Source: Escherichia coli | GTDB lineage: Bacteria; Pseudomonadota; Gammaproteobacteria; Enterobacterales; Enterobacteriaceae | Reading direction: 5' to 3' (one strand) | NCBI RefSeq assembly: GCF_030013205.1 | Contig: NZ_CP122648.1 | DNA: 64,000 nucleotides | Shown: piece after piece, positions 1-64,000 of the stretch | Layout of the letters: every line of letters begins with the position of its first letter | Numbering within the stretch: position 1 is the first letter of the stretch | Translations under genes and position numbers: made by a program | The notes under the pieces: model-generated | What the model was told of the DNA's origin: nothing | Seen by the model: the letters and a program-made list of their open reading frames with translations, nothing else | The model's database searches: none

Positions 1-59
1 CAATGATTAATGTTGCGTCTTTGTTAGAGGTCAGATCAGTTGTTTTGGGACTCTGCCTC

Positions 60-383
60 AAAATCCGGTAGGGGGTGCGGAAACGGGTTACAAAGGTTAC
101 ACCCCCCTAAAACACACTATAATCATATGATTTTAAAACATATTTCTTGTAACCTTTTTGAGGTTACAGAAGGTTACACGAGGTTACAGCTCTCAAAAAC
201 AGATTAATTATCAATTAATTATAAATTTAACCTGTAACCAACAGTAACCACTACATAAAGGTTACATGTAACCCTGTTGTAACCCGTTTGTAACCTTTTA
301 AATTTATTATAATATATTGATATATAATACGTTTTTCTGTTTGTAACCTTTGTAACCCGTTTCCGCACCCCCCCCCGGATTTT
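60..383. repeat. iteron-like array: about 14 copies of heptamer GGTTACA/TGTAACC in AT-rich DNA, bracketed by about 43-bp near-perfect inverted repeats (60-102 and 341-383)
   Basis: direct reading; IR arms AAAATCCGGTAGGGGGTGCGGAAACGGGTTACAAAGGTTACA vs reverse complement of 341-383 differ at 1-2 positions. Confidence 0.8.
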
Positions 384-628
384 AGCGCGACCCTTTAAAA
401 TGTTAATTAAACTCACTAACTCTGTATCACTCTCATTAACTCTCTATGATTGAAATGTATCTCACTGCTGTTTAACTCTTTCTGATAATCAAGAAAGGAG
501 AGCAAAAAACTGATGGCGCTACCGCTGCAATATGGCCACCATCGCATTGCTGTTACCGTTGGCTTTGGCCAACAAAAAAGGCCAGTGGAAAACTGACCTC
601 TTTTGCTGTGAATGTAGTGTTCTGCGGG

Positions 629-1630
629 TTACTCTACTGGCTCTTTTTGTTCAGTGAATGCCATGTTAGCTATCGGGTTAAACCTCATGGCATCCGCCAG
701 ATAGTCGGGGGAAAAATGCGCATAAGTCATCGTTTGCTGGATAGTCGCATGTCCAAGAATCCGTTGTAATGTAACGATATTCCCACCGTTAATCATAAAG
801 TGTGTGGCAAATGTATGACGCATGACATGCGTAGCCTGCCCCTTCGGTAAATCCGGCTTCACCTCCTGAAGGATCTCCCGGAACTTCAGATAATCAACCT
901 GATACAACAACCCCGTCCGGCGGGTCTTAATCAGCGGCACGACCGAATCAGCCACAGGAACCGAACGGGATTTTCCGTTTTTGGTGTTAAAGAACGTCAC
1001 CCGGTTGCCAATGATGTGCTCTCCACGTAGTTCCGATGCTTCACTCCATCGGGCACCAGTAGAAAGACACAGAATGGCAACACGACGCGCATCACCCTCC
1101 AGTCGCTCAAGAAGCCGCTCAATCTCATCATCAGAAAGAAAGGCCATCTCTGTATTCTGAATTTTTAGCTTGCGTATACCGCGTACAGGGTTCGGGTTGT
1201 GAAAGACCTCAGCTTCAATCAGCACCGTGAACATGGTAGACAGAACGCACAAGTCACGATTAATGCTGGATGGCATTAAGCCGGCCTGTAATTTCTCTGA
1301 CCGATACTCAAGCATAAATTTTTGCGTCATCTGGCTGGCACGCGGATCTCCCATTTCACGAATCACTTTCTCCATCCGGATCCTGTAGGTATCACCGTAA
1401 GCCTGGTTACGGCCATCAAGCATCCACCATATATCAAGCAGCTCTGATAATCTCCGTCGATCAGCAGGTTTAGCCAGCCATGGGTTGTTATGGAAATTCT
1501 GTAAAATATGTTCTTTGAAGGCCTCCGCACTCCCTTTCCTGACAAAAATTTTACGTATCCGTTTGCCGTACGCCCCTTGGGGCCTGATATCGAGCAGCCA
1601 TCGCCCATCATCCATCTTTCTGATCGACAT
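629..1630 (-). CDS. int: tyrosine recombinase, P2-type phage integrase family
   Basis: 333 aa; N-terminus and C-terminal HxxR...Y catalytic region (HTFATHFMINGGNIVTLQRILGH...YAHF) resemble P2 Int; ATG and TAA verified on minus strand. Confidence 0.85.
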   Translation of the reverse strand: MSIRKMDDGRWLLDIRPQGAYGKRIRKIFVRKGSAEAFKEHILQNFHNNPWLAKPADRRRLSELLDIWWMLDGRNQAYGDTYRIRMEKVIREMGDPRASQMTQKFMLEYRSEKLQAGLMPSSINRDLCVLSTMFTVLIEAEVFHNPNPVRGIRKLKIQNTEMAFLSDDEIERLLERLEGDARRVAILCLSTGARWSEASELRGEHIIGNRVTFFNTKNGKSRSVPVADSVVPLIKTRRTGLLYQVDYLKFREILQEVKPDLPKGQATHVMRHTFATHFMINGGNIVTLQRILGHATIQQTMTYAHFSPDYLADAMRFNPIANMAFTEQKEPVE

Positions 1631-1632
1631 AC

Positions 1633-4302
1633 TTAAGCCCCCTCCTTGTTACTAAATATCCAGCATTTCAATACCTCCTTCTCTCTGGCCTCGGCTATTC
1701 CCCTCCCGGCGTTCGCCTGTCTGGATACCTCGCTACGGACGGGCTTGTATCCAATCAGCGATCGAGAACGGCCAGCCTTGAGAAGCTTTATCATTTCGGG
1801 ATTGGTTTGGGTCTTCACGTGGTGAACGGCGGCAACCTGCTCAAGTTGCGGGATACTGACGGCAAACTCATTCTGCCGTCCCTTGCCAAAATGATTTACG
1901 CCGTATGCTGTGATGCCGTCCAGATAGTCGAACGCCTCCCAGAACGCCATCACTTCCGGCAAGTCATCCATTACCGCTTTAGCCTGCTCCTCTGCCATTC
2001 GCTCCAGTTCCAGACATGTGGCATCAAGCCATTCATCCGGGATATCAATAACGCATTTCAGCGCCCTGACCAGTGCAATTAGTTGCGCGTGATTTTTGGC
2101 AATACGCTGATGGCGAATATTCTCGCAACCGTAAAGGCGGGTTGTTTCAGAATCCGAGAGTGCCATAAACAGATCCATAATCGCCCGCTCCTGGCTTACT
2201 GCCCGATGGATAAAACCTGATACCTGCTCAACGGGGTAAAGCTCCAGCCGTTTTGCTGCCAGTCGGCTATCTGGTGAGTGGCGTTTTTTATCGGTGTATA
2301 TACGTACCAGACGCTCGATAATTGCCGATGAGGCGTTTACCGTGGCATTCTGCGCAATCACGACAGCCCCTTTAAAAACGGGGTCATATGTGGCGTTATC
2401 ATTAGTTTTAACACCACGTACCCCAATACCACCGCCGTTATAGAGGCTTTTCAGGTTATCAAAGTCAAACGCACCTCTTTTTTGCGCATTGTCCCCCCGG
2501 TCTGCTTCAATCAGAACAACAGGTAATCCGGCGACCTGTCCAAAAGTTCGCTTCCAGCCTGATTCCGATCCTTTGGTTGGATCAACACCTTCATAGTTGT
2601 CACGGCCACACAAACGCCAACAAAAATCAATCAGCGTTGTTTTACCCGTTCCAGGCTCTCCGGTAATCTCAAGAAAAGGGTAAGACGTGTTTTTCTGCCT
2701 GATTTGTTCGCTGAACAACGAACCCAGCCAGAAGGCCAGGGTAATAATTCCCTTTTCACCAAAAGCCAGCCAGAGATCTTCCACCCAGGATATTGTGAAT
2801 TTATCCGGTTTTTTATAGTTAATCTGCAATATTGGTTTTTTATTCAATGGTTTTGCGTTTATGCCATCAATTTCAAAATAATCCTCTTCATTGATTTCGT
2901 AGGTTTTACCATTACAAACCGCGACATCATTAAACAGCCACGCGCCAATCTCTTTGTTGTATCCGATAAAATCCTGACCGATAACATTTTTTATTGCGGG
3001 AAGGTCATTTTTTATTAATGCATCAAGGTGCGCAGTCGTTCCGGTATAAATACCGCCTTTTGCCACATGCAACAGGCGTTTTTTAAATTCAGATGCGGAT
3101 GTTAATTGTCCTGATGTAAAGGTGTTTTTCACCGTCGCACCATCCGGGAACGTAACACGGAAGTAATACCATGCTTCATCCGTGTCATTGTTTCGAATGT
3201 AATAAAGCGGCGCCGGGTTACAGTTTGCGATTTCTTTTACAGCGCCGGATTCCTTAAGTGCAATTTTGCGCGCTTCATCTTCGTCAACATTTCGCTCATT
3301 TATGACGCGTTCAACAGCCTTCATATGGCGCTCAATATCCAGTTTGAACCAGAAAACACGGTTATCAAAAGTAAAATGAAATTCCTTTCGCTCACGAAAG
3401 GAAAACATTATCAGCGCCTTATCTCTCGGAGATTTTGCCAGCAATAAATCACCGTAATAACGGTATCTTTTCACATCATGGCCACGCAGCTTTCCGGCGA
3501 TGTGTAAATCATTCCAGTCGCGTTTATTGCTGTTTTTTCCTGGTAACGCCGCTGCCGTTCTCCAGCCGTCTTCGGCGCTGCGTTCTGCATGTTTTTTCGC
3601 ATAACGCTCACCCGCACGCCCGTTATCCAGCGCCCACACGATAACCGGACGGGGATTATCCCCGCACAGCTTCGCCAGCTCTTCCAGCGCCTTATCAGGG
3701 TAGTTTACGGCAGACATGACAGAAACGGCCGCAATGCCATTCTGGTTAAGGCTGATGGCATCAAAGATACCCTCACAAATCCAGATTTCTTTGGCCTTGC
3801 TTAAATCATCTCCCGGATAAGCCCACCACAACCCCTTGTAGCTGCCGGAAAAATTCGCCTTGCGCGCGAAGCGTTCCGGTCGGTCTATGATGCGCTCCCA
3901 CCACACGCCGTCAGCCAGTGTAAAACGCACAGTAGCGGCCTGTTCGCCGCTTTCCTTGTCCTGGTATCGCTCCTGAGTAAATGCTCCCTTCAGTGGCTCC
4001 ACAGCAATATTGCGTGCTTCCAGAAGATAAGCTGTCGCCGCTGCGTATGGATTGTCTTTCGTGCTGATATAGCGATCTGACCATGATGAAAACACATCCG
4101 GGTAAAGTTCTTTGGTCAACAGGTCTGTACCGCATTTATTTTCGCGCCCACAGTGCACGATGTACGGCCTTTCAAGGCTGGTAAAGAGCTCCTTCTTTCC
4201 ACATTGCGGACAAACACCATACCGGAGGTAGTTATTTTCTTCTTTGAAGTTGTAATCACGGATAAGACGGTTAATAATCTCTTTTCTGGTGTTATGTTTC
4301 AT
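1633..4302 (-). CDS. replicative primase-helicase (N-terminal zinc ribbon, TOPRIM-like primase core, C-terminal P-loop NTPase)
   Basis: 889 aa; CPQCG...HCGREN zinc motif, WICEGIFDAISL, Walker A GEPGTGKTT; stop lies 2 nt from integrase start. Confidence 0.8.
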   Translation of the reverse strand: MKHNTRKEIINRLIRDYNFKEENNYLRYGVCPQCGKKELFTSLERPYIVHCGRENKCGTDLLTKELYPDVFSSWSDRYISTKDNPYAAATAYLLEARNIAVEPLKGAFTQERYQDKESGEQAATVRFTLADGVWWERIIDRPERFARKANFSGSYKGLWWAYPGDDLSKAKEIWICEGIFDAISLNQNGIAAVSVMSAVNYPDKALEELAKLCGDNPRPVIVWALDNGRAGERYAKKHAERSAEDGWRTAAALPGKNSNKRDWNDLHIAGKLRGHDVKRYRYYGDLLLAKSPRDKALIMFSFRERKEFHFTFDNRVFWFKLDIERHMKAVERVINERNVDEDEARKIALKESGAVKEIANCNPAPLYYIRNNDTDEAWYYFRVTFPDGATVKNTFTSGQLTSASEFKKRLLHVAKGGIYTGTTAHLDALIKNDLPAIKNVIGQDFIGYNKEIGAWLFNDVAVCNGKTYEINEEDYFEIDGINAKPLNKKPILQINYKKPDKFTISWVEDLWLAFGEKGIITLAFWLGSLFSEQIRQKNTSYPFLEITGEPGTGKTTLIDFCWRLCGRDNYEGVDPTKGSESGWKRTFGQVAGLPVVLIEADRGDNAQKRGAFDFDNLKSLYNGGGIGVRGVKTNDNATYDPVFKGAVVIAQNATVNASSAIIERLVRIYTDKKRHSPDSRLAAKRLELYPVEQVSGFIHRAVSQERAIMDLFMALSDSETTRLYGCENIRHQRIAKNHAQLIALVRALKCVIDIPDEWLDATCLELERMAEEQAKAVMDDLPEVMAFWEAFDYLDGITAYGVNHFGKGRQNEFAVSIPQLEQVAAVHHVKTQTNPEMIKLLKAGRSRSLIGYKPVRSEVSRQANAGRGIAEAREKEVLKCWIFSNKEGA

Positions 4303-4310
4303 ATATAAAT

Positions 4311-4343
4311 CCCCCCCACTGCACCTTTTGCAGTGGGTTTTTT
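4311..4343 (+). terminator. hairpin CCCACTGCA-N4-TGCAGTGGG followed by T6 (plus-strand orientation)
   Basis: seen in sequence between 99-aa ORF stop and primase start; would block antisense read-through. Confidence 0.45.
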
Positions 4344-4348
4344 ATTAA

Positions 4349-4648
4349 TTACTCGTTGCTTATTGCTTTGGCAATCCCGGCGGTTTCGGCGCTATGCCAT
4401 GAAAAAATTCCGCCGGATGAATGCATACCAGATTTTATTGATTGTAATTCCCTATAAATAATGTTAGACAGAGATGCAATTTCTTCATTTATAATTTCTG
4501 CTGATGCTCCGCCATTTTTATCGTCAAAAACCACAGATATTAAACTGACGAGATTAATCACATCTGTGAGATCTTCCTTTGCACTTTCTGTAAAAAAGCC
4601 AACATATTCTCTATCTAAAAAATTTTCGCTATTCTGACGTTTAGACAT
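4349..4648 (-). CDS. hypothetical protein, 99 aa, AT-rich
   Basis: ORF track; low GC, no recognisable motif. Confidence 0.45.
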   Translation of the reverse strand: MSKRQNSENFLDREYVGFFTESAKEDLTDVINLVSLISVVFDDKNGGASAEIINEEIASLSNIIYRELQSIKSGMHSSGGIFSWHSAETAGIAKAISNE

Positions 4649-4715
4649 AAAAACTCCCCGACCCGTTAAGGCCGAAATATAAATTTAATTCAGTTATCAG
4701 TTGGTAATTCGGGAA

Positions 4716-4934
4716 TCAGGCGGAAAGCTGCGTCACCTTCAACGCCCTGAAATGTGTCATTCCCAGCTCTTCCAGCCCTTCGGCTGCGCGGCGTATGGCT
4801 TCGCCCGGTCCCGTTCCGTATACCGTTGCATGTGCATGTTTGGTTAACCCACGTTTATTAACGGCATAACCCAACACAAAGAAACGTTTTTCACCACTGC
4901 CATTATTTTTACGGGATGTTGAACGGGTTTTCAT
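4716..4934 (-). CDS. hypothetical small protein, 72 aa
   Basis: ORF track; start overlaps upstream stop (ATGA), suggesting translational coupling. Confidence 0.45.
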   Translation of the reverse strand: MKTRSTSRKNNGSGEKRFFVLGYAVNKRGLTKHAHATVYGTGPGEAIRRAAEGLEELGMTHFRALKVTQLSA

Positions 4935-5119
4935 TTCTTCACCTTTACCACTGATGCTGTGAGTTCTTCTTCTGGCAACTGATATTTCGGCGCAATTTCT
5001 TCCGTATACCTGATAGCGTCCCTTGCCGCTTTTCCTTTTGATTTATATTTATATGTGGTCCGGTAGTTTTCTTCCTCTCCTGTTACCACATTACGCAATT
5101 TAATATGAATCTCGTACAT
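4931..5119 (-). CDS. hypothetical small protein, about 62 aa (start at MYEIH)
   Basis: ORF track 4931..5149; internal ATG preceded by GGAGGGG and placed 2 nt after upstream stop. Confidence 0.4.
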   Translation of the reverse strand: MYEIHIKLRNVVTGEEENYRTTYKYKSKGKAARDAIRYTEEIAPKYQLPEEELTASVVKVKK

Positions 5120-5121
5120 CG

Positions 5122-5304
5122 TTACCCCTCCATGATTTTTACTGCGCATTTGTGGGTTAATCGCCCCTGTTCATTCGTGCGGCTGTACTCCATGCGGCTG
5201 GCAGCACGCAGGGCATCATCACAGGTCTGATATTCCCTGACATGAAAAAACTGACGAACGTCGCCGCTCTGGCAGTTAATCAGGGTGATAAGGAGCTTAA
5301 ACAT
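5122..5304 (-). CDS. hypothetical small protein, about 60 aa (MFKLLITLINCQ...)
   Basis: ORF track 5122..5382; ATG overlaps stop of upstream 57-aa ORF (ATGTTTAA). Confidence 0.4.
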   Translation of the reverse strand: MFKLLITLINCQSGDVRQFFHVREYQTCDDALRAASRMEYSRTNEQGRLTHKCAVKIMEG

Positions 5305-5470
5305 TGCACGCCTCCCGGATACGAATACGGGCAACAGAGACCAGACGGGATGCCGGAAGCAGGGCGCGCGCTTCGCGCTCACTGGCGGCGGTAACGGTAT
5401 GAAGGCGGATATTTTTACCGTGGCACTGCATAAAGCGCCAGATAAAATCAGGGCGTGTTGATATAGCCAT
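5297..5470 (-). CDS. hypothetical small protein, about 57 aa (MAISTRPDFIWRF...)
   Basis: C-terminal part of track ORF 5297..5824; ATG preceded by AAGGAG; upstream part of the track ORF judged noncoding. Confidence 0.4.
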   Translation of the reverse strand: MAISTRPDFIWRFMQCHGKNIRLHTVTAASEREARALLPASRLVSVARIRIREACNV

Positions 5471-5594
5471 TTTGGCGGCTCCTTTGTCTAATTTACGGAG
5501 TCTCGCCAGCACGCTGCTAAACATGGTGGCGGGACGTAACAGGGTTAGCAGACTGGTGACAAAGAAACCAGCAGGCCTTACGGCCTCCCCATTA

Positions 5595-5718
5595 CGCCCC
5601 GCCATAATACGGGAAAGGGTGGTATTACGGGCACAAAAAAACCGCATTACGGAAATATAGCGGCTACCCGCTTTGTCAATCAGGCTGCTAAACCCGGCAC
5701 CCGCTTTATGAGGTGCGG
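5595..5718 (-). ncRNA. conserved three-block noncoding element, copy A (hairpin, then T7-terminated block, then ATTATGGCGGGGCG on minus strand); candidate sRNA or leader attenuator
   Basis: blocks CGCCCCGCCATAAT, GCACAAAAAAACCGC and CAGGCTGC.AAACCCGGCACCCG.TT..TGAGGTGC recur in same order and similar spacing at 59946-60075. Confidence 0.4.
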
Positions 5719-5865
5719 GCAAACGATACGCCATGACAAAAAAGCGAGTCAAGCAATATTGCAAATTATTTTTGCGTGATTGCGCTGAGTAATTGATTTT
5801 TAAGAGTAAAAAAGCCATAATCATTTCTGCCTATTATTTCTTATTGTTGGTTTCAGGTGCACTAA

Positions 5866-5925
5866 ATGCACATCCTTGACTGGTTGGCTCGCTAGCTTTA
5901 GCGAGCTTCTTTTTTGCTCTGCAGC
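5866..5925 (+). terminator. two stem-loops (GTGCA-CTAAA-TGCAC; GCTCGCTAGCTTTAGCGAGC) followed by TTCTTTTTT; intrinsic terminator or sRNA 3' end
   Basis: seen in sequence; no convincing ORF on plus strand upstream. Confidence 0.45.
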
Positions 5926-6377
5926 CAGTACCCGGCCTCCTTCCCTCACATGTAGTCATGTGCTCATTCCAGTCAGGTGGATAATGCTGTATTACCGGAC
6001 ATCCGGTTATGATGTTTAAAGCGTTTGTTTGTTTATGCCACGTGGAGAATATACCCACGCCGCCATTACTTGTATTTATCATAACAGTTCATCCAATTCG
6101 GTTAATGTAACCGGAATAACTCAATTTCATACACTGTAAATAAATGCTGATTTTAAACTTAGCTCCTTGGAATATATTTCTTACGTGTGACGTACAGGTG
6201 AAAATATCCCTCTGATAGTCCATTTTCTTTTATTGGGTCACATCTTTTTACTCCGGTTCCCTTAACAAGGGTAGAGCATCTTTTAAACCATGAATGCATC
6301 TTTGGTTAAGTGATGTTTCTTATTGAATGAAATGTTTAGGCGCATATCGCGCCATGCTGACTATAAAGTGAAAATAA

Positions 6378-6599
6378 TTAAGCCTGAAAACGTTGTTGTT
6401 TTCTTTCTTCTATCCAGTCGATAATTTCCTCTTCAACCCATGCAACCGCACGAGGGCCTATTTTTATTGGTTTGGGGAATATATCCGATTTTATATCTTC
6501 GTAAATTCGAGCTCTCGATCTCCCTGTGATTTCAATGACTCTGGGGAGTCTTATTAATTTTTGAATCCGCCTTTCGCTGGTCTGTGAGTATGCTGACAT
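6378..6599 (-). CDS. alpA: AlpA-family transcriptional regulator / excisionase-like (prophage CP4-57 AlpA type)
   Basis: 73 aa; helix-turn-helix region ...RLPRVIEITGRSRARIYEDIKSDIFPKPIKIGPRAVAWVEEEIIDWI... typical of AlpA. Confidence 0.8.
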   Translation of the reverse strand: MSAYSQTSERRIQKLIRLPRVIEITGRSRARIYEDIKSDIFPKPIKIGPRAVAWVEEEIIDWIEERKQQRFQA

Positions 6600-7117
6600 A
6601 TTGGCCTCCTGTATATGCTGAACACTTTACGTTAGCTCACAGTGGGAGCATGTAAGATCTCGCGGTCGTCTGCGGGACGAGAAAAATCATAAACAACGAA
6701 AAGCGGATTTGTAAATCAGGTCGATTTTTAGACGGGGTTGACATGGACAGTTAGATTTGTTCCATGCGTGAAATATACATTTAGAGCCACTTTAAACCAC
6801 CAGAAAGCGACAAAGAATAACAAGTTAGTGCCAGAAAGGTTTGCTGACTTACCCTTTTAGGCACCAGAAAAGCCCTTTCAGGTCGGTGTAATGCTTGTGA
6901 ACGCTGAAATAGTGGATTCTGAAAACAAAAAAAGAGTTGAAAATGTGATGTGCATCAAAAAATAATATCGATAAAACAGTTTGATTTTTATTTTCTTATC
7001 AAAAGCACTGGTTGATTATGGGAAATGCATTATAAATCAAATGGATATATCTATTTTTTTAGGTTAAAAATCACCAGGTGCTTTTAGTGAGGTCTTATTC
7101 TATTGATTTTAAAAGAT

Positions 7118-7152
7118 AAAAAAATCGGCGTGTCCACATATTGTCCACGCCT
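7118..7152 (-). terminator. intrinsic terminator downstream of integrase (hairpin GGCGTG...CACGCC plus T7 on minus strand)
   Basis: seen in sequence about 45 nt after int stop. Confidence 0.5.
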
Positions 7153-7198
7153 TGAGTTTAATTCAGCCGCTTGGGGTAGTTTAGTTTGTTGAGTTGAT

Positions 7199-8461
7199 TC
7201 AGTTTGTTTCGTTAGCCCATTTAAAATCATAGGGGGCAATATATGCCGTCTTGCAGGTGTCGAGATAATCAGCCCACCATTGCAACATTCGGCGGCGTTC
7301 CTGCATATGTTCAGCTCTGTGAACGTATGCAGCCCGGACACTGCCTCTTTCCCTGTGACTCATCTGAAGCTCAACGGCTTCTCTTGTCCACCTGCCTGAC
7401 TCTGTCAGCGCCGAACAGGCCATGGCCCTGAATCCGTGACCACAAATATCTTTTTTGGTGTCGTATCCCATGTGGCGTAATGCCTTGTTAATGGTGTTTT
7501 CGCTCATCGGTTTTATCTGGTAATGGTCGCCGGGGAAAATAAACACTTCATCACCGGATATATTTCTTATATCGTCAAGAAGCTGCATGGCCTGAGTGGG
7601 TAAAGGGATGGCGTGAGGGGTCCCCATTTTCGTTCCACGATATGAATATTTTACGCCTTCTATTTTTTCGCGTTCTGCTGGTATTACCCACATTGATTTA
7701 TCAAAATCAATTTCATTCCAACGAGCAAAGCGCAATTCACTTGAGCGAATAAAAATTAATAAATTTAATTTTAGTGCAAATTGCGTTAATAACCGTCCAT
7801 TCATCTTATGGTGGTAATCATTTATTTTGCCAAGTAATTCAGGTAATCGCTCAAGGGGAAGAGCGGGGCGATGTTTGGTTTTATTGGTTTCTATTGCACC
7901 GTTCAGTTCCTGTGCTGGATTGTATTTAATCATTCCATTCTGTACAGCGTAGCGCATAATGGCGTTCATTCGCTGCTTGTTACGAGATGCTGTCTCAAGC
8001 ACTCCTTTATCTTCCATTTTGCGTAAAGGAATCAGTAGATCCATGGTTGTGATCTCGTTAATTGGTCTTTTACCAAGAATGGGGAAGATGTGGTTTTCCA
8101 GGTCTTTTAAGACTTTTTGTGCGTGCAATTCGCTCCAGCCTTTTTTCCGGCTGTGCCACTCTCTGGCAACGTCTTCAAAAAGCACTATTTGAGGTTTTGG
8201 AGTGTGCAGTGGGTCAATGCCTTTAGCCAGGCTCGCCAGATATTCATCACGAGCGTTCCTTGCCTGTGCAAGTGTTACGGCAGGATAAATGCCTAAAGCT
8301 CGGGTCGTTTCTTTACCGTTGATAACCTTGCGAAAGCGCCAGTATTTTGAGCCGTTGGGGTGAACATAGAGATACAGCCCTTTCCCGTCACGAAGTTTTT
8401 TAATTTTGTTGTTGTCCTTATCTGGTTTGGCGTTACGTACAGCTACATCAGTCAGTTTCAT
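7199..8461 (-). CDS. int: P4-type (tRNA-associated) tyrosine integrase
   Basis: track ORF 7199..8503 is labelled '+', but the reverse complement from 8503 reads TTG GTT CGA ... ATG AAA CTG ACT and plus strand at 7199-7201 is the stop; likely ATG start at 8461 (MKLTDVAVRNAKPD...). Confidence 0.9.
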   Translation of the reverse strand: MKLTDVAVRNAKPDKDNNKIKKLRDGKGLYLYVHPNGSKYWRFRKVINGKETTRALGIYPAVTLAQARNARDEYLASLAKGIDPLHTPKPQIVLFEDVAREWHSRKKGWSELHAQKVLKDLENHIFPILGKRPINEITTMDLLIPLRKMEDKGVLETASRNKQRMNAIMRYAVQNGMIKYNPAQELNGAIETNKTKHRPALPLERLPELLGKINDYHHKMNGRLLTQFALKLNLLIFIRSSELRFARWNEIDFDKSMWVIPAEREKIEGVKYSYRGTKMGTPHAIPLPTQAMQLLDDIRNISGDEVFIFPGDHYQIKPMSENTINKALRHMGYDTKKDICGHGFRAMACSALTESGRWTREAVELQMSHRERGSVRAAYVHRAEHMQERRRMLQWWADYLDTCKTAYIAPYDFKWANETN

Positions 8462-8639
8462 TATGTTGCTCCTCCAGACGGGTACAAATAAAAATCGAAC
8501 CAAGCATACCCGTTTTTATACCCATTTTAATATGGGCTTCAGGCAAATTTAACGAGAGATAACGAGACAATGGAAGAGGTTTAACTCATTGAAAATCAAT
8601 GGGTAATGGTTTTTTCTGAGAGATTGCGAGAAGTTGCGA

Positions 8640-8714
8640 TGGTGTCCCCTGCAGGAATCGAACCTGCAATTAGCCCTTAGGAGGGGCTCGTTATATCCAT
8701 TTAACTAAGAGGAC
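8640..8714 (-). tRNA. argW: tRNA-Arg (anticodon CCU)
   Basis: reverse complement reads GTCCTCTTAGTTAAATGGATATAACGAGCCCCTCCTAAGGGCTAATTGCAGGTTCGATTCCTGCAGGGGACACCA with T-arm GGTTCGATTCC and CCA end. Confidence 0.9.
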
Positions 8715-8789
8715 AATGCGGCATGAGTATACCCGCTAATGGACTGCGGGGTAAGTACGCTGCCGCTCGATTGCTTAAACCCTCGCCAT

Positions 8790-33540: not shown

Positions 33541-34761
33541 ATGAAACGTGCAGTGATTACTGGCCTGGGCATTGTTTCCAGCATCGGTAATAACCAGCAG
33601 GAAGTCCTGGCATCTCTGCGTGAAGGACGTTCAGGGATCACTTTCTCTCAGGAGCTGAAGGATTCCGGCATGCGTAGCCACGTCTGGGGCAACGTAAAAC
33701 TGGATACCACTGGCCTCATTGACCGCAAAGTTGTGCGCTTTATGAGCGACGCATCCATTTATGCATTCCTTTCTATGGAGCAGGCAATTGCAGATGCTGG
33801 CCTCTCCCCGGAAGCTTACCAGAATAACCCGCGCGTTGGCCTGATTGCAGGTTCTGGCGGCGGTTCCCCGCGTTTCCAGGTCTTCGGCGCTGACGCAATG
33901 CGCGGCCCGCGCGGCCTGAAAGCGGTTGGCCCGTATGTGGTCACCAAAGCGATGGCATCTGGCGTTTCTGCCTGCCTCGCCACGCCGTTTAAAATTCACG
34001 GCGTTAACTACTCCATCAGCTCCGCGTGTGCGACCTCCGCACACTGTATCGGTAACGCAGTAGAGCAGATCCAACTGGGCAAACAGGACATCGTGTTTGC
34101 TGGCGGCGGCGAAGAGCTGTGCTGGGAAATGGCTTGCGAATTCGACGCAATGGGCGCGCTGTCTACCAAATACAACGACACCCCGGAAAAAGCCTCCCGT
34201 ACTTATGACGCTCACCGTGACGGTTTCGTTATCGCTGGCGGCGGCGGTATGGTGGTGGTCGAAGAACTGGAACACGCGTTGGCACGTGGTGCTCATATCT
34301 ACGCTGAAATCGTTGGCTACGGCGCAACGTCTGATGGCGCAGACATGGTTGCTCCGTCTGGCGAAGGCGCAGTGCGTTGCATGAAGATGGCGATGCACGG
34401 TGTTGATACCCCAATCGACTACCTGAACTCCCACGGTACTTCGACTCCGGTTGGCGACGTGAAAGAGCTGGCGGCTATCCGTGAAGTGTTCGGCGATAAG
34501 AGCCCGGCGATTTCTGCAACCAAAGCAATGACCGGTCACTCTCTGGGCGCTGCTGGCGTACAGGAAGCTATCTACTCTCTGCTGATGCTGGAACACGGCT
34601 TTATCGCCCCGAGCATCAACATTGAAGAGCTGGACGAACAGGCTGCGGGTCTGAACATCGTGACCGAAACGACCGATCGCGAACTGACCACCGTGATGTC
34701 TAACAGCTTCGGCTTCGGCGGCACCAACGCCACGCTGGTAATGCGTAAGCTGAAAGATTAA
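33541..34761 (+). CDS. fabB: 3-oxoacyl-ACP synthase I FabB
   Basis: 406 aa; KAS I sequence. Confidence 0.97.
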
Positions 34762-34767
34762 TTCGGA

Positions 34768-34803
34768 GTAGGTCGGATAGGACGCGTCAGCGTCGCATCC
34801 GAC
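34768..34803. repeat. REP element
   Basis: GTAGGTCGGATAGGACGCGTCAGCGTCGCATCCGAC downstream of fabB. Confidence 0.7.
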
Positions 34804-35022
34804 GATATGCGGCAATGCTGCCTCCGGTACTAAAGAATAAGGGAACCCGATGGTTCCCTTTTTCACATTATTGACAATCGCCGCCTGTTCCAGGCAAACT
34901 TCCCGCTTTGTCGATTTCCTTCTGAAAAGACGTACGCGTTAAATCCTGCCAACGCACCGTAACCCTGAAACCAGAGATATGAGACGGGGAAATTCCTCGC
35001 CTTGCGCTGCATTCTGGAGTAA

Positions 35023-37196
<2,174 letters not shown>

Positions 37197-37396
37197 TACG
37201 TATCCTTATACCTGAAATCTTCGCAAGTATGCCTGGCCGCGAGATTATGGCACACTTGTCCGGTTAACTCTCGTCTCATACAGGTAACACAAACGTGAAA
37301 ATCCTTGTTGATGAAAAAAATGATGATTTAATTTATTGATATAAAAGGATTTATATCAGCACGTGTCCACGTAGTGACCACATTTTCGAGTTACAG

Positions 37397-37432
37397 ATAA
37401 CACAAAGCCCGTTTTCACGGGCTTTGTGTTAT
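37397..37432. terminator. 13-bp perfect inverted repeat with 6-nt loop (AACACAAAGCCCG/CGGGCTTTGTGTT) at the core/insert junction; terminator-like without strong U tract
   Basis: seen in sequence between 297-aa ORF stop and flk upstream region. Confidence 0.4.
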
Positions 37433-37462
37433 CTGGATTGTGGCTAAGCCACATGATTTATG

Positions 37463-38356
37463 CTATTTCCAGTTACAAGCAGCTTGAAGTGGTTTTAGCG
37501 CGTTTGACAGGCCGTTTAAATTGAAAGTTGCACTTACAGGGCTCTCATTATAAGGAGTTATTTTTGTATACATTTTGTTTGAGTTGGCTAGTTTTCGGAT
37601 GAAATCAATGTCATTACCTTTATAAAAAACAGCCTTTGTATCTGTAGATACTAGCCAGTTTCGCTCAACTGCTTTCTGTTTATCAAGACGATAAAGCATG
37701 CTGGTTTGTTCAAGGCCTAAATATACATCCCAACTAAGAAATACTTCGGTTTTCTTTTCTCGGCAAGCTATAAACAGAGTGGGAGTAACCGCTTCTCCAA
37801 ATGGAGTTCTGATATAATCATCACTTTCTAACGATAAAATTACATTTTTCGAATCATCAATTGGCGATGTAGTAATGGATGTGTGCCATTTTCCTACATC
37901 TGTGGCTTTCTCTAATTTTGATTCAGCTTGAACAGCTTTATCCTGTGGGAATAGTTTATCGTAGCAGTTTAGTCTGGCTTCTTTATCATTTTCTGCTCGG
38001 CATTTAGATATCTCAGAAAGATTTGGTTGCTGAGCCTCTGTTGTTACTGGCTTTTCCGTTTTAGATTTTGAGTTTACAGATGGAGTAAATGTTGGAGAAA
38101 AAAAACGATCATAACAAGATAAACGTCTGTCATCATCTTTCTCATCAGGGCATTGATCTCTGCTTTCGAATTTTTCAGCAACTTTCGTTCGAGTCGGTTG
38201 TATTGACTTATCGTAACAAGAAAGTCTGTCTTTATTATTTTCTATTGCTCGGCACTGGAGTACTGCATTGAAGTTATTATGTTCAGTTGCTGCGTGAACA
38301 GGCAGTACACTAATTGATATAAATGATGCACCTATAGAAAAAATTATATTTTTCAT
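37463..38356 (-). CDS. secreted protein with three tandem Cys-containing repeats (RLSCYDK-type) and a C-terminal domain; function unknown
   Basis: 297 aa; signal peptide MKNIIFSIGASFISISVLPVHA; AT-rich; not in the remembered K-12 flk neighbourhood. Confidence 0.6.
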   Translation of the reverse strand: MKNIIFSIGASFISISVLPVHAATEHNNFNAVLQCRAIENNKDRLSCYDKSIQPTRTKVAEKFESRDQCPDEKDDDRRLSCYDRFFSPTFTPSVNSKSKTEKPVTTEAQQPNLSEISKCRAENDKEARLNCYDKLFPQDKAVQAESKLEKATDVGKWHTSITTSPIDDSKNVILSLESDDYIRTPFGEAVTPTLFIACREKKTEVFLSWDVYLGLEQTSMLYRLDKQKAVERNWLVSTDTKAVFYKGNDIDFIRKLANSNKMYTKITPYNESPVSATFNLNGLSNALKPLQAACNWK

Positions 38357-38360
38357 TTTG

Positions 38361-38702
38361 TTATCCTTTTGGTTTAGTAAGAAATACTAAAATTCCGATA
38401 ATGATATCGCCAATAACCCATAAACTTCCAATGGTAATTAAACCTAAGCCTGTACCAATAACTGCACCGGCTTTTTCGGCATCGGATGTAGCATTATTTA
38501 TTATTTCACTAGTGCCTCCCAGTCCAACTAAAAGCGTATAGATCATAAAAATATTAAATAATATAAATATCCACTTGATGAGCTTTCCAAAAAATGAACG
38601 CTTAAGTTTTTTTATTTGTTTACCGCAAGCAGGGCAATACAATGCTGAATCGCTCACCTCTTTCTGGCATTCAGGACATTTGATTAATGCCATGTAATCC
38701 AC
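38361..38702 (-). CDS. zinc-ribbon membrane protein (CPECQ...CPACG then two TM helices), GTG start
   Basis: 113 aa; starts 5 nt after upstream ORF. Confidence 0.55.
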   Translation of the reverse strand: MDYMALIKCPECQKEVSDSALYCPACGKQIKKLKRSFFGKLIKWIFILFNIFMIYTLLVGLGGTSEIINNATSDAEKAGAVIGTGLGLITIGSLWVIGDIIIGILVFLTKPKG

Positions 38703-38954
38703 CTCCTTTGGATCAATACGAGTTGATATTTGTTACAAAACATTTTGATTTTATCAGATTTTTTTTTATTGATAAGTGTCAATTGATTAGCTGGTATAGA
38801 GTGAGACATATAGAAGGGCAGATCTGTATCAGTAGTGATGCAAAAATCCCACAGTTTCATGGAATTTTTGCATTTAGAGCCGTGAGATAGGGTGCCTTAT
38901 CGACCTTACCCTGGCAACCGATTGACGGGGGATTACTCCCCCGTCGCGGTTTCC

Positions 38955-39095
38955 TTACTGCTTACACTGTAAGAACGCCGCAAACTCCGCTCCCCAGAAA
39001 CTCATCCGTATTTCGCACAGCGAACCGTGCAACATCCAGATGATGAGGATTACCGTCACGCAGAACGTGATGGCTGTAAGCGATTTTTGCGACAT
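38955..39095 (-). CDS. Hok/Gef-family type I toxin-like peptide, 46 aa (not in ORF track)
   Basis: hand translation MSQKSLTAITFCVTVILIIWMLHGSLCEIRMSFWGAEFAAFLQCKQ; AAGGAG 8 nt upstream; N-terminal TM helix plus SLCE and AAFL motifs as in HokA. Confidence 0.5.
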   Translation of the reverse strand: MSQKSLTAITFCVTVILIIWMLHGSLCEIRMSFWGAEFAAFLQCKQ

Positions 39096-39285
39096 AGCAC
39101 TTGCTCCTTTTCCGGAGAGGCGCTAACCTTTCACTTGCTTAGGGTAGACGGTTAGGGCCTCGGTTAAACAAAAGTGTTTTCCGGGGCCTTTCCACATCTG
39201 GCCTTCGGGTATTCCCTCCGACCATCAGCCGAAAGGCACCCGCGCGTAATCTATCGCTTTTTTGTTACTCCGGCAATTCTGCTTG

Positions 39286-39546
39286 TTAATTCTGAGGTAA
39301 AGGCAAACTCATCTGATTGTTTCCCCTGTGTGAAGCTGGTAGCTCATGCCACGGGATACCTTCTGAAGAGTGAACGCCGGAGGCGTGTTTCGATGTGAAT
39401 TTATGGAAAGCTTCCAGTGTTGAGAAGCATACGCCGCATTCCAGATTGTTACACTGGTAATACTTTTGCCGCACGGTGTTTGAATCATTTTCCGGACGAC
39501 TTGTGCGGATACGGGCAGATGCGCCACAAAGCGGACAACGGAACAT
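39286..39546 (-). CDS. ogr: Ogr/Delta-family zinc-finger late-gene activator
   Basis: N-terminus MFRCPLCGASARIRTSR...YYQCNNLECGVCF matches the Ogr Cys4 motif. Confidence 0.85.
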   Translation of the reverse strand: MFRCPLCGASARIRTSRPENDSNTVRQKYYQCNNLECGVCFSTLEAFHKFTSKHASGVHSSEGIPWHELPASHRGNNQMSLPLPQN

Positions 39547-39737
39547 AGCGACCTCCCTTAACGTGGTGTTGCCGCTATTCTAGATTGTACGTTCCCTAAT
39601 TCCAACTAACAGCTCGCTCTGTGCGAAGAGTGAAAATTGAACTTTCAATAGTTGTTGAACTTTCATACATCCAATGTGAAAATTCATACGTTCATAATAG
39701 TTAAAATTTAAAATATTGTATATCAGGTGAATAAAGC

Positions 39738-40760
39738 ATGGGAAGAGATATAACGCTGTACCCTAAAAAAGCAACTAGAAACGAACTTAAAAATTACCTT
39801 GAAAATTTAGGTTTTAAAAGGTGTAAACATTTGTGGGAATGGCCCCAAGGAACGTTGAATTACTCTTGGTTTGATGATACGGACTTCAAATCTACAGATG
39901 GAGTTTCGGCTGATATATATCCTGTTTCAAATGACGAATTACACATATCTGGTAATAAATGGGCATTGCATGTGCGTAATTTATATAGCGCTAGTTGGCA
40001 TGATGTAAAAATGCTTAATGATGTTCTAAAAGGCGCAAGGAGTCTTTTTGGTGGAACACTTATAGGTGATTATGGGAAAAATAGGTACGCTCCTCTATGG
40101 AAGGATTCTAGTAGTCCGATCAGTCGTGGCATTTCTTCAATATTTAATCATGTCCATCATGAGATTTCCGCTGTTAAACATGCCTTACCTGAACCTTCTA
40201 TTAAATTAAACCTACCGGAAGATGGCGGCTTATCCGAATACTTTGATTACATGCAATGTATGGATCCCAGTAGAGTTATATATAATGGATTAGTACCTTT
40301 TGCGGTTGCTATGTTTGAATACTTTTTCTCTAGAGCTTTTCAAATACTTATAAAGTACGATCCTTTCGCAATAGCAAAAAGAACATCGTATAAGCAAAAA
40401 GTTGATTTTGATATTCTGCTTGAGATAGAGAAAGGAAATATTTCAATAGAAAGTGTTATTGCAAGAAATTACACTTTTCAAAACTTAACCCACCTAAACA
40501 AAGCATATAAAGAGTGGCTGGATATAGATGTGAGAGCGATTCTTTATAAGAAAAAAAGAATTGGAAAATCAGTTGATTTTCTTGAGAATCGAATTTCTGA
40601 AATCATACAATATAGACATGGGATAGTTCATCACTTTGAGTTGGATAGGACCTTAAATCGGGATGGATATATTCATATATTAGATGCGCTAGAAAAAAGC
40701 ATAATTGAATTTATCCATTACATAGAAGGCAAATACAAATTTAAATTAAATGCGTATTAA
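39738..40760 (+). CDS. hypothetical protein, 340 aa, strongly AT-rich accessory gene between ogr and D; no recognisable domain
   Basis: ORF track; opposite strand to flanking late genes; own AT-rich upstream region with direct repeats; hairpin terminator after stop. Confidence 0.6.
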   Translation: MGRDITLYPKKATRNELKNYLENLGFKRCKHLWEWPQGTLNYSWFDDTDFKSTDGVSADIYPVSNDELHISGNKWALHVRNLYSASWHDVKMLNDVLKGARSLFGGTLIGDYGKNRYAPLWKDSSSPISRGISSIFNHVHHEISAVKHALPEPSIKLNLPEDGGLSEYFDYMQCMDPSRVIYNGLVPFAVAMFEYFFSRAFQILIKYDPFAIAKRTSYKQKVDFDILLEIEKGNISIESVIARNYTFQNLTHLNKAYKEWLDIDVRAILYKKKRIGKSVDFLENRISEIIQYRHGIVHHFELDRTLNRDGYIHILDALEKSIIEFIHYIEGKYKFKLNAY

Positions 40761-40788
40761 GCAATCAACCTTACATAGGGATGACAAA

Positions 40789-40815
40789 GTCCGCTTCTGA
40801 CACGGAGCGGACCGT
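40789..40815. terminator. hairpin GTCCGCT-N10-AGCGGAC between convergent 340-aa gene and D
   Basis: seen in sequence. Confidence 0.5.
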
Positions 40816-40880
40816 CGTTTATGTTTAATTCTATACTGTAAACTTGCCAGTTTAAGTTTGAGCTAATATGTCTAAGTTGC

Positions 40881-41990
40881 TCACTCTGTTTCTGCTATCC
40901 ATTCCGGGATTTTTGCCTCAAGCTCAAGCTGTGTGGTAAAGCCGCTGTTATCAATGGTGTGCTCGGCTTTCGCAATAATCCAGTCCTGATTATCAATCTC
41001 GCTTTTAAATCCTGTTACCGTGCCATGCATTTCGGGGTAGAGTTCTGCACGTCCACGCACCAGCGTGATGGAAAACGATGCGGCTCCGCGTTGTAGCTGC
41101 TGCCACTTTGCCGCCGCTGCGCGTCTTGCTGCCTGCTCGTTCTGATAAGTCTTGCGTAACACAAACACATTGCCTTCCGCGCCTTCCATATAATCACCTT
41201 CACGGCTGCTGCTTTTCTCCTTTTTGGGTTTTGGCGGTTTGCGGCGTTTCACGCTGACTTTTTTCTTTTTCCCGTAATTAAGATCAAGCCAGTAAGCGCG
41301 TACCCCCGTATACGCCTCGCGGTCAGCAATGCGGAACTGATGGCGATCGCCGCTGCTGCGTGTGATGGCGAACGATGGCAACGGCTGGCCCTGTGCGTTC
41401 ACGCCACCGCCGGGCATGATGAATAACAGATTACCGCTTTTTACCGTGGTGATTGCGCCCAGCATTTCCGCCATGCGCGTAAGGAAGGACATGTCGCTTT
41501 CTTCAGTCTGGTCGGCGTGGTCGATTTCGATATCCATCAGCATTTCGCTGATTTGCGGTTTCAGGCCGTACCGATGAGCGATGGCGGATACCACACGTTC
41601 AACGGTCACATCATGCCAGGACGCCTCACGTTTAACATTAAATTCATCCCGAAAATCTGCGCTTCTGGCTGAAACAGTCAGCCTGTCCGGCGGTCCTTCG
41701 TGAGCGATTTCATCAATAATGTAAGTGCCTTTTTCTGTCAGCGGTTCCCCTTTCCAGCCAATGAGAACCGTCAGACGCGCGCCCCGTGGCGGTAGCTGCA
41801 ACTGGCCATCGGCATCATCCAGCGTGATGGTGAGCTGGTCCGCCTCAAATCCCCGGTTGTCGGTCAGTGACAGGCTCATCAGGCGTTCTGCCACGCCGGA
41901 CAGCGTTTTACCCTCGGCGAGAATATCAAAATCCGGCATTTTCACGGGGTCTGTGCCCTGACTGAGCAATTGCATGGTGGTGTCGGTCAT
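40881..41990 (-). CDS. D: P2 gpD-like tail protein (late control D)
   Basis: similarity to P2 D (LSLTDNRGF..., DGPPD, RSADFRD); start chosen at ATG 41990 with GAGGGA RBS, track ORF extends to 42122. Confidence 0.85.
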   Translation of the reverse strand: MTDTTMQLLSQGTDPVKMPDFDILAEGKTLSGVAERLMSLSLTDNRGFEADQLTITLDDADGQLQLPPRGARLTVLIGWKGEPLTEKGTYIIDEIAHEGPPDRLTVSARSADFRDEFNVKREASWHDVTVERVVSAIAHRYGLKPQISEMLMDIEIDHADQTEESDMSFLTRMAEMLGAITTVKSGNLLFIMPGGGVNAQGQPLPSFAITRSSGDRHQFRIADREAYTGVRAYWLDLNYGKKKKVSVKRRKPPKPKKEKSSSREGDYMEGAEGNVFVLRKTYQNEQAARRAAAAKWQQLQRGAASFSITLVRGRAELYPEMHGTVTGFKSEIDNQDWIIAKAEHTIDNSGFTTQLELEAKIPEWIAETE

Positions 41991-42147
41991 CTGTTCCCTC
42001 CCTGTGCGGCATGGTCGCATGTGCGTGCGGAGGGGGTTACTGCTTTTTGTTGTCGCCGTGGCGGGAGAATAGCGCAGGGGTGAGATTACGCGCGTGGTGG
42101 GTGATGATTGTTGCTGAATCATTTAACGGATACAAGGGGCTGAAGCT

Positions 42148-43332
42148 ATGAGTGAAACTCGTTTTCATGGTGCCCGTGTTACGGAAAATACCGACCTGGT
42201 AACAGCGATTAACGATGTTGATTCCAGCGTTATCGGTATCGTGGCAACGGCGGATGATGCGGACGCGAAGCTGTTCCCGCTGAACAAGCCCACATTGCTG
42301 ACCCGCGTCAATGACGTGCTGGGAAAATGCGGAACAACGGGGACGCTTTATCGTGCGCTTAAGGCCATCGCAGACCAGGTGAGCACAAAGGTGATCGTCG
42401 TTCGCGTGGCTGAACACAAAGAAGAAGACGGAAAGACGCAGGATCAACTGGTTATCGGTGGTTCTGAGGATGACGGCAGCTATACGGGGATGTATGCGCT
42501 GCTTGTTGCAGAGCAGGATGAAAGCATCGGATACCGTCCGCGTATTCTGGCCGCGCCGGAGCTGGACACGGAGGCTGTAACAAAATCCCTGTGCGTGATT
42601 GCAGGTAAACTGCGCGCGTTTGTGTATGCCTCATGTCACGGCTGTAACACGATGGCTGAGGCGATTACCTACCGCCAGAAATTCAACGAACGTGAGGTGA
42701 TGCTCTTATGGCCGGACTTCATCGCCTACAACCCGAAAAGTGGCAAAAACGAAACGTTCCCCGCGCCTGCCTATGCGTGCGGCCTTCGTGCGTACATTGA
42801 CCATGAGCAGGGCTGGCACAAATCGCTGTCCAACGTTCCGGTTAAAAATGTGCTGGGGATGTCCAGGCATGTGTTCTGGTCGTTGCAGGCCGAAGACAGT
42901 GATGCCAACAGCCTCAACAACAAAGAAATCACGACCATTATTCGTCGCAACGGGTTCCGCTTCTGGGGCAACCGCACACCGGAAACGAACGCCTACATCT
43001 TTGAGGTGTATACCCGAACCGCACAGGTGCTGGCTGATTCAATTGCGGAAGCGCAGTTTGAAACCATCGACAGTCCACTGACGCCTGCGAACGTGAAAGA
43101 TGTTATCAGTGCCATCAGGGCAAAACTGGATTCACTGGTTACTGCCGGGAAACTGATTGGGGCGTCGTGCTGGTATGACGTGGTGGATAACGGCACCACG
43201 AATTTACGTCAGGGGCGCGTGCGTATTCGCTACAAATATACGCCTGTTCCCCCGCTGGAAGACATGGAGCTTTACCAGTCGTTTACTGATGAATTCTTTG
43301 GTCCCGCATTTGCGGTGCTGGGAGGTGCCTGA
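42148..43332 (+). CDS. FI: P2 FI-like tail sheath protein
   Basis: 394 aa contractile tail sheath sequence. Confidence 0.9.
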   Translation: MSETRFHGARVTENTDLVTAINDVDSSVIGIVATADDADAKLFPLNKPTLLTRVNDVLGKCGTTGTLYRALKAIADQVSTKVIVVRVAEHKEEDGKTQDQLVIGGSEDDGSYTGMYALLVAEQDESIGYRPRILAAPELDTEAVTKSLCVIAGKLRAFVYASCHGCNTMAEAITYRQKFNEREVMLLWPDFIAYNPKSGKNETFPAPAYACGLRAYIDHEQGWHKSLSNVPVKNVLGMSRHVFWSLQAEDSDANSLNNKEITTIIRRNGFRFWGNRTPETNAYIFEVYTRTAQVLADSIAEAQFETIDSPLTPANVKDVISAIRAKLDSLVTAGKLIGASCWYDVVDNGTTNLRQGRVRIRYKYTPVPPLEDMELYQSFTDEFFGPAFAVLGGA

Positions 43333-43844
43333 TGGCTGTACCAAAACATCTTCGCTTTTTTACGCTGTTTGTGGATGGTGAAAACGAAGTGGGTAAGGTG
43401 ACGTCCGTCACTCTGCCTAAGCTGACGCGCAAAACCGACAGCTACCGGGGTGGTGGCATGATGGGTGCGGTAAGTATTGATCTCGGTCTGGACGACTCCG
43501 CGCTTGATGCGAGCTTTGTCATGGGGGGCGCAGTTCGTGAGCTGTTCCTTAAGTATGGCGGCACGATTGACGGCACGCTGCTGCGTTTTGCGGGTGAATA
43601 CTACACCGATGCAGAAAGCGACCTGTATGAAGTCGAAATGCGCGGACGTGTGACGGAAATTGATATGGGGGAAGCCAAACAGGGCGAAGCCACATCACAC
43701 ACTTACGCCATTAAAAACACCTACTACAAGCTGAGTGTTAACGATCGCCCGTTGTGGGAGATTGACCTGCTGAACTTCATTTACCGGAAGGACGGCAAGG
43801 ACATTGTGCCCGATCGCATCCGTTCCGCGCTCGGGCTTGGCTGA
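43332..43844 (+). CDS. FII: P2 FII-like tail tube protein
   Basis: 170 aa; start overlaps FI stop. Confidence 0.9.
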   Translation: MAVPKHLRFFTLFVDGENEVGKVTSVTLPKLTRKTDSYRGGGMMGAVSIDLGLDDSALDASFVMGGAVRELFLKYGGTIDGTLLRFAGEYYTDAESDLYEVEMRGRVTEIDMGEAKQGEATSHTYAIKNTYYKLSVNDRPLWEIDLLNFIYRKDGKDIVPDRIRSALGLG

Positions 43845-43899
43845 TAAGTAATATGCAGGCGGCGCAGTGCGTCGCCTCTGACTGAAAAGGAGACAACTG

Positions 43900-44274
43900 A
43901 TGAAAGACATCGATACTGAAACCCGGAATAACACCGTGGCGGATGATGTGACGGCAGGTGAGGATATGGCTGTCGAACATGGCGTAAAACTGACCCGACC
44001 AATTGAGCGTGGTGGCGAAAAAATCACGTATGTGGAGATCACCGGGGCTATTGAACAGGCTGGATCCCTGCGTGGTCTGTCGCTGTCTGATGTGCTGAAT
44101 CTGAAAGCGGATACCATGTTCACGCTGTTGCCTCGCGTGACCTCGCCACGACTGGATGAAGTGATGATTAAAAAAATGTCGTCACGCGATTTTATTCAGT
44201 TGTGCGCTGTGGCTGTAAATTTTATGAGCGAGCCAGACTCTGGCGCGAAGAGCGTGCAGGAGACGGCAGCGTAA
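43900..44274 (+). CDS. E: P2 gpE-like tail assembly chaperone
   Basis: 124 aa; position between FII and tape measure. Confidence 0.8.
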   Translation: MKDIDTETRNNTVADDVTAGEDMAVEHGVKLTRPIERGGEKITYVEITGAIEQAGSLRGLSLSDVLNLKADTMFTLLPRVTSPRLDEVMIKKMSSRDFIQLCAVAVNFMSEPDSGAKSVQETAA

Positions 44275-44438
44275 TCACCCTGGTGTGCTTTGAGCACATC
44301 GAAGATCTGGTGGCAGATATCGCCGCCATTTTTAACTGGTCGCCCGCCGAAATCTTCATGATGACGCCCGGCGAAGTGGTTAGCTGGCGTGAGCGGGCGG
44401 CACTTCGCAGCGGGAATGCAGACAATGAAGACTCTTGA
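44202..44438 (+). CDS. -1 frame extension (E'-like) overlapping E 3' end and T start; candidate programmed frameshift product E+E'
   Basis: open -1 frame across the E/T junction; candidate slippery heptamer AAATTTT near 44217-44223. Confidence 0.5.
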   Translation: MRCGCKFYERARLWREERAGDGSVITLVCFEHIEDLVADIAAIFNWSPAEIFMMTPGEVVSWRERAALRSGNADNEDS

Positions 44439-47232
44439 CATCCGGGTCGCTTTCAGCGCCGTTGACAGGCTGACCCGGCCTGCCGAAAACGCCCGCCGCC
44501 TGATGGGGCAGTTTGGTGACTCCATCCAGCGAACGCAGGGGGCGATCAAAAATCTCGAGCGTCAGGCGCGTTCATTTGAGCGCGCCCGTGACGCTGTCAG
44601 TAAAGCGGATGCTGGCATATTGAAAGCACGACGCCAGCTTAACGCCCTTAATCAGTTACAACGCACGGGTACAGTGCTCAGCGAAAAACAACAAAAGCTG
44701 ATGCAGCAGTTAAGCACCCGGCTTGAACGCCTGAATGAATCGCGCACACGGGAAATTCAGAAAATGCGGGAGCTTGGCGGAGAGCTGAAACGCCACGGCA
44801 TTTCCCTGACAGGCAGCGATAACACCATCCAGCAGGCCATCAGACGCACCGAACAGTACAACAACCAGCTTGAACGCGAACGGCAGGCGCTTGCGCGTGT
44901 AACACGGGCGCGTGAGCGGTATTCGCGCGCGCAGGAAACAGCGGGAAAACTGAAAACAGGTGGTGCGCTGGCAATTGGTGCGGCAACGGCGGGCGGCTAT
45001 GCTGCCGGGCGTTTTTTGCAGCCTGCGATCGGGTTCGGCAAAGAGATGTCCCGCGTTCAGGCACTGACGCGAATCGACAAAAACAGCCCGCAGTTTAAGG
45101 CGCTGCGTGAGCAGGCGTTAAAACTTGGCTCTGAAACACAGTTTACTGCGAGTGATGCCGCCAGTGGGCAGAGCTTTCTGGCAATGGCTGGTTTTACTCC
45201 GCAGGCCATTCAGGCCGCATTGCCCGGTGTTCTTAATATGGCGCTGGCAGGTGGCGTCGAACTCGGCGAGACGGCTGATATAGGCTCCAATATCCTCACA
45301 CAGTTCAACCTGACAGCCGATCAAATGGACCGTGTTGGCGATACGCTGACAGCAGCATTCACCCGGACCAATACTGATTTACGCGCGCTGGGCGAAACCA
45401 TGAAGTATACCGGTCCGGTTGCCGCAAAACTTGGTATCAGTCTTGAAGAAGCGGCGGCCATGGCCGGGATGCTTGCCAATAATGGTCTTCGCGGAAGCGA
45501 TGCTGGTACGGCCATGCGCGCAAGTCTGTCCCGCCTTGCATCACCGCCAAAAGCTGCGGCTGATGCACTGAAAGAGCTGGGGGTGTCAGTTGCTGACGCC
45601 AGAGGCAAAATGCGCCCGATGGAGGATGTGCTGCTTGATCTCTATAAGGCGACACAAAAATACGGACAGGTGGACCAGGTTTCCTTCTTCAAGGACATCG
45701 CCGGAGAAGAGGCGTTCGTTGGTTTGCAGACGCTTGTTGCGGCGGCTGGTTCAGGAGAGCTGCAAAAACTGACCAGAGAATTGCAGGGGGCAAGGGGAGA
45801 GGCCGATCGCGTCGCAAAAGTAATGGCCGATAATCTTGATGGGGACCTGAAAAATCTCGACAGCGCATGGGAAGGTCTTCGTATTCGCATCAGTGATCTG
45901 GTTGACGGTCCGCTGCGTTCTGTCACGCAGTGGCTCACGCGGGTGCTTGAAAAAATCACCTCGCTGGCGCAGGCCCATCCGGTACTGACGCGCCAGCTAC
46001 TGATAGCAGGCGGTGCGTTGCTGGCAATGACTGCAACGATTGGCTCGTTGTCGCTGGTTATTGGGGTGCTTTACGGGAAGCTGGCCACCCTGCGTCTTGG
46101 TTTTGACATTCTTACCCGGTCAATGAATGTCGTCAGGGTGTTGCCTGCGCTGTGGGGAATGGTGACGGGTTCCGTTTCTTTACTGGGAGGCGCCATCGGG
46201 GCGTTGTTCAGTCCGGTTGGTCTTATCGTGGCTGCGCTTGCCGGAGCTGCCGTTCTTATCTGGAAATACTGGGATCCCATCAGGGCATTTTTTGCCGGGG
46301 TGTTCAGCGGGATTATGGAAAGGCTGACCCCGTTGCGCGAAACCTTTGAACGGTTTGGTCCTGTTTTTGACACAATCGGAAGCGGGATCAGCCAGGTGTT
46401 TAACTGGTTTAAATCGCTGCTGTCACCGATGGAGTCCAGCAAGGAAACGCTGGATAAATGTACCAGTGCTGGCGAGATATTCGGTAACGTTCTTGGCGGT
46501 GCGTTACAGCTTGTTCTGACACCTGCAAAAATGCTACTGGATACGCTGGCGTGGATACTTGAAAAACTTGGCGTCCTTCCGGATGAAGCGGAAAGGGCGC
46601 GCAAGAAAATCGAAGACGCACAGCGTGCGGCCATTCTTCAGGACAAGGTTGTCTTGCTTCAGGGTGACCTGGCGAAAATCAATCCGCCGAAGCCTGTGGA
46701 AAATGGCAATGGCACCGGAGGTAATAAACCCAAAGACAACAAACCGCTCACAGACAGCAATACCGGGACGCTACGCAGACTCAGCAAAATTGCTGATAAC
46801 ACAGGTAAGCTGGTTGATGAGACGAAAAAACGCATTGGCCCCGGCGATATTGTCTTTAAGAACCTGCCCCGCGCACTTGCTGTTCGTGGAGAGTGGCAGG
46901 AGCGGAAGATTGCGCAGGTCAGTAAGCCTGCCCCCGCAATTAATATCACACCCGTGGTCCCGGCTCCGCTGCCTCCGGCGCTGGTCCCTGTTGTTGCGGC
47001 CAGCTCCCGCCCGGTGGCGGAGGCCATACGATCTCCAGTGGCATCAGTTCCTGTAACTTCCCGTAACCGGGAGCCTGTTGCCTCCGGATTTGGTGGTGAA
47101 ATTCATGTTCATCTGCATAACGTTGTTACGCAGAATCCCCGCGAACTGGCGAAACTGGTCGGTGAAATGGTCAGGGCAGAAATGGAACGGCGCGCCCGTG
47201 CCGGGCGTGGCAGTTTTTACGATAAAGATTGA
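44389..47232 (+). CDS. T: P2 gpT-like tail tape measure protein (true start probably 44416 or 44425)
   Basis: 947 aa, coiled-coil and Gly/Ala-rich membrane-like segments typical of tape measure proteins. Confidence 0.9.
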   Translation: MSGRHFAAGMQTMKTLDIRVAFSAVDRLTRPAENARRLMGQFGDSIQRTQGAIKNLERQARSFERARDAVSKADAGILKARRQLNALNQLQRTGTVLSEKQQKLMQQLSTRLERLNESRTREIQKMRELGGELKRHGISLTGSDNTIQQAIRRTEQYNNQLERERQALARVTRARERYSRAQETAGKLKTGGALAIGAATAGGYAAGRFLQPAIGFGKEMSRVQALTRIDKNSPQFKALREQALKLGSETQFTASDAASGQSFLAMAGFTPQAIQAALPGVLNMALAGGVELGETADIGSNILTQFNLTADQMDRVGDTLTAAFTRTNTDLRALGETMKYTGPVAAKLGISLEEAAAMAGMLANNGLRGSDAGTAMRASLSRLASPPKAAADALKELGVSVADARGKMRPMEDVLLDLYKATQKYGQVDQVSFFKDIAGEEAFVGLQTLVAAAGSGELQKLTRELQGARGEADRVAKVMADNLDGDLKNLDSAWEGLRIRISDLVDGPLRSVTQWLTRVLEKITSLAQAHPVLTRQLLIAGGALLAMTATIGSLSLVIGVLYGKLATLRLGFDILTRSMNVVRVLPALWGMVTGSVSLLGGAIGALFSPVGLIVAALAGAAVLIWKYWDPIRAFFAGVFSGIMERLTPLRETFERFGPVFDTIGSGISQVFNWFKSLLSPMESSKETLDKCTSAGEIFGNVLGGALQLVLTPAKMLLDTLAWILEKLGVLPDEAERARKKIEDAQRAAILQDKVVLLQGDLAKINPPKPVENGNGTGGNKPKDNKPLTDSNTGTLRRLSKIADNTGKLVDETKKRIGPGDIVFKNLPRALAVRGEWQERKIAQVSKPAPAINITPVVPAPLPPALVPVVAASSRPVAEAIRSPVASVPVTSRNREPVASGFGGEIHVHLHNVVTQNPRELAKLVGEMVRAEMERRARAGRGSFYDKD

Positions 47233-47238
47233 GGAGTC

Positions 47239-47733
47239 ATGGCCATGATGATGATCTACGGCATGTTTGTTTTTGAGCTGCGCACGCTGCCGCATCAGCA
47301 GTTACAGCAAAACAAAAGCTGGCGGCATGTGAAAAATGAACGCGTTAACCGTTCAGCAAGCTGGCAGTATATCGGTGCAGGTGATGATCGCATCGTTCTT
47401 TCTGGTGTGCTTTATCCTGAAATTACAGGTGGCGAAGTGTCGCTGTCGCTGCTGACCACGCAGGCGTATACAGGACGCCCCTGGCCTCTTATTGATGGCG
47501 TCGGGCAGATTTACGGCATGTATGTCCTGACCGAAACGAATACGACCCGTTCCGAGTTTGATCGCTACGGTAAGGCGAAAAAGATAGAATTTTCACTGAC
47601 CCTTGAACGCTGTGATGAGGATTTGCGGGAGCGCCTGCAATCCTCATCGTTCAGCGATATGCTGTCCGGCTTCAAAGATAAAGTGACATCATCCCTTAAC
47701 AGCGCGGCCAGTTCAGTTAAAGGGCTGTTCTGA
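47239..47733 (+). CDS. U: P2 gpU-like tail protein
   Basis: 164 aa; N-terminus and WQYIGAGDDRIVLSGVLYPEITGG match remembered P2 U. Confidence 0.85.
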   Translation: MAMMMIYGMFVFELRTLPHQQLQQNKSWRHVKNERVNRSASWQYIGAGDDRIVLSGVLYPEITGGEVSLSLLTTQAYTGRPWPLIDGVGQIYGMYVLTETNTTRSEFDRYGKAKKIEFSLTLERCDEDLRERLQSSSFSDMLSGFKDKVTSSLNSAASSVKGLF

Positions 47734-47903
47734 TTTAATGCTGGCCACTCATACCCTCATACCTGGTAATAAGTGGCCAGTCTTAACACTCACCATTTGA
47801 TTGCACCAGTGTTAACGATTTGTTACTGGACATCAGGCACGCTGGATAGCCAGTAGAAACATACCATTAAAATTATTACAATAATTGGTCACATGATTAT
47901 CTT

Positions 47904-48467
47904 ATGCTGAATAATAGAGATATGAATATTAATGAACTTAAAGATTGTATTCACTATGAAGTAATCGGTAGCGAGCGTCCTTTCTCCTGGCGAAAGGCAA
48001 TTGTTCGCGCAATAAAACATAGAAGAGTTCGTTATTTATTTTGGTGGCGCATAGCCAAATACCTTTTTGATAAAGGCGGATACTGTCGGAAGATTGCGGG
48101 GAAAATAGAACGTTTCATTCTTGATAAATATAATGTAACAGTCCCTTTAACTGTAAATATAGGGAAAGGCTTTGATATTTCTTATCTCAACAGTGTTGTT
48201 ATCGGTCACAAAGTAACAATCGGTGAAAATTGTTCAATAAAACCAGGGGTAACTATTGGGCTGCGTGGTGATTTTAATGATATGGATATTGTTATAGGAC
48301 ATAATGTGACCATTGGTTGTAATGCCACCATTCTTGGTGGCAAAGTGCGTATAGGAAACAATGTCACAATAGGTGCTCATGCATTGGTATTGCATGATAT
48401 TCCAGATGATTCAACATTCATCACTAAATTTCAGTCTGAAGTTATCTGCTCGTCCTCCCGCACATAA
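47904..48467 (+). CDS. hexapeptide-repeat acyl/acetyltransferase; AT-rich accessory gene, possible surface-polysaccharide modification
   Basis: 187 aa with repeated [LIV]GxxxxIG hexapeptide motifs; 3' end overlaps tfa by 37 nt convergently. Confidence 0.7.
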
Positions 48468-49048
48468 CCCTGATTCATCAGCTCTGGCCATACGATATCC
48501 GGAGCTGTACTGGTGTCAATTCTACTCACTAATACTCTGTATTTTCTCCAGGAATCCAGTTGTGAATTTTCCTCGTTTGTTGCTATTTCAAGATTAACTG
48601 CATCCTGCAGAATTGCGATGTTATCTGTTGCTTCCTGGATCAACCTTGCCTTTTTCTCTTCCGCTTCCCGTATCCGAAACAGTTTTTCTGCTTCCTCATC
48701 CTTCACCCAGGATACGCCGTCCCACTTCTGATACTCCCCTGCTGGCGACAACCAGGTGACATTCTCTGGTAGCGGTCCGGGTTCAGAAATAAACAACGCG
48801 TCCCCCGATGCCACGTCATAGACCGTTTTACCACGATGGTCTTCAACAATATTCCACGATTCATTTTCACTGTTAAAAACTGCCACAAAGCCAGCAGGAA
48901 TTTCCGGTGGGGCGATATCTGTAGAATTGGCTGGCAGCCCTGTATGAGGTGGAATATATGCGTCACCTTCACCAATAAACTCATTAGTTCCGGCCAGCAG
49001 GTTATAAATTTTTACAGTACGTGATTGTTCACTCATTCTGAATGCCAT
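48431..49048 (-). CDS. G: tail fibre assembly protein (lambda Tfa / P2 gpG type)
   Basis: 205 aa; N-terminus [34 protein letters not shown] matches remembered lambda Tfa. Confidence 0.9.
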
Positions 49049-49400
49049 TATGCAAGCCTCACAATATAATTAAATGCGATGTTTTTAACGGTGTTTTCCG
49101 CGTTACCAGCAGCGTTAACGGTGATGGTGTGTCCATGTGAACCAATCGCAACAGAGTGCGTATGAGCGCCAATAGCTGATTGAGTGTGACGCCATACGCC
49201 CCACGGACCATCAGTGCCATTCCACTTATTGGCGAGTTTACGCATGTATACATTGCCGTCTCTCGTGATAAAACGTTGCGTGCCTGCAAAATTGCCAGCT
49301 GCAAAAACCTCAAGCACACCGACAGCATTATCTTCCGGGAAATTTTTCTCCAGTGTTGCGTTGGTGGATGTTGCTTTAGACCAGATGCCAGTGCATCAGC
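49048..49400 (-). pseudogene. H: C-terminal fragment (about 117 codons) of tail fibre protein (gpH/Stf type), 5'-truncated
   Basis: frame open from stop near 49400 to ...[19 protein letters not shown]; no start codon or N-terminal domain. Confidence 0.75.
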
Positions 49401-50033
49401 GTTCGCATACTTACCCGCGTGCGCCACGGTGTTGTCCATGTTACGGGAGGTCAGCGTCACGTCATTCATAACGCGTTCGCTGGCGTCGGTTCTGATGTGC
49501 TCCAGCCACCCCACGTTAACGTCCTGAAGCAACTTGTTGGTGCTGAAGTTGGACTCATCCGCGTGAGACGTGCCGTTGAAACCGATCATGATTCGGTCAA
49601 GCGCCACCTGTCGGGCAATCTGTGCGCTGATGCGGGACTGAAAATCGCTGTGTGCCGACCAGGCATCAAGCTGCGGATACGAAATAAACGTGTCGTAGTT
49701 CACCTGTTCGCACTGGTATTTGCGGTTTTTCAGATCAACCACGTTATTCGGGTTACGGCGTTTTGTTCCGTCATAACTGGTATTCGTGCGCGCAATCGGT
49801 CCTGTGGTATCCAGGAGGATTTTTTCGCCCTTCTGGTCGGTCACGCCGATCACGTTAATTCTTTTTGTAAATTCGGTGCTTTCCTTTGAGGCGTTTTCAA
49901 AACGCTGCTGTACCGAGGGTTCCACGGTAAATCGCGATACCAGTGCGGAAACCGGGATATTGTTAAGCGACGCCTGCTGCGCCATATAGCAACCCAGCTT
50001 GTTGCGGGTAATATCTGACATCACCAGATTCAT
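49400..50033 (-). pseudogene. N: major capsid protein gpN, N-terminal about 210 codons only, fused out of frame to tail-fibre fragment
   Basis: homology to P2 N (FTVEPSV, NKYxCEQ, IMxGFNG) ends near HAGKYANADALASG; track ORF 49059..50033 continues in a non-homologous frame. Confidence 0.75.
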
Positions 50034-50056
50034 AAAAAATTTGCTCCTTTGTCTTA

Positions 50057-50893
50057 TCAGAAGTCAGCCAACTGGTCGGAGGCTGCGCCTGTTGCGGTGA
50101 ACCGGTTCTGCGGATCGCCGTCCTGCGTGCGCAGTTTTTCCTTCAGTTCTGCCAGCTCTGTGGTCAGTAAAGTGATTTTCTGGCTGTCCTGCTGATGGCG
50201 GGTTTCCAGCACATTAAAACGGTCGATAATGTCGGCCTGTGACGTTGCGACACCTTCCACCGCTTCCTGAATACGGGAGAAACTGGCGTCATCCGCTTTG
50301 CGGCCACGGCCAATAATCCCCATAACGCGGTTAAACCACTGGGTGCCTTCCTCCTGACGTTGTTCGGTGAGTTCGATAAGTTCTGACTCCATAGCGGCGG
50401 TAAACATCGCCACGTCTCCCTGCTGACAGTTGAATGTCATCAGTTGCATACGTTGTTGTGCCGCAAAGGCCAGACGTTCCGTGCCCAGGCTGGCGGGGGT
50501 GTCGGTCATTGCCAGCCCGCGCAGGTAAGGGCCTCCCGTGATGGTTGACTGTGGTTCCAGCTCAATACTGGAGTAAATTTTTTTACCATCGTTAAGCAGG
50601 GACATCATGCGAGCGGTCGGCTCAATTTCGGCATACAGTGCCGTGCGACCTGCCAGCGGGCCATCGGTTATGTCTTCGGTGCTCAACCCCACAACATCGC
50701 CCATAGCGGAAAACTCGCTACCGGGGAGTGGTGACAGGATGTGCTCAATATTCACACGTGCACCATAAACGGACGGGTTATAACTGGTGGCGGCAGCTTT
50801 CAGCATGTCGCCGTTGATTTCGCGCCCGTCTGCCGTTACACCGGAGACAGCCACGCGAAACTTTTTGCGGGATGTCTTTTTTTCATTAGCCAT
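50057..50893 (-). CDS. O: P2 gpO-like capsid scaffolding protein/protease
   Basis: start chosen at MANEKK with GAGGGG RBS; track ORF extends to 50926. Confidence 0.85.
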   Translation of the reverse strand: MANEKKTSRKKFRVAVSGVTADGREINGDMLKAAATSYNPSVYGARVNIEHILSPLPGSEFSAMGDVVGLSTEDITDGPLAGRTALYAEIEPTARMMSLLNDGKKIYSSIELEPQSTITGGPYLRGLAMTDTPASLGTERLAFAAQQRMQLMTFNCQQGDVAMFTAAMESELIELTEQRQEEGTQWFNRVMGIIGRGRKADDASFSRIQEAVEGVATSQADIIDRFNVLETRHQQDSQKITLLTTELAELKEKLRTQDGDPQNRFTATGAASDQLADF

Positions 50894-51047
50894 AGTTTTT
50901 GCCCCTCTGACTGGTTCTTCAGTCATGATGGCAAAGCGTAACAGGCTGATACAAAGGGCTTTTGTTGTAAGAAAACAGTCAGAACAGGGGGTTAAGGAGA
51001 ACGGTTTCGCGCGCGGGTAATCTTCCTGTAATTACTCAGGGGGAGCA

Positions 51048-52799
51048 ATGATTCAGGACGCTTTTGTGCGCCAGCGTGCGCGACAACTTTACTGGCAGGG
51101 TTATCCGCCCGCAGAAATATCACGTCTGATGGGAATAAACCCGAACACGATTTATGCGTGGAAAAAACGCGACCAGTGGGATGAAACGCCACCCGTGCAG
51201 CGTGTCACGCAGTCCATCGATGCGCGCCTCATCCAGCTTACTGAAAAACAGAATAAAACAGGCGGTGACTTTAAGGAAATAGACCTGCTGACCCGGCAGC
51301 TTAAAAAACTGCATGATGGCCAGCCGGATGTGACGGCCACAGGAAAGAAAGGCCGGGCGAAAAAACTCAAAAATCATTTCACGCCGGAACAGATTGCCGC
51401 ACTGCGGGAAAAAATCATCAGCAGGCTGGAGTGGCATCAGCGGGGCTGGTTTGACTCCCTGACCCTTTGCAGGGAAGCCGGGATACGTAACAGGATGATC
51501 CTGAAATCCCGACAGATTGGGGCGACCTGGTATTTTGCACAGGAAGCACTGCTGATGGCGCTGCGTGACGATGTGGCGCAACCTTACCAGCGTAACCAGA
51601 TTTTTTTGTCTGCGTCGCGTCGTCAGGCGTTCCAGTTTAAAAGCATTATTCAGAAGGCCGCGGCTGAAGTTGATGTGGAGCTGAAAGGGGGCGATAAAAT
51701 CATCCTCTCCAACGGCGCAGAGCTGCATTTTCTCGGCACTTCTGCTGCGTCGGCACAGTCCTATACGGGCAATTTTTATTTTGATGAATTCTTCTGGGTC
51801 AGTCGCTTTGCTGAACTGCGCAAGGTGGCTGGCGCTATGGCAACCCTCAGCGGACTGCGGCGCACCTACTTCTCCACGCCATCCACCGAAACGCACGAGG
51901 CATACGCCTACTGGAACGGCGACCGCTGGAACGAGAAAAAGGCCACGCATAAACGCCAGCGTTTTTCTGTGGACTGGAAAACGCTGCATAACGGGCTTAT
52001 CTGCCCTGACCGGACGTGGCGGCAAATTGTCACGCTGGAAGATGTGGTTAATCACGGCTGGAAACACACCGATATTGACGAAATCCGTGATGAAAACACC
52101 GAAGACGAGTTCCTCAATCTCTATATGTGTGAGTTTGTTCGCGAAGGGGAATCGGCATTTAACCTGAATATCCTGATTGGCTGCGGTGTTGACGGATACG
52201 ACGACTGGAAAGACTGGAAACCTTTTGCTCCCCGCCCGATGGGGAATCGTCCGGTATGGATTGGGTATGACGCAAACGGCAGCAGTGGCAACGGCGACAG
52301 CGGCGCTGTGTCCGTGGTGGTTCCTCCGGCTGTTCCTGGTGGCCGTTTTCGAACGGTGGAGACGCGACGCGTTCAGGGGCTGGAGTTTGAAGAACAGGCC
52401 AGAGTCATTGAAGAGTTCACGTATCGCTACAACGTGGAACACATCGGCATTGATGTGACGGGCGGGAACGGGGAGGCTGTTTATCAGATAGTGAAACGGT
52501 TTTTCCCTGCTGCTATTCCGTACACCTTCACGCTGTCATCAAAACGGTCGCTGGTACTGAAAATGCTGCAAATAATGCGTGCCGGGCGGTGGGAATACGA
52601 TCGCGCCGAACGCGAGCTGGTCGCGGCCTTTAACGCCGTGCGTAAGGTGAAAACACCGGGCGGCTTTATCACTTACGAAACGGACCGCGCGAGGGGGATC
52701 AGCCACGGCGACCTTGCGTGGGCAACCATGCTTGCTGTCATTAACGAACCGATTGGCGGCGAAGGAGAAAACGAGCGTTTCACGGTTATGGAGTTCTGA
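51048..52799 (+). CDS. P: P2 gpP-like terminase large (ATPase) subunit
   Basis: 583 aa; divergent from O as in P2. Confidence 0.85.
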   Translation: MIQDAFVRQRARQLYWQGYPPAEISRLMGINPNTIYAWKKRDQWDETPPVQRVTQSIDARLIQLTEKQNKTGGDFKEIDLLTRQLKKLHDGQPDVTATGKKGRAKKLKNHFTPEQIAALREKIISRLEWHQRGWFDSLTLCREAGIRNRMILKSRQIGATWYFAQEALLMALRDDVAQPYQRNQIFLSASRRQAFQFKSIIQKAAAEVDVELKGGDKIILSNGAELHFLGTSAASAQSYTGNFYFDEFFWVSRFAELRKVAGAMATLSGLRRTYFSTPSTETHEAYAYWNGDRWNEKKATHKRQRFSVDWKTLHNGLICPDRTWRQIVTLEDVVNHGWKHTDIDEIRDENTEDEFLNLYMCEFVREGESAFNLNILIGCGVDGYDDWKDWKPFAPRPMGNRPVWIGYDANGSSGNGDSGAVSVVVPPAVPGGRFRTVETRRVQGLEFEEQARVIEEFTYRYNVEHIGIDVTGGNGEAVYQIVKRFFPAAIPYTFTLSSKRSLVLKMLQIMRAGRWEYDRAERELVAAFNAVRKVKTPGGFITYETDRARGISHGDLAWATMLAVINEPIGGEGENERFTVMEF

Positions 52800-53845
52800 T
52801 GAGCAGAAAAAATAAAAAAGTGCGCATGAGTTCACGCATTGATCTCGCTGATGCGCTCAGGAAAGAATCATCGCTCAGTGCATTCACATTTGATGGTCCT
52901 TATCGCCTGACCGGGCATGACCTGCTGGACAATATGTACTGTGCTGATAACGGGCGGTGGTATGAAACCCCGGTGGACTGGTACGGTCTGGCAAGAGCAG
53001 CCCGGCAAACGTCCTGGCATCAGTCTGCGCTTTACTTTAAGCGCAATGTATTACTCGGTTGCTACATCCCGCACCCGCTGCTTTCCCGGCAGGATTTCTC
53101 GGCGCTGGCGCTGGACTGGTTTGTGTTCGGTAACGCATTCCTTGAGCTTCGAAGCAATATGCTCGGCGAACCGCTTAAATTACGGCACGCACTGGCGAAA
53201 TACATGCGACGCGGAAGCGATCTTGAATCATGGTGGTATGTGCAGGATGGCAAGGACGCGTTCCAGTTTCGCCCTGGCAAAGTGTGCCACCTGATGAATC
53301 CGGACATTAACCAGGAAATTTACGGCATGCCGGAATATCTTGGCGCATTACTCTCGGCAAGCCTGTCTCATTCGGCGGACATGTTCAGAAAACTGTATTA
53401 CGACAATGGATCCCACGCCGGGTGCATTATCTACATCGGTGCAGCGCAGGTAAACCGCGAAAGCATGGACTCCCTGAAAGAAACGCTACAGGGTGCGCGT
53501 GGTGGTGGTGCGTTTAAAAACGTGCTCATTCATGCGCCCAACGGGGGCAAAGAGGGGGTGCAAATTTTGCCGTTCCAGCAGATCACCGCAAAGGATGAGT
53601 TCATGAATGTTAAGGCGGCATCCCGTGATGATGTGCTGGCTGCGCACCGCGTTCCGCCGCAACTGATGGGGGCGATGCCGGGTGAAAAAAGTGCGTTTGG
53701 TGATGTGGAGAAGGCCGCGCGGGTTTACGCAATTAACGAGCTGATGCCCGTCATGGAGGCCATGAAGCACATCAATGACTGGCTTGGCGAAGAGGTGATC
53801 CGCTTTAACCCTTACGCACTGTTAGACACCCAGCCCACATCCTGA
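52799..53845 (+). CDS. Q: P2 gpQ-like portal protein
   Basis: 348 aa; start overlaps P stop (TGATG). Confidence 0.85.
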   Translation: MSRKNKKVRMSSRIDLADALRKESSLSAFTFDGPYRLTGHDLLDNMYCADNGRWYETPVDWYGLARAARQTSWHQSALYFKRNVLLGCYIPHPLLSRQDFSALALDWFVFGNAFLELRSNMLGEPLKLRHALAKYMRRGSDLESWWYVQDGKDAFQFRPGKVCHLMNPDINQEIYGMPEYLGALLSASLSHSADMFRKLYYDNGSHAGCIIYIGAAQVNRESMDSLKETLQGARGGGAFKNVLIHAPNGGKEGVQILPFQQITAKDEFMNVKAASRDDVLAAHRVPPQLMGAMPGEKSAFGDVEKAARVYAINELMPVMEAMKHINDWLGEEVIRFNPYALLDTQPTS

Positions 53846-53862
53846 CGCGCTTCGCTTGTCTG

Positions 53863-53905
53863 CTGCTTCGCCGGGGCATAAAAAATTTATGCCCCGGCGA
53901 AGCAG
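53863..53905. other. 18-bp perfect inverted repeat with 7-nt loop (CTGCTTCGCCGGGGCATA / TATGCCCCGGCGAAGCAG) just after Q; terminator or cos-adjacent site
   Basis: seen in sequence; no U tract on either side. Confidence 0.5.
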
Positions 53906-54298
53906 CTCCTGTATCAGTCAGATAATTTCACGACGCTTTCCTGCTTATTGCCATCATCGACGGTCAGACTCTTACGCAATCCCACCGCGTTGACTGCATG
54001 TTCTTCGACGCCTCAGTGCGATTTTGACGGCCTTACCTTTCACCCCATCAAATTAGAATCCCTCACGTCTTTTTCACACTCAGCGTGAGAAATACAGCCA
54101 TTCTGTTGTGTTGCTGCGACATCGTTCAGGGGATGCTATTTACCCCCTGAAACGCGGGCTGTTCCCCCGTCACCTGCGCGCAGAAAAAACGCGTTTTTTT
54201 GTGCACGTACGGATCCTTGACGGATCCAGCCACCACGCGGGCCGGAAGTACAAAAAGTCGTTCAAAAAAATTGTGCAAACTTGTGCACTATCGTGCAA

Positions 54299-54326
54299 AC
54301 AAAAAAAGCGCCTTATCGGCGCTTCA
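54299..54326 (-). terminator. intrinsic terminator (AGCGCC-loop-GGCGCT, T7 on minus strand) after 89-aa ORF
   Basis: seen in sequence. Confidence 0.6.
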
Positions 54327-54332
54327 AAAGTA

Positions 54333-54602
54333 TCAATTGTTGCTGTGTATTAATCGCCAACCACGAACATATGCTTCATAGGCATCTCTGTGCCTTACAG
54401 TTCCAGCCTGGCTAAACGGAATGTTAGCTAAAACTAAATCATTCTGAGCCATAGCGCGTCCTTCAAGCGCATCTTTTATGCCTAGCTCAAAAGCACAGGC
54501 AGCGCATTTGTGCCGACCTTCTTGTCCTTGATATTCAGGGAGAGACAGAAATGTTGGATTATAACGATGAGGGTTCTTGCAAATACCTGTTTTAGCCCGC
54601 AC
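54333..54602 (-). CDS. hypothetical 89-aa protein with Cys/His cluster (CKNPH...RHKCAAC); possible zinc-binding
   Basis: ORF track; sits beside cos in the tin/old position; own terminator. Confidence 0.45.
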   Translation of the reverse strand: MRAKTGICKNPHRYNPTFLSLPEYQGQEGRHKCAACAFELGIKDALEGRAMAQNDLVLANIPFSQAGTVRHRDAYEAYVRGWRLIHSNN

Positions 54603-54619
54603 TTTATTTACCTCATAGG

Positions 54620-54766
54620 AAAAATATGCGTGCCTTTACAGAGGTGCGTGTAAGCAATAAAATATACGACGCACATTTTGATTTACTTCGGAAGGCACGC
54701 ATATCAGGTTAAGTGAGTCCGACCGAGTTTTACGCCCCAATAGTTGCTGCTATTGGGGCGTTTTGC
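54620..54766 (+). ncRNA. candidate structured small RNA: 12-bp outer stem (TATGCGTGCCTT/AAGGCACGCATA) enclosing an inner hairpin, then 12-bp-stem intrinsic terminator with T4
   Basis: seen in sequence; no ORF; divergent from 89-aa gene. Confidence 0.35.
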
Positions 54767-54966
54767 ATGGACAATGCCGCGCAATTATCTTGTCGCTCAC
54801 AATGCGAACGATCTTACAAAAAGGCACATTACTGTCAAGATAATTGATCGTTTTAATCGATAGATAATAGACAATCTATTTGTTTAACAGATCGATTATT
54901 GAAGTAAGTGTGCCAAGTGGAATGATACTGTCTCTATAAACGTGAGCATTTTTCGCGCAGATGCTT

Positions 54967-55278
54967 TTACTCAGGAAATAACGCCCGGATATTCCCAGCC
55001 ATCTGGCTGGTTATCTTAGCCACTGGTGCAGACTGTGCTTCAAACTTTTTTGAGCTGATTTGTGTCACAGGTAACATCTCATCATCAGCCCATGCGGCCA
55101 GTCGGTAAGCCTCTGCCGGATTCGTCTTCAGAAGTGCCAGCCCGGCCAGAAAAGCCACGCGTTGGCCGCTTTTGCGGGCTTCTGGTGTAAGGCTGTCCAG
55201 CCAGGCGCATGCTTCTCCTTCGTTCTTGACGGCAGCTGGCTTCAGATAGAAACTTATCCGTCTGGTTGGTGTTGTCAT
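54967..55278 (-). CDS. ParR-like DNA-binding adaptor, about 104 aa from MTTPTRRISFYLK
   Basis: resembles remembered plasmid R1 ParR N-terminus (RRTIAFKL...LDSIPQGERSRLNRAALTAGLALY vs RRISFYLK...LDSLTPEARKSGQRVAFLAGLALL); AAGGAG inside parM 3' end. Confidence 0.6.
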   Translation of the reverse strand: MTTPTRRISFYLKPAAVKNEGEACAWLDSLTPEARKSGQRVAFLAGLALLKTNPAEAYRLAAWADDEMLPVTQISSKKFEAQSAPVAKITSQMAGNIRALFPE

Positions 55279-55282
55279 TGGT

Positions 55283-56242
55283 TTACTCCTTGTCCATTGC
55301 GTACAGCCCATTAACCAGAGCAAACTGTGGCACCCCGTCCGCGATGAAAGTCGCATTAACTCCGCAGGCTTCGCGGATAGCGGGTGCCACAATCTCCGCC
55401 CCGCCACCGACAACCATCACCCGCCCGTAACCCGAAAAACCCGCCAGCGCGCGGATCACGCGTTGTTTCAGTGTTTCTTCCTTTTCACGAATAACCGCCA
55501 TCAGGCTGGCGTAATGCGCGTCATTGTGGATGTGCTGGCGCAGCCAGGCTTCATCATGGCGATGTTCGATAATGGTATTGGCGATGTGGTGACTGGTACG
55601 CATACCGTTAGTGGCCATCACCGACAGTACGGCATCGGCCATCAGGGAAACGCCTACGTGTGGATCGCAAAACACCTGGCTGATACCTGCCAGTTGTCCC
55701 TGAACCTTTGCCACATCCAGCGTGGTTCCGCCTAAATCCACAATCAGCAGGGATTCAAACGGACTCATGTCAGCCAGTGCTTTAAAGCCAGCCGGAATGG
55801 ATTCAGGCATAACCCGTACGTTACGGATAGTGAATGCTTCGCCGTTCTGGTACTCCACCGGGCGCATGACGTTCGCTTTTTTGCGGTTGATGTTGGCCAT
55901 GTCCGGCTGTGCGTTTGTGTCGAAATATTCGCTCAGTGGCAGGGTGACAACCACATCCACTTCCTGTGGTGTGATGCCTGATTTGACCAGCGCGTGATGA
56001 ATGGCAATGACATTCACATCGCTGTACTGGTATTGCGTGTCGGTCGTCTGGACAAAGCGATCGCTGACCGGATCAAAACCATAGCGCACGCCATCAAGCA
56101 TGTAGTTCGCGGGCTGCGTGCCACCGAACGGCGCAGACCATTCCGACTTGAAGCTGTTCGGGCTGATGGCGTTGCGGCGTTCGCCGTTCTCAGTCCATGC
56201 CAGCTTGATGTTGGTGGAGCCGTCATCGATACAAATTTTCAT
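55283..56242 (-). CDS. ParM/StbA-like actin-family ATPase
   Basis: 319 aa; N-terminal MKICIDDGSTNIKLAW and LIVDLGGTTLD phosphate-binding motifs as in plasmid R1 ParM. Confidence 0.75.
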   Translation of the reverse strand: MKICIDDGSTNIKLAWTENGERRNAISPNSFKSEWSAPFGGTQPANYMLDGVRYGFDPVSDRFVQTTDTQYQYSDVNVIAIHHALVKSGITPQEVDVVVTLPLSEYFDTNAQPDMANINRKKANVMRPVEYQNGEAFTIRNVRVMPESIPAGFKALADMSPFESLLIVDLGGTTLDVAKVQGQLAGISQVFCDPHVGVSLMADAVLSVMATNGMRTSHHIANTIIEHRHDEAWLRQHIHNDAHYASLMAVIREKEETLKQRVIRALAGFSGYGRVMVVGGGAEIVAPAIREACGVNATFIADGVPQFALVNGLYAMDKE

Positions 56243-56272
56243 GTCGCTTTTCCTTATGTTGATTAATTAATC

Positions 56273-56383
56273 GCTTACGGGATTCTGAAATCCCGTTTTT
56301 GCCTGTTTTATGCGCGCTTCATATATCGCGGCGCGTTTTTTGCTCATTTACGGGATTTGTGAATCCCGTTTCTGTCTGTTTTT
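56273..56383. repeat. two about 37-bp direct repeats, each a hairpin followed by a T-run (ACGGGATTCTGAAATCCCGT TTTTGCCTGTTTT; ACGGGATTTGTGAATCCCGT TTCTGTCTGTTTTTT)
   Basis: seen in sequence upstream of parM-like gene, second copy inside 3' end of A. Confidence 0.5.
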
Positions 56384-59141
56384 TGTTTCCACTGGTCAGG
56401 CCTCCCCGCAGCAGGTCTGCTTTGCGGCGGGCGCGTTCAGTGGTTTCACTGATTCTCTGTGCGTGCTCTGCGTCGCGGATGGCGCGCAGCATGTCAGAAA
56501 GCACGGTAACGGGTGTTTTCATGGTGTTCTGGTCCTGCTGAAGTGTGGATGCCAGGCGTGCGGCGGCTTCGGGGTCTGATGCCCCCAGCTGTTCCAGATA
56601 GCTGGCGACCGGGTTATGGCGGATCTCCGTGCTGCTTACGCCGTGGTTACGGCTCAGGCGCTGCCAGAGCTGCGTGATCCGGCTGTCCGGTCGGGTATCC
56701 GGTTTGCGTACAATTTCAAATCCCTGCGGTGCAATGATGCTGCCGTCGACGTACAGACTGCCGCCCCGTAACAGGTGCTGCATCTGCTGTTCACCGATAT
56801 GCAGGCCGAGAGATTCAGCAGACTCCCGCCATTCTTTAGCGAGTAACTCGTGGTTATCAGGCAAAGGCCGTGGCTGTTTGCGGCTCTGTGTCCAGTTCTG
56901 CATTTCATCACTGCTGTTTTTTGCCTGTTTGTCACGCAGCGAACGCATCAGCGCCCGGCGTTCGTGCCGTTTCAGTGAGCGCATCCATTCATTCACGTCA
57001 ACGCCGTCAGGAAGCTGCGGCCACGGTGCTGGCCGTTCTTCCGGCTGTTCTGTCCCGTTGTTGTCCGTTTCCTGTACACGGGGACAGTTATTGCCACGAG
57101 TCCAAGGGGCGGCAGGGCCGCCCTGAAGGTCAAAACCATTTTCGCGGGCGCTGTCTTCCGCTTCCGGTTTACGTCTTACCAGCTTCCAGTTATCCGGATG
57201 TGTGCACACACGGGAAGACTCCCCGATGAGCGGTGACCAGATCCCGTAAATCTGTACGCTCTGTTCGCCGTAATCGTTCAGCTCATCTGCGAGGTCGTAG
57301 GCGGTGCGAATCAGGTAGTCTTTGCGTGGAACAAGTACGCCGCCCTGTTTTTCAATGTAGGAGGCAAAACACCCGGCATCAGCGGCAGCGAGCACTGCAT
57401 CCATTGCGTCATCCTTCAGTCGTTGCGGGCCTTCCGGGTTGCGTGCCATCTGGCTGGCAAGGCGGCGCAGTTCACGCCACACCTGACGGGAGGGGATGCC
57501 AAAGAACTGGAACTGGCGGACCCGGTGAAGGCGCGCCCAGCCGATGGCGCGCTCCACGCTCTCGGCCATTGATTTTCCGGTTTCGTGGTCAACGCGTGGC
57601 TTGCCCGTTTTCGGGTCGATACCATCCACGGCGCGGCTGTCCAGGTTCTTTCCGATGTAGGTGGCGATGTAGCTGGTTGGCGTGCCTTTTGAGCCGTCGA
57701 CGTACTCCGCCTTAAAACGCGGAGTTATGTCATCGCCCAGCTCGTGGCGGTCTTCCTGAATGGCAATATCGCAGACGTGGGACACGATGGTTTCAATCTC
57801 GTCCGGATGTGCAAAGACCATCATATGCCAGTGCACAGTGCCGTCATGGTGAGGCTCCACCGTGCGGATGCCATACCAGCGAAGACCGTCGCGGTTCAGT
57901 TTTTTGCGGACCGCCGCAAAAAACGTGTTAACCAGGTAATCGCTGGAGTCGCGCATGGTGGCCCCGTTCCATTTGGGATTCGGATGACCGTTCTCTGTTG
58001 TGGCGTGGTATTTTGACGGGCAGGTGACAGTCAGAAACACCGCTCTGTCGCCACGGGCTTCGGCCAGAAGTTCCAGTCCCTTCATGGTGGCCATCATTTC
58101 TGCCTTACGGTGAACCGGGTTACTTACTCCCGCGTAATACACCGTCTCGAGATCAATCGTGAACCCGTCTTCATTTTCCAGCATGAAACTTTTCAGGAAA
58201 TCGCGTGTTTTCTCGCGCTGTGCGCGAAACTCGCTTAACGCGTCCTGGCTCAGATAGGGTGATGTTTTTCTGGAAACCAGACAGGCGGCGCGGAGTTGTT
58301 CTTCTCTCCACTCGCAACGTAACAGCCACAGTTTGCGTTTCCACCATTCCGCACAGGTCAGGCGAAGGATTGCGCCCGGCAGCAGCTCCGTGTCCGGTTC
58401 GTTCCTCCGGTCTTTGTCTGTTGTCAGTGCGTCATAATGTGGAGGCATGGCGTGCAGGTGTAACGCCATGCGGGCCAGCATCTGATACGCCTTCAGCGTT
58501 ACATCCATGGTCAGTTCGCCATCAGTAGCGCCAAAGCCATCGCAGAGTTTTTCGAAGGTGCTGCTGAACATCGCCGCCGTCATGGTGGCCAGCGTCTGTA
58601 TCTGGTGTTTGTTGAGCTGCGGCAGGTAAAGCAAATCGTCCAGGCGTTCGCGTCCGGCAAGGGAGCGATAACCCGGTGTCAGCCAGCGGTGATCGGTGCG
58701 GTCCAGACGTTCGAATATTTTGCGCAGGGTTCCGCGCGCGTAGCGTTCCGCCTGCCAGCTCTTTTTGCCTTTCTGACGATCGGCTTCCTGCTTCTTGCGC
58801 AGGAAGGAGAGGTGGCGAATAAGCGGATCGCGCAGATAGGACGGCAGCAGGCGCAGCGAGGCCATGGCTTCATCCACCGCGCCGCGTGCCTGTTTTCTGG
58901 CGTCTCCTGCCAGTGTGATGGTTTTGTCCTGTTTTTCCTGTGCGTCCAGGCTTTTATTAATCAGGTTGCCCAGCGGCGTGGCGGAGAACGCCGCATCAGC
59001 CATTTCCTGGCGGCGCTCGTTCTCTACCCGGTAGGCATCCAGCCAGGAGGAAAGCGCGGATTCAGGAGCGGAGATCCCCGTTCCTTCACGCCCCACTGCG
59101 TGGCGCGGTTGTTGCCAGTCCCTGATGTACTCTGCCGTCAT
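56319..59141 (-). CDS. A: P2 gpA-like replication initiation endonuclease, extended (940 aa)
   Basis: rolling-circle Rep motifs and tyrosine region; about 180 aa longer than remembered P2 A. Confidence 0.85.
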   Translation of the reverse strand: MTAEYIRDWQQPRHAVGREGTGISAPESALSSWLDAYRVENERRQEMADAAFSATPLGNLINKSLDAQEKQDKTITLAGDARKQARGAVDEAMASLRLLPSYLRDPLIRHLSFLRKKQEADRQKGKKSWQAERYARGTLRKIFERLDRTDHRWLTPGYRSLAGRERLDDLLYLPQLNKHQIQTLATMTAAMFSSTFEKLCDGFGATDGELTMDVTLKAYQMLARMALHLHAMPPHYDALTTDKDRRNEPDTELLPGAILRLTCAEWWKRKLWLLRCEWREEQLRAACLVSRKTSPYLSQDALSEFRAQREKTRDFLKSFMLENEDGFTIDLETVYYAGVSNPVHRKAEMMATMKGLELLAEARGDRAVFLTVTCPSKYHATTENGHPNPKWNGATMRDSSDYLVNTFFAAVRKKLNRDGLRWYGIRTVEPHHDGTVHWHMMVFAHPDEIETIVSHVCDIAIQEDRHELGDDITPRFKAEYVDGSKGTPTSYIATYIGKNLDSRAVDGIDPKTGKPRVDHETGKSMAESVERAIGWARLHRVRQFQFFGIPSRQVWRELRRLASQMARNPEGPQRLKDDAMDAVLAAADAGCFASYIEKQGGVLVPRKDYLIRTAYDLADELNDYGEQSVQIYGIWSPLIGESSRVCTHPDNWKLVRRKPEAEDSARENGFDLQGGPAAPWTRGNNCPRVQETDNNGTEQPEERPAPWPQLPDGVDVNEWMRSLKRHERRALMRSLRDKQAKNSSDEMQNWTQSRKQPRPLPDNHELLAKEWRESAESLGLHIGEQQMQHLLRGGSLYVDGSIIAPQGFEIVRKPDTRPDSRITQLWQRLSRNHGVSSTEIRHNPVASYLEQLGASDPEAAARLASTLQQDQNTMKTPVTVLSDMLRAIRDAEHAQRISETTERARRKADLLRGGLTSGNKKQTETGFTNPVNEQKTRRDI

Positions 59142-59147
59142 AGTGAT

Positions 59148-59513
59148 TTACTTCGTCATGCCATTCAGGGTGTCGCGGCAGACTGTAGCCAGCCGCTGAA
59201 TTTCCAGCACGGTGTCTTCTGTGTCGGCATGGCGATGTGTGATGCGGATGCTGTCGGCAATCACATCGACGATTGCAGAGGATGGGCGCTGGTAAATGCC
59301 AATAACGGACGGGGTGCCACCTTCAATGCGGTAAAGCCTGTAATTTCCCTCGTGGCTGTCAATCATGTAGCGACCATCAATAACAATCTTTCCGTCAGCG
59401 AGCTGCGGTACAGGCAGGGATTTCAGGTACATGTCATAACGATCACGCACGCGAGCGGCAAGATCACGCTCTGTGTTGAGCAGGTATTCAAGAAAGTCGT
59501 TGGCGAGAATCAT
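59148..59513 (-). CDS. hypothetical early-operon protein, 121 aa
   Basis: ORF track; immediately upstream of A. Confidence 0.5.
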   Translation of the reverse strand: MILANDFLEYLLNTERDLAARVRDRYDMYLKSLPVPQLADGKIVIDGRYMIDSHEGNYRLYRIEGGTPSVIGIYQRPSSAIVDVIADSIRITHRHADTEDTVLEIQRLATVCRDTLNGMTK

Positions 59514-59585
59514 TGCGGCAATCCTCTTGTTACAGATGTGCGAAGGCCTCCCGCCGCAAGGTGCAGGAAAGGCCCGGAACAGGAA

Positions 59586-59816
59586 TTAATGGAGTTTGTT
59601 TTGCTGCTGGATGAGCTGTTGAAGCTCGTGCAGATCATCCGCCAGATAGCTGAAAACAGAGGCGGAATAAATGTTTGATAGTGCGTGGCTGCGCTCATGC
59701 AACATATTGATGTGCATGATTTGCGCGACGCGTGATGCGCGGGAAAGTCTGCGGTTGATTTCAGTCTGGATGTGACGACGCTCCGCGATAGCGCGGTGTG
59801 GTTTGCGGTTTGCCAT
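59586..59816 (-). CDS. hypothetical early-operon protein, 76 aa
   Basis: ORF track. Confidence 0.45.
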   Translation of the reverse strand: MANRKPHRAIAERRHIQTEINRRLSRASRVAQIMHINMLHERSHALSNIYSASVFSYLADDLHELQQLIQQQNKLH

Positions 59817-59945
59817 GGTGTGGCCCCTTGTGTAGTAAGTTGTGAAAACTCACCATCCAGAGCTGCGAAACTGTGGGTGGCGAGACGTACGAGGTTCGCA
59901 GTACCGGCTACACAAGAACCCGGCCCGACCGAAGTCGGCCCCGTA

Positions 59946-60075
59946 CGCCCCGCCATAATTCTGACGCGAAAAAAACGTGGCAATACAGTACGCACAAAAA
60001 AACCGCTGGCGCGGTTGTGCGCTTGTGTAGTCAGCAGGCTGCGAAACCCGGCACCCGTTTTGTGAGGTGCAGCGG
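59946..60075 (-). ncRNA. conserved three-block noncoding element, copy B (candidate sRNA/attenuator; minus-strand hairpin plus ACCGC-GCCA-GCGGT-T7 terminator)
   Basis: same three blocks as 5595-5718 in same order; track ORF 59510..60127 judged a spurious translation. Confidence 0.4.
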
Positions 60076-60138
60076 AAATGTAACCTGACTGATTGCGGCA
60101 TGGCAAGCGGTTTTTTTGTGTGTGCATGTTCTGGTTTC

Positions 60139-60438
60139 TTAGTGGTTCAGAAAAAAATCAAAAACCTTGTCAATGCGTTGCAGCAGCTCTTGCTGTATTG
60201 CTTTCGGCGTTTCCGGTTCGCCTGGCGCCTCCAACGTCGCGCAGAAATCCTCGATTTCATGACGGAGCGTCAGGCGAATGGCGAGAGGTGTGGTTCTGGC
60301 GTGCTCCAGCTCATCCAGCAGCGCCAGCACAGCAGACGGCGAGAGCATTGCGCGAAACGCCAGTAATTTTTGAGGCGTTGCCATTCGTTGCAGGTCAGTC
60401 GCCAGTTCGCGTAATTCCTGGTGGTTGATGGCGCTCAT
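60139..60438 (-). CDS. hypothetical early-operon protein, 99 aa
   Basis: ORF track. Confidence 0.45.
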   Translation of the reverse strand: MSAINHQELRELATDLQRMATPQKLLAFRAMLSPSAVLALLDELEHARTTPLAIRLTLRHEIEDFCATLEAPGEPETPKAIQQELLQRIDKVFDFFLNH

Positions 60439-60680
60439 GCTCTGGCTTCCTTCAGTAGCTGGTTAAACGTGTTGGTAAGTGGATTGCCGCACCCGAACGG
60501 CATCGGGTTTATCTGGTAAGAAAAGCGACCGCCTGTTTTGCGCTCTTTTCTTATGACTGAACCGCTGCGCCAGAGTCGGCGTAACTCCGCATTAATGGCT
60601 GTGGTTGGGGTATTCAGTGCTGCGGCGATTTCTCCACCGCTACACCCCGGATTGGCGGCGATATAGTCCAGAATGGTCAT
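60435..60680 (-). CDS. putative winged-helix DNA-binding protein, 81 aa
   Basis: ORF track; overlapping start/stop with neighbours. Confidence 0.45.
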   Translation of the reverse strand: MTILDYIAANPGCSGGEIAAALNTPTTAINAELRRLWRSGSVIRKERKTGGRFSYQINPMPFGCGNPLTNTFNQLLKEARA

Positions 60681-60880
60681 CTGCGTGACTCCTGTACCTG
60701 TCGGATAAGGTTCACCCGCACCACATTCGTGGCGCAGAAGTAAGTGCCGTCAGTGAGATAGATGTGATGTGCATCCTTTTCTGAACGGTGTTTGTCGATT
60801 GTGGTAATCAGGCGTTCGTCGACTTCGTATTCACGCCCTCTGGAGGTAAAACGAACGACAGGAAAATGCTTAATTGCCAT
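60677..60880 (-). CDS. hypothetical early-operon protein, 67 aa
   Basis: ORF track. Confidence 0.4.
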   Translation of the reverse strand: MAIKHFPVVRFTSRGREYEVDERLITTIDKHRSEKDAHHIYLTDGTYFCATNVVRVNLIRQVQESRR

Positions 60881-61076
60881 TACGCCTCCTTGGCGTGTGC
60901 GAATACCTCCGCGAATGCGGATTGTTTTTACATTTTCTTATTTAATCTGTGGTTTTATTTGCTCTGTTATTCGCCAGTGAAAAAGCGTTCAATCTTTTTT
61001 ATTGAATGAATAATTCGCATAATCCCAATAGCGCAGGCCACCGAAATAATCAGAACAAGCCATGAGATAAATATAC

Positions 61077-61319
61077 TCATGCGATATTCCCCAGCTCATA
61101 CGGTTCAATATGTTCCCCGCATTCTGCGGCACAGATCAGCTCGGAAAGTTCGTTAAGTGCATCCAGATCATCAGCGTAAAAAGCCACGTCATACAGACTT
61201 CGGATTGCTCTGGTCAATGAGTCACGGGCCGCACGTTCAGCATGAGCGCCTGATGCACTTAAGCGAAAATAAAAGCGCTCAAGTGCTTTGTTAATGAGAG
61301 TTTTATATTCTTTGCCCAT
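61077..61319 (-). CDS. hypothetical early-operon protein, 80 aa
   Basis: ORF track. Confidence 0.4.
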   Translation of the reverse strand: MGKEYKTLINKALERFYFRLSASGAHAERAARDSLTRAIRSLYDVAFYADDLDALNELSELICAAECGEHIEPYELGNIA

Positions 61320-61330
61320 CGCAACGCCCT

Positions 61331-61618
61331 TTAATCTGCTTTCTGAATTTCAGTTTCTGAATCCATACAGATAATTTCGATATAGGGTTTATCGCCATTA
61401 ACCTGACGAGCCTTTTCAGCTTCGCTAATGATTTCGCGTACGGTCTGGTACGGAAGTTCCACGATCAGTCGCGTGCCGTTCAGATAAACGTAAGTGGCTT
61501 CGGCGGCTCCGTTTTTCCCCGCCGGAGCCACTCCATCAATAGCGGATGCGCGTAATAACAGTTCACCGCGAAAATCAATAAAGCGGATAAATACACCTTG
61601 AGTATGGTCTTTAGTCAT
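61331..61618 (-). CDS. hypothetical early-operon protein, about 95 aa (start at MTKDHTQG)
   Basis: track ORF 61331..61717 trimmed to avoid overlap with upstream gene. Confidence 0.4.
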   Translation of the reverse strand: MTKDHTQGVFIRFIDFRGELLLRASAIDGVAPAGKNGAAEATYVYLNGTRLIVELPYQTVREIISEAEKARQVNGDKPYIEIICMDSETEIQKAD

Positions 61619-61628
61619 AAAGCACCTG

Positions 61629-61970
61629 TTATAAATCAGCCTGTTTAATAAAACTCTGTCCACGCAGCAGACGATCAACCGTGCGAAGCGCTTCGTATAA
61701 TGTGAAATCCTGCCCAAACTGATTGTCGCCGCTGCTCAGAGCAAAAATGCGGTTTCCGGTAAACGGATTGCGCGGGCATTTGTGGACCACGATTCCAGCT
61801 TTCTCAATCAGCCAGGCATGCTCGCCGATTTGTTTTACTGGGTAGCCATCCGGCGTTGCGTGTGTATCACTCAGGCTGTAGCGGATGTTGCTGCGTGATG
61901 CACTGGTAGCAAAACGGTTAGCGTGGCGTTCTGCACCATTGCGAAAGCGTGAATTACGTTGCTGTTTCAT
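61629..61970 (-). CDS. hypothetical early-operon protein, 113 aa
   Basis: ORF track. Confidence 0.4.
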   Translation of the reverse strand: MKQQRNSRFRNGAERHANRFATSASRSNIRYSLSDTHATPDGYPVKQIGEHAWLIEKAGIVVHKCPRNPFTGNRIFALSSGDNQFGQDFTLYEALRTVDRLLRGQSFIKQADL

Positions 61971-62222
61971 GTTAAAGACTCTGTACAGATTTAATTATTC
62001 CGGCATAGAGGCCGAACTCAAAATATTTGCGATTAAATCGCATCGCATTGTTTTCACGTTTTGCGGACTGCTGGTTCATTTTCGTTTGCCTCCGCACATG
62101 AGAATTGCGCCGCTTAAGAGGTAACCGAAGTTAATTGATAGTATTACAATTAACATAAGGTCCAATTTGTCCATGCCACACATAATTACCCTCATTGCAG
62201 TAGTTGTGGGTTGTCAGGTTTC

Positions 62223-62429
62223 TCACCCGATAAACCAGATAACAAACGCTATCAACATCGCCCCAATAGCTGCCGGGAAAAGTCCTTTGGTATAAGCGGC
62301 GATATATTCAATGCTGAGTTCAATAAAGCGTTCTTTATGTCCCGTTAACTTGCGAAACAAATAGATCTCTATTACGCCTATCTCAATAAAAACAAGGGTC
62401 AGAATGGCGCTGATGATATGGCTGGTCAT
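62223..62429 (-). CDS. small membrane protein, 68 aa
   Basis: ORF track; two hydrophobic segments; directly downstream of cox. Confidence 0.45.
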   Translation of the reverse strand: MTSHIISAILTLVFIEIGVIEIYLFRKLTGHKERFIELSIEYIAAYTKGLFPAAIGAMLIAFVIWFIG

Positions 62430-62435
62430 TTATGA

Positions 62436-62723
62436 CTAAAGTCCCAGCCACAACAACCATGCGTCGCGGCGTTCTTTCGGTTGCTCAAAAAACGCTTTGC
62501 GCATGCCTTCGTTAAATGCTGGCAGATATACCCAGTTTTCTGATGCACGCGTCTTTACTGAACCTGGTTTCACAAAGTCAATTGTTGGTAGCTTTGCTGC
62601 GTCAATCATGGTTCTGACTGTGGATTCCTTGCGGCCGATCATCTTGGCGAATAGTTGATATGGCACCGCTTCAAGTGGATATGGTGCTACCTGAATGAAC
62701 CCCCCAAGCTCTGATTCGCTCAT
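62436..62723 (-). CDS. cox: P2 Cox-like excisionase / early-operon repressor
   Basis: ...PYQLFAKMIGRKESTVRTMIDAAKLPTIDF...WVYLPAFNEG...RRDAWLLWLGL matches remembered P2 Cox. Confidence 0.85.
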   Translation of the reverse strand: MSESELGGFIQVAPYPLEAVPYQLFAKMIGRKESTVRTMIDAAKLPTIDFVKPGSVKTRASENWVYLPAFNEGMRKAFFEQPKERRDAWLLWLGL

Positions 62724-62836
62724 TGTGGTAATCTCCCTAATTCGTTCGAATGGCTCAAAATGGCTTATATCGGCTTATTTGAGTGTTTTTATGTTTGTGC
62801 CCGATGTGGCATGTTGTGATGGAGGATATGCCCGAT
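62724..62836. promoter_or_regulatory. divergent Pe/Pc-like switch region with three GGCT repeats at 10-bp spacing (62752-62780), candidate C-repressor operators
   Basis: seen in sequence between divergent cox and C. Confidence 0.5.
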
Positions 62837-63157
62837 ATGGCATCTTTGTCAAGCATGGGTGAAAAATTTCGCCTGATTCGTGAAGCAGAAGGTATGACCC
62901 GCCAGGAGTTTGCGGATTGTGTTGGGCTGCCTTATGGGACGGTAACTAACTATGAGGTGAGGGGGAAGCAAGTAACAGAGGGTGCCTTACTTAAGGTTAC
63001 GAAACACCCTAAATTTAAGAAGTATGCTTATTGGTTATCAACAGATGAAACGATGCCGGAGGTCGGGCAAATTTCTCCGGCTCTCTCTCTTGATGGTTCC
63101 TGCAATTCGGAGGGAGATCGCGTTTCAACCGAAACAATCCAAAAATTATCCCGCTGA
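62837..63157 (+). CDS. C: P2 C-like immunity repressor (start uncertain; track ORF begins 62783)
   Basis: HTH region ...MTRQEFADCVGLPYGTVTNYE...KYAYWL...GQISPAL matches remembered P2 C; GGAGG 11 nt upstream of ATG 62837. Confidence 0.8.
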   Translation: MASLSSMGEKFRLIREAEGMTRQEFADCVGLPYGTVTNYEVRGKQVTEGALLKVTKHPKFKKYAYWLSTDETMPEVGQISPALSLDGSCNSEGDRVSTETIQKLSR

Positions 63158-63253
63158 GGCCAGAAAACTGGTTAGACCTGCTTTTTGTCTGGTCTGATTA
63201 TTGCTGGAAAGAGGCTGGAGAAATTGTAGAGCGGTTCATTGGAGGGCTTCGTA

Positions 63254-64000: not shown

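Follow-up and report, generated by a model that had tools for sequence, protein, structure and literature searches.

Organization of the P2-Type Tail Gene Block

The window analysed in this study is a 64,000-nt stretch of Escherichia coli DNA (contig NZ_CP122648.1), and all coordinates given below refer to it. A P2-type tail gene block occupies positions 42148-47733 of the + strand. It begins with the sheath gene FI (42148-43332, named 'phage tail sheath' in RefSeq), followed on the same strand by the tail tube gene FII (43332-43844; Pfam Phage_tube, E 7.5e-47), gene E (43900-44274), the tape measure gene T (44425-47232; Pfam PhageMin_Tail, E 1.6e-56), for which RefSeq gives the ATG at 44425 as the start, and gene U (47239-47733; Phage_P2_GpU, E 5.5e-39).

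Gene E, the predicted tail assembly chaperone gene, is read in what we call the 0 frame and encodes 124 aa. It was recognized by its open reading frame, by phrog_103 and by alignment with E of phage P2, and it is placed between its upstream neighbour FII and T, as the P2-type pair requires. The match to phrog_103 (tail protein, E 1.2e-36), together with a BLASTP match to P2 (8e-29) in which the E part is aligned, indicated that the product is homologous to gpE. Its score against Pfam Phage_TAC_7 was 20.6 bits, under the cut-off of 25 bits, and RefSeq names it either 'hypothetical protein' or 'tail protein'.

A gpD homologue is encoded on the minus strand at 40881-42122 (Phage_GPD, 6.9e-17); the RefSeq call of D covers only the 3' 801 nt of this ORF. 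Together with an ogr-like gene it occupies 39285-42122, upstream of FI on the opposite strand, and the gene order of the window is therefore not the F-E-T-U-D-ogr order of P2. The same arrangement is common to phages P88 and phiSM. Between the ogr-like gene and the gpD gene, the window carries a low-GC (35-38 %) insertion of 1.28 kb relative to phiSM (39583-40866). The 340-aa ORF within it (39738-40760) gave a weak, sub-threshold match to HEPN_RiboL-PSP (E 1.6e-4) and no match in PADLOC. The insertion may represent anti-phage cargo in a variable spot of P2-like phages.

The -1 Frame over the 3' End of E

In the -1 frame relative to E, a TAA at 44169-44171 is followed by a frame that stays open from 44172 to the TGA at 44436-44438. 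This frame covers the final 100 nt of E and reaches 14 nt into T. An open -1 frame running over the 3' end of E into the start of the tape measure gene had been claimed by the original prediction and is indeed present. The interval proposed for it, 44202-44438, holds as to the frame itself; position 44202, though, is merely the first GTG, and the opening lies at 44172.

The 88-aa translation starting at 44172 contains the Pfam domain PF06528 (Phage_P2_GpE) in its residues 47-82, which correspond to 44310-44417 on the + strand. The match has an E value of 2.9e-12 and 46.3 bits against a cut-off of 23. If ribosomes enter this frame at the site described below, the E' segment after the slip would comprise 71 aa (YERARLWREE...NADNEDS, 44223-44438 on the + strand, ending at the TGA), and the predicted E+E' fusion, join(43900..44223, 44223..44438), would have 179 aa. 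The 124-aa E and this fusion have 108 N-terminal residues in common. The profile phrog_1756, which was built from proteins of the E' frame, matches residues 104-177 of the fusion, that is, up to the junction, and the NCBIfam scan of the conceptual E+E' fusion gave no match.

The variability of the aligned sequences points to the same reading. In the E-only part, the column entropies at the three codon positions are 0.85, 0.73 and 1.41, with the maximum at the third position. Immediately 3' of the site they are 0.70, 1.07 and 0.81, with the maximum at position 2 of the 0 frame. As position 2 of the 0 frame is the third position of the -1 frame, the pattern of variability switches right after the site. 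In addition, the peptide encoded in the -1 frame from the junction on (W..ER.GDG) is conserved between clades that share only ~50 % identity, and this conservation begins at the slip site, upstream of the GTG at 44283.

The Proposed Slippery Heptamer and Its Relation to the P2 Site

The proposed slippery heptamer, A_AAT_TTT, lies at 44217-44223 on the + strand. The codons of E at this place are GTA AAT TTT ATG, and the heptamer thus has the X_XXY_YYZ phase that tandem -1 slippage needs. It is the sole in-phase XXXYYYN motif within the overlap of the 0 and -1 frames in the window. The chance of finding any such heptamer in the 9 codon positions that all relatives allow is P ~0.05, and for motifs that are efficient in E. 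coli it is P ~0.017 over the same positions. Given that the heptamer also coincides with the position of the P2 site, an origin by chance is negligible. A T_TTT at 44190-44193 (GAT TTT) was considered as well and rejected: it amounts to no more than a tetramer, P88 has C_TTT in its place, and the -1 frame is barely open at this point. Stimulated -1 frameshift signals of the dnaX, IS911 and IS3 type have a conserved hairpin or pseudoknot downstream of the slip site or a Shine-Dalgarno-like stimulator upstream of it. No Shine-Dalgarno-like motif was seen upstream of the heptamer when the sequence was read, and our literature search for AAATTTT as a slip site of tail chaperone genes found nothing relevant.

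P2 shifts to the -1 frame at T_TTT_TTG, within its FETUD tail operon (Christie et al. 2002, as reported in PMC3091744). The P2 record (NC_001895) annotates E with 91 aa and E+E' with 142 aa, together with the -1 frameshift and the shift site. The codons around that site are GTC GGT TTT TTG TCG (V G F L S) in P2, GTA AAT TTT TTG AGC (V N F L S) in P88 and GTA AAT TTT ATG AGC (V N F M S) in the window. The conserved Phe codon of the P2 site is thus also covered by the window heptamer, which lies one codon further 5'. The canonical P2 heptamer T_TTT_TTG is absent from the window, which reads T_TTT_ATG. Since the outgroups (P2, an Enterobacter phage and the P88 clade) all have TTG, the alignments mark the T-to-A substitution at 44224 (TTG Leu to ATG Met in E) as the derived state. 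This substitution destroyed the P2-type heptamer and left the overlapping upstream heptamer alone.

When the fusion was made at AAATTTT and aligned with E+E' of P2, the two proteins were colinear across the junction, with 33 % identity (BLASTP 8e-29). This is the alignment to the P2 E/E' region that the original prediction had suggested as a check. Its heptamer proved to be exactly positioned and in phase with E, and its remark that the motif differs from the one in P2 agrees with the T_TTT_TTG found there. The P2-type E/E+E' reading itself likewise stands on the placement of E between FII and T, on the colinearity of the fusion with P2 and on the location of the heptamer at the Phe codon of the P2 site.

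Comparison across Related Loci

For the comparative analysis, we used a set of 87 loci consisting of 80 IMG/VR contigs and of phage and genome records. E' lies in the -1 frame relative to E in every one of them. The overlap of each of the 87 contains an in-phase XXXYYYN heptamer, in some cases two, and without exception over the homologous Phe codon. The heptamer is TTTTTTG in most loci and TTTTTTA or TTTTTTC in a few. Other loci combine CCCTTTT with TTTTTTG, and the P88 clade combines AAATTTT with TTTTTTG. The clade of the window, represented by 8 distinct sequences, has AAATTTT alone, and this heptamer is invariant in all of its loci while the flanks vary. Meanwhile, the Klebsiella Reipivirus clade has CCCTTTC alone (CCT TTC TTG; loci L005 and L052-L067, around L005:1486-1495). 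In most of these Klebsiella loci the -1 frame is open for ~250 nt upstream of the E stop.

The frames themselves delimit the site. A stop in the -1 frame abuts the Phe codon in 10 loci, and the E stop of P2 follows the Phe codon by 24 nt; a site shared by the family must accordingly lie between Phe-1 and Phe+24. The heptamer T_TTT_TTG was found in 80 of 80 P2-clade loci and is absent from both the window clade and the Klebsiella clade, so that it is a feature of P2 itself and not of the whole family. A second scan of IMG/VR with E+E' of P2 returned solely P2 copies of 99-100 % identity, all with GGT TTT TTG, and added no diversity. Judged from these alignments, two lineages have lost T_TTT_TTG independently and have kept the overlapping upstream heptamer, the window clade through a missense change (TTG to ATG) and the Klebsiella clade through a synonymous one (TTT to TTC).

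Downstream RNA Structure

The consensus folding of 20 diverse loci with RNAalifold gave -0.4 kcal/mol and no helix near the site, and the folds of single sequences of 60-127 nt had z values from +0.8 to -1.8. On these grounds, a downstream structure was rejected as a family-conserved feature. This agrees with the reported absence of such a structure in P2 and in Burkholderia P2-like phages (PMC3091744). The original prediction had proposed that related phages be examined for a conserved slippery site or downstream structure; the slippery position is conserved in 87 of 87 loci, but the downstream structure is not.

A candidate hairpin was nevertheless seen in the window clade. It is imperfect, spans 44228-44270 on the + strand, and its core (44232-44267) starts 8 nt 3' of the heptamer. 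It folds with -17.5 kcal/mol (z -1.9), a marginal value, as 10 of 200 dinucleotide shuffles were as good. A divergent locus of the window clade (L021) keeps it with z -2.3, whereas the P88 clade is without it (-7.1 kcal/mol, z +1.2). The hairpin might act as a stimulator of the frameshift; we put this forward as a hypothesis.

Complete E. coli genomes show perfect linkage of the two haplotypes: ATG comes with window-type flanks (596 genomes) and TTG with P88-type flanks (812 genomes), and the recombinant 33-mers (ATG on P88-type flanks, TTG on window-type flanks) were each found in 0 complete E. coli genomes. In view of these zero counts, a co-adaptation of the hairpin and the ATG variant is inseparable from linkage. 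A single contig (L024:1630-1910, IMGVR_UViG_2534681835_000034) has the ATG variant without the candidate hairpin: its TTTATG lies on sequence that is of the P88 type 35 nt upstream as well as over 100 nt downstream. This haplotype occurs in none of the complete E. coli genomes and arose either through recombination of a very short patch or through a second, independent T-to-A change.

Competence of the Heptamers in E. coli Reporters

Published reporter data allow the motifs to be compared in E. coli (PMC4066793, Table S3). The -1 frameshifting on AAAUUUU amounts to 0.070 % with no stimulator, 0.355 % with the IS911 stimulator and 11.4 % with the IS3 pseudoknot. The corresponding values are 0.193 %, 1.39 % and 23.2 % for CCCUUUC, and 0.118 %, 0.247 % and 0.765 % for UUUUUUG (PMC4066793). 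Both A_AAU_UUU and C_CCU_UUC fall into the H_HHU_UUY class, whose members are the best U-type motifs in E. coli (Sharma et al., PMC4066793), and C_CCU_UUC is among the most efficient E. coli motifs of these data; U_UUU_UUG is weak in the same assay (0.77 % vs 11.4 % for AAAUUUU with the IS3 pseudoknot). The upstream heptamer is far more responsive to stimulators in E. coli than the P2 heptamer. When stimulated, the window heptamer is at least as good as that of P2; alone, it is at background (0.07 %).

Distribution of the Variant and State of the Prophage

Over the 631 nt of the E/E' region, swine ETEC chromosomes match the window at 100 %, Xuanwuvirus P88_4B11, Citrobacter phage phiSM and Escherichia phages 503458 and 520873 at 98-99 %, and phage P88 and its relatives at 83-85 % identity; all of these phages are Peduoviridae. 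A copy of E/E' is present in 1373 of 5426 complete E. coli genomes, and the exact ATG variant, with the -1 frame intact, in 596 of the 5426. Over 151 nt around the site, phage phiSM does not differ from the window, and it has been reported to plaque on E. coli K-12 and to lysogenize it stably (PMC6456863). The ATG variant thus does not preclude a working tail, on the assumption that the GenBank record is that of the published phage, as its name and host indicate.

It should be noted that the product names in the phiSM record (L091, OR565851) look shifted by one gene at 2294-4745: the name 'late control gene D protein' stands on the 1185-nt sheath gene and 'ogr' on the gpD homologue. The phage was described as a siphovirus with a non-contractile tail (PMC6456863), and the P2-type sheath and tube encoded by its genome are at odds with that description.

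The window is 99.99 % identical over 40 kb to strain K_EC180. Its prophage is without 11.5 kb that are present in phiSM (phiSM 9152-20627), and 47739-49387 of the window stands in their place. The lost segment comprises the invertase, tail fibre, baseplate, lysis, head-completion and small terminase genes as well as the 3' part of the capsid gene; this gene, N, breaks off at ~49389, where it abuts tail-fibre fragments. In the identical strain, RefSeq flags capsid and tail fragments and a frameshifted integrase (~63254 to the end of the window). As these morphogenesis and lysis genes are missing, the prophage in the window cannot make virions, and the function of the frameshift is not under current selection in this genome. 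Most likely, the prophage has inherited a functional frameshift signal that has ceased to play a part in the making of virions.

Directly after the gpU gene, where phiSM has a DNA invertase, the window carries a low-GC (38-43 %) ORF for a hexapeptide-repeat transferase (47904-48467; Pfam Hexapep, 1e-12). PADLOC gave no match for this ORF. It is probably a moron or cargo gene and possibly serves the acetylation of surface polysaccharides.

Proposed Mechanism and Alternative Explanations

We consider it probable that the locus carries the known P2-type E/E+E' -1 frameshift, in which A_AAT_TTT has replaced T_TTT_TTG in the Xuanwuvirus lineage of the window type. We infer both the slippage on A_AAT_TTT and its efficiency. 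A minority of the ribosomes translating E would slip back by 1 nt at A_AAU_UUU (44217-44223). Before the slip, tRNA-Asn would be paired with AAU in the P site and tRNA-Phe with UUU in the A site; after re-pairing on AAA and UUU, the next codon would be UAU, and the -1 frame would be read to the UGA at 44436. The products would be the 124-aa E and the 179-aa E+E', with the junction ...AVAVNF/YERARLW..., and the junction peptide predicted for a slip at A_AAT_TTT is ...DFIQLCAVAVNFYER. A slip of tRNA-Phe in the P site only, on U_UUU, would give the same protein and is indistinguishable by sequence. By analogy with E/E+E' of P2 and G/GT of lambda, both products would serve as chaperones of tail assembly that act around the tape measure protein. 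The ancestor would have had the decamer A_AAT_TTT_TTG with two overlapping heptamers, of which the T-to-A change at 44224 removed the 3' one.

The databases annotate E' differently, as a 51-aa 'GpE family phage tail protein' starting at a GTG (44283-44438, + strand; RefSeq and phage records), and it could be argued that this separate protein is made without any frameshift, by independent initiation or by re-initiation after E, which terminates at the TAA at 44272, 9 nt upstream of the GTG. The GTG at 44283 is present in the Xuanwuvirus clade, and the stand-alone peptide still matches the GpE models. However, no Shine-Dalgarno sequence was found upstream of GTG 44283, the stretch from the slip site to the GpE domain contains no ATG, GTG or TTG in ~20 of the 31 sequence types of the family, and neither a conserved start codon nor a Shine-Dalgarno sequence for independent initiation of E' was detected across the family. 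Independent initiation is therefore unsupported, and we rejected it for GTG 44283 as well as for GTG 44202. Moreover, W..ER.GDG is conserved from the slip site on, upstream of the GTG, and the homologous P2 product is an established frameshift fusion according to its record annotation and to what PMC3091744 reports of it. We thus regard a separate 51-aa protein as very unlikely; the ORF is probably an annotation artefact of the unannotated frameshift.

Another view would place the shift at the A7 run at 44170-44176, through ribosomal slippage on A_AAA or transcriptional slippage. The -1 frame opens at 44172, directly after the TAA, poly-A runs are known to be shifty, and AAAAAAA is efficient in reporters (PMC4066793). 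The run, though, has the phase T_AAA_AAA instead of X_XXY_YYZ, the A_AAA tetramer is weak (0.13-0.26 %, PMC4066793), and in P88-clade sequences a -1-frame stop comes after this run and closes the frame there. The product would also replace 16 conserved residues of E, including the invariant D97, L101, V106 and F108. A shift at this run in place of the heptamer is extremely improbable, although the run could still yield low-level aberrant products. It might also be that the substitution at 44224 crippled the frameshift, so that the window clade makes little or no E+E' and the site is a decaying relic. This would accord with the loss of the canonical P2 heptamer, with the background level of unstimulated AAAUUUU in the reporters (PMC4066793) and with the defective prophage of the window. 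Yet the variant is fixed in the 596 complete E. coli genomes with an intact -1 frame, and it is identical in the plaque-forming phiSM and in the complete phage genomes P88_4B11, 503458 and 520873. The invariance of the heptamer amid varying flanks and the independent reliance of the Klebsiella clade on an equivalent upstream heptamer likewise argue against a relic, and we hold this explanation to be highly improbable.

Consequences for Annotation and a Possible Site Turnover

With a P2-type frameshift at A_AAT_TTT as the preferred reading, the E/E' pair is divided, in over 1,300 complete E. coli genomes and in several reference phage records, into a 'hypothetical/tail protein' and a 51-aa 'GpE family' ORF that is spurious. 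The frameshift is marked in none of the annotated records inspected, and the phiSM record leaves E' out altogether. The correct product at the locus would be entered as join(43900..44223, 44223..44438), a ribosomal-slippage join that is absent from the inspected records. A search for the P2 motif TTTTTTG misses the site in two sizeable lineages and is insufficient for Peduoviridae; a better rule is based on position, namely an in-phase X_XXY_YYZ over the conserved Phe codon. The arrangement of overlapping heptamers is also a small natural experiment in which the site drifts while the product ratio is preserved. The variant site leaves the understanding of tail assembly unchanged, and its value lies mainly in the correction of annotation.

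A wider and more speculative reading, which we offer tentatively and regard as possible but rather doubtful, is a turnover of the slippery site. Here the ancestral form would have been X_XXT_TTT_TTG, at least two lineages (the E. coli Xuanwuvirus of the window type and the Klebsiella Reipivirus) would now depend on the upstream heptamer, and the window lineage would have co-acquired the hairpin (44232-44267), which would set the ratio of E to E+E'. If this were true, phages that have both heptamers, P88 included, may already use chiefly the upstream one.

Comparison with Known Systems

The tail assembly chaperone genes G and G-T of phage lambda have the frameshift site G_GGA_AAG, and a ratio of 30:1 has been measured for lambda. 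Unlike the P2 pair, they show no detectable sequence homology to E/E' of the window, and lambda is a siphovirus.

P88 and the TTG-type Xuanwuvirus and Gemsvirus prophages of 812 E. coli genomes share with the window the architecture, the A_AAT_TTT heptamer and ~84 % DNA identity in E/E', but they also keep T_TTT_TTG, as part of the decamer A_AAT_TTT_TTG, and lack the hairpin of the window clade. The Klebsiella Reipivirus prophages (e.g., ST16-OXA48phi5.4) resemble the window in another respect: T_TTT_TTG was independently lost, and the upstream C_CCT_TTC alone is left. They differ from it in the heptamer and in the nature of the change, which is synonymous instead of missense, and the proteins are only ~50 % identical.

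As for P2 itself, the window shares with its E/E+E' pair the gene position FII-E-E'-T-U, homologous E and E' segments, the -1 direction, the use of the same conserved Phe codon, the end of E' inside the start of T and the absence of a conserved downstream structure. It differs in the heptamer, A_AAT_TTT one codon further 5', because TTG became ATG; the slipping tRNAs would be Asn/Phe in the window and Phe/Leu in P2. Furthermore, E of the window has a 25-residue N-terminal extension (124 aa vs 91 aa in P2), the linker after the junction is 10 residues longer, and D and ogr lie upstream on the opposite strand.

Follow-up and report, generated by a model that had tools for sequence, protein, structure and literature searches.

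Between the tail gene U and the tail fibre assembly gene tfa of a P2-like prophage in Escherichia coli lies an AT-rich gene whose product carries the name 'serine acetyltransferase' in both RefSeq and GenBank. Which activity does this product have, and what might it do for a prophage that keeps the gene beside its tail fibre? The preliminary description of the locus had proposed an accessory hexapeptide-repeat acetyltransferase that modifies surface polysaccharide and changes receptor availability, as a form of lysogenic conversion and superinfection exclusion. In the following, the gene is termed LbH after the left-handed beta-helix of its product, and the window is the whole stretch of DNA that was analysed (64,000 nucleotides).

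The LbH gene and its prophage

Open reading frame calling in the window delivered an intact frame of 187 aa on the plus strand (47904-48467). Relatives with a DNA identity of approximately 85% have not conserved the ATG at 47904. Every such relative compared has the ATG at 47922, the N-termini of the homologues coincide with the residue encoded there, and RefSeq annotates this start in a record that is 100% identical. We therefore prefer position 47922, and an extent of 47922-48467 with 181 aa is most likely judging from the sequence comparison (Table 1). The GC content over the gene is 0.36-0.39, compared with 0.52-0.59 for the genes of the tape-measure protein T and of gpU and 0.50-0.55 beyond tfa, which agrees with the initial view of an AT-rich gene between U and a convergent tfa.

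The window is chromosomal DNA, and the part of it used as query is 100% identical to strain K_EC180 and several porcine enterotoxigenic E. coli (ETEC) strains. The LbH product is RefSeq protein WP_001447286.1 both in the window-identical genome and in strain RIVM_C040348, which carries an intact prophage. LbH DNA was found in 183 of 5,426 complete E. coli genomes, in 156 chromosomal and 59 plasmid places, and additionally in 58 plasmid records, mostly non-mobilisable phage-plasmids of approximately 47 kb. The gene is already annotated in public records, and it is uncharacterised.

Table 1. Features of the LbH locus in window coordinates.
Feature	Position	Strand	Length	Remarks
gpU-like tail protein	47239-47733	+		final gene of the FI-FII-E-T-U block; LbH lies on the same strand
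AT-rich spacer, gpU stop to LbH start	47734-47921			contains only a weak terminator-like hairpin
Surviving part of the cassette	47853-49174			promoter, LbH, tfa and fibre tip
Sigma-70-like promoter candidate	47854-47882	+		TAGAAA-17-TACAAT, TATAAT in relatives; based on consensus match and conservation
LbH (hexapeptide-repeat) gene of serine acetyltransferase fold	47922-48467	+	181 aa	longest open reading frame starts at 47904
Overlap of the convergent genes LbH and tfa	48431-48467		37 nt	
tfa, tail fibre assembly gene	48431-49048	-	205 aa	convergent with LbH; last 15 codons are an extension via a 2-bp deletion
Remnants of the 3' part of tail-fibre gene H	49048-49390	-		49048-49174, extreme 3' end; 49173-49390, internal fragment

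The surrounding element is a P2-like prophage inserted beside flk. At the same site, the intact relative in strain RIVM_C040348 has the order ogr (minus), a hypothetical gene (plus), D (minus), then FI, FII, E, E', T and U (plus) and LbH (plus), followed by G, H, I, J, W, V, S, R, the lysis genes, X, L, M, N and O (minus) and by P and Q (plus). Since this intact relative shares the arrangement in which U is followed by LbH and LbH converges on tfa, the arrangement is native to the prophage lineage and not a product of decay. Compared with the intact relative, the prophage in the window is defective and has lost approximately 9 kb, namely 1.54 kb inside the fibre gene H and 7.5 kb that reach from the 5' part of H into the 3' part of the capsid gene N and span I, J, W, V, S, R, the lysis genes, X, L and M. 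The deletion junctions are located at 49173/49174 and 49388-49390, and the 1.54-kb deletion left the internal H fragment listed in Table 1. An open reading frame at 49059-50033 (minus) is a chimera of the 5' part of capsid gene N and out-of-frame fibre DNA.

Several further observations concern the layout of the prophage. The block FI-FII-E-E'-T-U (window region 40881-47733) lies on the strand opposite to H-G and D, a layout shared by the intact relative L089, and is thus inverted relative to the gene order of P2. The gpD-like frame at 40881-42122 (minus) comprises 413 aa by open reading frame calling, 266 aa in RefSeq for an identical record and 369 aa in the intact relative; a different start site or a frameshift is a possible reason. 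ParM-type plasmid segregation and partition-stability genes are situated inside the prophage between Q and the replication gene A (54967-56242, minus), as named in the identical RefSeq record. A Hok/Gef family toxin gene and a TagO-like gene were annotated in locus L001 between flk and the prophage ogr (38961-39101 region).

The gene tfa was assigned by its match to the PHROG family 'tail fiber assembly' (E 7e-94). Its overlap of 37 nt with LbH, as first described, was recovered to the nucleotide. In the closest divergent lineage, tfa ends with DIVWPEL and a stop codon 10 nt past the LbH stop, and gaps of 10-45 nt separate the two genes at more distant loci. In the lineage of the window, a 2-bp deletion removed the usual tfa stop after WPEL, and tfa gained 15 codons by which it extends into the 3' end of LbH. 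Because this extension is created by a lineage-specific deletion and other lineages have gaps, the overlap is, as judged by comparing the sequences, an accident of one lineage and not a conserved design. A regulatory role of the overlap was considered and rejected for the same reason, and no functional meaning can be attached to it. The sole match in an Rfam search was below threshold: IS009 (RF02111) matched in full length at 48507-48705 (minus) with 80.8 bits against a gathering score of 117. This match is located wholly inside the tfa coding sequence and probably reflects tfa-derived sequence in the Rfam seed or coding homology, not a separate RNA gene.

Fold and active site of the LbH product

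The Pfam search that the preliminary description had recommended resulted in two matches to Hexapep (PF00132; E 4.4e-6 and 1.8e-5), far beyond chance. The protein also matches phrog_2154, a PHROG family of 'unknown function' (E 4e-79), and its best sequence matches in the PDB are serine acetyltransferases (SATs; E 6e-12). An AlphaFold (AF2) monomer model calculated with 126 sequences reached a pLDDT of 96.2 and consists of four N-terminal helices followed by a left-handed beta-helix. With this model, the top 47 Foldseek matches in the PDB were all SATs, with E-values down to 4e-8 and TMq mostly between 0.62 and 0.77. It replaced a first model from 22 sequences with a pLDDT of 72 and a poorly folded helix, for which Foldseek gave no useful match (best E 0.26). 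The left-handed beta-helix acyltransferase fold proposed for the gene product thus stands, and the modelling shows a predicted short SAT architecture of helices plus beta-helix. The protein is soluble, as it has no hydrophobic or membrane segment; the maximum Kyte-Doolittle mean over 19 residues is 1.06. On this ground, and in the light of a missing PF01757 match, an integral-membrane O-antigen acetylase of the Oac/OafA type (acyltransferase_3) was rejected. None of the anti-phage defence families modelled in PADLOC was matched.

A SAT-like fold raises the question of whether the gene encodes a genuine CysE-like serine O-acetyltransferase, that is, an auxiliary metabolic gene that boosts cysteine synthesis. 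The database name and the nearest solved structures favour this. However, the NCBIfam model cysE (TIGR01172) gave 70.5 bits against a cut-off of 210.65 and PRK11132 (NF008349) 44.2 bits against 397. The cut-offs were also widely missed for the two exopolysaccharide enzymes that show the best NCBIfam similarities, EpsC (NF041874; 80.7 bits against 150) and WcaB (TIGR04016 type; 62.2 against 196 and 59.8 against 194.65 bits). In the SAT of Neisseria gonorrhoeae, the active site is formed by Asp96, Asp161 and His162 of one subunit together with Asp147, Glu170, Arg196 and His197 of its neighbour, and His162 and Asp147, equivalent to His158 and Asp143 in E. coli, constitute the catalytic dyad (PMC8786284). 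In an ungapped HMMER alignment with this enzyme, all aligned active-site residues are replaced in the window protein (D147T, D161S, H162Y, E170H, R196M, H197D), which, moreover, has 181 aa, compared with 240-290 aa for SAT chains, and is devoid of their longer N-terminal part and their C-terminal tail.

An identity with CysE, EpsC or WcaB was rejected on the basis of these scores and residues, and a function as a true serine acetyltransferase is extremely unlikely. The protein resembles CysE (PDB 6wye/7ra4, 1t3d, 4n69) in its helical N-domain plus beta-helix, in its best sequence and structure matches and in the position of the active-site cleft, but it does not have the catalytic dyad, the serine-binding residues or the C-terminal tail, and it is carried on a prophage fibre cassette. 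With the short SAT-like enzymes EpsC and WcaB it shares the size class of 160-190 aa and, as far as its His-type relatives are concerned, the inferred sugar-polymer substrate. It differs from them by the replaced histidine, the sub-threshold scores and the phage context instead of a polysaccharide locus. As a practical consequence, the label 'serine acetyltransferase', which has been propagated through databases and papers, is supported neither by active-site residues nor by curated family cut-offs.

A xenobiotic or antibiotic acetyltransferase of the Vat, CatB, Maa or LacA type was also considered in view of a weak similarity at the hexapeptide level. The respective models delivered 22-31 bits against cut-offs of 300-475, with 22-28 bits for Vat and CatB, the architecture is SAT-like and not XAT-like, and the catalytic histidine is missing, so that this assignment, rejected like that of CysE on scores and active site, is barely conceivable.

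How unusual the replaced histidine is became apparent from the wider family, for which 126 representatives were taken from a library of 1.84 billion proteins. Tyr88 of the window protein aligns with SAT His158/His162, and Thr73 is found in place of the Asp/Glu partner. Column 88 is occupied by His in 119 representatives, by Tyr in six (five from the clade of the window protein and one other) and by Asn in one; the partner column is less strict, with Asp or Glu in 76 of the 126. Among phage records and IMG/VR loci (88 sequences with the column), homologues of at most 52% identity all keep the histidine and its Asp/Glu partner. Tyr and Thr occur together in all E. coli-type copies (at least 90% identity, 40 loci) and in Hafnia phage yong2 (53%). 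The Tyr clade is narrow, since only four representatives reach E <= 1e-30. Its scaffold is kept essentially whole, including the conserved Gly, Ala and Asn positions (R43, the glycines, N103/128/147, A152, D159, P161), and among the best-conserved columns the clade departs clearly with Tyr in place of His88 and Pro in place of Gln108. Differences also occur in several columns of lower conservation (60-78%). His96, the equivalent of Glu170, is found in the E. coli subclade and is Leu in the Hafnia-type subclade, and it is therefore not a general replacement of the base. To our knowledge, every characterised O-acetylating LbH enzyme uses this His as base. The earlier assumption of an active O-acetyltransferase thus loses its support, given that the general base of most relatives is Tyr and the acidic partner is Thr in the window protein.

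Despite the missing catalytic residue, the gene is retained. Within the Tyr clade, pairs of sequences have a dN of approximately 0.036 at a dS of approximately 0.7, resulting in a dN/dS of approximately 0.05, and the reading frame is intact in all 38 completely recovered copies with at least 85% identity. The Tyr-clade protein is consequently kept and functional. A functionless hitch-hiker that decays alongside the tail-fibre cassette might be suspected from the lost catalytic residues and the residence in a defective prophage, but the selection values, the intact frames and a Tyr that is conserved down to 53% identity make this very unlikely, and a decaying pseudogene was rejected.

Strong purifying selection on a protein with Tyr and Thr at these positions would point to either of two modes of action, an acyl transfer that is independent of His or a binding without catalysis. 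His-independent transfer is represented by a base-less class of sugar N-acetyltransferases, for example QdtC and WlbB. According to the second mode, the trimer would be a pseudoenzyme that only binds and changes the envelope without acetylation; it might sequester a nucleotide- or lipid-linked sugar precursor, or co-assemble with or block a host LbH enzyme. The loss of His88, the only polar residue that is fully conserved in the family, together with its acidic partner and Q108, with the scaffold residues kept, is in line with such a pseudoenzyme, as is the purifying selection, which implies that a function persists. On the other hand, the Gly/Ala pattern of the C-terminal coils is kept and fits cofactor binding as well as mere folding, and the base might have moved to His96 in the E. 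coli subclade, though not in the Hafnia-type subclade. We consider the pseudoenzyme a rather unlikely explanation; regarding the two modes as such, we lean slightly towards a retained but altered transfer over binding without catalysis.

Linkage to the tail-fibre tip

DNA homology between different phage backbones starts approximately 70-280 nt upstream of the LbH start, comprises LbH and tfa and ends approximately 650 nt inside the fibre gene. In intact relatives, the cassette extends over the same approximately 650 nt of the fibre gene, which correspond to the receptor-binding tip. Carriers of the cassette are P2-like prophages, phage-plasmids and other myovirus-type contigs. The left edge of the shortest homology between unrelated backbones (47853) coincides with the -35 element of the promoter candidate, whose -10 element is a perfect TATAAT in relatives.

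The convergent order of LbH, tfa and fibre gene recurs in a phage-plasmid of 47 kb and in vB_EcoM-613R2, an isolated phage whose copy is 99.4% identical and accompanied by the same fibre tip, in Hafnia phage yong2 and metagenomic relatives, in Citrobacter phage phiNP and in the P1-like phages JL22 and Ro157c2YLVW. After clustering the LbH proteins of the recovered loci at 80% identity into 31 lineages, a tfa or tail-fibre gene on the opposite strand was seen to end no more than 400 nt from the LbH stop in 15 lineages, an association expected by chance in a few per cent. Other family members adjoin int or repressor genes. The association with tail-fibre genes is therefore strong and non-random, and it fits the receptor-related role that had been suggested for the gene. 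Morons of many kinds cluster at the 3' side of tail-fibre genes, and for this reason linkage alone is no proof of a receptor function. P2 itself has an accessory slot between G and FI (Z/fun), which likewise harbours an AT-rich, non-essential gene directly after the tail-fibre assembly gene of a P2-like phage; its protein is unrelated, however, and the inverted FI-U block makes U the neighbour in our case.

Allele exchange is documented by two IMG/VR prophages (L046 and L047) that have the P2-like backbone of the window prophage, 93-95% identical on both sides. Their LbH allele is of the His type and 52% identical, and it is accompanied by a different tfa and a different extreme fibre tip (4797-6490 relative to L009). 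As LbH, tfa and tip differ together on the same backbone, we conclude that the LbH allele is exchanged jointly with the fibre tip. The accessory status assigned to the gene at the outset is borne out by its low GC content, the promoter-like site that moves with it and the allele swaps in one backbone; deviant composition, conserved site and allele variation would characterise LbH as a phage moron, as far as this can be read from sequence.

In phage JL22 (L007), inverted repeats of 602 nt with 99% complementarity (2327-2928 and 7189-7790) bound the cin-invertible C segment, and the LbH homologue (5022-5498) is located inside this segment on the strand of the silent Sv'-U' genes. An inversion would therefore place LbH downstream of the expressed fibre operon. 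In the window, neither inverted nor direct repeats flanking the LbH gene were found, so that there is no invertible segment at this locus. The authors of the JL22 genome state that the reason for the gene's presence is not known (PMC9603915), and the phiNP paper lists the gene only under 'fitness' (PMC6456863). A full-text literature search for functional studies of family members found none; the gene is merely listed. As far as can be judged from the literature covered, the loss of His in one clade under strong selection, the gene being part of an exchangeable fibre-tip cassette and its position inside a P1-type invertible segment are apparently new. Phage-borne LbH acetyltransferases and fibre-adjacent morons as such are kinds already known.

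The position downstream of gpU raises the possibility of a late-expressed phage factor for tail-fibre assembly or modification, such as fibre acylation or an aid to trimeric assembly, instead of a lysogen function. LbH is located on the same strand as gpU, 188 nt downstream, and the only structure found between the two genes is a weak terminator-like hairpin (47709-47727) that overlaps the end of U. Given this arrangement, late-phase expression through gpU read-through may occur. One orientation of the JL22 C segment, with LbH downstream of the fibre operon, is also compatible with a late factor, and no convincing terminator was found. In contrast, the gene has its own conserved promoter-like site, and in 15 lineages it converges on tfa or the fibre gene instead of sharing their orientation. 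It has stayed intact in a prophage despite the loss of fibre, baseplate and capsid genes, an orphan copy exists beside a transposase fragment, and other members lie beside int or repressor genes. Because LbH is convergent with the fibre operon in these lineages and survives the fibre deletion, a role in virion assembly is quite unlikely.

The orphan copy (P0015; 4602-5147 of locus L090) is of the Tyr type, 54% identical and chromosomal, and it lies beside a Transposase_mut fragment, away from any tail genes. Such a copy may have been left behind when the phage was lost.

Possible role in the lysogen

We consider it nearly an even chance that LbH is a receptor-linked lysogenic-conversion gene, with a chemistry that is probably altered in the Tyr clade. 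According to this model, the gene would be an autonomous moron belonging to the tail-fibre-tip module of temperate myoviruses, and its product would modify or hide the surface glycan that the linked fibre either uses or has to get past. Such a change might protect the lysogen from related phages and the progeny from re-adsorption. Since the gene is exchanged with the receptor-binding tip and its chaperone, masking of a surface glycan would be the most economical role. The substrate class, expression in the lysogen and an effect on adsorption are the parts of this model that we infer.

With regard to the substrate, it is most plausible that the His-bearing relatives transfer acetyl groups from acetyl-CoA to an envelope sugar. 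A His-type relative with 41% identity (P0055; 6001-6561 of locus L096) is the last gene of a nonulosonic-acid biosynthesis cluster that comprises a dehydratase, a DegT aminotransferase, a PglD-like protein, NeuB, a NeuC-like epimerase, an NTP-transferase and a CMP-synthetase. This cluster, the similarity to EpsC and WcaB and the precedent of NeuO are the reasons to suggest envelope-sugar acetylation by the His-type ancestors. Non-phage relatives occur in mixed contexts: one of the six looked up was found in a recognisable glycan gene cluster, with most contigs being short or mixed. The fibre tip contains HxH motifs, which are typical of fibres that may bind a protein or the LPS core and not a polymer open to acetylation.

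A precedent is NeuO, an LbH enzyme that O-acetylates capsule and is encoded by a prophage (PMC3046976). Like LbH, this polysialic acid O-acetyltransferase of CUS-3 is a soluble beta-helix protein encoded by a prophage beside a receptor-binding gene, and it provides the paradigm of lysogenic conversion by such proteins. In contrast to the window protein, NeuO keeps the catalytic His and Trp, and its gene has a phase-variable heptanucleotide repeat. A comparable repeat is absent from the window gene, where TRF found only a 16-nt repeat outside the gene. The similarity between the two proteins is distant (PDB 2wlc, E 0.0024 over 49 residues). The generalisation that phage acyltransferases of this family typically modify polysaccharide rests on other enzymes, namely the distant NeuO and Oac, the latter a membrane protein with another fold.

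Receptor-blocking genes linked to receptor-binding genes are represented by llp of T5, which is next to oad, and by cor of phi80, N15 and HK022. Their resemblance to LbH lies in the physical linkage of receptor masking with the receptor-binding gene and in the exchange of both together. Unlike the cytoplasmic enzyme-fold product of LbH, they encode small lipoproteins or membrane proteins that act on FhuA. A more far-reaching version of the receptor-linked model regards LbH as a catalytically rewired or dead SAT-fold protein that is conserved under strong selection and acts as the 'immunity partner' of a particular fibre tip, which would block the cognate receptor in a non-canonical manner, by precursor sequestration or by poisoning of a host LbH enzyme, and not by O-acetylation. 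This version is doubtful in our opinion, and we are equally reserved about its second part, according to which the protein would form a unit with receptor-binding domain and chaperone that is swapped among P2-like, P1-like and plasmid prophages.

The loss of His under purifying selection would offer a clean natural test case of how an LbH enzyme acquires a different chemistry or turns into a binding protein. Should the LbH product alter the receptor of the linked fibre, the tail-fibre cassettes of enterobacterial prophages carry their own exclusion function. This, if true, would bear on host-range prediction, on serotype and surface changes in ETEC and other E. coli and on the design of engineered fibres.

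Follow-up and report, generated by a model that had tools for sequence, protein, structure and literature searches.

Two deletion junctions mark a probable swine-lineage, defective P88-like prophage of Escherichia coli

The 64-kb stretch of Escherichia coli DNA analyzed here (hereafter the window) contains a prophage that very probably is the real and recent remnant of a larger one: a defective P88-like element of a swine-associated lineage, in which an internal deletion, amounting to 9,074 bp and leaving two joins, has scarred an ancestor of about 36.2 kb and has since been inherited vertically, most simply from a single ancestral deletion. An earlier note on this DNA had described one deletion that fused the capsid gene N to the 3′ end of the tail-fibre gene H; two junctions (A and B) are found instead, and N is joined to an internal segment of the fibre (residues 258-330). 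The exact parent is represented by proxies, and the flanks of the best reference are 99.4-99.7% identical to the sequence retained here. The features at the scar are the following:

48431..49048, minus strand: tfa, tail-fibre assembly gene, intact (205/205 aa, 100% identity by tblastn)
49048..49174, minus strand: H remnant, piece 2, the last 41 codons (residues 845-885) and the stop (blastn against three intact references)
49173..49174, no strand: junction A, with a 2-bp microhomology (TA); 1,545 bp lost inside H, equal to 515 codons and in frame, taking residue 330 to residue 845
49173..49390, minus strand: H remnant, piece 1, residues 258-330, the first "pyocin knob"-type repeat; 218 bp, 100% identical to intact fibres
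49388..49390, no strand: junction B, with a 3-bp microhomology (CCA); 7,529 bp lost, from H codon 257 back to N codon 216
49388..50033, minus strand: truncated major capsid gene N, codons 1-215 of 350 kept (tblastn, PHROGs, and the list of open reading frames)

Alignment by blastn with the intact prophage of VG38-53E1 (NZ_CP128578) divides the window into three collinear blocks, not two: window positions 40885-49174 correspond to reference positions 13696-21975, positions 49173-49390 to 23519-23736 (100% identical), and positions 49388-59625 to 31263-41499. The same gap sizes are obtained with the late region of E1739 (NZ_CM180506), where identity is 99.4 and 99.7% in the flanks and 100% in the middle piece. 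The size of the junction A gap is the same for VG38-53E1, E1739, and phage vB_EcoM-613R2, and the N breakpoint at 49388 is reproduced by phages 500465-2 and P884B11. The two junctions lie 215 bp apart, with junction B joining capsid codon 215 to fibre residue 258. At the base level, neither junction has foreign DNA, an insertion sequence end or remnant, a repeat, an inverted repeat, or a target duplication, and a scan for promoters and terminators near the junction found no signal over shuffle expectation worth interpreting. Together, the 27,162 bp retained and the 9,074 bp lost give a reconstructed ancestor of 36,236 bp, a size that fits intact P88-like genomes (35.8-37.1 kb).

Gene N starts at 50033 on the minus strand, where it opens a chimeric reading frame of 324 aa (49059..50033). 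The intact capsid protein of VG38-53E1 matches the window over residues 1-215 of 350 (50033..49389; tblastn, E 9e-142), and the first 215 residues of the 324-aa product are identical to the intact N protein of E1739 (350 aa), with nothing in common thereafter. In the PHROGs comparison, residues 5-221 cover positions 1-212 of the major head protein profile, which has 345 positions. The end of capsid homology, which the earlier note had placed at about 210 codons, thus falls after exactly 215 of 350 codons in both the tblastn and the E1739 comparisons. The frame of N reaches its stop at 49059-49061 and the frame of the fibre at 49048-49050; the fibre frame is offset by 2 nt from that of N, and the read-through from N into fibre sequence is therefore out of frame, as had been proposed.

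The remnant of H comprises 114 codons, is open over 49048-49392, and finishes at the natural stop of the fibre. The fibre gene carries internally repeated "knob" modules, and the remnant is a composite of residues 258-330 and 845-885, which are non-adjacent in the 885-aa intact fibre. The earlier note had N running into the last ∼117 fibre codons, but the remnant is not a contiguous C-terminus. An intact tfa does follow, as stated before; its 205-aa product is 100% identical to the intact-prophage protein, and its accession is common to intact and defective prophages. In the carrier genomes, RefSeq marks all three pieces (N and the two fibre fragments) as partial pseudogenes, with the name "pyocin knob domain-containing protein" given to piece 1.

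With the proteins of the intact relative as tblastn queries, there was no match at E ≤ 1e-5 in the 64-kb window for M, L, X, holin, endolysin, LysB, LysC, R, S, V, W, J, or I, nor for the P88-type DNA invertase. All genes between N and H had been described as absent, and these thirteen late genes are indeed without a match across the window; none of them turns up elsewhere in the element. The genes found at full length in the window by tblastn are ogr, D, FI, FII, E, E′, T, U, the acetyltransferase, tfa, O, P, Q, the partition protein, ParM, A, cox, and C, and several of these have RefSeq protein accessions identical to those of intact prophages. The proposed retention of the sheath, tube, tape-measure, and accessory genes is supported by these full-length matches. 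Outside the scar, the element and its border are laid out as follows:

37298..37316, no strand: attL core, AAAATCCTTGTTGATGAAA, 19 bp, a copy of the pdxB 5′ end and the longest direct repeat shared by the flk and pdxB borders of the element in ETEC1748
37463-38356, minus strand: TagO-like protein, cargo next to attL (297 aa, "TagO" annotation, phrog_1848)
38361-38702, minus strand: zinc-ribbon protein, cargo next to attL (phrog_6586)
38958-39095, minus strand: Hok/Gef toxin, cargo next to attL (RefSeq annotation of the K_EC180 and ETEC1748 loci)
39289-39546, minus strand: ogr late activator (RefSeq annotation, tblastn, PHROGs)
39738..40760, plus strand: 340-aa cargo open reading frame in the variable slot between ogr and D (weak Pfam match to HEPN_RiboL-PSP, E 3.7e-4, residues 181-329)
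40884..41990, minus strand: tail gene D, full length (tblastn with D of P88_4B11, 369/369 aa, 98.9%)
42148..47733, plus strand: tail operon FI (sheath), FII (tube), E, E′, T (tape measure), U, intact (full-length tblastn, 96-100%; E is a divergent allele, 75%; also intact by RefSeq annotation of K_EC180 and ETEC1748)
47922..48467 (from 47904 in one listing), plus strand: LbetaH (left-handed beta-helix) acetyltransferase-like cargo gene (181/181 aa, 100%, the same as WP_001447286.1 in intact prophages; phrog_2154)
50060-50893, minus strand: scaffold/protease O, intact (full-length tblastn)
51048-52799, plus strand: large terminase P, intact (full-length tblastn)
52799-53845, plus strand: portal Q, intact (full-length tblastn)
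54967..59141, minus strand: partition protein, ParM, and replication endonuclease A, full length (RefSeq annotation, tblastn)
62436-62723, minus strand: cox (tblastn, 100%)
62837-63157, plus strand: repressor C (tblastn, 100%)
63254-64000, plus strand: int, codons 1-249, cut by the window end (tblastn, 99.6%)

The names of the attL-side cargo genes and ogr (37463..39546) rest on the RefSeq annotation of the K_EC180 and ETEC1748 loci (both 99.99% identical), on tblastn, and on PHROGs. The TagO, zinc-ribbon, and Hok/Gef genes (37463-39095, minus strand) are all conserved in intact P88-like phages. At the slot between ogr and D, VG38-53E1 has an unrelated 3.1-kb gene, E1739 has hxsBCA-type genes, and P88_4B11 has no gene at all. 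The 340-aa reading frame in this slot had neither a PHROG nor a PADLOC match, and PADLOC defence-system annotation of the cargo genes as a whole returned no matches; this reading frame is a candidate anti-phage or abortive-infection cargo gene. The acetyltransferase-like gene lies between U and tfa, and its 3′ end overlaps that of tfa by 37 nt. The O/P/Q block (50057..53845) matches at 98.6-99.7% by tblastn and shares its RefSeq protein accessions with the intact prophage of E1739. Homology with E1739 and P88_4B11 breaks at 54297-54953, between the portal and partition genes, and the ends of deposited phage genomes map nearby (∼54250-54430); this variable slot holds an 89-aa open reading frame (54333-54602, phrog_3941) that has no RefSeq annotation. 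The ParM and partition genes (54967-56242, minus strand) adjoin the replication gene A.

An intact repressor, cox, and int module had also been described. The repressor C (100/100 aa) and cox (95/95 aa) are complete, but only codons 1-249 of 334 of int lie inside the window, and the integrity of int is not readable from the window because it ends inside the gene (codon 249). These codons match without a frameshift by tblastn, and the gene is complete in the sister strain ETEC1748. K_EC180 is without one A at window position 63668, which creates a 1-bp frameshift in int, while the base is present in both the window and ETEC1748; the absence of this A from K_EC180 reflects either a mutation specific to that strain or an error in a homopolymer. 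Other differences in K_EC180 are a second single-base difference at 38927 and a substitution at 33499.

The consequences of this gene content can be predicted. Lacking a functional capsid protein as well as the small terminase (M) and the head completion protein (L), the element should form no filled heads; with no holin, endolysin, or spanins, there should be no lysis; and with no X, R, S, V, W, J, I, or functional fibre, there should be no baseplate or complete tail. The element is thus predicted to be unable to form virions unaided, while it should still confer repressor-based immunity and express its cargo, and it may excise and replicate.

To judge from its sequence, the element is a P88-like (Xuanwuvirus/Gemsvirus) Peduoviridae prophage, and not P2 itself. 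The best phage matches to window positions 36000-58000 by megablast are Gemsvirus 500465-2 (98.1%), Citrobacter phage Shae_phiSM (95.1%), and Xuanwuvirus P884B11 (94.5%), while most other Peduoviridae records give only patches at 80-90%. The backbone (Q/P, O/N, FI-FII-E-E′-T-U, D, ogr, int-C-cox, A, and ParM) is in P88-like synteny, and its retained parts are 94-98% identical at the nucleotide level to the P88-like phages P884B11 and 500465-2. The gene order is likewise that of these phages, with Q and P divergent from O-N, FI-U converging on the fibre genes, and then D-ogr, int-C-cox, and A-ParM-partition gene. The element differs from them in lacking 9.07 kb, from the C-terminus of N through most of H. 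A viable phage is not what remains, since the virion and lysis set is incomplete, with N cut at codon 215 and H reduced to 114 codons. P88 itself, a P2-like phage of a porcine ETEC strain, is inducible with mitomycin and forms plaques (PMC5285337); it has been listed among putative phage-plasmids, possibly with integrated and episomal states (Pfeifer et al., 2021; PMC7969092).

The earlier note had taken the element for a P2 prophage. Phage P2 shares with it the gene families Q, P, O, N, FI, FII, E, T, U, D, ogr, int, C, cox, and A, and the P2 fibre knob repeat has ∼66% amino-acid identity to the remnant found here. On the P2 map, H-G-FI through D are all co-directional, and there are no ParM or partition genes. 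Here, the FI-U operon is on the strand opposite tfa and H, which differs from the P2 order. Given this layout and the P88-like best matches, the P2 gene names apply by homology or analogy, not by identity.

The prophage sits between flk and pdxB, in the 5′ end of pdxB. Homology to P88_4B11 begins at 37298, the first base of the attL core, and the attR copy lies ∼441 nt past the window end, as read from the sister genome ETEC1748. The flk/pdxB-side host flanks in the 500465-2 record match those of this element. A chromosomal location between att repeats, with the host genes flk and pdxB at the borders, together with the loss of essential virion genes relative to intact relatives, points to a defective prophage. 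An R-type tailocin does not fit, as V, W, J, I, a functional fibre, and all lysis genes are gone and the head genes O, P, and Q remain; neither does a P4-like satellite, as P2-type A and ogr are present and the annotation includes no sid or psu genes. Other cryptic prophages made by internal deletion similarly have att core repeats at their borders and have lost essential morphogenesis and lysis genes while keeping immunity and cargo; particular to this one are the two microhomology junctions 215 bp apart in a gene set that is otherwise undamaged.

The closest intact relatives are prophages of E1739, with a late region 99.4-100% identical to that of this element, and of VG38-53E1 (97.6-100%). 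Both encode O, P, Q, FII, U, and acetyltransferase proteins identical to those found here, have the same fibre allele, and are complete from N through H, but they are integrated elsewhere (ihfA/btuC region). In the int and early region, identity drops to 94% (VG38-53E1) and 92% (E1739), and the E1739 int is a different protein. The fibre module also varies: this element has an invertase-less acetyltransferase-tfa-H arrangement, whereas P88_4B11 and 500465-2 have an invertible double cassette. At the acetyltransferase position, these two phages have a DNA invertase together with an alternative fibre/tfa cassette in inverted orientation, and the two arrangements are therefore alternative host-range modules at one locus.

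Among 5,426 complete E. coli genomes, the 3.8-kb junction region occurs as one piece at 100% identity in seven, all of swine origin: K_EC180 (Korea; PacBio and Illumina) and six Belgian porcine ETEC strains. Over 36.8 kb, the window and the chromosome of the swine isolate K_EC180 are 99.99% identical. No genome with only one of the two junctions was found among complete E. coli genomes, IMG/VR, or JGI metagenomes, and junction-spanning 32- and 34-mers were absent from the IMG/VR and JGI metagenome contigs. By sensitive blastn, the retained segment of truncated N and O has one locus in five of the seven carriers and two in ETEC4069 (NZ_CP122679) and ETEC4079 (NZ_CP122643); most carriers are therefore without a resident P2-type helper. 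The second locus in ETEC4069 and ETEC4079 is a possible second P2-like prophage, which could complement or recombine with the defective one.

Several alternatives to an inherited deletion scar can be weighed against these observations. Internally repeated knob modules can confuse assemblers, and a collapse over repeated fibre sequence could in principle have produced both junctions from a prophage that is truly intact. This is vanishingly improbable, given that the same sequence recurs in seven independently finished genomes, from two countries and different platforms, which excludes an assembly artefact; furthermore, the overlaps at the junctions are 2-3 bp and not repeats, the missing 9 kb is nowhere in the window, and five of the seven genomes have no other O/N-like locus. 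It is also very improbable that there was one deletion only, from N to H, with the 114-codon remnant as the natural, contiguous C-terminus of a shorter fibre allele in the parent. The highly mosaic nature of tail fibres and the in-frame join at 49173/49174 speak for such an allele, but the 353-bp remnant is contiguous (at least 80% covered) only in the same seven complete E. coli genomes out of 5,426, the best full-length tblastn match in ∼50,700 phage records reaches ∼70% and comes from misaligning the next repeat, and the 32-mer of junction A is among those absent from IMG/VR and the JGI metagenomes. In addition, an 885-aa fibre matches both pieces at 100% identity, with 1,545 bp between them.

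A dedicated recombination system has a similarly slight chance of having made the deletion, be it an insertion sequence or a fibre invertase of the Gin/Cin type that recombined misoriented sites. While the close relatives P88_4B11 and 500465-2 do carry a DNA invertase and inverted alternative fibre cassette beside U, the U-acetyltransferase-tfa-H variant is without either even in intact prophages; the window has no invertase homologue, the junctions have none of the marks of such events listed above, and the N breakpoint is far from any fibre crossover site. Maintenance of the remnant as a helper-dependent, satellite-like, or domesticated element, mobilized by a co-resident or incoming P2-like phage, is unlikely, though less remote than the readings above. 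The non-deleted genes are all undamaged (including int, as read in ETEC1748, cox, A, ogr, P, Q, and O), the cargo genes are kept, and the second O/N-type locus in two of the seven carriers could be a helper; however, simple recency of the deletion predicts intact retained genes equally well, the other five carriers are without a second P2-type capsid module, and a 19-mer taken as the P2 cos sequence had no match in the window with up to three mismatches allowed. A bolder combination, in which a single template-switching event left both junctions and the remnant, with its immunity, excision, replication, large terminase, portal, and scaffold functions and its possible HEPN-type defence gene, was selected as a helper-mobilizable, satellite-like element beside the P4-type island described below, is a long shot.

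We therefore return to the inherited deletion scar. On this account, two joins at 2-3 bp of microhomology removed 9,074 bp from an ancestor of ∼36.2 kb that was resident in the 5′ end of pdxB. The microhomology at the junctions is what suggests RecA-independent illegitimate recombination, or replication slippage or template switching, and the joins could have arisen by two successive deletions or in one complex event. The occurrence of identical pieces, annotated as pseudogenes by RefSeq, in seven genomes argues for one ancestral event within the lineage, which would have been followed by vertical inheritance within a single swine-associated E. coli lineage. That the retained genes are full length, with accessions shared with intact prophages, suggests that the deletion was recent. 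Disabling internal deletions are commonplace among E. coli prophages, and this one is ordinary prophage decay, with the fragments already flagged as pseudogenes in RefSeq. A literature search for this specific deletion returned nothing specific, only the K_EC180 genome announcement.

The two junction sequences provide a precise clonal marker for one swine ETEC/Stx2e-type lineage (7/5,426 complete genomes), and tools for prophage completeness should class the element as incomplete. The losses also bear on a neighbour: in five of the seven carriers, a nearby P4-type island is without a resident helper for capsid, baseplate, or lysis functions. This integrative island occupies window positions 629-8714, at tRNA-Arg(CCU) (the tRNA being 8640-8714), and includes the following genes:

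629-1630: second integrase of the island, P2-type, 53% identical to the P88 int
1633-4302: P4-alpha-type primase, 889 aa (phrog_1139, E 4e-302)
5297-5824: Icd-like gene
6378-6599: excisionase/HTH gene
7199-8503: island integrase

The island looks like a P4-type satellite or tandem islands, for which the natural helper would be a P2-like phage, the resident one being disabled. In ETEC1748, it extends to the left of the window, where it includes an ogr/Delta-like gene, a 423-aa "P2 family major capsid protein", MazEF, and intS.

Follow-up and report, generated by a model that had tools for sequence, protein, structure and literature searches.

A ParMRC-type partition locus in the conserved backbone of P88-like (Xuanwuvirus) prophages: possible insurance of a transient phage circle

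Why should a phage that integrates into the chromosome of its host keep a segregation machine of the plasmid type? About one quarter of the P2-like prophages of Escherichia coli, together with related prophages of at least four further genera, retain such a machine under strong selection despite integrating. An answer would show how temperate phages handle the risky interval spent as a free circle, and it would help to set the boundary among phages, plasmids and ICEs. We addressed the question at one such locus, situated in a stretch of 64,000 nucleotides of E. coli DNA (NCBI RefSeq assembly GCF_030013205.1, contig NZ_CP122648.1), called here the window. The host element is a defective P88-like (Xuanwuvirus) prophage between flk and pdxB; its integrase is frameshifted and morphogenesis genes are deleted, while the parMR cassette is intact. 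An O157:H7 prophage remnant also keeps an intact cassette. An earlier note, made from the nucleotide sequence of the window, had described at this locus a ParM-like gene, a ParR-like gene, upstream repeats and a separate 89-aa Cys/His protein, and all four are found where it had placed them (Table 1).

Table 1. Coordinates of the features discussed, as positions in the window
Feature	Position	Strand	Description	Matches and remarks
Portal gene Q	52799-53845	+	Other hotspot boundary	TIGR01540 3.9e-64, phrog_68
Perfect inverted repeat, 21-nt	53862-53906		After gene Q	
Intrinsic-terminator-like hairpin and T-run	54305-54325	-	Closes minus-strand unit	
89-aa Cys/His protein ORF	54333-54602	-	Variable hotspot cargo	phrog_3941
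Non-coding cargo segment, 364-bp	54603-54966	.		
Promoter-like site in 364-bp segment	54635-54663	+		
GC hairpin, 12-bp, in 364-bp segment	54732-54761			
Promoter-like site in 364-bp segment	54811-54838	-		
parR	54967-55278	-	103 aa, predicted ribbon-helix-helix (RHH) centromere-binding adaptor	PF10784, phrog_2515
parM	55283-56242	-	319 aa, actin-fold segregation ATPase	Pfam and PDB matches
parM leader	56250-56272	-	GATTAATTAATC at 56261-56272, then Shine-Dalgarno AAGGAA at 56250-56255	
Proximal parC candidate unit	56275-56312	.	A-tract and palindrome ACGGGATTCTGAAATCCCGT at 56277-56296	Within 76-bp A-parM spacer
Distal parC candidate unit	56348-56385	.	Palindrome ACGGGATTTGTGAATCCCGT at 56350-56369	73 bp from proximal unit
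Gene A	56319-59141	-	940 aa, P2-family rolling-circle replication endonuclease	Directly upstream of parM, same strand

The assignment of the two proteins passes the profile searches that the earlier note had itself proposed as the test. ParM is composed of an StbA_N domain (residues 1-157, 2.5e-82) and a C-terminal domain PF21523 (residues 159-316, 2e-68), and phmmer against PDB aligned its residues 2-316 with ParM of plasmid R1 (PDB 1MWK, E=9e-93). The two proteins are about 47% identical over their full length. In a residue-by-residue alignment with R1 ParM the catalytic motifs are kept, namely phosphate-1 (IDDGSTN), E147/D169 (R1 E148/D170; DLGGTTLD) and adenosine (GGGAE). NCBIfam gave sub-threshold matches only for ParM (19-22 bits against cut-offs above 200) and none for ParR and the small ORF; its curated equivalogs do not cover this lineage, and identity was settled through Pfam and PDB. 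ParM of phage P88 is 100% identical to that of the window. Purifying selection on parM is strong (dN/dS about 0.05 across 69 alleles), and parM is the most constrained gene of the cassette.

ParR matches the Pfam family Plasmid_stab_B (PF10784, 1.3e-23) and phrog_2515, which is annotated as 'partition protein' (2.3e-59). As a single sequence it had no match in PDB, so that a family profile was required; the ParR family profile, including the phage protein, matched ParR/StbB of plasmid pB171 (2JD3) at 9.8e-16 over the RHH domain. The relationship to par1 (StbA/StbB) of this EPEC plasmid, whose ParR belongs to the same Pfam family, is therefore distant, and the replicon context is different. In the phage protein a hypervariable linker separates the N-terminal part, which has the beta-strand TRRISFYLKP, from the C-terminal tail (NIRALFPE). 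Its N-terminal domain and C-terminal tail are constrained and the linker is free, with pN/pS of 0.11, 0.05 and 0.58, respectively. Compared at the level of sequence, the tail pattern N-I-x-x-L/F-F-P aligns with the very end of R1-type ParR (KKNAMKLIN), and the tail is thus a putative ParM-binding element. The ATG of parR lies 4 nt past the stop codon of parM, and a GGAG is present within the final parM codons; this spacing makes translational coupling of the two genes plausible.

Gene A, in front of the cassette, matches phrog_91 ('nicking at origin of replication') at 6.2e-275 and bears the name 'replication endonuclease' in RefSeq. No minus-strand terminator was found between A and parM. Consensus scans of the 250 bp upstream of parM detected no sigma-70-like promoter, even at 8/12 matches, although a weak or ParR-controlled promoter could escape such scans. 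With neither a terminator after A nor a promoter of its own detected, parMR probably belongs to the early genes, and it is most likely co-transcribed with A at the end of the early lytic operon.

The repeats at 56273-56383, which had been suspected to be a parC-like centromere, are credible parC candidates. They form two direct repeats of 38 nt, 82% identical and 73 nt apart, and both copies contain a perfect palindrome with 8-bp arms (ACGGGATT-N4-AATCCCGT). This palindrome pattern is present at two sites only in the whole window, even when 3 mismatches are allowed; its expected count is 0.30, and two sites were reached in 3 of 100 shuffles. The distal unit sits within the final ~22 codons of gene A (stop codon at 56319-56321), an overlap that had been missed in the earlier note; in Plesiomonas, too, the distal unit lies within the 3' end of A. 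Loci from Plesiomonas and Hafnia display the same two-unit layout, 72-73 bp apart and at the same distance to the parM ATG as in E. coli. When the three were compared, the best repeats scored 18/20 and 16/20 (reached by 0 of 200 shuffles) and 14/20 (p ~0.07). The leader core TTAATCAA is common to all three as well, and their ParRs have the beta-strand TRR(I/V)SFYL in common. In the Serratia/Enterobacter group, ParR carries NRKISFYL, and the upstream region contains conserved inverted arms of 19-20 bp, about 28 bp apart. Across genera, the layout of the repeats thus changes together with the type of ParR beta-strand, in support of a parC role, the co-variation being between two lineage groups only. 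In the E. coli lineage, conservation of the units does not exceed that of their flanks (variability 0.025-0.068, compared with 0.034 for the coding region of A), and the conservation profile of the upstream region does not single them out.

Both palindromes score as plus-strand terminators. Their action as an RNA hairpin or terminator is nevertheless disfavoured, because no plus-strand gene leads into them, natural variants disrupt inner stem pairs without compensation, and the equivalents in Plesiomonas retain the 18-bp CGGG...CCCG frame with a stem of only 4 bp. For the same reasons, a duplex protein-binding site is the preferred candidate.

The position between Q/cos and A is a known hotspot of P2 (PMC9122126), as the earlier note had recognized. 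The cassette, which had been taken for a variable accessory at this position, is part of the phage backbone, and only the DNA past parR, with the 89-aa ORF included, is variable cargo. A full-length ParM of 319 aa stands beside A in 80 of 80 IMG/VR loci, whereas the segment past the parR stop measures 987-3070 bp and falls into 25 types in 43 loci. Hotspot cargo varies in its presence among close phages, and this is what the 89-aa ORF does and parMR does not. The gene order A-parM-parR-cargo-Q is kept in prophages of Plesiomonas, Hafnia, Serratia and Enterobacter, with ParMs 54-63% identical to that of the window. ParMs of plasmids are at most 52% identical to it, which points to an old phage lineage of ParM; StbA of the P1-like phage D6 is 47.8% identical. 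Recent capture of the cassette from a plasmid is ruled out, as no plasmid ParM was found at 52-99% identity.

Neither is the module unexpected in a P2-like phage, as had been supposed. The cassette was found in 1303 of 5426 complete E. coli genomes (~24%), RefSeq already labels the gene as ParM, and about one quarter of P2-like phages were described as having a putative partition system by Rousset et al. 2022 (PMC9122126). It is hence already recorded in databases and literature, and is neither rare nor newly captured. In the searchable literature we found a single sentence on it in Rousset et al. 2022 and mentions at the level of annotation, and no experimental work on ParM in P2-like phages.

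By profile searches for ParM and ParR, the locus is a genuine ParMRC-type module, to be compared with the type II archetype, ParMRC of plasmids R1/NR1 (parA/stb). Both systems have the order parC-parM-parR, with a candidate parC in the phage, and an A-tract-rich upstream region, and in both ParR shows the N-terminal RHH-type beta-strand pattern and a C-terminal K/R-x-N-x-x-x-L motif. The differences are also clear. R1 is a theta plasmid, whereas the present carrier is an integrating myovirus with rolling-circle replication. R1 parC is built of 2 x 5 tandem 11-bp iterons around a consensus promoter; tandem iterons of this kind are absent upstream of the phage parM, where two 38-nt units lie 73 bp apart, each with a 20-bp palindrome, and where no promoter of the locus itself was detected. 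The linker of the phage ParR is about 30 aa shorter, and the distal phage site lies within the terminal codons of gene A.

From identity, conservation, selection, gene order, the repeats with their co-variation and chromosomal residence (see below) we infer a biological role. Our best explanation, held tentatively and a little short of probable, is that a complete type II (ParMRC) locus, conserved in the backbone of P88-like (Xuanwuvirus) and related phages of the P2 family, insures the transient circular genome. ParR dimers would bind the two palindrome units, spaced by seven helical turns just upstream of parM, through the N-terminal beta-strand, and the conserved C-terminal tail of ParR would capture the ends of ATP-ParM filaments. 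Filaments formed between two ParR-parC complexes would then push sister circles apart in the fashion of plasmid R1. ParM and ParR would be made when the phage is an extrachromosomal circle under A-driven rolling-circle synthesis, either between infection and integration or following excision, and circles at low copy would be distributed to both cell halves or both daughters. What is insured against loss would be a transient episome, like that served by srpMRC in SXT/R391 ICEs, with no plasmid prophage being maintained. In the defective prophage of the window, the module probably cannot serve this role.

SrpMRC is the best functional analogue. It is a type II partition system on a normally integrated element that replicates only transiently, as a circle and by means of an HUH-type nickase. 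Its expression is confined to the excision/replication programme, and the excised, relaxase-replicated form was shown to be stabilised by it (PMC4489591). In contrast to the phage proteins, which are close relatives of those of R1, SrpM is distant from R1 ParM and SrpR lacks a recognisable domain. The ICE system is also one of demonstrated function, whereas the P88-like case is that of a phage and is known from sequence. Two points can be raised against insurance of a transient circle: lytic replication of the P2 type gives many copies, with which active partition seems unnecessary, and parC is represented here by two candidate units, where R1 has ten 11-bp iterons.

P2-type phages package monomeric circles, and a second role, somewhat unlikely in our view, would lie in their supply. 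ParMRC would then be a cytoskeleton of phage DNA coupled to the HUH nickase A, which positions or spreads replicating circles or cooperates with A, and which organises or stimulates A-dependent replication, with a gain in the efficiency of replication or packaging and not in inheritance. Such a role would suit the position of parMR directly downstream of A, apparently on one transcript, and the overlap of the distal parC candidate unit with the 3' end of A, seen in both E. coli and Plesiomonas. Precedents come from two other systems. ParM and ParR of R1 bind TraI and stimulate its nicking (PMC4949242). AlpAC/alpS of the integrated prophage CGP3 of Corynebacterium glutamicum is likewise a prophage-encoded pair of actin-like ATPase and DNA-binding adaptor; AlpA and AlpC are early genes, induced early and required for efficient CGP3 replication, and the adaptor AlpA binds its own upstream region and links the circular phage DNA to filaments (PMC4446434). 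AlpC, however, belongs to a different and distant family of actin-like proteins, the host is Gram-positive, and the adaptor gene comes first. Furthermore, one or two additional ORFs separate A from parM in Hafnia and Enterobacter, so that tight linkage is not universal, and about three quarters of E. coli P2-like phages replicate without ParMR (PMC9122126). The earlier note had named a fixed component of the lineage with a demonstrated replication role as the finding that would speak against its own reading; the cassette is such a fixed component, which is one half of that finding. If true, an A-coupled cytoskeleton would be the first in a Gram-negative tailed phage whose genome is of ordinary size.

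The phage-plasmid lifestyle suggested in the earlier note, an idea voiced in passing also by Rousset et al. 2022 (PMC9122126), would mean a low-copy plasmid state kept for many generations in place of integration, with ParMRC, and perhaps hok, serving inheritance. We consider it quite unlikely, and stable phage-plasmid lysogeny is poorly supported by the residence of the cassette. Among complete E. coli genomes, 1447 of 1449 copies are chromosomal, an integrase is present in every element examined, and no plasmid-type Rep gene is annotated in these elements, A being the only annotated replication initiator. One phage-sized circular record with the cassette was found among 72,556 plasmids: NZ_CP148288.1, a circular 'plasmid' of 34,461 bp, is a complete P88-like genome. 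An identical phage is integrated in another isolate, and the lone circular record could equally represent an excised replicating phage caught in a long-read assembly. The remaining plasmid matches are on large replicons of 228 kb-1.4 Mb or on a linear 26.8-kb prophage fragment. In favour of a plasmid state, a Hok/Gef gene, corresponding to the second stability system of plasmid R1, is present in the phage as well, and hok is overrepresented on plasmids that encode Par proteins (bioRxiv 10.1101/2025.08.07.668861). Established phage-plasmids (P1, P7 and N15 with ParAB; D6 with StbA) likewise have partition genes of plasmid type on phage genomes; unlike the P88-like phages, which integrate, they live as plasmids with dedicated replicons and without integration.

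Competition in the prophage state, in which ParR from the resident prophage would titrate or repress the parC that superinfecting relatives or plasmids bring in (incompatibility or exclusion), is very unlikely. It would agree with the location of the cassette at the Q-A defence hotspot, with its intactness in defective prophages (that of the window and the O157:H7 remnant), and with genomes that hold up to three copies of one common parC type. The cassette is, however, invariant where true hotspot cargo is highly variable, and titration would make ParM superfluous, yet parM is under the strongest constraint. Plasmid ParRs are also too distant for cross-reaction, tblastn matches being prophage-derived copies only, and the R1 parC iterons differ. 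PADLOC defence families had no match to ParM, ParR or the 89-aa protein, and a reading of the cassette as a defence system was dropped on this ground. As to a passenger without function, derived from a plasmid cassette that an ancestral phage took up and has simply not lost so far, many carrier prophages are indeed defective, but this reading is close to refuted by the selection on parM and the domain-specific constraint on parR, as well as by retention at the same position in at least five genera under the tight packaging-size limits of P2-like genomes.

The system is tractable, since phages P88 and phiSM can be induced and only 1.4 kb of DNA make up the cassette. For annotation, a ParM/ParR match in an enterobacterial chromosome most often indicates a P88-like prophage rather than an integrated plasmid.

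The 89-aa ORF in the cargo of the window, finally, is indeed separate from the cassette and codes for a Cys/His protein; it matches phrog_3941, a family of unknown function, at 6.3e-49, and had no match in Pfam. One of 42 IMG/VR loci contains it, and two others contain a relative at 63% identity. A fold search returned no solved relative. The AF2 model has a pLDDT of 93, and in 44 relatives the residues C8, H12, H31, C33 and C36 are invariant or nearly so.

The replication gene A, parM, parR and a gene for a small Cys/His protein follow one another on the minus strand of a P88-like (Xuanwuvirus) prophage of the P2 family. The parM product contains both Pfam domains of ParM (StbA_N, 2.5e-82; PF21523, 2e-68), aligns end to end with ParM of plasmid R1 (PDB 1MWK, E=9e-93) and keeps the phosphate-1 motif, E147/D169 (E148/D170 in R1) and the adenosine motif. 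The parR ATG lies 4 nt behind the parM stop, and its product matches the Pfam family Plasmid_stab_B (StbB/ParR; 1.3e-23) and PHROG 2515 "partition protein". A PDB search with this protein alone gave no match; a profile of it and ten relatives matched pB171 ParR (2JD3, 9.8e-16). In alignment it shares with R1-type ParR the N-terminal beta-strand pattern and the motif at the extreme C-terminus, and its linker is shorter. An earlier note had proposed ParM, ParR, upstream repeats and a separate 89-aa protein, with profile searches as the check on the first two; Pfam supports both, and all four parts were correctly named.

Features of the parMR locus, the surrounding prophage and the second C4/isrK site
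Feature	Position	Strand	Remarks
gene A	56319-59141	-	940 aa; first in order
parM	55283-56242	-	319-aa ORF; second in order
parR	54967-55278	-	103-aa ORF; third in order
Cys/His ORF	54333-54602	-	89 aa; fourth in order
Promoter-like site	54811-54838	-	on strand of 89-aa ORF
Terminator-like hairpin	54305-54325	-	on strand of 89-aa ORF
Non-coding cargo segment	54603-54966		364 bp; promoter-like sites on each strand
Hairpin and U-run	54668-54772	+	13-bp GC hairpin; z = -3.8
Hypervariable ParR linker	~55009-55092		codons 63-90
Direct repeats	56275-56312, 56348-56385		38 nt each
Prophage	~37.4-63.3 kb
TagO/zinc-ribbon gene pair	37463-38702	-
Hok/Gef-family toxin gene	38955-39095	-	46 aa
ogr	39286-39546	-
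Capsid/tail-fibre junction	around 49059-50033
C4 antisense RNA	59873-59960	-	83 bits
isrK sRNA	59996-60070	-	64 bits
C4, second copy	5522-5609	-	80 bits
isrK, second copy	5635-5716	-	52 bits
tRNA-Arg(CCT)	8640-8714

The module, which the earlier note called unexpected, is already known: 1303 of the 5426 complete E. coli genomes carry it, RefSeq calls one gene "plasmid segregation protein ParM" and the other "plasmid partitioning/stability family protein", and it has been remarked on before. The Q-A hotspot, the variable site between portal gene Q and A, has been surveyed (Rousset et al. 2022, PMC9122126), with a putative partition system noted for about a quarter of P2-like phages; no experimental study of parMR was found in the searchable literature. 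Full-length ParM with 99-100% identity to the query is present in all 80 IMG/VR loci retrieved, and parM dN/dS is 0.05 (69 distinct alleles). Identity with plasmid ParMs reaches no more than 52%, and none of them lies between 52% and 99%; a relative at 53% has a Rep3 plasmid context. The intermediate relatives reside in P2-like prophages (Plesiomonas 63%, Hafnia 62%, Serratia 58%, Enterobacter 54%) with the common gene order A-parM-parR-cargo-(ogr)-Q. On these data parMR is an old, vertically inherited part of this phage lineage, and recent capture from a plasmid is rejected. The variable hotspot starts only past the parR stop, the parR-to-Q segment ranging from 987 to 3070 bp with 25 types among 43 loci; parMR thus belongs to the backbone, not to the accessory locus where it had been placed.

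Within parR the ends are constrained and the linker is nearly free (pN/pS 0.11 in the N-terminal domain, 0.05 in the C-terminal tail, 0.58 in the linker). The linker is hypervariable among otherwise near-identical phages, 80 loci yielding 50 different ParR sequences. When E. coli genomes are compared by megablast, matches end within parR near 55133 or 55224, which suggests that backbone and cargo recombine at breakpoints in this gene.

The upstream repeats of the earlier note proved to be two direct units, each with a perfect palindrome of 8-bp arms that has no other match in the whole window. R1-type loci carry the classical two clusters of 11-bp iterons, an arrangement that the phage loci lack. 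In the E. coli, Plesiomonas and Hafnia loci two units lie 72-73 bp apart at equal distance from the parM start, each framed as an 18-bp CGGG...CCCG; the top 20-mer repeat reaches 18/20 in one of them and 16/20 in another (0 of 200 shuffles in either case), and 14/20 in the third (p about 0.07). These lineages have the ParR beta-strand TRR(I/V)SFYL in common, while Serratia/Enterobacter phages combine NRKISFYL with inverted arms of 19-20 bp that are conserved and enclose a variable spacer of some 28 bp. Since the repeat type changes with the predicted DNA-reading strand, this co-variation, seen across two lineage groups only, supports the candidate parC assignment. Among the E. coli loci the units show no higher conservation than the DNA beside them. 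The final codons of A lie within the distal unit. Neither a minus-strand terminator between A and parM nor, even under relaxed criteria, a sigma-70-like promoter upstream of parM was found, which points to co-transcription of parMR with this early gene.

In the likeliest mechanism ParR would bind the two units, and ParM filaments would capture these complexes and drive sister circles apart; made together with A while the phage DNA replicates as a free circle, the proteins would guard this transient episome against loss at division. We hold this reading tentatively, with confidence just short of even. A functional precedent exists in SXT/R391 ICEs, where srpMRC stabilises the excised, relaxase-replicated form, its expression being confined to the excision programme (PMC4489591). 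Less likely, though the best placed of the rivals, is a lytic role, in replication or in packaging and perhaps through coupling to A: in a second precedent AlpAC, an early actin/adaptor pair of integrated prophage CGP3, is required for efficient phage DNA replication (PMC4446434), and R1 ParM and ParR stimulate the HUH relaxase TraI (PMC4949242).

The phage-plasmid lifestyle suggested by the earlier note is improbable. Chromosomal copies account for 1447 of 1449 in complete E. coli genomes, all the complete elements that were examined carry an integrase, and none has an annotated plasmid-type Rep gene. Nine plasmid records contain the cassette; eight of these are either replicons between 228 kb and 1.4 Mb in size or a linear prophage fragment. 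NZ_CP148288.1, recorded as a plasmid of a cat isolate, is a 34,461-bp circle that comprises an entire P88-like genome, with its junction beside int; the same phage is integrated in a human isolate of the same study series (NZ_CP148378.1; 100% identical over 7 kb). Free phage circles therefore occur, but stable lysogeny in plasmid form is not usual. Competition or incompatibility exerted from the integrated state seems still more doubtful. Three places in the chromosome of E. coli K_EC180 (NZ_CP062203.1) match the cassette, so several P88-like elements with one parC type coexist in that cell. Absence of any function is very improbable given the selection data.

K_EC180 matches the window at 100%, with the prophage between flk and pdxB. 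At 95-98% identity the region matches P88, 520873 and 503458 of the genus Xuanwuvirus, and Citrobacter phage phiSM. The prophage copy is defective, with a frameshift in the integrase gene, a truncated major capsid gene that is joined to tail-fibre fragments, and no baseplate, lysis or small-terminase genes. A, parM and parR are intact, and ParM is identical to that of inducible P88. An O157:H7 remnant likewise retains A-parM-parR, beside an IS3 fragment. A Hok/Gef-family gene adjoins ogr at the opposite prophage end and recurs in NZ_CP148288.1; thus each of the two stability systems of R1, parMRC and hok, has a homologue in the phage. A search for Sok RNA gave nothing at the Rfam gathering threshold. 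Of the two genes beyond hok, one bears the annotation "type VI secretion system-associated protein TagO" and the other encodes a zinc-ribbon membrane protein; the pair resembles a second cargo site. At its ORF1, phiSM reportedly has a T6SS VasI-family gene.

The 89-aa ORF is true hotspot cargo: of 42 IMG/VR loci one has it, and two more contain a relative with 63% identity. An exhaustive search gave 172 representative relatives; the AF2 model is confident (pLDDT 93), and no Pfam family and no related solved fold was found. Its Cys/His character stood: in 44 of these relatives C8, H12, R30, G41, Q65 and R70 never vary, and H31, C33, C36 and H71 almost never, a pattern that fits a metal site. 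The domain is also fused to DGQHR/DpdB-like, WYL, HNH/type II restriction-like, PD-T4-1/PDC-S36-like, DUF3883 and GmrSD-N proteins, partners which suggest that it serves defence-type nucleases as a DNA-directed accessory domain. The plus-strand hairpin and U-run could represent an antisense RNA of ~100 nt, or a terminator, opposite the ORF leader. Rfam matches to C4 and isrK in the early prophage region and again near tRNA-Arg(CCT) point to an immI/antirepressor control module of P1 type and suggest that the window holds a second mobile element.

What the first reader, a model, noticed from the sequence alone, without database searches (positions are those of the whole stretch)
54620..54766. 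Candidate structured small RNA next to the 89-aa ORF near cos
A 12-bp outer stem encloses an inner hairpin and is followed by a 12-bp-stem intrinsic terminator with a T-run, all on the plus strand with no ORF. This gene-free, highly structured segment lies in the accessory region between cos and the par-like genes.
Basis: seen in the sequence. Interest (0 to 1): 0.4.

Follow-up and report, generated by a model that had tools for sequence, protein, structure and literature searches.

The report
Antisense RNA and structured leader cassette
The hairpin-rich "empty" stretch in this P2-like prophage is most likely the folded leader of the neighbouring 89-residue gene's mRNA, with a small regulatory RNA of about 97 bases made from the opposite strand inside it; the arrangement is a familiar kind of control but belongs to no described RNA family.

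Summary
Bases 54620-54766 fold far better than shuffles (z = -6.0): a 14-bp outer stem, an inner hairpin, then a 13-bp GC-rich hairpin with a T-run on the + strand.

A + strand small RNA is well supported. In 47 distinct homologous loci, every one has TTTAC[A/T]-17 nt-TAnnnT on that strand, at 54635-54663 in the window. Every one also has a downstream hairpin with a pyrimidine/U tail on that strand only. Wobble pairs in that hairpin favour the + strand.

However, the promoter lies inside the big stem-loop, so the RNA starts near 54670 and ends near 54764 (about 97 nt). It cannot contain the outer stem.

The outer stem and inner hairpin belong to the roughly 200-nt 5' leader of the minus-strand mRNA of the 89-aa ORF. 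That mRNA has its own conserved promoter (54838-54811) and, in most lineages, a hairpin over its ribosome-binding site.

I infer a cis-antisense pair that represses the 89-aa gene. The cassette is portable and found in accessory regions of several phage types. No Rfam, Pfam, NCBIfam or PADLOC family covers it. No transcript data were available.

The parts
54333..54602 (-). 89-aa ORF (GTG start at 54602; Shine-Dalgarno GAGGT at 54610-54614). This is the gene that the cassette regulates.
   Evidence: ORF list. Matches phrog_3941 at E = 6e-49. The family has 491 representatives at E <= 1e-3. No Pfam, NCBIfam or PADLOC hit.
54305..54325 (-). Intrinsic terminator of the 89-aa mRNA: 8-bp GC-rich stem followed by TTTTTGTTT.
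   Evidence: Terminator scan and direct reading of the sequence.
54603..54804 (-). Predicted 5' leader of the 89-aa mRNA, about 200 nt. The 5' end is inferred from the promoter, not measured.
   Evidence: The promoter at 54838-54811 is conserved in L003. The leader folds with z = -4.5. Homologous leaders in 47 loci.
54811..54838 (-). Sense promoter TTGACA-16-TAAGAT. A GATC (54810-54813) overlaps the end of the -10.
   Evidence: Promoter scan, 10 of 12 matches. The same hexamers sit at the same place in L003 (TTGACA / TAGGAT). GATC positions.
54624..54704 (-). Long stem (arms 54624-54637 and 54691-54704, 14 bp) enclosing the inner hairpin (54639-54680). Read here as a structure of the minus-strand leader RNA.
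   Evidence: Folds. Arms differ completely between lineages yet stay complementary. In the Pantoea-like subgroup 95.3% of cells are paired, against 33-53% when partners are slid. That subgroup has two columns of sense-strand U.G, in 12 of 22 and 20 of 22 sequences.
54635..54663 (+). Antisense promoter TTTACA-17-TAAAAT, embedded in the long stem (-35) and the loop (-10).
   Evidence: Promoter scan. TTTAC[A/T]-17 nt-TAnnnT in 47 of 47 distinct homologous leaders, with 11 different -10 hexamers and variable spacers. These are among the few invariant alignment columns. It is the only match to the pattern in the 64-kb window, 0.21 expected.
54670..54764 (+). Predicted cis-antisense small RNA, about 95-100 nt. 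Both ends are inferred. It is fully complementary to the 5' half of the leader.
   Evidence: Bounded by the promoter and the terminator. As a 100-nt RNA it folds to a weak 5' hairpin, a U-run and the terminator hairpin, z = -4.2.
54732..54764 (+). Terminator hairpin of the antisense RNA (13-bp stem 54732-54744 / 54749-54761, loop UGCU) with T-run 54761-54764, preceded by GTTTT.
   Evidence: The hairpin is present in all lineages with differing sequences. It is more stable on this strand in 34 of 46 sequences. Interior wobbles number 10 on this strand against 3 on the other, among 32 distinct helices. The tail holds 4.7 U per 10 nt on this strand and 0.6 on the other.
54840..54899 (.). Imperfect 26-nt inverted repeat just upstream of the sense -35. 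It is a candidate operator or partition site; its function was not tested.
   Evidence: Repeat search. The region is conserved at 74.6% in the diverged L003-type prophages. It is absent from the cassette in other phage types.

Best explanation
The segment is the control region of the 89-aa gene, organised as a cis-antisense pair.

Shown by sequence and comparison:
1. A minus-strand promoter (54838-54811) drives an mRNA with a leader of about 200 nt. The leader folds into a long stem enclosing an inner hairpin. In most lineages a hairpin covers the ribosome-binding site.
2. A sigma-70-type promoter on the + strand sits inside that stem-loop (54635-54663) and points the other way.
3. The GC-rich hairpin with T-run at 54732-54764 works as a terminator only on the + strand.

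Inferred:
4. The + strand therefore yields an RNA of about 97 nt (roughly 54670-54764). It is perfectly complementary to the leader's 5' half, including the 5' arm of the long stem.
5. Pairing of this RNA with the leader keeps the 89-aa protein off. It could do so by releasing the 3' arm to occlude the translation start, by creating a long duplex for RNase III, or by collision of the two converging transcriptions.

The cassette travels as a unit among accessory regions of temperate phages.
For: Context:
- The window holds a P2-like (Xuanwuvirus) prophage. The segment lies in the variable region between replication gene A (gpA) and portal gene Q (gpQ), next to cos. PMC9122126 (read) describes this region as a hotspot for anti-phage systems.
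- The 89-aa ORF is a real, widespread family.

Antisense RNA:
- The antisense promoter is conserved in 47 of 47 diverse leaders, with fixed 17-nt spacing and invariant T1, A2 and T6 of the -10. The spacer and the rest of the -10 vary.
- In different lineages the -10 falls in unpaired loops of the leader, so RNA pairing does not explain its conservation.
- Terminator hairpin: there are 32 distinct helices, and wobbles favour the + strand 10 to 3.
- It is more stable on the + strand in 34 of 46 sequences.
- The U-rich tail is on the + strand only.

Sense leader:
- The long stem and inner hairpin are kept with at least six unrelated arm sequences.
- z-scores run from -2.0 to -5.8 in ten lineages.
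- In the subgroup alignment 95.3% of cells are paired and the covariation score is 0.181, against 0.088 in shuffles (0 of 500 reach it). U.G columns lie on the sense strand.
- The sense strand is more stable in 36 of 47 sequences.

Mechanism:
- With the antisense-covered part forced single-stranded, the modelled accessibility of the start codon falls in 18 of 23 lineages. The mean unpaired probability of the Shine-Dalgarno falls from 0.30 to 0.22.
Against: - No transcript, 5' end or 3' end was observed. Both RNAs are predictions.
- The terminator tail is weak in many lineages (UUUCCCUUAU; TTTT then GCAT in the window).
- In the window itself the long-stem segment folds slightly better on the + strand (-36.4 against -33.6 kcal/mol). 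Sequestration of the Shine-Dalgarno is only partial there (P unpaired about 0.4). The strand assignment of the stem therefore rests on relatives.
- A covariance model built from the Pantoea-like subgroup finds the window element only at 10.7 bits, E = 1.9. RNAalifold gave no consensus on the all-lineage alignment. Homology of the window's RNA element thus rests on synteny, promoter geometry and architecture.
- The sequences are related, so counts such as 47 of 47 or 10 against 3 are not independent events.
- The direction of regulation (repression) is a thermodynamic inference.
Confidence: 0.68

Rival explanations
1. Sense-only riboregulator. The whole segment is just a structured 5' leader of the 89-aa mRNA, such as a protein-binding, thermosensing or attenuating leader. 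The + strand 'promoter' and 'terminator' are by-products of RNA-level constraints, and no antisense RNA is made.
For: The leader structure is real, conserved and sense-biased. GUAAAG, the complement of the -35, is itself part of the 3' arm of the long stem, so part of its conservation could be structural.
Against: The invariant positions coincide with the key sigma-70 contacts (TTTAC of the -35; T1, A2 and T6 of the -10) at a fixed 17-nt spacing. The -10 lies in unpaired, otherwise variable loops. The hairpin upstream in the leader carries wobbles and a U tail on the antisense strand, and is followed by an A-rich tract on the sense strand.
Confidence: 0.12
2. A free-standing + strand small RNA spans 54620-54766 and includes the outer stem, the inner hairpin and the terminator.
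For: The + strand fold is excellent (z = -6.0). In the window the + strand version of the stem is marginally more stable.
Against: No promoter-like site lies upstream of 54620 on the + strand; that DNA is the 89-aa coding sequence. The only conserved + strand promoter lies inside the stem-loop. In relatives the stem has U.G pairs on the opposite strand, which are A.C mismatches on this one.
Confidence: 0.05
3. DNA-level element. The inverted repeats act as double-stranded or cruciform DNA, for example a protein-binding operator, a ParR centromere, a cos-accessory site or a recombination site.
For: The segment lies between cos and parMR. An inverted repeat cannot by itself distinguish DNA from RNA function. 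There are further palindromes at 54840-54899.
Against: The same hairpins accompany the small gene where there is no cos or par nearby: next to lysis or antiterminator (Q) genes, next to BstA, and next to umuDC. Arm sequences differ completely between lineages, which fits helix conservation rather than a conserved protein site. The strand-asymmetric G.U patterns are not expected for double-stranded DNA sites.
Confidence: 0.04
4. Insulator terminator plus chance structure. The hairpin/T-run merely stops + strand read-through from the late (terminase-portal) operon, and the stem-loop has no function.
For: The hairpin is a plausible + strand terminator located downstream of + strand late genes.
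Against: The hairpin and stem-loop keep fixed positions relative to the small gene in unrelated genomic contexts. z-scores and covariation exclude chance.
Confidence: 0.04

Closest known systems
IS10 RNA-OUT / RNA-IN (Tn10 transposase control)
   Same: Two face-to-face promoters. A small antisense RNA is transcribed from within the 5' region of the mRNA it controls. GATC (Dam) sites lie at the sense promoter -10: the window has TAAGATC and relatives have TAGGATC.
   Different: RNA-OUT covers the ribosome-binding site of RNA-IN with about 35 nt of overlap. Here the antisense ends about 65 nt upstream of the ribosome-binding site and overlaps about 95 nt of leader. No transposase is involved. 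The Dam dependence here is only a sequence observation. The IS10 properties are from my own knowledge.
Plasmid R1 CopA / CopT (repA leader)
   Same: An antisense RNA of about 90 nt comes from a promoter inside a long mRNA leader. It targets a structured region well upstream of the regulated start codon, and the duplex is a substrate for RNase III.
   Different: CopA acts through a leader peptide (tap) to which repA translation is coupled. No conserved leader ORF was found here: the short ORF in the L005 leader is absent in relatives (sequences). The regulated product is not a replication protein. The CopA properties are from my own knowledge.
Type I toxin-antitoxin loci (hok/sok, symE/SymR, tisB/IstR-1, ralR/RalA)
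   Same: A small protein gene on mobile elements has a long, highly structured leader with an occluded ribosome-binding site, and a small antisense RNA from its own promoter. SymE and RalR (PMC4041452; abstract seen in the listing) show that such toxins need not be membrane peptides. IstR-1 also binds far upstream of the ribosome-binding site.
   Different: Toxicity of the 89-aa protein is untested. The protein is hydrophilic with conserved Cys/His and no hydrophobic stretch. The Rfam sok model does not match this element; its hit in L052 is a separate neighbouring hok/sok locus. No mok-like overlapping reading frame.
Phage antisense regulators (P22 sar/ant, P1 c4/ant, lambda OOP/cII)
   Same: A phage-encoded small antisense RNA controls an accessory or regulatory phage gene. 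Rfam sar and ctRNA_pGA1 give weak partial matches to the terminator hairpin only (22 bits, gathering scores 43 and 45).
   Different: The matches are below threshold and confined to a generic hairpin. The sar RNA covers the ant ribosome-binding site. The regulated protein has no similarity to antirepressors.

Membership tests
Cis-encoded antisense sRNA / mRNA-leader pair (generic class) | A promoter on the opposite strand, inside the transcribed leader of the target gene | tested here: met
   TTTACA-17-TAAAAT at 54635-54663. The same geometry occurs in 47 of 47 homologous leaders.
Cis-encoded antisense sRNA / mRNA-leader pair (generic class) | A defined 3' end (intrinsic terminator) for the antisense RNA | tested here: met
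   13-bp GC-rich hairpin with TTTT at 54732-54764. The U/pyrimidine tail and wobble bias are on this strand across lineages. The tail is weak in several lineages.
Cis-encoded antisense sRNA / mRNA-leader pair (generic class) | Both transcripts exist and overlap in vivo | not testable with these tools
   No expression data were available. Needs a northern blot, RACE or dRNA-seq on a lysogen.
Type I toxin-antitoxin system | The protein is toxic when expressed without the RNA | not testable with these tools
   Needs an expression experiment.
Type I toxin-antitoxin system | The toxin is a small hydrophobic membrane peptide (classical families) | tested here: not met
   The 89-aa product is hydrophilic with no hydrophobic stretch. 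The AF2 model (pLDDT 83) has short helices. Non-membrane exceptions such as SymE and RalR exist.
Type I toxin-antitoxin system | Structured toxin mRNA leader that occludes the ribosome-binding site | tested here: inconclusive
   A clear Shine-Dalgarno hairpin with compensatory changes is seen in most lineages. In the window only a 4-bp contact forms, with P(unpaired) about 0.4.
Rfam families (sok RF01794, sar RF00262, ctRNA_pGA1 RF00236, Spot_42 RF00021 and all others) | Score at or above the family's gathering threshold | tested here: not met
   The best scores in the window are 19-22 bits, against thresholds of 43-80. There is no hit on the element in ten related loci at gathering thresholds.
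The RNA family defined here by the Pantoea-like subgroup (model R1) | A significant covariance-model match | tested here: inconclusive
   It is the only hit in the 64-kb window and lies at the right place and strand, but scores 10.7 bits, E = 1.9, and is partly mis-aligned.
Rho-independent terminator | GC-rich stem-loop followed at once by a U-run on the transcribed strand | tested here: met
   54732-54761 stem with TTTT on the + strand. On the minus strand the hairpin is followed by an A-rich tract, so it is not bidirectional.
Hfq-binding sRNA module | A U-rich tract before the terminator hairpin plus a 3' U tail, and Hfq dependence | tested here: inconclusive
   GUUUU precedes the hairpin in all lineages and a U/C tail follows it. 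Binding and dependence cannot be tested here.
ParMRC centromere (parC) | An array of ParR-binding iterons | not tested
   54624-54766 holds no iterons. Palindromes at 54840-54899 were not compared with known parC sites.

The most novel reading that the evidence does not exclude
The cassette is a new, self-contained type I toxin-antitoxin-like or abortive-infection module. In this reading the widespread Cys/His small protein is a harmful effector or sensor. Its domain is elsewhere fused to DndB/DGQHR, HNH, WYL and NOV_C domains and sits inside restriction-modification islands. An antisense RNA holds it silent, and Dam-sensitive promoters allow release when unmethylated or replicating foreign DNA appears or when the prophage is lost.
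Probability: 0.2. Interest if true: 0.7.

Novelty: new member of a known kind. Interest (0 to 1): 0.45.

Why it matters
- The finding turns an unannotated 'gap' in the anti-phage hotspot of P2-like prophages into a defined regulatory unit with testable coordinates for two promoters, two transcripts and a switchable leader.
- The same unit recurs in accessory regions of phages of Escherichia, Proteus, Pantoea and in AT-rich IMG/VR viral contigs of unidentified host. It defines an RNA family absent from Rfam.
- It also flags an uncharacterised protein family with no Pfam or NCBIfam model and 491 representatives. The fusions and neighbours of that family point to DNA-modification or defence biology.
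- Tight antisense control of such a gene suggests its product is harmful or needed only transiently. That makes it a sensible candidate when screening for new defence, anti-defence or addiction functions.

Tried and rejected
Searches that led nowhere:
- Rfam found nothing above threshold in the window (E-value mode) or in ten related loci at gathering thresholds.
- The plasmid collection gave no match.
- The word-indexed protein search found only two near-identical proteins. The full HMMER scan was needed.
- PADLOC, Pfam and NCBIfam gave no hit for the 89-aa protein.
- Two papers on P2 hotspots do not mention an antisense or non-coding RNA.

Analyses that failed or were weak:
- RNAalifold on the all-lineage MAFFT alignment returned no structure, because the stems are not sequence-alignable across lineages. 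I used per-sequence folds and a subgroup alignment instead.
- The covariance model from the subgroup detects the window element only weakly.
- Within-type SNPs (0-4 per 600 nt) avoid the stems and promoter hexamers but are too few to be informative.

Ideas considered and dropped:
- A leader peptide as in CopA/tap. The short ORF in L005 is not conserved.
- LexA control. The perfect LexA boxes upstream in Pantoea belong to a neighbouring umuDC operon, and the window has none.
- A single-strand-DNA promoter hairpin of the plasmid leading-region type. This phage packages double-stranded DNA, and nothing specific supports the idea.
- A cos-related or par-related role. The cassette occurs without either.

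Full report
**1. The observation**

- A 14-bp outer stem: 54624-54637 pairs with 54691-54704.
- An inner hairpin within 54639-54680.
- A 13-bp GC-rich hairpin: 54732-54744 pairs with 54749-54761, followed by TTTT.

As RNA the + strand folds at -56.9 kcal/mol, against -35.2 +/- 3.6 for shuffles (z = -6.0). The complementary strand also folds well (z = -4.5 for the 216-nt leader). No Rfam family reaches its threshold. The best matches are 19-22 bits on the generic terminator hairpin.

**2. Context**

The window is an E. coli chromosome carrying a P2-like prophage of the genus Xuanwuvirus. The region is 99-100% identical in 165 of 5,426 complete E. coli genomes, always chromosomal.

The gene order is:
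- terminase and portal (+ strand);
- the cos region;
- an 89-aa ORF, 54333-54602 (- strand);
- the structured segment;
- ParR/StbB and ParM (- strand);
- the gpA replication protein (- strand).

The interval between replication gene A (gpA) and portal gene Q (gpQ) is the known anti-phage hotspot of P2-like phages. That paper notes that about a quarter of P2-like phages carry a partition system there (PMC9122126, read).

The 89-aa ORF has a Shine-Dalgarno (GAGGT) 7 nt before its GTG and its own terminator at 54325-54305. A good minus-strand promoter, TTGACA-16-TAAGAT, lies at 54838-54811. The structured segment is therefore inside a predicted 5' leader of about 200 nt.

**3. Relatives**

A diverged prophage (L003; protein 59% identical) has the same layout with different stem sequences. 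Protein-guided searches then recovered the gene in Proteus, Pantoea and many IMG/VR and metagenome contigs. This gave 47 distinct leaders.

All 47 share this order of elements:
- sense promoter;
- a 5' hairpin;
- hairpin H1;
- an A-rich spacer (AAAAC);
- a long stem enclosing an inner hairpin;
- the invariant GTAAAG;
- in most lineages a hairpin that pairs the Shine-Dalgarno;
- the start codon.

The genomic contexts differ:
- the P2 cos hotspot (window, L003);
- beside lysis or antiterminator (Q) genes of other phages (L004, L043, and L052 next to a hok/sok locus);
- beside BstA (L053);
- beside umuDC in Pantoea.

The cassette is therefore a portable unit tied to the small gene, not to cos or par.

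**4. The + strand RNA**

Read on the antisense strand, every one of the 47 leaders has TTTAC[A/T], exactly 17 nt, then TAnnnT. There are eleven different -10 hexamers and widely differing spacers. These positions are among the few invariant alignment columns.

In different lineages the -10 falls in unpaired loops of the leader. Its conservation is therefore best explained at the DNA level, as a promoter. In the window the site is 54635-54663, which predicts a start near 54670. The pattern occurs once in 64 kb, with 0.21 expected.

Evidence on hairpin H1:
- It is present everywhere, with 32 distinct helix sequences.
- It is more stable on the antisense strand in 34 of 46 sequences.
- A strand-symmetric count of interior transition-type oppositions gives 10 that are G.U on the antisense strand, against 3 on the sense strand.
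- It is followed by a U/pyrimidine-rich tail on the antisense strand (4.7 U per 10 nt) and by an A-rich tract on the sense strand (0.6 U per 10 nt).

H1 is therefore a terminator for the antisense RNA only. The predicted RNA, about 54670-54764, folds into a weakly structured 5' part, a U-run and the terminator (z = -4.2).

**5. The outer stem belongs to the other strand**

The antisense -35 overlaps the + strand 5' arm of the outer stem, so the + strand RNA lacks that arm.

The long stem is kept across lineages with unrelated arm sequences:
- AUAUGCGUGCCUU / AAGGCACGCAUAU in the window;
- GAGGUGUCAUCU / AGAUGAACACCUC in the L003 type;
- CAGGG.../...CCCUG in the L004 type;
- GAAUGUUUUC / GUAAAGCGUUC in the Pantoea-like type;
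- GGGCUUUAUU / AAGUAAAGCCC in the L053/L093 type (AT-rich IMG/VR and metagenome contigs of unidentified host).

For the Pantoea-like subgroup:
- 95.3% of cells are paired, against 33-53% when partners are slid.
- The covariation score is 0.181 against 0.088 in shuffles, and 0 of 500 shuffles reach it.
- Two columns are U.G on the sense strand in 12 of 22 and 20 of 22 sequences. These would be A.C mismatches on the + strand.

Over the whole segment from H1 to the start codon, the sense strand is more stable in 36 of 47 sequences. Ten lineages give z from -2.0 to -5.8.

In the window alone the + strand is marginally more stable (-36.4 against -33.6). The strand assignment therefore comes from relatives.

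**6. Mechanism (inferred)**

The antisense RNA is fully complementary to the leader from H1 through the 5' arm of the long stem.
- When that part is held single-stranded, the 3' arm is free.
- In models, the start codon then becomes less accessible in 18 of 23 lineages.
- The mean unpaired probability of the Shine-Dalgarno drops from 0.30 to 0.22.

A duplex of about 95 bp would also be an RNase III substrate, and the two promoters face each other about 135 bp apart. I therefore favour negative control of the 89-aa gene by translation block, decay or transcriptional interference. I cannot say which dominates.

**7. The regulated protein**

The family has 491 representatives at E <= 1e-3. It has conserved C-x3-H and C-x2-C residues and an SQAG-x-x-RHK motif. 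It has no Pfam, NCBIfam or PADLOC hit and no structural relative. The AF2 model has pLDDT 83.

In other taxa the domain is fused to DndB/DGQHR, HNH_2, WYL and NOV_C domains. It also sits inside restriction-modification clusters. This points to DNA-modification or defence biology, but the function is unknown.

**8. Comparison and novelty**

The arrangement works like classical cis-antisense controls: IS10 RNA-OUT/RNA-IN, R1 CopA/CopT, type I toxin-antitoxin loci and phage sar/ant. It is not a member of any curated family.

Defining features of type I systems that need experiments (toxicity, transcripts) could not be tested. The classical feature of a hydrophobic peptide toxin is not met.

I class it as a new member of a known kind. 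It is moderately interesting as a conserved, unannotated RNA-plus-small-protein cassette in a defence hotspot.

**9. Weak points**

- There are no expression data.
- The terminator U-tracts are weak in several lineages.
- A covariance model from one subgroup sees the window element only at E = 1.9.
- The counts are not phylogenetically independent.

Noticed in passing
window 54810-54813 and 54848-54851; related loci at about -215, -180, -73 and -44 relative to the start codon: GATC (Dam) sites are about five-fold enriched in the cassette: 3.65 per 260 nt, against 0.67 expected from the flanks. They are positionally conserved near or over the sense promoter -10 (TAAGATC, TAGGATC) and, in most lineages, in the inner hairpin (GAGATCTC) around the antisense promoter. 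This suggests methylation-state control as in IS10 or finP.
   Followed up: partly
window 54840-54899: A 26-nt imperfect inverted repeat with nested ATCGAT/TAATCGAT palindromes lies just upstream of the sense -35. It is conserved in the diverged L003-type prophages but absent from the cassette in other phages. It may be an operator or a ParR-binding site downstream of parR.
   Followed up: partly
window 54333-54602 (-) and proteins P0027, P0041, P0042, P0048, P0054, P0101: The 89-aa protein belongs to a large uncharacterised family with conserved C-x3-H, C-x2-C and SQAG..RHK motifs. Its domain is fused to DndB/DGQHR, WYL, HNH_2 and NOV_C domains. In other contigs of unidentified host (L046, L048) it lies inside restriction-modification clusters.
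   Followed up: partly
L135 (E. coli CH4793), equivalent to window 54673-54680: One genome has an IS1 inserted exactly at the predicted start of the antisense RNA. It separates both promoters from their products, so it is a natural knock-out of the cassette.
   Followed up: partly
window 54967-56242 (-): A ParM/ParR (StbA/StbB) plasmid-partition pair sits in a chromosomally integrated P2-like prophage. Only 76 bp lie upstream of parM (56243-56318), and that stretch holds a hairpin with a T-run rather than an obvious iteron array. The presence of partition genes in this hotspot is already noted in PMC9122126.
   Followed up: no
sense leaders of most lineages, just 5' of hairpin H1 (alignment A4 columns about 58-68): A conserved AUAAGGGAA(A/G) lies on the sense RNA, which reads YUUCCCUUAU after the terminator on the antisense RNA. 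It is either a weak, interrupted U-tract or an SD-like or standby element of the mRNA. Unresolved.
   Followed up: no
L052 3005-3333; L053 2886-3806: In other phages the cassette lies next to a bona fide hok/sok type I toxin-antitoxin locus (Rfam sok, 98 bits) or next to the abortive-infection gene bstA. This fits a location among addiction and defence cargo.
   Followed up: no
L003 2763-3050 (-): The diverged P2-like prophage carries an extra 95-aa hypothetical gene between the small gene and cos that the window lacks. RefSeq leaves the 92-aa homologue of the small gene (3117-3395) unannotated there.
   Followed up: no

Follow-up and report, generated by a model that had tools for sequence, protein, structure and literature searches.

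The 940-codon open reading frame on the minus strand of the window (the whole 64-kb stretch of DNA analysed here) encodes a standard replication initiator, already known and annotated, from a P88-like (Xuanwuvirus, P2-family) prophage that is very common in E. coli, and 940 aa is the normal gpA length in this lineage. What it has beyond P2 A is mostly a conserved C-terminal region; reading into a partition-gene cassette contributes no more than the final 19–21 codons (Table 1). We regard this overall explanation, namely an ordinary P88-like initiator of normal length with a layered C-terminal excess and a cargo-derived tail, as highly probable. The claim of a first-pass annotation that the protein is unusually long carries little weight, as the gene is known, annotated, extremely common, and of lineage-normal length. 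Two by-products are of modest value: the cargo-dependent end of gpA, and the roughly 150 residues past the origin (775–921), a conserved, unannotated region of the initiator without a Pfam family or structural relative.

Table 1. Features of the gpA gene and the adjoining partition cassette, in window coordinates; residue numbers refer to the 940-aa protein.
Feature	Position	Strand	Remarks
parM	55283–56242	-	319 aa; followed by a ParR-like gene
38-nt repeat, copy 2	56275–56312		hairpin at 56277–56296; in the gpA–parM intergenic gap of 76 nt
gpA-family rolling-circle replication initiator	56319–59141	-	940 aa; corresponds to annotated CDS WP_001297579.1 of E. coli K_EC180
Last 21 codons plus stop	56319–56384	-	KKQTETGFTNPVNEQKTRRDI, then stop; left end of the parMR cassette; predicted disordered
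38-nt repeat, copy 1	56348–56385		hairpin at 56350–56369; inside the gpA coding sequence
Lineage-specific helical tail, residues 867–921	56379–56543	-	long predicted helix at 877–914
Conserved C-terminal domain, residues 775–866	56544–56819	-	motif LLRG...W...H...IRxxPVxxY; common to other long gpA proteins
Variable linker, residues 701–774	56820–57041	-	many charged residues
Predicted origin (nick-site region)	57084–57112	-	encodes ...APWTRGNNC; aligns with the annotated 186 rep_origin and with Wphi/P2
Pfam Phage_GPA catalytic region, residues 179–503	57633–58607	-	from Pfam and alignment
Tyrosine pair Y491/Y495 (YIATYIGKN)	57657–57671	-	aligns with Y450/Y454 of Wphi/P2
HUH-type motif H437-W-H439	57825–57833	-	aligns with HWH399 of Wphi/P2

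Identity and length of the initiator

At the DNA level, the reading frame was identical (100%) to the replication endonuclease CDS in the RefSeq annotation of K_EC180, and its product shared 98% protein identity with gp16 of phage P88 (YP_009113059.1), which is also 940 aa long. In O157:H7, O111, and other prophages, gpA is annotated as 940 or 946 aa. The 3′ 858 nt of the gene were found in 1371 of the 5426 complete E. coli genomes, with a coverage of at least 80% in 1299. A 34.4-kb circular record labelled as a ‘plasmid’ also exists and is apparently an entire P88-like genome.

Several family features support the assignment. The match to Pfam Phage_GPA (PF05840) spanned the whole profile (positions 1–321 of 321; E = 2e-129) and scored 431.7 bits, above the curated cut-off of 31.4 bits, and the full-length match to phrog_91 (‘nicking at origin of replication’) had an E-value of 6e-275. 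The catalytic region carries both the HUH-type metal-binding motif and the YxxxY tyrosines, the latter aligning with Y450 and Y454, which we take to be the active-site tyrosines of P2 A. The gene is the last early gene of the P2-like prophage and adjoins the gpA–gpQ cargo hotspot, in synteny with P88 and K_EC180. The predicted origin sits inside the initiator’s own coding sequence, as is characteristic of the family, and an invariant core, CAATAACTG, is common to this site, the 186 rep_origin, and the Wphi/P2 sequence. Across nine alleles, codons 670–709 showed zero synonymous differences, compared with pS values of 0.04–0.28 in the flanking windows. By homology to P2 and 186 A, the P88-like initiator would be an HUH-type rolling-circle endonuclease that nicks the origin within its own gene.

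Compared with better-known relatives, the protein is indeed long. Wphi A, which carries the annotation ‘similar to P2 gpA’, has 761 aa, the CDS in the P2 record 758 aa, and 186 A 694 aa, so that the excess over P2/Wphi A is 179–182 aa; the length taken for P2 A in the first-pass annotation, about 180 aa below that of the window protein, was thus correct. Counted between landmarks of P2-type A, the excess comprised 38 residues before HWH, 3 between HWH and YxxxY, 19 between YxxxY and the NNC motif of the origin, and 119 after NNC. The first-pass annotation had placed the extra length in the C-terminal region, which holds for about two-thirds of it, the remainder lying near the N-terminus (38 residues) and in the middle of the protein (22 residues).

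It is exceedingly improbable that a true gpA of about 760 aa was lengthened by an artefact or by an event confined to this genome (frameshift, stop loss, or recent fusion). The shorter P2, Wphi, and 186 proteins could be cited for it, as could two phage records (520873 and 503458) that annotate gpA in several pieces, but the portal and par genes are likewise split in these two records, which we therefore read as error-rich assemblies and rejected as a sign of a shorter gene. An open reading frame of identical length occurs in P88, K_EC180, O157:H7, O111, and others, the 3′ end of gpA is present in about one-fourth of the complete E. coli genomes, and residues 775–866 are under purifying selection; the agreement with P88 and K_EC180 and the 1371 genomes refute the idea. 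Because 940 aa is the usual length in close relatives, which the first-pass annotation itself had named as the observation that would count against it, its reading of the length as unusual is refuted.

Conserved region beyond the origin

Selection differed along the protein. When summed over pairs of 8–9 closely related alleles, so that the estimates lack phylogenetic independence, dN/dS was 0.11 in the catalytic domain, 0.10 in residues 775–866 (purifying selection), 0.20 in the variable linker, and 0.89 in the tail (residues 920/922–940), the last figure being imprecise because it covers 21 codons only. The AF2 model of residues 775–866 was compact and confident (pLDDT 80.7).

No relatives of the 775–866 domain were found in Pfam, NCBIfam, or PDB. 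When the first 180 and the last 250 residues were searched against Pfam (E ≤ 10) and NCBIfam, no credible family emerged; the only matches, both sub-threshold, were a Death-domain fragment (E = 0.023) and PSK_trans_fac (E = 0.0048). PDB sequence searches with the whole gpA and with a profile of the C-terminal domain returned no relative. The domain had no detectable similarity to 186 A, and profile comparison with the P2 and 186 C-termini gave only a non-significant 25-residue resemblance between P2/Wphi and the start of the domain. The literature search turned up nothing relevant on the function of the gpA C-terminus. Queried with the tail and the domain profile, the protein-database homologue search yielded short fragments only and hence no length distribution for the family. 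An exhaustive HMMER search with the C-terminal domain, by contrast, recovered an 841-aa gpA of a P2-like prophage together with gpA fragments.

These matches bear on whether the whole post-origin region (about 700–940) could be one recently fused foreign domain that exists elsewhere as an independent protein. The exhaustive search did return several proteins of 82–243 aa that consist mostly of the 775–866 domain, a segment covered by no Pfam family, but wherever the context could be read, they were fragments. One (L019) is cut at a contig end, two others (L017 and L018) have a frameshifted remnant of the gpA linker directly upstream and then the same Zn-ribbon neighbour, and NCBI calls many of the short proteins ‘replication endonuclease, partial’. 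The candidates tested for a stand-alone gene were contig-end or frameshifted remnants and were rejected. Since the same domain forms the C-terminus of an intact gpA of 841 aa with an identity of only about 31%, we consider the domain to be old within the gpA family and a recent foreign fusion to be very unlikely. The fused domain suggested by the first-pass annotation is accordingly no anomaly of the window, given the 940 aa of P88 gp16 and the 100% identity to K_EC180, and survives in a limited evolutionary sense, residues 775–866 being additional relative to P2 and 186. This domain would represent a real, selected layer of the post-origin excess that is common to other long gpA proteins. At a guess, the domain and the following helix may form a protein–protein or oligomerisation module of the initiator.

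Cargo-supplied stop and hairpin repeats

The gpA–gpQ interval is a cargo hotspot of P2-like phages, described in PMC9122126 with 18,150 such loci. In STEC379, where an AAA+S8-peptidase cargo follows an otherwise identical gpA gene, the gene ends at codon 921, and residues 909–921 of the window protein align without gaps to this 921-aa allele as a diverged native C-terminus. In the parMR-bearing allele, CAG is aligned to the stop of the 921-aa allele, and 19 codons more are read before a TGA within the cassette. At another locus (L007), which has a Dam methyltransferase and an AAA ATPase downstream, the gpA tail differs. Homology to these two alleles with other cargo decays past codon 908, and homology to par loci with a different upstream gene begins exactly at window position 56384, in codon 920. 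The lineage-specific helix would therefore be expected to reach as far as the native C-terminus near residue 921; the parMR cassette would abut gpA within an A6 run and replace the native stop, and translation would continue into the first hairpin repeat until the TGA. The 19–21-residue tail, which is disordered in the structure model, would exist because the abutting cassette displaces the native stop, and it is most likely a tolerated by-product and no functional part of the protein. The shifted stop proposed in the first-pass annotation does not explain the whole excess, but it is right for the last ~20 of the 179 extra residues, for which the adjacent cargo supplies the stop.

The same cassette end was seen in other contexts. 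In SWHEFF_58, an unfused piece of 69 nt precedes parM and is itself preceded by a 768-aa gpA and a 151-aa open reading frame. PGAP annotates this piece as a replication-gene remnant, a call that would also suit the reverse course of events, with a piece of gpA having been taken along by the par cassette. In one further locus (L008), an unrelated Zn-ribbon open reading frame shares this terminal peptide and stop; the L017 homologue of that frame has no such tail. An unrelated reading frame can thus gain the same par-derived tail, although caution is needed, L008 being a draft assembly in which frameshifts and a locally duplicated segment occur. With the border of the cargo hotspot lying within the last gpA codons, the C-terminus and stop of the initiator depend on the cargo, giving lengths of 921 aa, 940 aa, and others, which matters for defining the limits of the hotspot and for clustering gpA proteins.

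The hairpin repeat that had been placed within the 3′ end of gpA is real. It consists of ACGGGATT-n4-AATCCCGT in the coding sequence, 29 nt upstream of the gpA stop codon, and the other copy lies in the gap before parM. The two 38-nt direct repeats are 82% identical. Across the 64-kb window, exactly two occurrences of the hairpin core pattern were counted, neither with a mismatch, compared with 0.30 expected even at ≤2 mismatches; the repeats are absent from gpA alleles without par.

Two other roles for these hairpins were weighed against the tolerated by-product. The in-gene copy might be a candidate ParR-binding half-site of a centromere or operator, with a partition complex on the gpA end regulating early-operon read-through into parMR and with the tail peptide constrained by the role of the DNA. 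This is possible though doubtful. The repeats directly precede parM and are co-inherited with parMR, as would be expected of a parC; they travel with the par cassette into different upstream contexts, are missing where par is missing, and form a palindrome present at only two sites in 64 kb. However, a plasmid ParMR relative has two classical clusters of 11-bp iterons, and nothing similar was seen here: arrays of ~11-bp direct iterons flanking a par promoter were not found at this locus, which has two 38-nt repeats only and no tandem array, and a promoter scan of the locus detected no sigma-70-like promoter. The same hairpins were not found upstream of plasmid parM relatives; similarity to these sets in no earlier than the parM ATG, and the plasmid locus has classical iterons in place of the hairpins. 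In P88, moreover, the in-gene copy has lost two of its eight stem pairs without compensation. A still broader proposal, which we judge decidedly unlikely, holds that the two palindromes (one in the last gpA codons) are a candidate unconventional, non-iteron ParR centromere or operator of P88-like phages that couples the end of the initiator gene to ParMR and plasmid persistence, and, separately, that residues 775–921 are a new accessory domain of the initiator without a known fold. If true, the gpA gene end would be physically coupled to ParMR partition, and a P2-family phage could persist as a plasmid.

Alternatively, the hairpins could be intrinsic terminators on the plus strand, unrelated to partition, that stop antisense transcripts of the late portal/terminase operon and the cargo before they reach gpA. 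T-rich tracts (TTTTTGCCTGT and TTCTGTCTGTTTTTTG) follow both hairpins on the plus strand, which led to their being called terminator-like, and the genes for portal and terminase point towards the hairpin region. A-rich sequence follows the hairpins on the gpA sense strand, which also fits termination on the plus strand. The terminator call is nevertheless weak, because the scan gave 4 such sites and shuffled sequences are expected to give 2.0 ± 1.7. Each stem is short, with 8 bp of which 4 are G–C pairs, and about 2.5 kb of minus-strand genes separate the portal gene from the hairpins. We consider termination unlikely.

Comparison with known systems

The closest known counterparts, P88 and K_EC180, share with the window the 121-aa gene upstream of gpA, parM and the ParR-like gene downstream (the conserved part of the latter corresponding to a 103-aa protein annotated in both), the same stop, and the same two hairpin repeats. 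P88 differs in essentially nothing beyond three substitutions in the in-gene hairpin, by which its tail becomes GLTNPA...RSDI.

The P2/Wphi A proteins are 31% identical to window gpA over residues 77–744, with aligned HWH and tyrosine motifs and an in-gene origin with a common core, and their gene is likewise the last in the early operon and adjoins the gpA–gpQ cargo hotspot. In contrast, P2 A is 179–182 aa shorter and lacks residues ~800–940, and P2 has gene B and further early genes and carries old/tin as cargo, not parMR. The 186 A protein is 35% identical over residues 173–739, and its annotated origin aligns with the predicted one in the window, but only 77 residues follow its NNC motif, compared with 254 in window gpA. 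Long gpA proteins, such as the 841-aa protein P0027 in L020, have both the Phage_GPA domain and the C-terminal domain (~32% identity over residues 773–860), and their genes are flanked by early genes and by the portal/terminase genes of a P2-like prophage; they end 5–10 residues past the domain, without the 867–921 helix and without the par-derived tail.

Regarding R1-type ParMR loci, parM and the ParR-like gene match Pfam StbA_N/ParM_N and Plasmid_stab_B, and repeat DNA lies directly upstream of parM in both systems. Whereas 11-bp iterons form two clusters in a related plasmid locus, the window has only two 20-bp palindromes, 73 bp apart.

Identity and length of gpA

The gpA ORF encodes 940 amino acids. 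The entire Pfam Phage_GPA model matched residues 179-503 (E=2e-129), and phrog_91 ('nicking at origin of replication') and phrog_6857 matched the whole protein from end to end. The surrounding prophage is P88-like (genus Xuanwuvirus, Peduoviridae). P88 gp16, also 940 aa, was 98% identical to gpA without gaps, and the gpA CDS was base-for-base identical to one annotated as 'replication endonuclease' in E. coli K_EC180. Alleles of 940 aa were also present in prophages of O157:H7, O111:H2 and other strains, while a 946-aa allele had a different N-terminus. Of 5426 complete E. coli genomes, 1371 contained the last 858 nt of gpA (coverage at least 80% in 1299). Since the same length recurs in P88, other prophages and many E. 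coli genomes, 940 aa is normal for the lineage. The first-pass annotation had taken this length as a possible anomaly, a view that the equally long close relatives overturn; gpA is a known protein, very common and of the usual length in its lineage. Two phage records contained gpA in pieces; their portal and partition genes were fragmented too, and we took them as error-rich assemblies.

An upstream 121-aa gene ends 6 nt 5' of the gpA ATG. According to the 186 record, A can be translated only if the upstream ORF is translated to its end, and by analogy gpA may be translationally coupled to the 121-aa gene. Side-by-side C4 antisense and isrK Hfq-binding RNAs (Rfam) lie 5' of the gpA operon, close to a 'derepression protein' gene; a second such pair about 54 kb away indicates that two elements with an immunity-type module are present in the window.

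Coordinates of gpA, neighbouring features and compared loci
Feature	Sequence	Position	Strand	Detail
gpA	window	56319-59141	-	940 aa
End of 121-aa gene to gpA ATG	window	59141-59150		
Origin-like DNA	window	57084-57112		around gpA codons 677-686
Hairpin copy 1	window	56350-56369		ACGGGATT-n4-AATCCCGT; inside gpA 3' end
Hairpin copy 2	window	56277-56296		in the 76-nt gap before parM
12-bp palindrome	window	56253-56264	-	GATTAATTAATC; perfect
ParR-like gene, mechanical ORF	window	54967-55413	-	148 aa, TTG start, overlaps parM
C4 and isrK RNAs	window	59873-59960 and 59996-60070	-	side by side
Second C4 and isrK pair	window	5522-5609 and 5635-5716	-	
Intervening ORF	L008	5292-5759		Zn-ribbon
Intervening ORF	L017	1567-2076		Zn-ribbon
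Intervening ORF	L009	4004-4459		151 aa
AAA ATPase and S8 peptidase	L010	4906-8276		E. coli prophage
AAA ATPase and S8 peptidase	L019	1720-4914		distant metagenomic relative

C-terminal domain and junction with the partition cassette

Residues 701-940, used as the query in an exhaustive HMMER search, retrieved 27 proteins. Outside close E. coli relatives, similarity was limited to residues ~773-860, a block found at the extreme C-terminal end of gpA (841 aa, intact) from a P2-like prophage that also has integrase, Cox, Ogr, portal and terminase genes. Several short ORFs contained the block too; those with readable context were contig-end pieces or frameshifted gpA remnants rather than independent genes. 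Because the block ends an intact gpA and the readable short ORFs are pieces or remnants of gpA, residues 775-866 are, judging from sequence comparison, an old C-terminal domain of one gpA subfamily. Its dN/dS was 0.10 (catalytic domain, 0.11), and AlphaFold gave a compact alpha/beta model (pLDDT 80.7 for the domain alone). The 186 A C-terminus contained nothing comparable, and P2/Wphi A showed just a non-significant 25-residue resemblance to the first part. Residues 867-921 were confined to the closest relatives, with one long helix predicted at 877-914; dN/dS was 0.25 for residues 867-908, and the sister allele P0021/P0022 stops about 20 residues past the domain, without the helix. Our guess is a putative protein-protein or oligomerisation role for residues 775-921.

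Three kinds of comparison define a module boundary inside gpA. Next to the 3' end of the STEC379 allele (921 aa) are genes for an AAA ATPase and an S8 peptidase; gpA of locus L007 has yet another tail and precedes genes for a Dam-type methyltransferase and an AAA ATPase. Past codon 908, DNA identity to the window decays in both. Read without gaps, STEC379 codons 909-921 are still similar to the window, and its TAA falls at window codon 922 (CAG). In SWHEFF_58, a 768-aa gpA is followed by a 151-aa ORF, a 69-nt piece labelled by PGAP as an N-terminally truncated 'DNA replication protein', and parM; identity with the window starts exactly at 56384, in an A6 run at gpA codons 920-921. In L008, an unrelated Zn-ribbon ORF enters par-cassette sequence and ends with KKQTKTGFTNPVNEQKTRRDI at gpA's TGA, and its L017 homologue terminates in a distinct sequence of its own. 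The L008 assembly is a draft that contains frameshifts and a local duplication, and its tail fusion serves as supporting evidence only. The tail formed by the last 19-21 codons of gpA had a dN/dS of 0.89, from few sites, and was disordered in the structure model.

These alignments are most simply explained if the parMR cassette abuts gpA in the short A-run with its left end, first 38-nt repeat included; that would have removed the native stop, so that translation runs 19 codons further. It agrees with PMC9122126, where the gpA-gpQ interval is described as a hotspot for cargo in P2-like phages. Events may instead have run the other way, with a scrap of gpA carried along by the cassette, which would yield identical present-day anatomy. 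The 'fused domain or shifted stop' first suggested for gpA holds in an evolutionary sense only, in that the C-terminal domain is absent from P2/186 and the cargo-supplied stop adds ~20 residues; neither makes the window unusual.

Some relatives carry an ORF of ~150 aa between gpA and the cargo. Those of L008 and L017 are one conserved Zn-ribbon ORF (C-x2-C ... CC-x-C-x-G), which in L008 has acquired a par-derived tail. One AAA ATPase and S8 peptidase pair lies 3' of gpA in both L010 and L019, and probably represents defence-type cargo that recurs at the hotspot.

Hairpin repeats and the parMR genes

The hairpin that the first-pass annotation had placed within the gpA 3' end is real. The motif has just two occurrences in the window, each embedded in a 38-nt direct repeat, and among the loci compared it is restricted to par-bearing ones. 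With low confidence, the hairpins may be candidate ParR sites, given their position upstream of parM and their movement together with the cassette, but they lack the defining architecture of R1-type parC, and an array like the two clusters of 11-bp iterons in a plasmid ParMR relative was not found at them. Both hairpins are followed by a T-rich tract on the plus strand and were called terminator-like there, so they could also, again with low confidence, be putative stops for antisense transcription coming from the convergent late operon. The in-gene copy of P88 has lost two of eight stem pairs without compensation.

The 12-bp palindrome is located just 5' of the parM ribosome-binding site, with the second hairpin on its other side. 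Its version in strain AH25, GGTTAATTAACC, is changed on both sides with dyad symmetry kept, which suggests a putative protein-binding operator. Pfam and PHROG matches to the ParR-like ORF start at residue 46-51, and 103 aa are annotated in P88 and K_EC180; the true start is thus probably a downstream one. A circular record of 34,461 bp deposited as an E. coli plasmid (NZ_CP148288.1, pZ1323PEC0009-2) contains P88-like early genes, a 946-aa gpA, parM, the ParR-like gene, and terminase, scaffold and capsid genes. This record seems to represent a complete P88-like phage genome that exists as an extrachromosomal circle, which, if true, would explain what the ParMR genes are for.

Comparison with P2, Wphi and 186 A

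The P2 A length assumed in the first-pass annotation was correct: the P2 CDS has 758 aa and Wphi A, annotated as similar to P2 gpA, 761 aa (186 A, 694 aa). Using the conserved HWH, YxxxY and origin-encoded NNC as landmarks, we located the 179 extra residues of gpA. About two-thirds (119) follow NNC, in line with the C-terminal placement first proposed; the remainder precedes it, with 38 before HWH, 3 between HWH and YxxxY, and 19 between YxxxY and NNC.

The origin-like DNA within gpA could be aligned to the origin annotated in 186 and to its Wphi counterpart; the core, CAATAACTG, was invariant. Codons 670-709 had zero synonymous differences among nine gpA alleles (pS 0.04-0.28 in neighbouring windows), the look expected, on sequence grounds, of a cis-acting DNA element within a coding region. 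Identity to gpA was 31% for Wphi A (residues 77-744) and 35% for 186 A (residues 173-739), and H437-W-H439 and Y491/Y495 aligned with the HUH-type motif and tyrosine pair of both; following the P2/186 paradigm, gpA would nick DNA and act in cis.

Follow-up and report, generated by a model that had tools for sequence, protein, structure and literature searches.

A probable antisense RNA switch of the IsrK-C4 type in the early operon of a P88-like prophage of Escherichia coli

The noncoding element found near 60 kb in the window, a stretch of Escherichia coli DNA of 64,000 nucleotides that was analysed as a whole, is very probably an IsrK-C4 antisense RNA control module. Judged from its sequence, it is a homologue of the modules of P4, P1 and Gifsy-1, and it is embedded within the early operon of a P88-like prophage (Xuanwuvirus, P2 family). 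IsrK-C4 modules, also referred to as seqA-CI modules, belong to the textbook biology of P4 and P1 and are on record from many prophages, and the element described here is one of these already known modules. IsrK has been equated with seqA, and C4 with CI, in the literature (Barquist et al.). The element is one of two in the window and is termed copy B, the other being copy A at 5.5-5.7 kb. All features of the window are on the minus strand unless otherwise indicated, and their coordinates are given in the 5' to 3' direction.

A sequence-only reading of the window had placed a shared noncoding element with a hairpin on the minus strand at 59946-60075, and the sequence there matches its description. 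The approximately 300 bp said to be without a credible ORF correspond to a gene-free gap of 322 bp (60138..59817), bounded by the stop codon of a 99-aa ORF (60139) and the ATG of a 76-aa ORF (59816), and the hairpin with its T7 is found as AACCGC-GCCA-GCGGTT at 60016..60001, with the T7 at 60002..59996. The proposed relationship to the copy at 5595-5718 is borne out by 98 identities over 113 aligned columns (69.5% counting gaps) and by an alignment score of 65, as against -93 +/- 12 for 200 shuffles; the gap is around 70% identical to the copy at 5.5-5.7 kb. The location given for the element was right, but its limits had been drawn too short. Similarity to copy A persists through 59873, and the element therefore reaches about 130 nt further in the 3' direction, with a conserved unit that spans from a promoter-like site (60106) to the start codon (59816). 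The element is indeed shared and noncoding, but it is not novel, as it consists of two described RNA families, isrK and C4.

The assignment to a P2-like early operon also stands, with a Cox-like gene (62723..62436), a divergently oriented repressor gene (62783..63157) and a replication endonuclease gene all found around copy B, which lies around 2.6 kb inside the operon driven from the Cox-side early promoter. Over the surrounding 1.6 kb, identity is 99.6-100% with Xuanwuvirus P884B11 and several E. coli prophages and approximately 95% with phage P88. This 1.6-kb region (window 59100-60700) is present in 1279 of 5426 complete E. coli genomes.

The first gene downstream of the element encodes a derepression protein of 76 aa belonging to the epsilon family (59816..59586), which matches Pfam Derepression (PF25738, E 8e-8) and phrog_3688, shares 29% identity with P4 epsilon (E 4e-9) and carries the RefSeq name "derepression protein". 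By analogy with P4, we infer that this protein acts as an anti-repressor in a helper-type phage. It is followed by a 121-aa ORF (59513..59148; phrog_3237), which lies between the derepression gene and gene A, and then by gene A itself (59141..56319), encoding a gpA-like replication endonuclease of 940 aa that matches phrog_91, "nicking at origin of replication" (E 6e-275). RefSeq also has the replication endonuclease at these coordinates, as the last gene past the switch. A search of NCBIfam returned no match for the 205-, 83-, 76-, 121- or 99-aa ORFs. A scan meant to reach more distant relatives of the derepression protein yielded close ones alone, 89-100% identical, and the module is found upstream of the derepression gene in all 80 viral contigs that encode them.

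An Rfam scan of the whole window at gathering thresholds gave five hits, four of which represent copies A and B, and all four are full-model matches to isrK or C4 on the minus strand. At copy B, the E values of this whole-window search exclude chance for both RNAs. The IsrK-like small RNA (60070..59996) matches Rfam RF01394 over model positions 1-77 of 77, with 64.1 bits against a gathering threshold of 50 (E 2.1e-11). It is 75 nt in length and is composed of two 5' hairpins, a single-stranded linker and a Rho-independent terminator made up of the stem at 60016..60001 and the T-run at 60002..59996, the terminator being identical with the hairpin of the earlier reading. Upstream, a putative sigma-70-like promoter that matches the consensus (60106..60077; TTGCCA, 18 nt, TACATT) stops 7 nt before the IsrK 5' end, and can alternatively be read with TTACAT and a 17-nt spacer. 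The consensus promoter scan found 2 sites where 0.6 were expected, and the putative promoter region is variable at 6 of 35 columns among 26 colinear relatives. A further Rfam family, c4-a1b1 (RF03163), was detected at copy B in a relaxed scan only, with 20.9 bits at 60083..60031 against a gathering threshold of 46.7; elsewhere, the same model gives 44.1 bits for P4 seqA, just under the threshold, and 48.1 bits for Gifsy-1, which passes. The IsrK 5' region of copy B is better described by the isrK than by the c4-a1b1 model, and the RNA is on sequence grounds the equivalent of P4 seqA and of the c4-a1b1 region.

The second RNA is a C4-type antisense RNA (59960..59873), which matches Rfam RF01695 over model positions 1-87 of 87 with 83.2 bits against a gathering threshold of 45 (E 7.4e-15). 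Its architecture is that of a long basal stem around two hairpins, and the minimum free energy (MFE) fold agrees with the Rfam structure. The basal stem is acceptor-like and is followed by CCCAC, that is, a discriminator plus CCA. The similarity makes this RNA the equivalent of the P4 CI RNA and of Salmonella STnc1160. The second promoter-like site, TTGCCA-17-AATTAT at 59983..59955, was rejected as a C4 promoter: its -10 element coincides with the conserved AUUAUGG at the start of C4, transcription would start within the basal stem, and the -35 partner is missing from copy A.

Two segments of C4 are unpaired in the Rfam structure, namely b' in the loop of hairpin 2 (59916..59908, CUUGUGUAG) and a' in the junction (59901..59895, CUGCGAA), and each has complements on either side of the antisense RNA. 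Within IsrK, a1 (60045..60039, UUCGCAG) occupies the loop of hairpin 2 and is complementary to a', and b1 (60030..60022, CUACACAAG) lies in the single-stranded linker and is complementary to loop b'. Within the leader, a2 (59869..59863, UUCGCAG) is located 4 nt past the 3' end of C4 and is again complementary to a', and b2 (59835..59825, CUACACAAGGG) covers the Shine-Dalgarno sequence of the 76-aa gene, with 8 nt between its end and the ATG. The predicted pairings are of 7 bp for a'-a2 and 11 bp for b'-b2. Copy B hence has the features of a P1/P4-type module, in which a'/b' are complementary to a2/b2, b2 lies on the ribosome-binding site of the first ORF and a second copy of the target, a1/b1, lies upstream of the antisense RNA. 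The 9-mer CUACACAAG occurs 3 times in the 64-kb window, as b1, within b2 and as the complement of b', where 0.34 occurrences are expected. RNAduplex, applied to C4 and its flanks as whole RNAs, was uninformative: it takes no account of intramolecular structure, and the duplexes that it predicted were unrealistically long, with shuffle statistics that were weak. Complementarity restricted to the loops was used instead, together with counts of covariation. Loops read from single-sequence MFE folds were mis-called in several cases and were replaced by a structure-anchored pattern.

A 14-mer from the 5' stem of C4, searched for in viral contigs, gave 55 distinct genuine modules representing 23 a'/b' specificity types. 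The b1/b2 and a1/a2 sequences match their own C4 in all of these, and b2 lies over the Shine-Dalgarno sequence in every type. Cognate b'-b2 combinations reach 10-11 contiguous pairs in 23 of 23 types, as compared with 1% of 504 non-cognate combinations that reach at least 10. Covariation was counted on a gapless alignment of the seven P88-like types. Between C4 and IsrK, 100% of positions are paired and 9 of 16 pairs have changed on both sides, which was equalled in none of 500 shuffles; between C4 and the leader, 96.8% are paired and 8 of 18 pairs have changed on both sides. Controls in which these pairings were slid gave 27-55% paired. Taken site by site across the seven types, a1-a' retains 7 of 7 pairs (100% paired, with both partners changed at 2 of them), b1-b' has changed on both sides at 7 of 9 pairs, and a2-a' retains 7 of 7 pairs (100% paired, 2 of them compensatory). 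Outside the pairing sites, IsrK and C4 are nearly invariant. A further 80 contigs with close relatives of the derepression protein add new, re-assorted a/b combinations.

The P4 immunity region, with the order PLE promoter, seqA, CI RNA/seqB, seqC, epsilon and alpha, and the immI region of P1 and P7, with the order a1 b1 - c4 - a2 b2 - icd - ant, provide the closest precedents. The antisense RNA is cut from a longer precursor by RNase P in both P1 and P4, with PNPase also taking part in P4. Just upstream of epsilon, P4 carries isrK at 8692..8615 (60.8 bits) and C4 at 8507..8420 (74.9 bits). Copy B mirrors P4 in having isrK and then C4 on the same strand and in the same order, with an epsilon-family gene and then replication genes downstream; moreover, the historic P4 "cI" ORF and the 205-aa ORF that overlies copy B represent the same frame, and both match Phage_ASH. 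In contrast, P4 is a satellite and the host element of copy B is a helper-type P2-family phage, around 245 nt separate CI from epsilon in P4 whereas the epsilon-like gene of copy B follows directly after b2, and the alpha primase of P4 is replaced by the gpA endonuclease. The P1 side of the comparison draws on Rfam family definitions and the established literature. As in P1/P7 immI, target pairs flank the antisense RNA, b2 lies on the ribosome-binding site of the first ORF, a few a'/b' bases set the immunity type, and an Icd-like gene is present, here after copy A. The differences are that the first gene after copy B is of the epsilon type rather than icd and that a1/b1 are carried on a separate terminated small RNA, IsrK, with c4-a1b1 below threshold.

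The module is also found in phage P88 (isrK 5028-5102, C4 5138-5225), in Gifsy-1 (isrK 34316..34240, 79.3 bits; C4 34214..34131, 69 bits), where it corresponds to IsrK and the STnc1160/orf45 region, and in the lambdoid phage mEp460 (isrK 2501-2577, 67 bits; C4 2602-2689, 83.6 bits). Neither the isrK nor the C4 family was found in the int-C-cox-B-A-old region of P2. The lambdoid copies upstream of Rha/antirepressor genes (mEp460, Stx2 phages and ST64B) have 70-73% nucleotide identity over the module, but differ in having an Rha/Ant-type antirepressor downstream and an annotated CDS that swallows the RNA genes.

Gifsy-1 shares with copy B the succession of isrK, C4 and an anti-repressor gene, and the first AUG of its orf45 likewise lies in the C4 5' stem, at position 107 as compared with 115 in copy B. 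It is a lambdoid phage in which, unlike copy B, the module lies beside the Q antiterminator, and its orf45 frame has 45 codons and ends at the first gene, whereas the corresponding frame of copy B has 148 codons and ends at the second. Translation of the Gifsy-1 orf45, and its coupling to anrP, are documented (Hershko-Shalev et al. 2016, PMC4825925), and its stop codon overlaps the anrP ATG as ATGA. Two isrK mutations that give high expression, G28A and G31A, are offset by C162U and C159U, respectively (PMC4825925, Table 1D), and when mapped on Gifsy-1 both G28-C162 and G31-C159 proved to be base pairs between a1 (26-32) and a' (158-164). Supplied in trans, IsrK raises translation of the anti-repressor 139-fold, whereas IsrK-G28A and IsrK-G31A do not (PMC4825925). 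Three points are specific to the lineage of copy B, namely the position of the module in a P2-type early operon, the epsilon-type gene right after b2 and the extended orf45-like frame; they leave the category unchanged, and the module is therefore to be counted as already known.

In the mechanism that we propose for copy B, the promoter at around 60106..60077 would drive the 75-nt IsrK RNA, with most transcripts halting at its own terminator, and both read-through transcripts and those from the upstream early promoter would run on into C4. By analogy with the action of RNase P in P1 and P4, C4 would probably be cut out of these longer transcripts. Its b' and a' segments would then pair with b2 and a2 of the leader, occlude the ribosome-binding site of the derepression gene and block its translation, and expression of the 121-aa ORF and gene A would probably be lowered by polarity, with Rho terminating the untranslated RNA. 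Within read-through RNA, a1/b1 would instead pair with a'/b' in cis. The MFE fold of this RNA contains the cis pairing (z = -3.6), in agreement with "structure A" of PMC4825925, and leaves the b2/Shine-Dalgarno region unpaired, and repression would therefore need free, processed C4 acting in trans. Free IsrK would act as a trans anti-antisense activator, as shown experimentally for Gifsy-1, and its terminator may also attenuate early-promoter transcripts before they reach gene A. The hypervariable a/b sequences would define immunity types, and the module as a whole may give a P2-family phage a second level of control over immunity and induction, one based on RNA. Type-specific immunity, and repression of the downstream anti-repressor and replication genes by copy B, are what analogy with the known systems would predict.

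A P4-like mode of action can be entertained tentatively as an alternative, in which C4 pairs with a1/b1 and a2/b2 on nascent transcripts of the early operon and causes transcription to end prematurely, the IsrK terminator and a Rho-dependent site within the first gene being the two candidate stopping points, so that the module acts mainly as a gate on gene A. The gene order is as in P4, the P4 RNAs fall into the same Rfam families, an intrinsic terminator lies midway along the early operon, ahead of gene A, and premature termination has been raised by the Gifsy-1 authors for STnc1160 (PMC4825925). The placement of b2 over the Shine-Dalgarno sequence in every type argues instead that translational control is primary, as for P1 icd, and the Gifsy-1 effect was 139-fold on translation as against 8-fold on transcription (PMC4825925). 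The P4-like mode is in any case compatible with the antisense mechanism set out above.

The IsrK-C4 control model does not explain the long open frame that starts from the C4 AUG. This frame of 148 codons (59956..59510) opens with the AUG that lies in the 5' stem of C4, where orf45 starts in Gifsy-1. It traverses the derepression gene in +1, and its stop codon overlaps the start codon of the 121-aa ORF as ATGA. The frame at the orf45 position is open for 148-154 codons in the P88-like phages, and the long frame together with the ATGA overlap is found in 7 of 8 lineages whose derepression proteins are less than 85% identical; the lineages with the long frame include three with derepression proteins at 29-42% identity, and 72 of 75 close relatives have it as well. 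The frame stays open in 0.4-11% of trials per lineage when the order of codons is shuffled, and in 9-65% under synonymous resampling. The frame could serve in coupling or could have arisen by an accident of composition, and we regard it as rather unlikely that the frame from 59956 is deliberately maintained and translated as an "extended orf45". Were this so, one stretch of DNA would encode a structured antisense RNA and the leader that it targets, and would also act as a coupling ORF by which ribosomes bypass the anti-repressor gene and reach the 121-aa ORF and gene A, giving one switch with two alternative translational outputs.

It is quite improbable that IsrK serves chiefly as a trans-acting, Hfq-dependent sRNA on host mRNAs and that its adjacency to C4 is incidental. 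Such a role would suit the Rfam family title, "Hfq binding RNA", as well as the U-rich terminator tail and the single-stranded linker of IsrK, but in every type a1/b1 vary in step with the C4 next to them, the 64-kb window contains no match to the b1 9-mer beyond the module sites, and the Gifsy-1 phenotypes depend on the cis locus (PMC4825925).

A further possibility concerns the 205-aa ORF (60127..59510), which overlies the promoter-like site, IsrK, C4, the leader and the derepression gene. The sequence-only reading had doubted this ORF and named a genuine conserved protein here as the observation that would overturn its account; such a protein was looked for and not found, and the doubt is upheld. 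Residues 16-109, which are the translation of 60082..59801 and hence of IsrK, C4 and the leader, match Pfam Phage_ASH (PF10554, E 1.4e-5) and several PHROG "transcriptional regulator" families. These matches, together with the PGAP text "similar to ash family protein", a frame that is open in 36 of 36 P88-like modules and the translation of the 45-codon part from the C4 AUG in Gifsy-1 (PMC4825925), are what could be said for a genuine Ash-family protein, encoded by the whole ORF or its Ash-like part, whose coding function accounts for the conservation. However, the historic P4 "cI gene product (137 aa)", a CDS that lies over the CI RNA in the same frame, is likewise a Phage_ASH match (E 8e-16), and P4 immunity is known to be mediated by RNA from the P4 literature cited in PMC3632133 and PMC4825925. 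Variable columns at the three codon positions of the 205-aa frame number 4/7/6 in IsrK and 4/7/5 in C4, so that no excess at third positions was found in either RNA (6 of 17 and 5 of 16 variable columns), whereas in the 76-aa gene they peak at its own third position (37 versus 25 and 21). Moreover, the variation is concentrated in the pairing sites, where changes compensate one another in the RNA, and 7 of 18 P4-like relatives with intact RNA pairing sites have 1-8 stops in the frame. The ORF has no NCBIfam match, and it would have to cross a promoter, a terminator and, out of frame, a conserved gene. Purifying selection on a protein, as a mark of true membership of the Phage_ASH family, was not found despite the HMM match. 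From these comparisons we conclude that the 205-aa ORF is not a conserved protein gene, with a reservation for the part of its frame from 59956 onwards, which is the orf45-like frame described above, and consider a genuine Ash protein highly improbable. The Phage_ASH family appears to be the translated P4 CI RNA region; the true epsilon family is a distinct Pfam entry, and PF10554 has been used in the literature as an "epsilon" marker in cataloguing P4-like satellites.

The view that the element plays no part in regulation, and is no more than an inert relic or a generic repeat of the terminator-cassette kind, which might be drawn from the absence of an RNA gene at either copy A or copy B in the RefSeq annotation of the two loci, is scarcely credible in view of the full-length Rfam matches for both RNAs, the three-way compensatory variation at the pairing sites, which contradicts a relic, the presence of the region in 1279 complete E. 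coli genomes and the unbroken linkage with the derepression gene in the viral contigs.

Copy A (5716..5522) belongs to a P4-like island at tRNA-Arg and likewise contains an IsrK (5716..5635, 52.1 bits with Rfam isrK) and a C4 (5609..5522, 79.7 bits with Rfam C4). Its a1 and a2 are both UUAGCAG, with an a' of CUGCUAA, and its b1 is UGACAAAG, with b' CUUUGUCA at 5564..5557 and b2 GACAAAGGAG at 5488..5479. The island has the order integrase, AlpA-like HTH, IsrK-C4, Icd-like gene, small ORFs and an 889-aa toprim primase. The Icd-like gene encodes a protein of 57 aa (5470..5297; NCBIfam NF033153, 46.6 bits against a cut-off of 25), and is predicted to be the gene that copy A regulates. With copy A in a P4-like island and copy B in a P2-family prophage, the window therefore holds both a helper-type prophage and a satellite-like island. 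The two copies differ in specificity, both in b' (CUUUGUCA in A, CUUGUGUAG in B) and in a' (CUGCUAA and CUGCGAA, respectively), and cross-pairing between them is limited to runs of 4-8 pairs as compared with 7-11 for cognate sites. Copies A and B are thus predicted to be hetero-immune, with no cross-regulation, and it may be that a helper-type phage and a P4-like satellite share a hypervariable a/b "address code" in order to stay mutually blind.

The module marks the control point of an epsilon-type anti-repressor and a replication gene in a large P2-family lineage. As the 1.6-kb region is found in around one quarter of complete E. coli genomes, the logic of induction and immunity, and the interplay with P4-like satellites, are directly testable. 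The practical value of recognizing these modules lies in annotation, with spurious or over-extended CDSs placed on their RNAs by RefSeq and GenBank. At copy A, RefSeq lengthens the Icd-like CDS to 175 aa, over the RNA genes. Cases of mis-annotation include this 175-aa "Icd-like" protein, P88 gp13, mEp460 "Rha" and the "ash family protein".

The IsrK-C4 module is, as judged from sequence matching, a feature of the P88/Xuanwuvirus lineage and not one general to P2-family phages, because the int-C-cox-B-A-old region of phage P2 (L206, 24000-33593) gave no match to either isrK or C4 at gathering thresholds. In the window, the P88-like P2-family prophage (56319-64000) lies around 50 kb from a P4-like island (1-8714), which is found at a tRNA-Arg (8643-8714) and harbors an integrase, an AlpA-like gene, its own IsrK-C4 module, an Icd-like gene, an 889-aa toprim primase and a second integrase. 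The two modules differ in specificity type, which is set by the combination of the unpaired C4 segments a' and b', and the island and prophage may possibly represent a satellite-helper pair. Across the viral-contig loci (L004-L205), the a' and b' segments re-assort independently of each other; b' GUUCUGCGUUUG, for instance, is combined with a' UACUGCGAA in some modules and with a' UUGUGGAAA in others. This re-assortment suggests recombination between the a' and b' sites, together with diversifying selection on immunity type.

Within the prophage module, the basal stem of C4 has the 3' strand GUCUCGCCACC (59886..59876), which is complementary to GGAUGGUGAG (59858..59849), located directly past a2; P4-like copies carry UGGCGAGAC where GGAUGGUGAG stands here. 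The pairing (59849-59886, minus strand) is present in the MFE structure of the read-through RNA, and this predicted helix may be an alternative one, similar to what Gifsy-1 has in its structure A/B switch. Directly upstream of C4, TTGCCA-17-AATTAT (59955-59983, minus strand) gives a second match of the sigma-70 type, which is probably not a promoter: the conserved first bases of C4, AUUAUGG, supply its -10 element, and no matching -35 is present in copy A, the island module.

An open frame of 148 codons (59510-59956, minus strand) starts at an AUG inside the C4 5' stem, the position of orf45 in Gifsy-1. The frame is +1 relative to the derepression gene, passes through the whole of that gene, and terminates where the 121-aa ORF starts, the two overlapping as ATGA. 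Such an arrangement is kept across lineages whose derepression proteins are only 29-42% identical, yet despite such conservation codon periodicity is absent from the frame.

Annotated CDSs overlie the RNA genes in copy A, P88 and mEp460. In copy A, this is the RefSeq Icd-like CDS (5297-5824, minus strand), extended to 175 aa, of which only residues 127-168 form the Icd domain. The P88 gp13 CDS (L207, 5033-5221) covers both IsrK and C4 on the opposite strand, and the mEp460 'Rha' CDS (L124, 2141-3292) contains both RNAs. The obsolete 137-aa 'cI' ORF of phage P4 (L125, 8168-8584, minus strand) overlies the P4 CI RNA, and matches the Pfam family Phage_ASH (PF10554; E 8e-16). The Pfam family of true epsilon is PF25738; the epsilon marker used in a survey of P4-like satellites is PF10554.

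Follow-up and report, generated by a model that had tools for sequence, protein, structure and literature searches.

The closest described relatives of the region studied here are the transcriptional switches of P2 and P2-like phages. In P2 (GenBank AF063097) the annotated elements run in the order C start, Pe -35, O1, -10, O2, Pc -10, -35 and cox. C proteins of this type, which are ~100 aa long, bind two direct repeats that flank the -10 or the -35 of the early promoter Pe (PMC1904268, PMC2995052). Half-site length and spacing are 8 and 22 bp for P2, 8 and 26 bp for P2 Hy dis, and 10 and 34 bp for WPhi; in both P2 and WPhi the repeats flank the Pe -10 (PMC1904268, PMC2995052). P2 Cox protects at least 70 nt of DNA. 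Its cox-boxes (consensus TTAAA(G/C)NC(A/C), starts 10-11 bases apart) overlap the -10 and -35 of the lysogenic promoter Pc, and its targets hold at least six boxes, with DNA bending only where there are more than four (PMC3936717). More generally, recombination directionality factors bind head-to-tail direct repeats one helical turn apart, and P2-like phages have their Cox/Apl operators over the lysogenic promoter and their immunity operators over the lytic one (PMC7498355). For Apl of phage 186 and other such factors, cooperative binding requires three or more adjacent sites, and the same protein is also the excisionase (PMC7498355).

We analysed a cox/C intergenic region near the end of a 64,000-nt stretch of Escherichia coli DNA (hereafter the window). 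The order of elements annotated in P2 is reproduced in the window, as are the gene order (cox, C, int), a spacer of about 110 bp, face-to-face promoters (predicted in the window), a Pe -35 (predicted, TTGACA) within the first codons of C, a direct-repeat pair bracketing the Pe -10 and boxes phased at 10 bp over the counterpart of Pc. The two differ in the operator, which is predicted to be TGCCCGATRTGGCAT in the window (15 bp, 31 bp apart) and is GTTTAGAT in P2 (8 bp, 22 bp apart). They also differ in the core of the boxes (AGCC in the window, A(G/C)NC with a longer A run in P2), in the number of boxes (three good ones against at least six in P2 targets) and in the phage backbone, which is P88-like (Xuanwuvirus) and inserted at pdxB in the window, P2 being a Peduovirus. 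WPhi resembles the window in having longer half-sites about three helical turns apart around the Pe -10. However, its operator sequence is another one, and WPhi Cox reads a 12-nt direct repeat rather than cox-boxes (PMC5009727). Phage 186 shares with the window the direct repeats one turn apart between face-to-face promoters (PMC7498355), but Apl is a distant outlier in sequence with seven sites, and 186 uses a CI-type repressor together with CII where the window has a P2-type C and no cII. What appears to be new here is the operator sequence and the cox-box variant, set within the known layout of a P2-type switch.

The cox/C switch and its prophage

The intergenic region (62724-62836, 113 bp) has an ORF on either side, one reading leftward (62436-62723) and one rightward (62837-63157). 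It is most likely the control region of a P2-type bistable switch belonging to a defective P88-like (Xuanwuvirus) prophage inserted at pdxB. The leftward ORF is cox (minus strand, 95 aa), whose product matched Pfam PF10743 (Phage_Cox; 1.3e-22, above the family cut-off) and the P2 Cox structure PDB 4LHF (3.5e-26, residues 17-95), and shares 53% identity with P2 Cox and 42% with WPhi Cox. It belongs to the Cox family of winged helix-turn-helix proteins, which are about 90 aa long. The ATG of cox is preceded at 9 nt by a Shine-Dalgarno sequence evident on inspection (GGGAG, 62733-62737, minus strand), which is kept in all relatives compared. Directly downstream of cox lies a hydrophobic ORF of 68 aa (62223-62429, minus strand), which belongs to phrog_14475 (function unassigned), has no Pfam match and is conserved in all close relatives.

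The rightward ORF is the C gene (plus strand, 106 aa). Its product matched the P2 C structures 2XCJ and 2L49 (4.4e-16) and phrog_147 (2.9e-29), with 32% identity to P2 C and 40% to WPhi C, and its start codon is the RefSeq-annotated start at an identical locus. The hallmarks of a P2-type C are all present, namely a length of ~100 aa, an N-terminal helix-turn-helix, homology to P2 C and the first place in a C-int operon. The second gene of this lysogenic operon encodes an integrase (63254-64000, plus strand, running past the window end; Pfam Int_N 3.1e-23, Phage_integrase 3.4e-11); in an identical locus int is 1005 bp long and is followed by pdxB.

The first-pass annotation had described a P2-type immunity switch that appeared intact within a defective prophage. 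The gene matches bear out the first part of that description, and alignment to related phage genomes bears out the rest at the level of sequence. The match to P88_4B11 (NC_049391) runs from about 37298, at the att core, through to the end of the window, but phage coordinates of about 4860-16256, with about 11.4 kb of late genes, are missing. At the deletion junction (47738-50033) a truncated P2-family capsid gene (49059-50033), which covers profile positions 4-207 of 327, stands directly next to a gene for tail-fibre assembly (48431-49048); a hexapeptide acetyltransferase gene lies at 47904-48467. Conversely, ~1.3 kb of the window (39582-40871) is missing from P88_4B11. This segment contains an ORF of 340 aa (39738-40760) that may be a cargo or defence gene; its only Pfam match is HEPN-like, weak and below threshold.

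Within the switch, the window differs from P88_4B11 by one base in cox and one in the intergenic region (62817, which lies between the promoter-distal operator and the -10 of Pe), and both the cox and C ORFs are full length. The whole switch is common to P88_4B11 (99.8% identity) and PhiR44_2 (98.7%). The locus was found in 290 of 5426 complete E. coli genomes, in 191 of them at 99% identity or more, so that the operator and box sequences proposed below are testable for an immunity class present in about 5% of complete E. coli genomes. A prophage without a third of its genome thus keeps an intergenic switch one base from that of a deposited phage genome, and could still confer immunity or respond to or interfere with related phages.

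Two sets of direct repeats

The first-pass annotation had drawn attention to three GGCT-containing decamers in the interval, which it took for C operators overlapping the early promoter. A second and stronger direct repeat, absent from that account, lies within the same interval ~50 bp away from the decamers. It consists of two 15-mers, TGCCCGATGTGGCAT at 62798-62812 and TGCCCGATATGGCAT at 62829-62843, which are identical at 14 of 15 positions and lie 31 bp apart start to start; none of 300 shuffles of the region equalled this. This pair is likely to be the C operators. Two direct repeats 22-34 bp apart that bracket the Pe -10 or -35 are the described pattern for such operators (PMC1904268), and the 15-mers, 31 bp apart, bracket the predicted Pe -10, TATCCT. 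The promoter-proximal copy (62829-62843) is the counterpart of P2 O1, occupies the Pe spacer and extends over the start codon of C (62837). The promoter-distal copy (62798-62812), the counterpart of P2 O2, begins 11 bp downstream of the Pe -10 and would occupy about +4 to +18 of Pe. Among ten haplotypes with the window type of C, variation was found between and just outside the 15-mers and never inside either. A third operator-like site in the window (31344, two mismatches) falls outside the prophage and within chance expectation (0.31).

The predicted Pe reads leftward and is the sole good promoter match in the spacer by consensus scan (TTGACA, an 18-nt spacer, TATCCT). Its -10 (TATCCT, 62828-62823, minus strand) overlaps the Shine-Dalgarno sequence of the C gene (GGAGG, 62821-62825, opposite strand), and the same position holds TATACT or TAAACT in relatives. 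Its -35 (TTGACA, 62852-62847, minus strand) is placed inside codons 4-6 of C. On the plus strand this motif reads TGTCAA, which is present in the C N-termini of the window type, the Chuche type, ev239 and PhiECO5, and in P2, despite differences in the encoded residues. Weaker forms occur in the Shae type (ATCAAG; TTGATT on the minus strand) and in one window-type variant, L029 (TATCAA). Promoter prediction, which had been suggested earlier as a check, called the Pe candidate with a score of 10/12, but the number of hits was that of shuffled sequence (2 sites vs 1.7) and Pc was not called at all. The scan was therefore not used alone as evidence, and the assignment of Pe rests on its positional match to the annotated and experimentally studied P2 switch.

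The decamers themselves are as first described. GGCT occurs at 62752-62755, 62762-62765 and 62772-62775, a spacing of exactly 10 bp, between the divergent cox and C genes. The three boxes (62749-62778) read AATGGCTCAA, AATGGCTTAT and ATCGGCTTAT on the plus strand and TTTGAGCCA, TATAAGCCA and AATAAGCCG on the minus strand. They are joined by a degenerate fourth box, TTGAGTGTTT (62779-62788, minus strand), at a position where relatives have a clear GGCT or GGCC box (TTTGGCTATT, TTAGGCCAAT). The window contains GGCT-N6-GGCT-N6-GGCT a single time, where shuffles predict 0.01 occurrences, but this figure flatters the finding since the pattern was picked post hoc and, by our own arithmetic, 64 kb of sequence should hold about one case of some tetramer occurring three times in 10-bp phase. 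The phasing is more fairly measured by 10-bp periodic self-identity across 20 positions. This measure reaches 16/20 at 62749, and values of at least 15/20 were seen at three sites in the window against 0.15 expected from shuffles. A period scan at 62749 gave 16/20 for period 10 and 12 or less for the other periods among 7-13.

Comparison with P2 O1 and O2 did not support the earlier reading of the decamers, as in P2 these two operators lie on either side of the Pe -10, in the part of the spacer next to the C gene, and the GGCT decamers map to the Pc end. The predicted Pc -10, TATATC (62766-62771, plus strand), lies opposite the annotated Pc -10 of P2 (TATAAT); it is without the usual final T, and relatives have TATATA. 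A candidate Pc -35, TCGAAT (62746-62751), is the counterpart of the annotated ATGAAT of P2, although this assignment is uncertain. The boxes are repeated at exactly 10 bp beside cox and are aligned to the P2 Pc -10, in keeping with the repeats 10-11 bp apart that overlap Pc in P2. Against the P2 cox-box consensus, TATAAGCCA and TTTGAGCCA each match at 7/9 positions, a level reached by other sequences in the same 160 bp and common by chance, and the third box matches at about 5/9 (hand count). The best consensus matches in the Pc region of P2, TAAAAGGCA, TATAAGACA and TTAAACGCA, align opposite AATAAGCCG, TATAAGCCA and TTTGAGCCA. In number, the boxes fall short of the six or more per P2 Cox target, with three clear and one degenerate box in the window and four in close relatives.

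Taken together, we consider it probable that the GGCT decamers are Cox boxes over Pc, that the 15-mers are C operators and that the two make up an ordinary, intact P2-type switch. These elements were read from sequence anatomy, homology, position relative to P2 and co-variation, from which binding, promoter activity and start sites are predicted. The switch would have two face-to-face promoters, Pe running leftward into cox and Pc rightward into C and int, with transcripts that overlap by about 38 nt as judged from hexamer positions. C would bind both copies of TGCCCGATRTGGCAT, 31 bp or about three helical turns apart and bracketing the Pe -10, and would thereby turn the early operon off. Cox would bind the GGCT boxes cooperatively and head to tail, with one protomer per helical turn, and the resulting array would turn C and int off by bending or wrapping the DNA across the spacer, -10 and start site of Pc. 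The map of the switch would then be corrected, with the phased GGCT repeats assigned to Cox and Pc and a different repeat pair to C and Pe.

Natural exchanges of cox and C types

The strongest evidence for this assignment is the comparison of natural swaps, in which the boxes appear to follow Cox and the operators to follow C. Cox of P88_4B11, PhiR44_2, Chuche and Shae_phiSM is 97-100% identical to that of the window. P88_4B11 and PhiR44_2 share with the window the same Cox, cox-proximal half, C and operators. Chuche and Shae_phiSM share the same Cox and cox-proximal half but have other C types and other operator pairs, and here, as in same-Cox loci of other C types, the C-proximal halves of the switch are unalignable. 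In a wider set comprising Chuche, Shae_phiSM, the four E. coli loci L005-L008 and about 40 IMG/VR loci (within L015-L053), Cox is 94-100% identical and the GGCT boxes are kept; most of these same-Cox relatives are very closely related, and the conservation of the boxes could partly reflect recent common descent. The C proteins of same-Cox phages fall into three types, with 41-48% identity between types and differing sequences in helix 3, the recognition helix. Around the Pe -10, the same two positions are taken by a different repeat pair in every C type, namely TGCCCGATRTGGCAT with a spacing of 31-32 bp for the window type, TTTCTCAnnTKAGAAA with a spacing of 24 bp for the Chuche type and ATCACATRT with a spacing of 31 bp for the Shae type.

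The reciprocal case is ev239, whose C is 75% identical to that of the window and whose Cox is only 39% identical. Its operator pair, ATTCCACATGTGACACAT and ATTCCTTACATGGCACAT, 33 bp apart (ATTCC-N8-CACAT), is related to the window pair, and its cox end carries different phased units (TTTGCARAC), e.g. TTTGCAAAC and TTTGCAGAC. Four C types have four distinct repeat pairs at equal positions, and a related C has related repeats. The box sequence tracks the Cox type rather than the C type, both across the three C types found with the window Cox and in ev239. Moreover, phased GGCT boxes persist in a locus with a Cox 74% identical (L054) though the flanking sequence has diverged, and the more distant Cox lineages all have 3-5 boxes of the form AAT[T/G]GCY in 10-bp phase at the cox end. 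The number of boxes can change by a whole unit, as is seen in two E. coli loci whose Cox and C are identical, one of which (L006:774-880) has lost exactly 10 bp and has three boxes where the other (L005:774-890) has four. The natural hybrids (three C types in combination with one Cox, and the reverse case) form a specificity-swap series for the reading of DNA by C and Cox.

It is unlikely, in our judgement, that the decamers are mere Pc architecture, i.e. phased A/T-rich curvature, UP-like elements or a slippage repeat with no dedicated binding protein. The counterpart of the Pc -10 does fall within boxes 2 and 3, the units all have an A/T run at their end (CAAAA, TTATA, TTATT), and copy number shifts by exact 10-bp units, as would follow from slippage. 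However, the conserved core is GGCT and not the A/T run, every Cox lineage has phased boxes at the same position whose sequence varies with Cox (ev239, L057, L064), and a P2 Cox footprint has been reported over Pc in this region (PMC3936717). Such architecture would in any case be compatible with Cox binding and does not exclude it. Less probable still is that the phased repeat is a product of chance, or a neutral leftover in a decaying prophage whose switch is dead. The missing late genes and the expectation of one phased tetramer in a sequence of this length fit that explanation, but the near-identity of the intergenic region to the deposited P88_4B11, the full-length cox and C ORFs, the occurrence of the locus in 290 genomes and a periodicity score well above that of shuffles all speak against it. 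We regard as most improbable of all the proposal that the decamers are C operators equivalent to O1 and O2 over the early promoter, since, although P2-type C proteins do bind direct repeats (PMC1904268) and the decamers are direct repeats within the cox/C spacer, they sit at the cox end on the counterpart of Pc and not Pe, they are constant across three C types with differing recognition helices when an immunity operator cannot be shared by heteroimmune repressors, a far better pair that varies by C type brackets the Pe -10, and known C operators are two copies 22-34 bp apart, not three at 10 bp (PMC1904268).

Some loci carry a longer repressor gene. In two E. coli loci (L008:1087-1674 and L007:1087-1674, strains SC418 and AR_0085), as well as in IMG/VR loci L026, L047 and L050-L052, the 'C' is 195 aa long and consists of two C modules joined in frame, one after the other. 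Its N-terminal half shares 74% identity with the Chuche-type C, and its C-terminal half, compared by eye with the C of Shae_phiSM, looks Shae-type; the switches of these loci have Chuche-type operators only. The second module may provide immunity to another phage type.

Operator symmetry, the attachment arm and other phased repeats

Each window 15-mer can be read as TGCC-N6-GGCA, a dyad that is not above chance (P about 0.55). Dyads in the operators of sister types are stronger, with P values of 0.024 for Chuche (TTTCTCA-NN-TGAGAAA) and 0.002 for PhiECO5 (TTCTTCACCA-TG-TGGTGAAGAA). The predicted C operators of these two types are strong palindromes, TTTCTCATATGAGAAA in Chuche (L002) and TTCTTCACCATGTGGTGAAGAA in PhiECO5 of UTI89 (L066:1140-1200). 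P2 C is a symmetric dimer that has to bind non-palindromic repeats (PMC2995052). We tentatively suggest, as a possibility somewhat short of an even chance, that each C 'direct repeat' in the P88-like immunity classes is a dyad-symmetric site of 14-16 bp, which would offer two equivalent half-sites per dimer. If true, the recognition of non-palindromic direct repeats by P2 C would be a derived special case and not a property of the family.

The published immunity class IX (PhiECO5, UTI89) was considered as the class of the window and rejected, as both C and Cox differ. No description of the window operators was found in the literature searched; the class may figure among the published classes I-VII.

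Cox must act at the att site as well as at the switch. A position weight matrix was built from ten box variants, and the whole P88_4B11 genome was scanned with it for a second cluster, expected in the attP arm. The arm between the int stop and the core falls beyond the window end. By this matrix no phased box cluster was found in the attP arm of the P88_4B11 genome, and clustering was seen only at the switch itself. One of the ten top matches, AACGGCTTAA, does lie in the arm, 17 bp past the int stop, in both P88_4B11 and an identical prophage (L011). It overlaps TTAAAGGGC, which matches the P2 cox-box consensus at 8/9 positions (hand count), and the annotated attP Cox site of P2, which carries TTTAAGGGC, is at the same relative place. 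The decamers were also considered as arm sites for Int, for which the P2-type consensus is tgTGGaCa (PMC3448106). This was rejected, as TGTCCAC repeats are found at the 3′ end of int and in the far attP arm, and not in the switch.

Lastly, direct repeats phased at 10 bp were observed at two other places in the window. At 160-189 and 233-273, GAGGTTACAG, AAGGTTACAC and GAGGTTACAG recur in 10-bp phase (16/20 periodic identity) close to inverted copies of GTAACC. A second P2-type integrase gene (629-1630, minus strand) has its 3′ end about 440 bp before these repeats, which are probably protein-binding sites in the att arm of another integrated element. At 54267-54296, TTGTGCAAAC, TTGTGCACTA and TCGTGCAAAC are likewise phased at 10 bp and are followed by the hairpin GCGCCTTATCGGCGC; they sit where homology to the phage genome ends (cos-proximal) stops.
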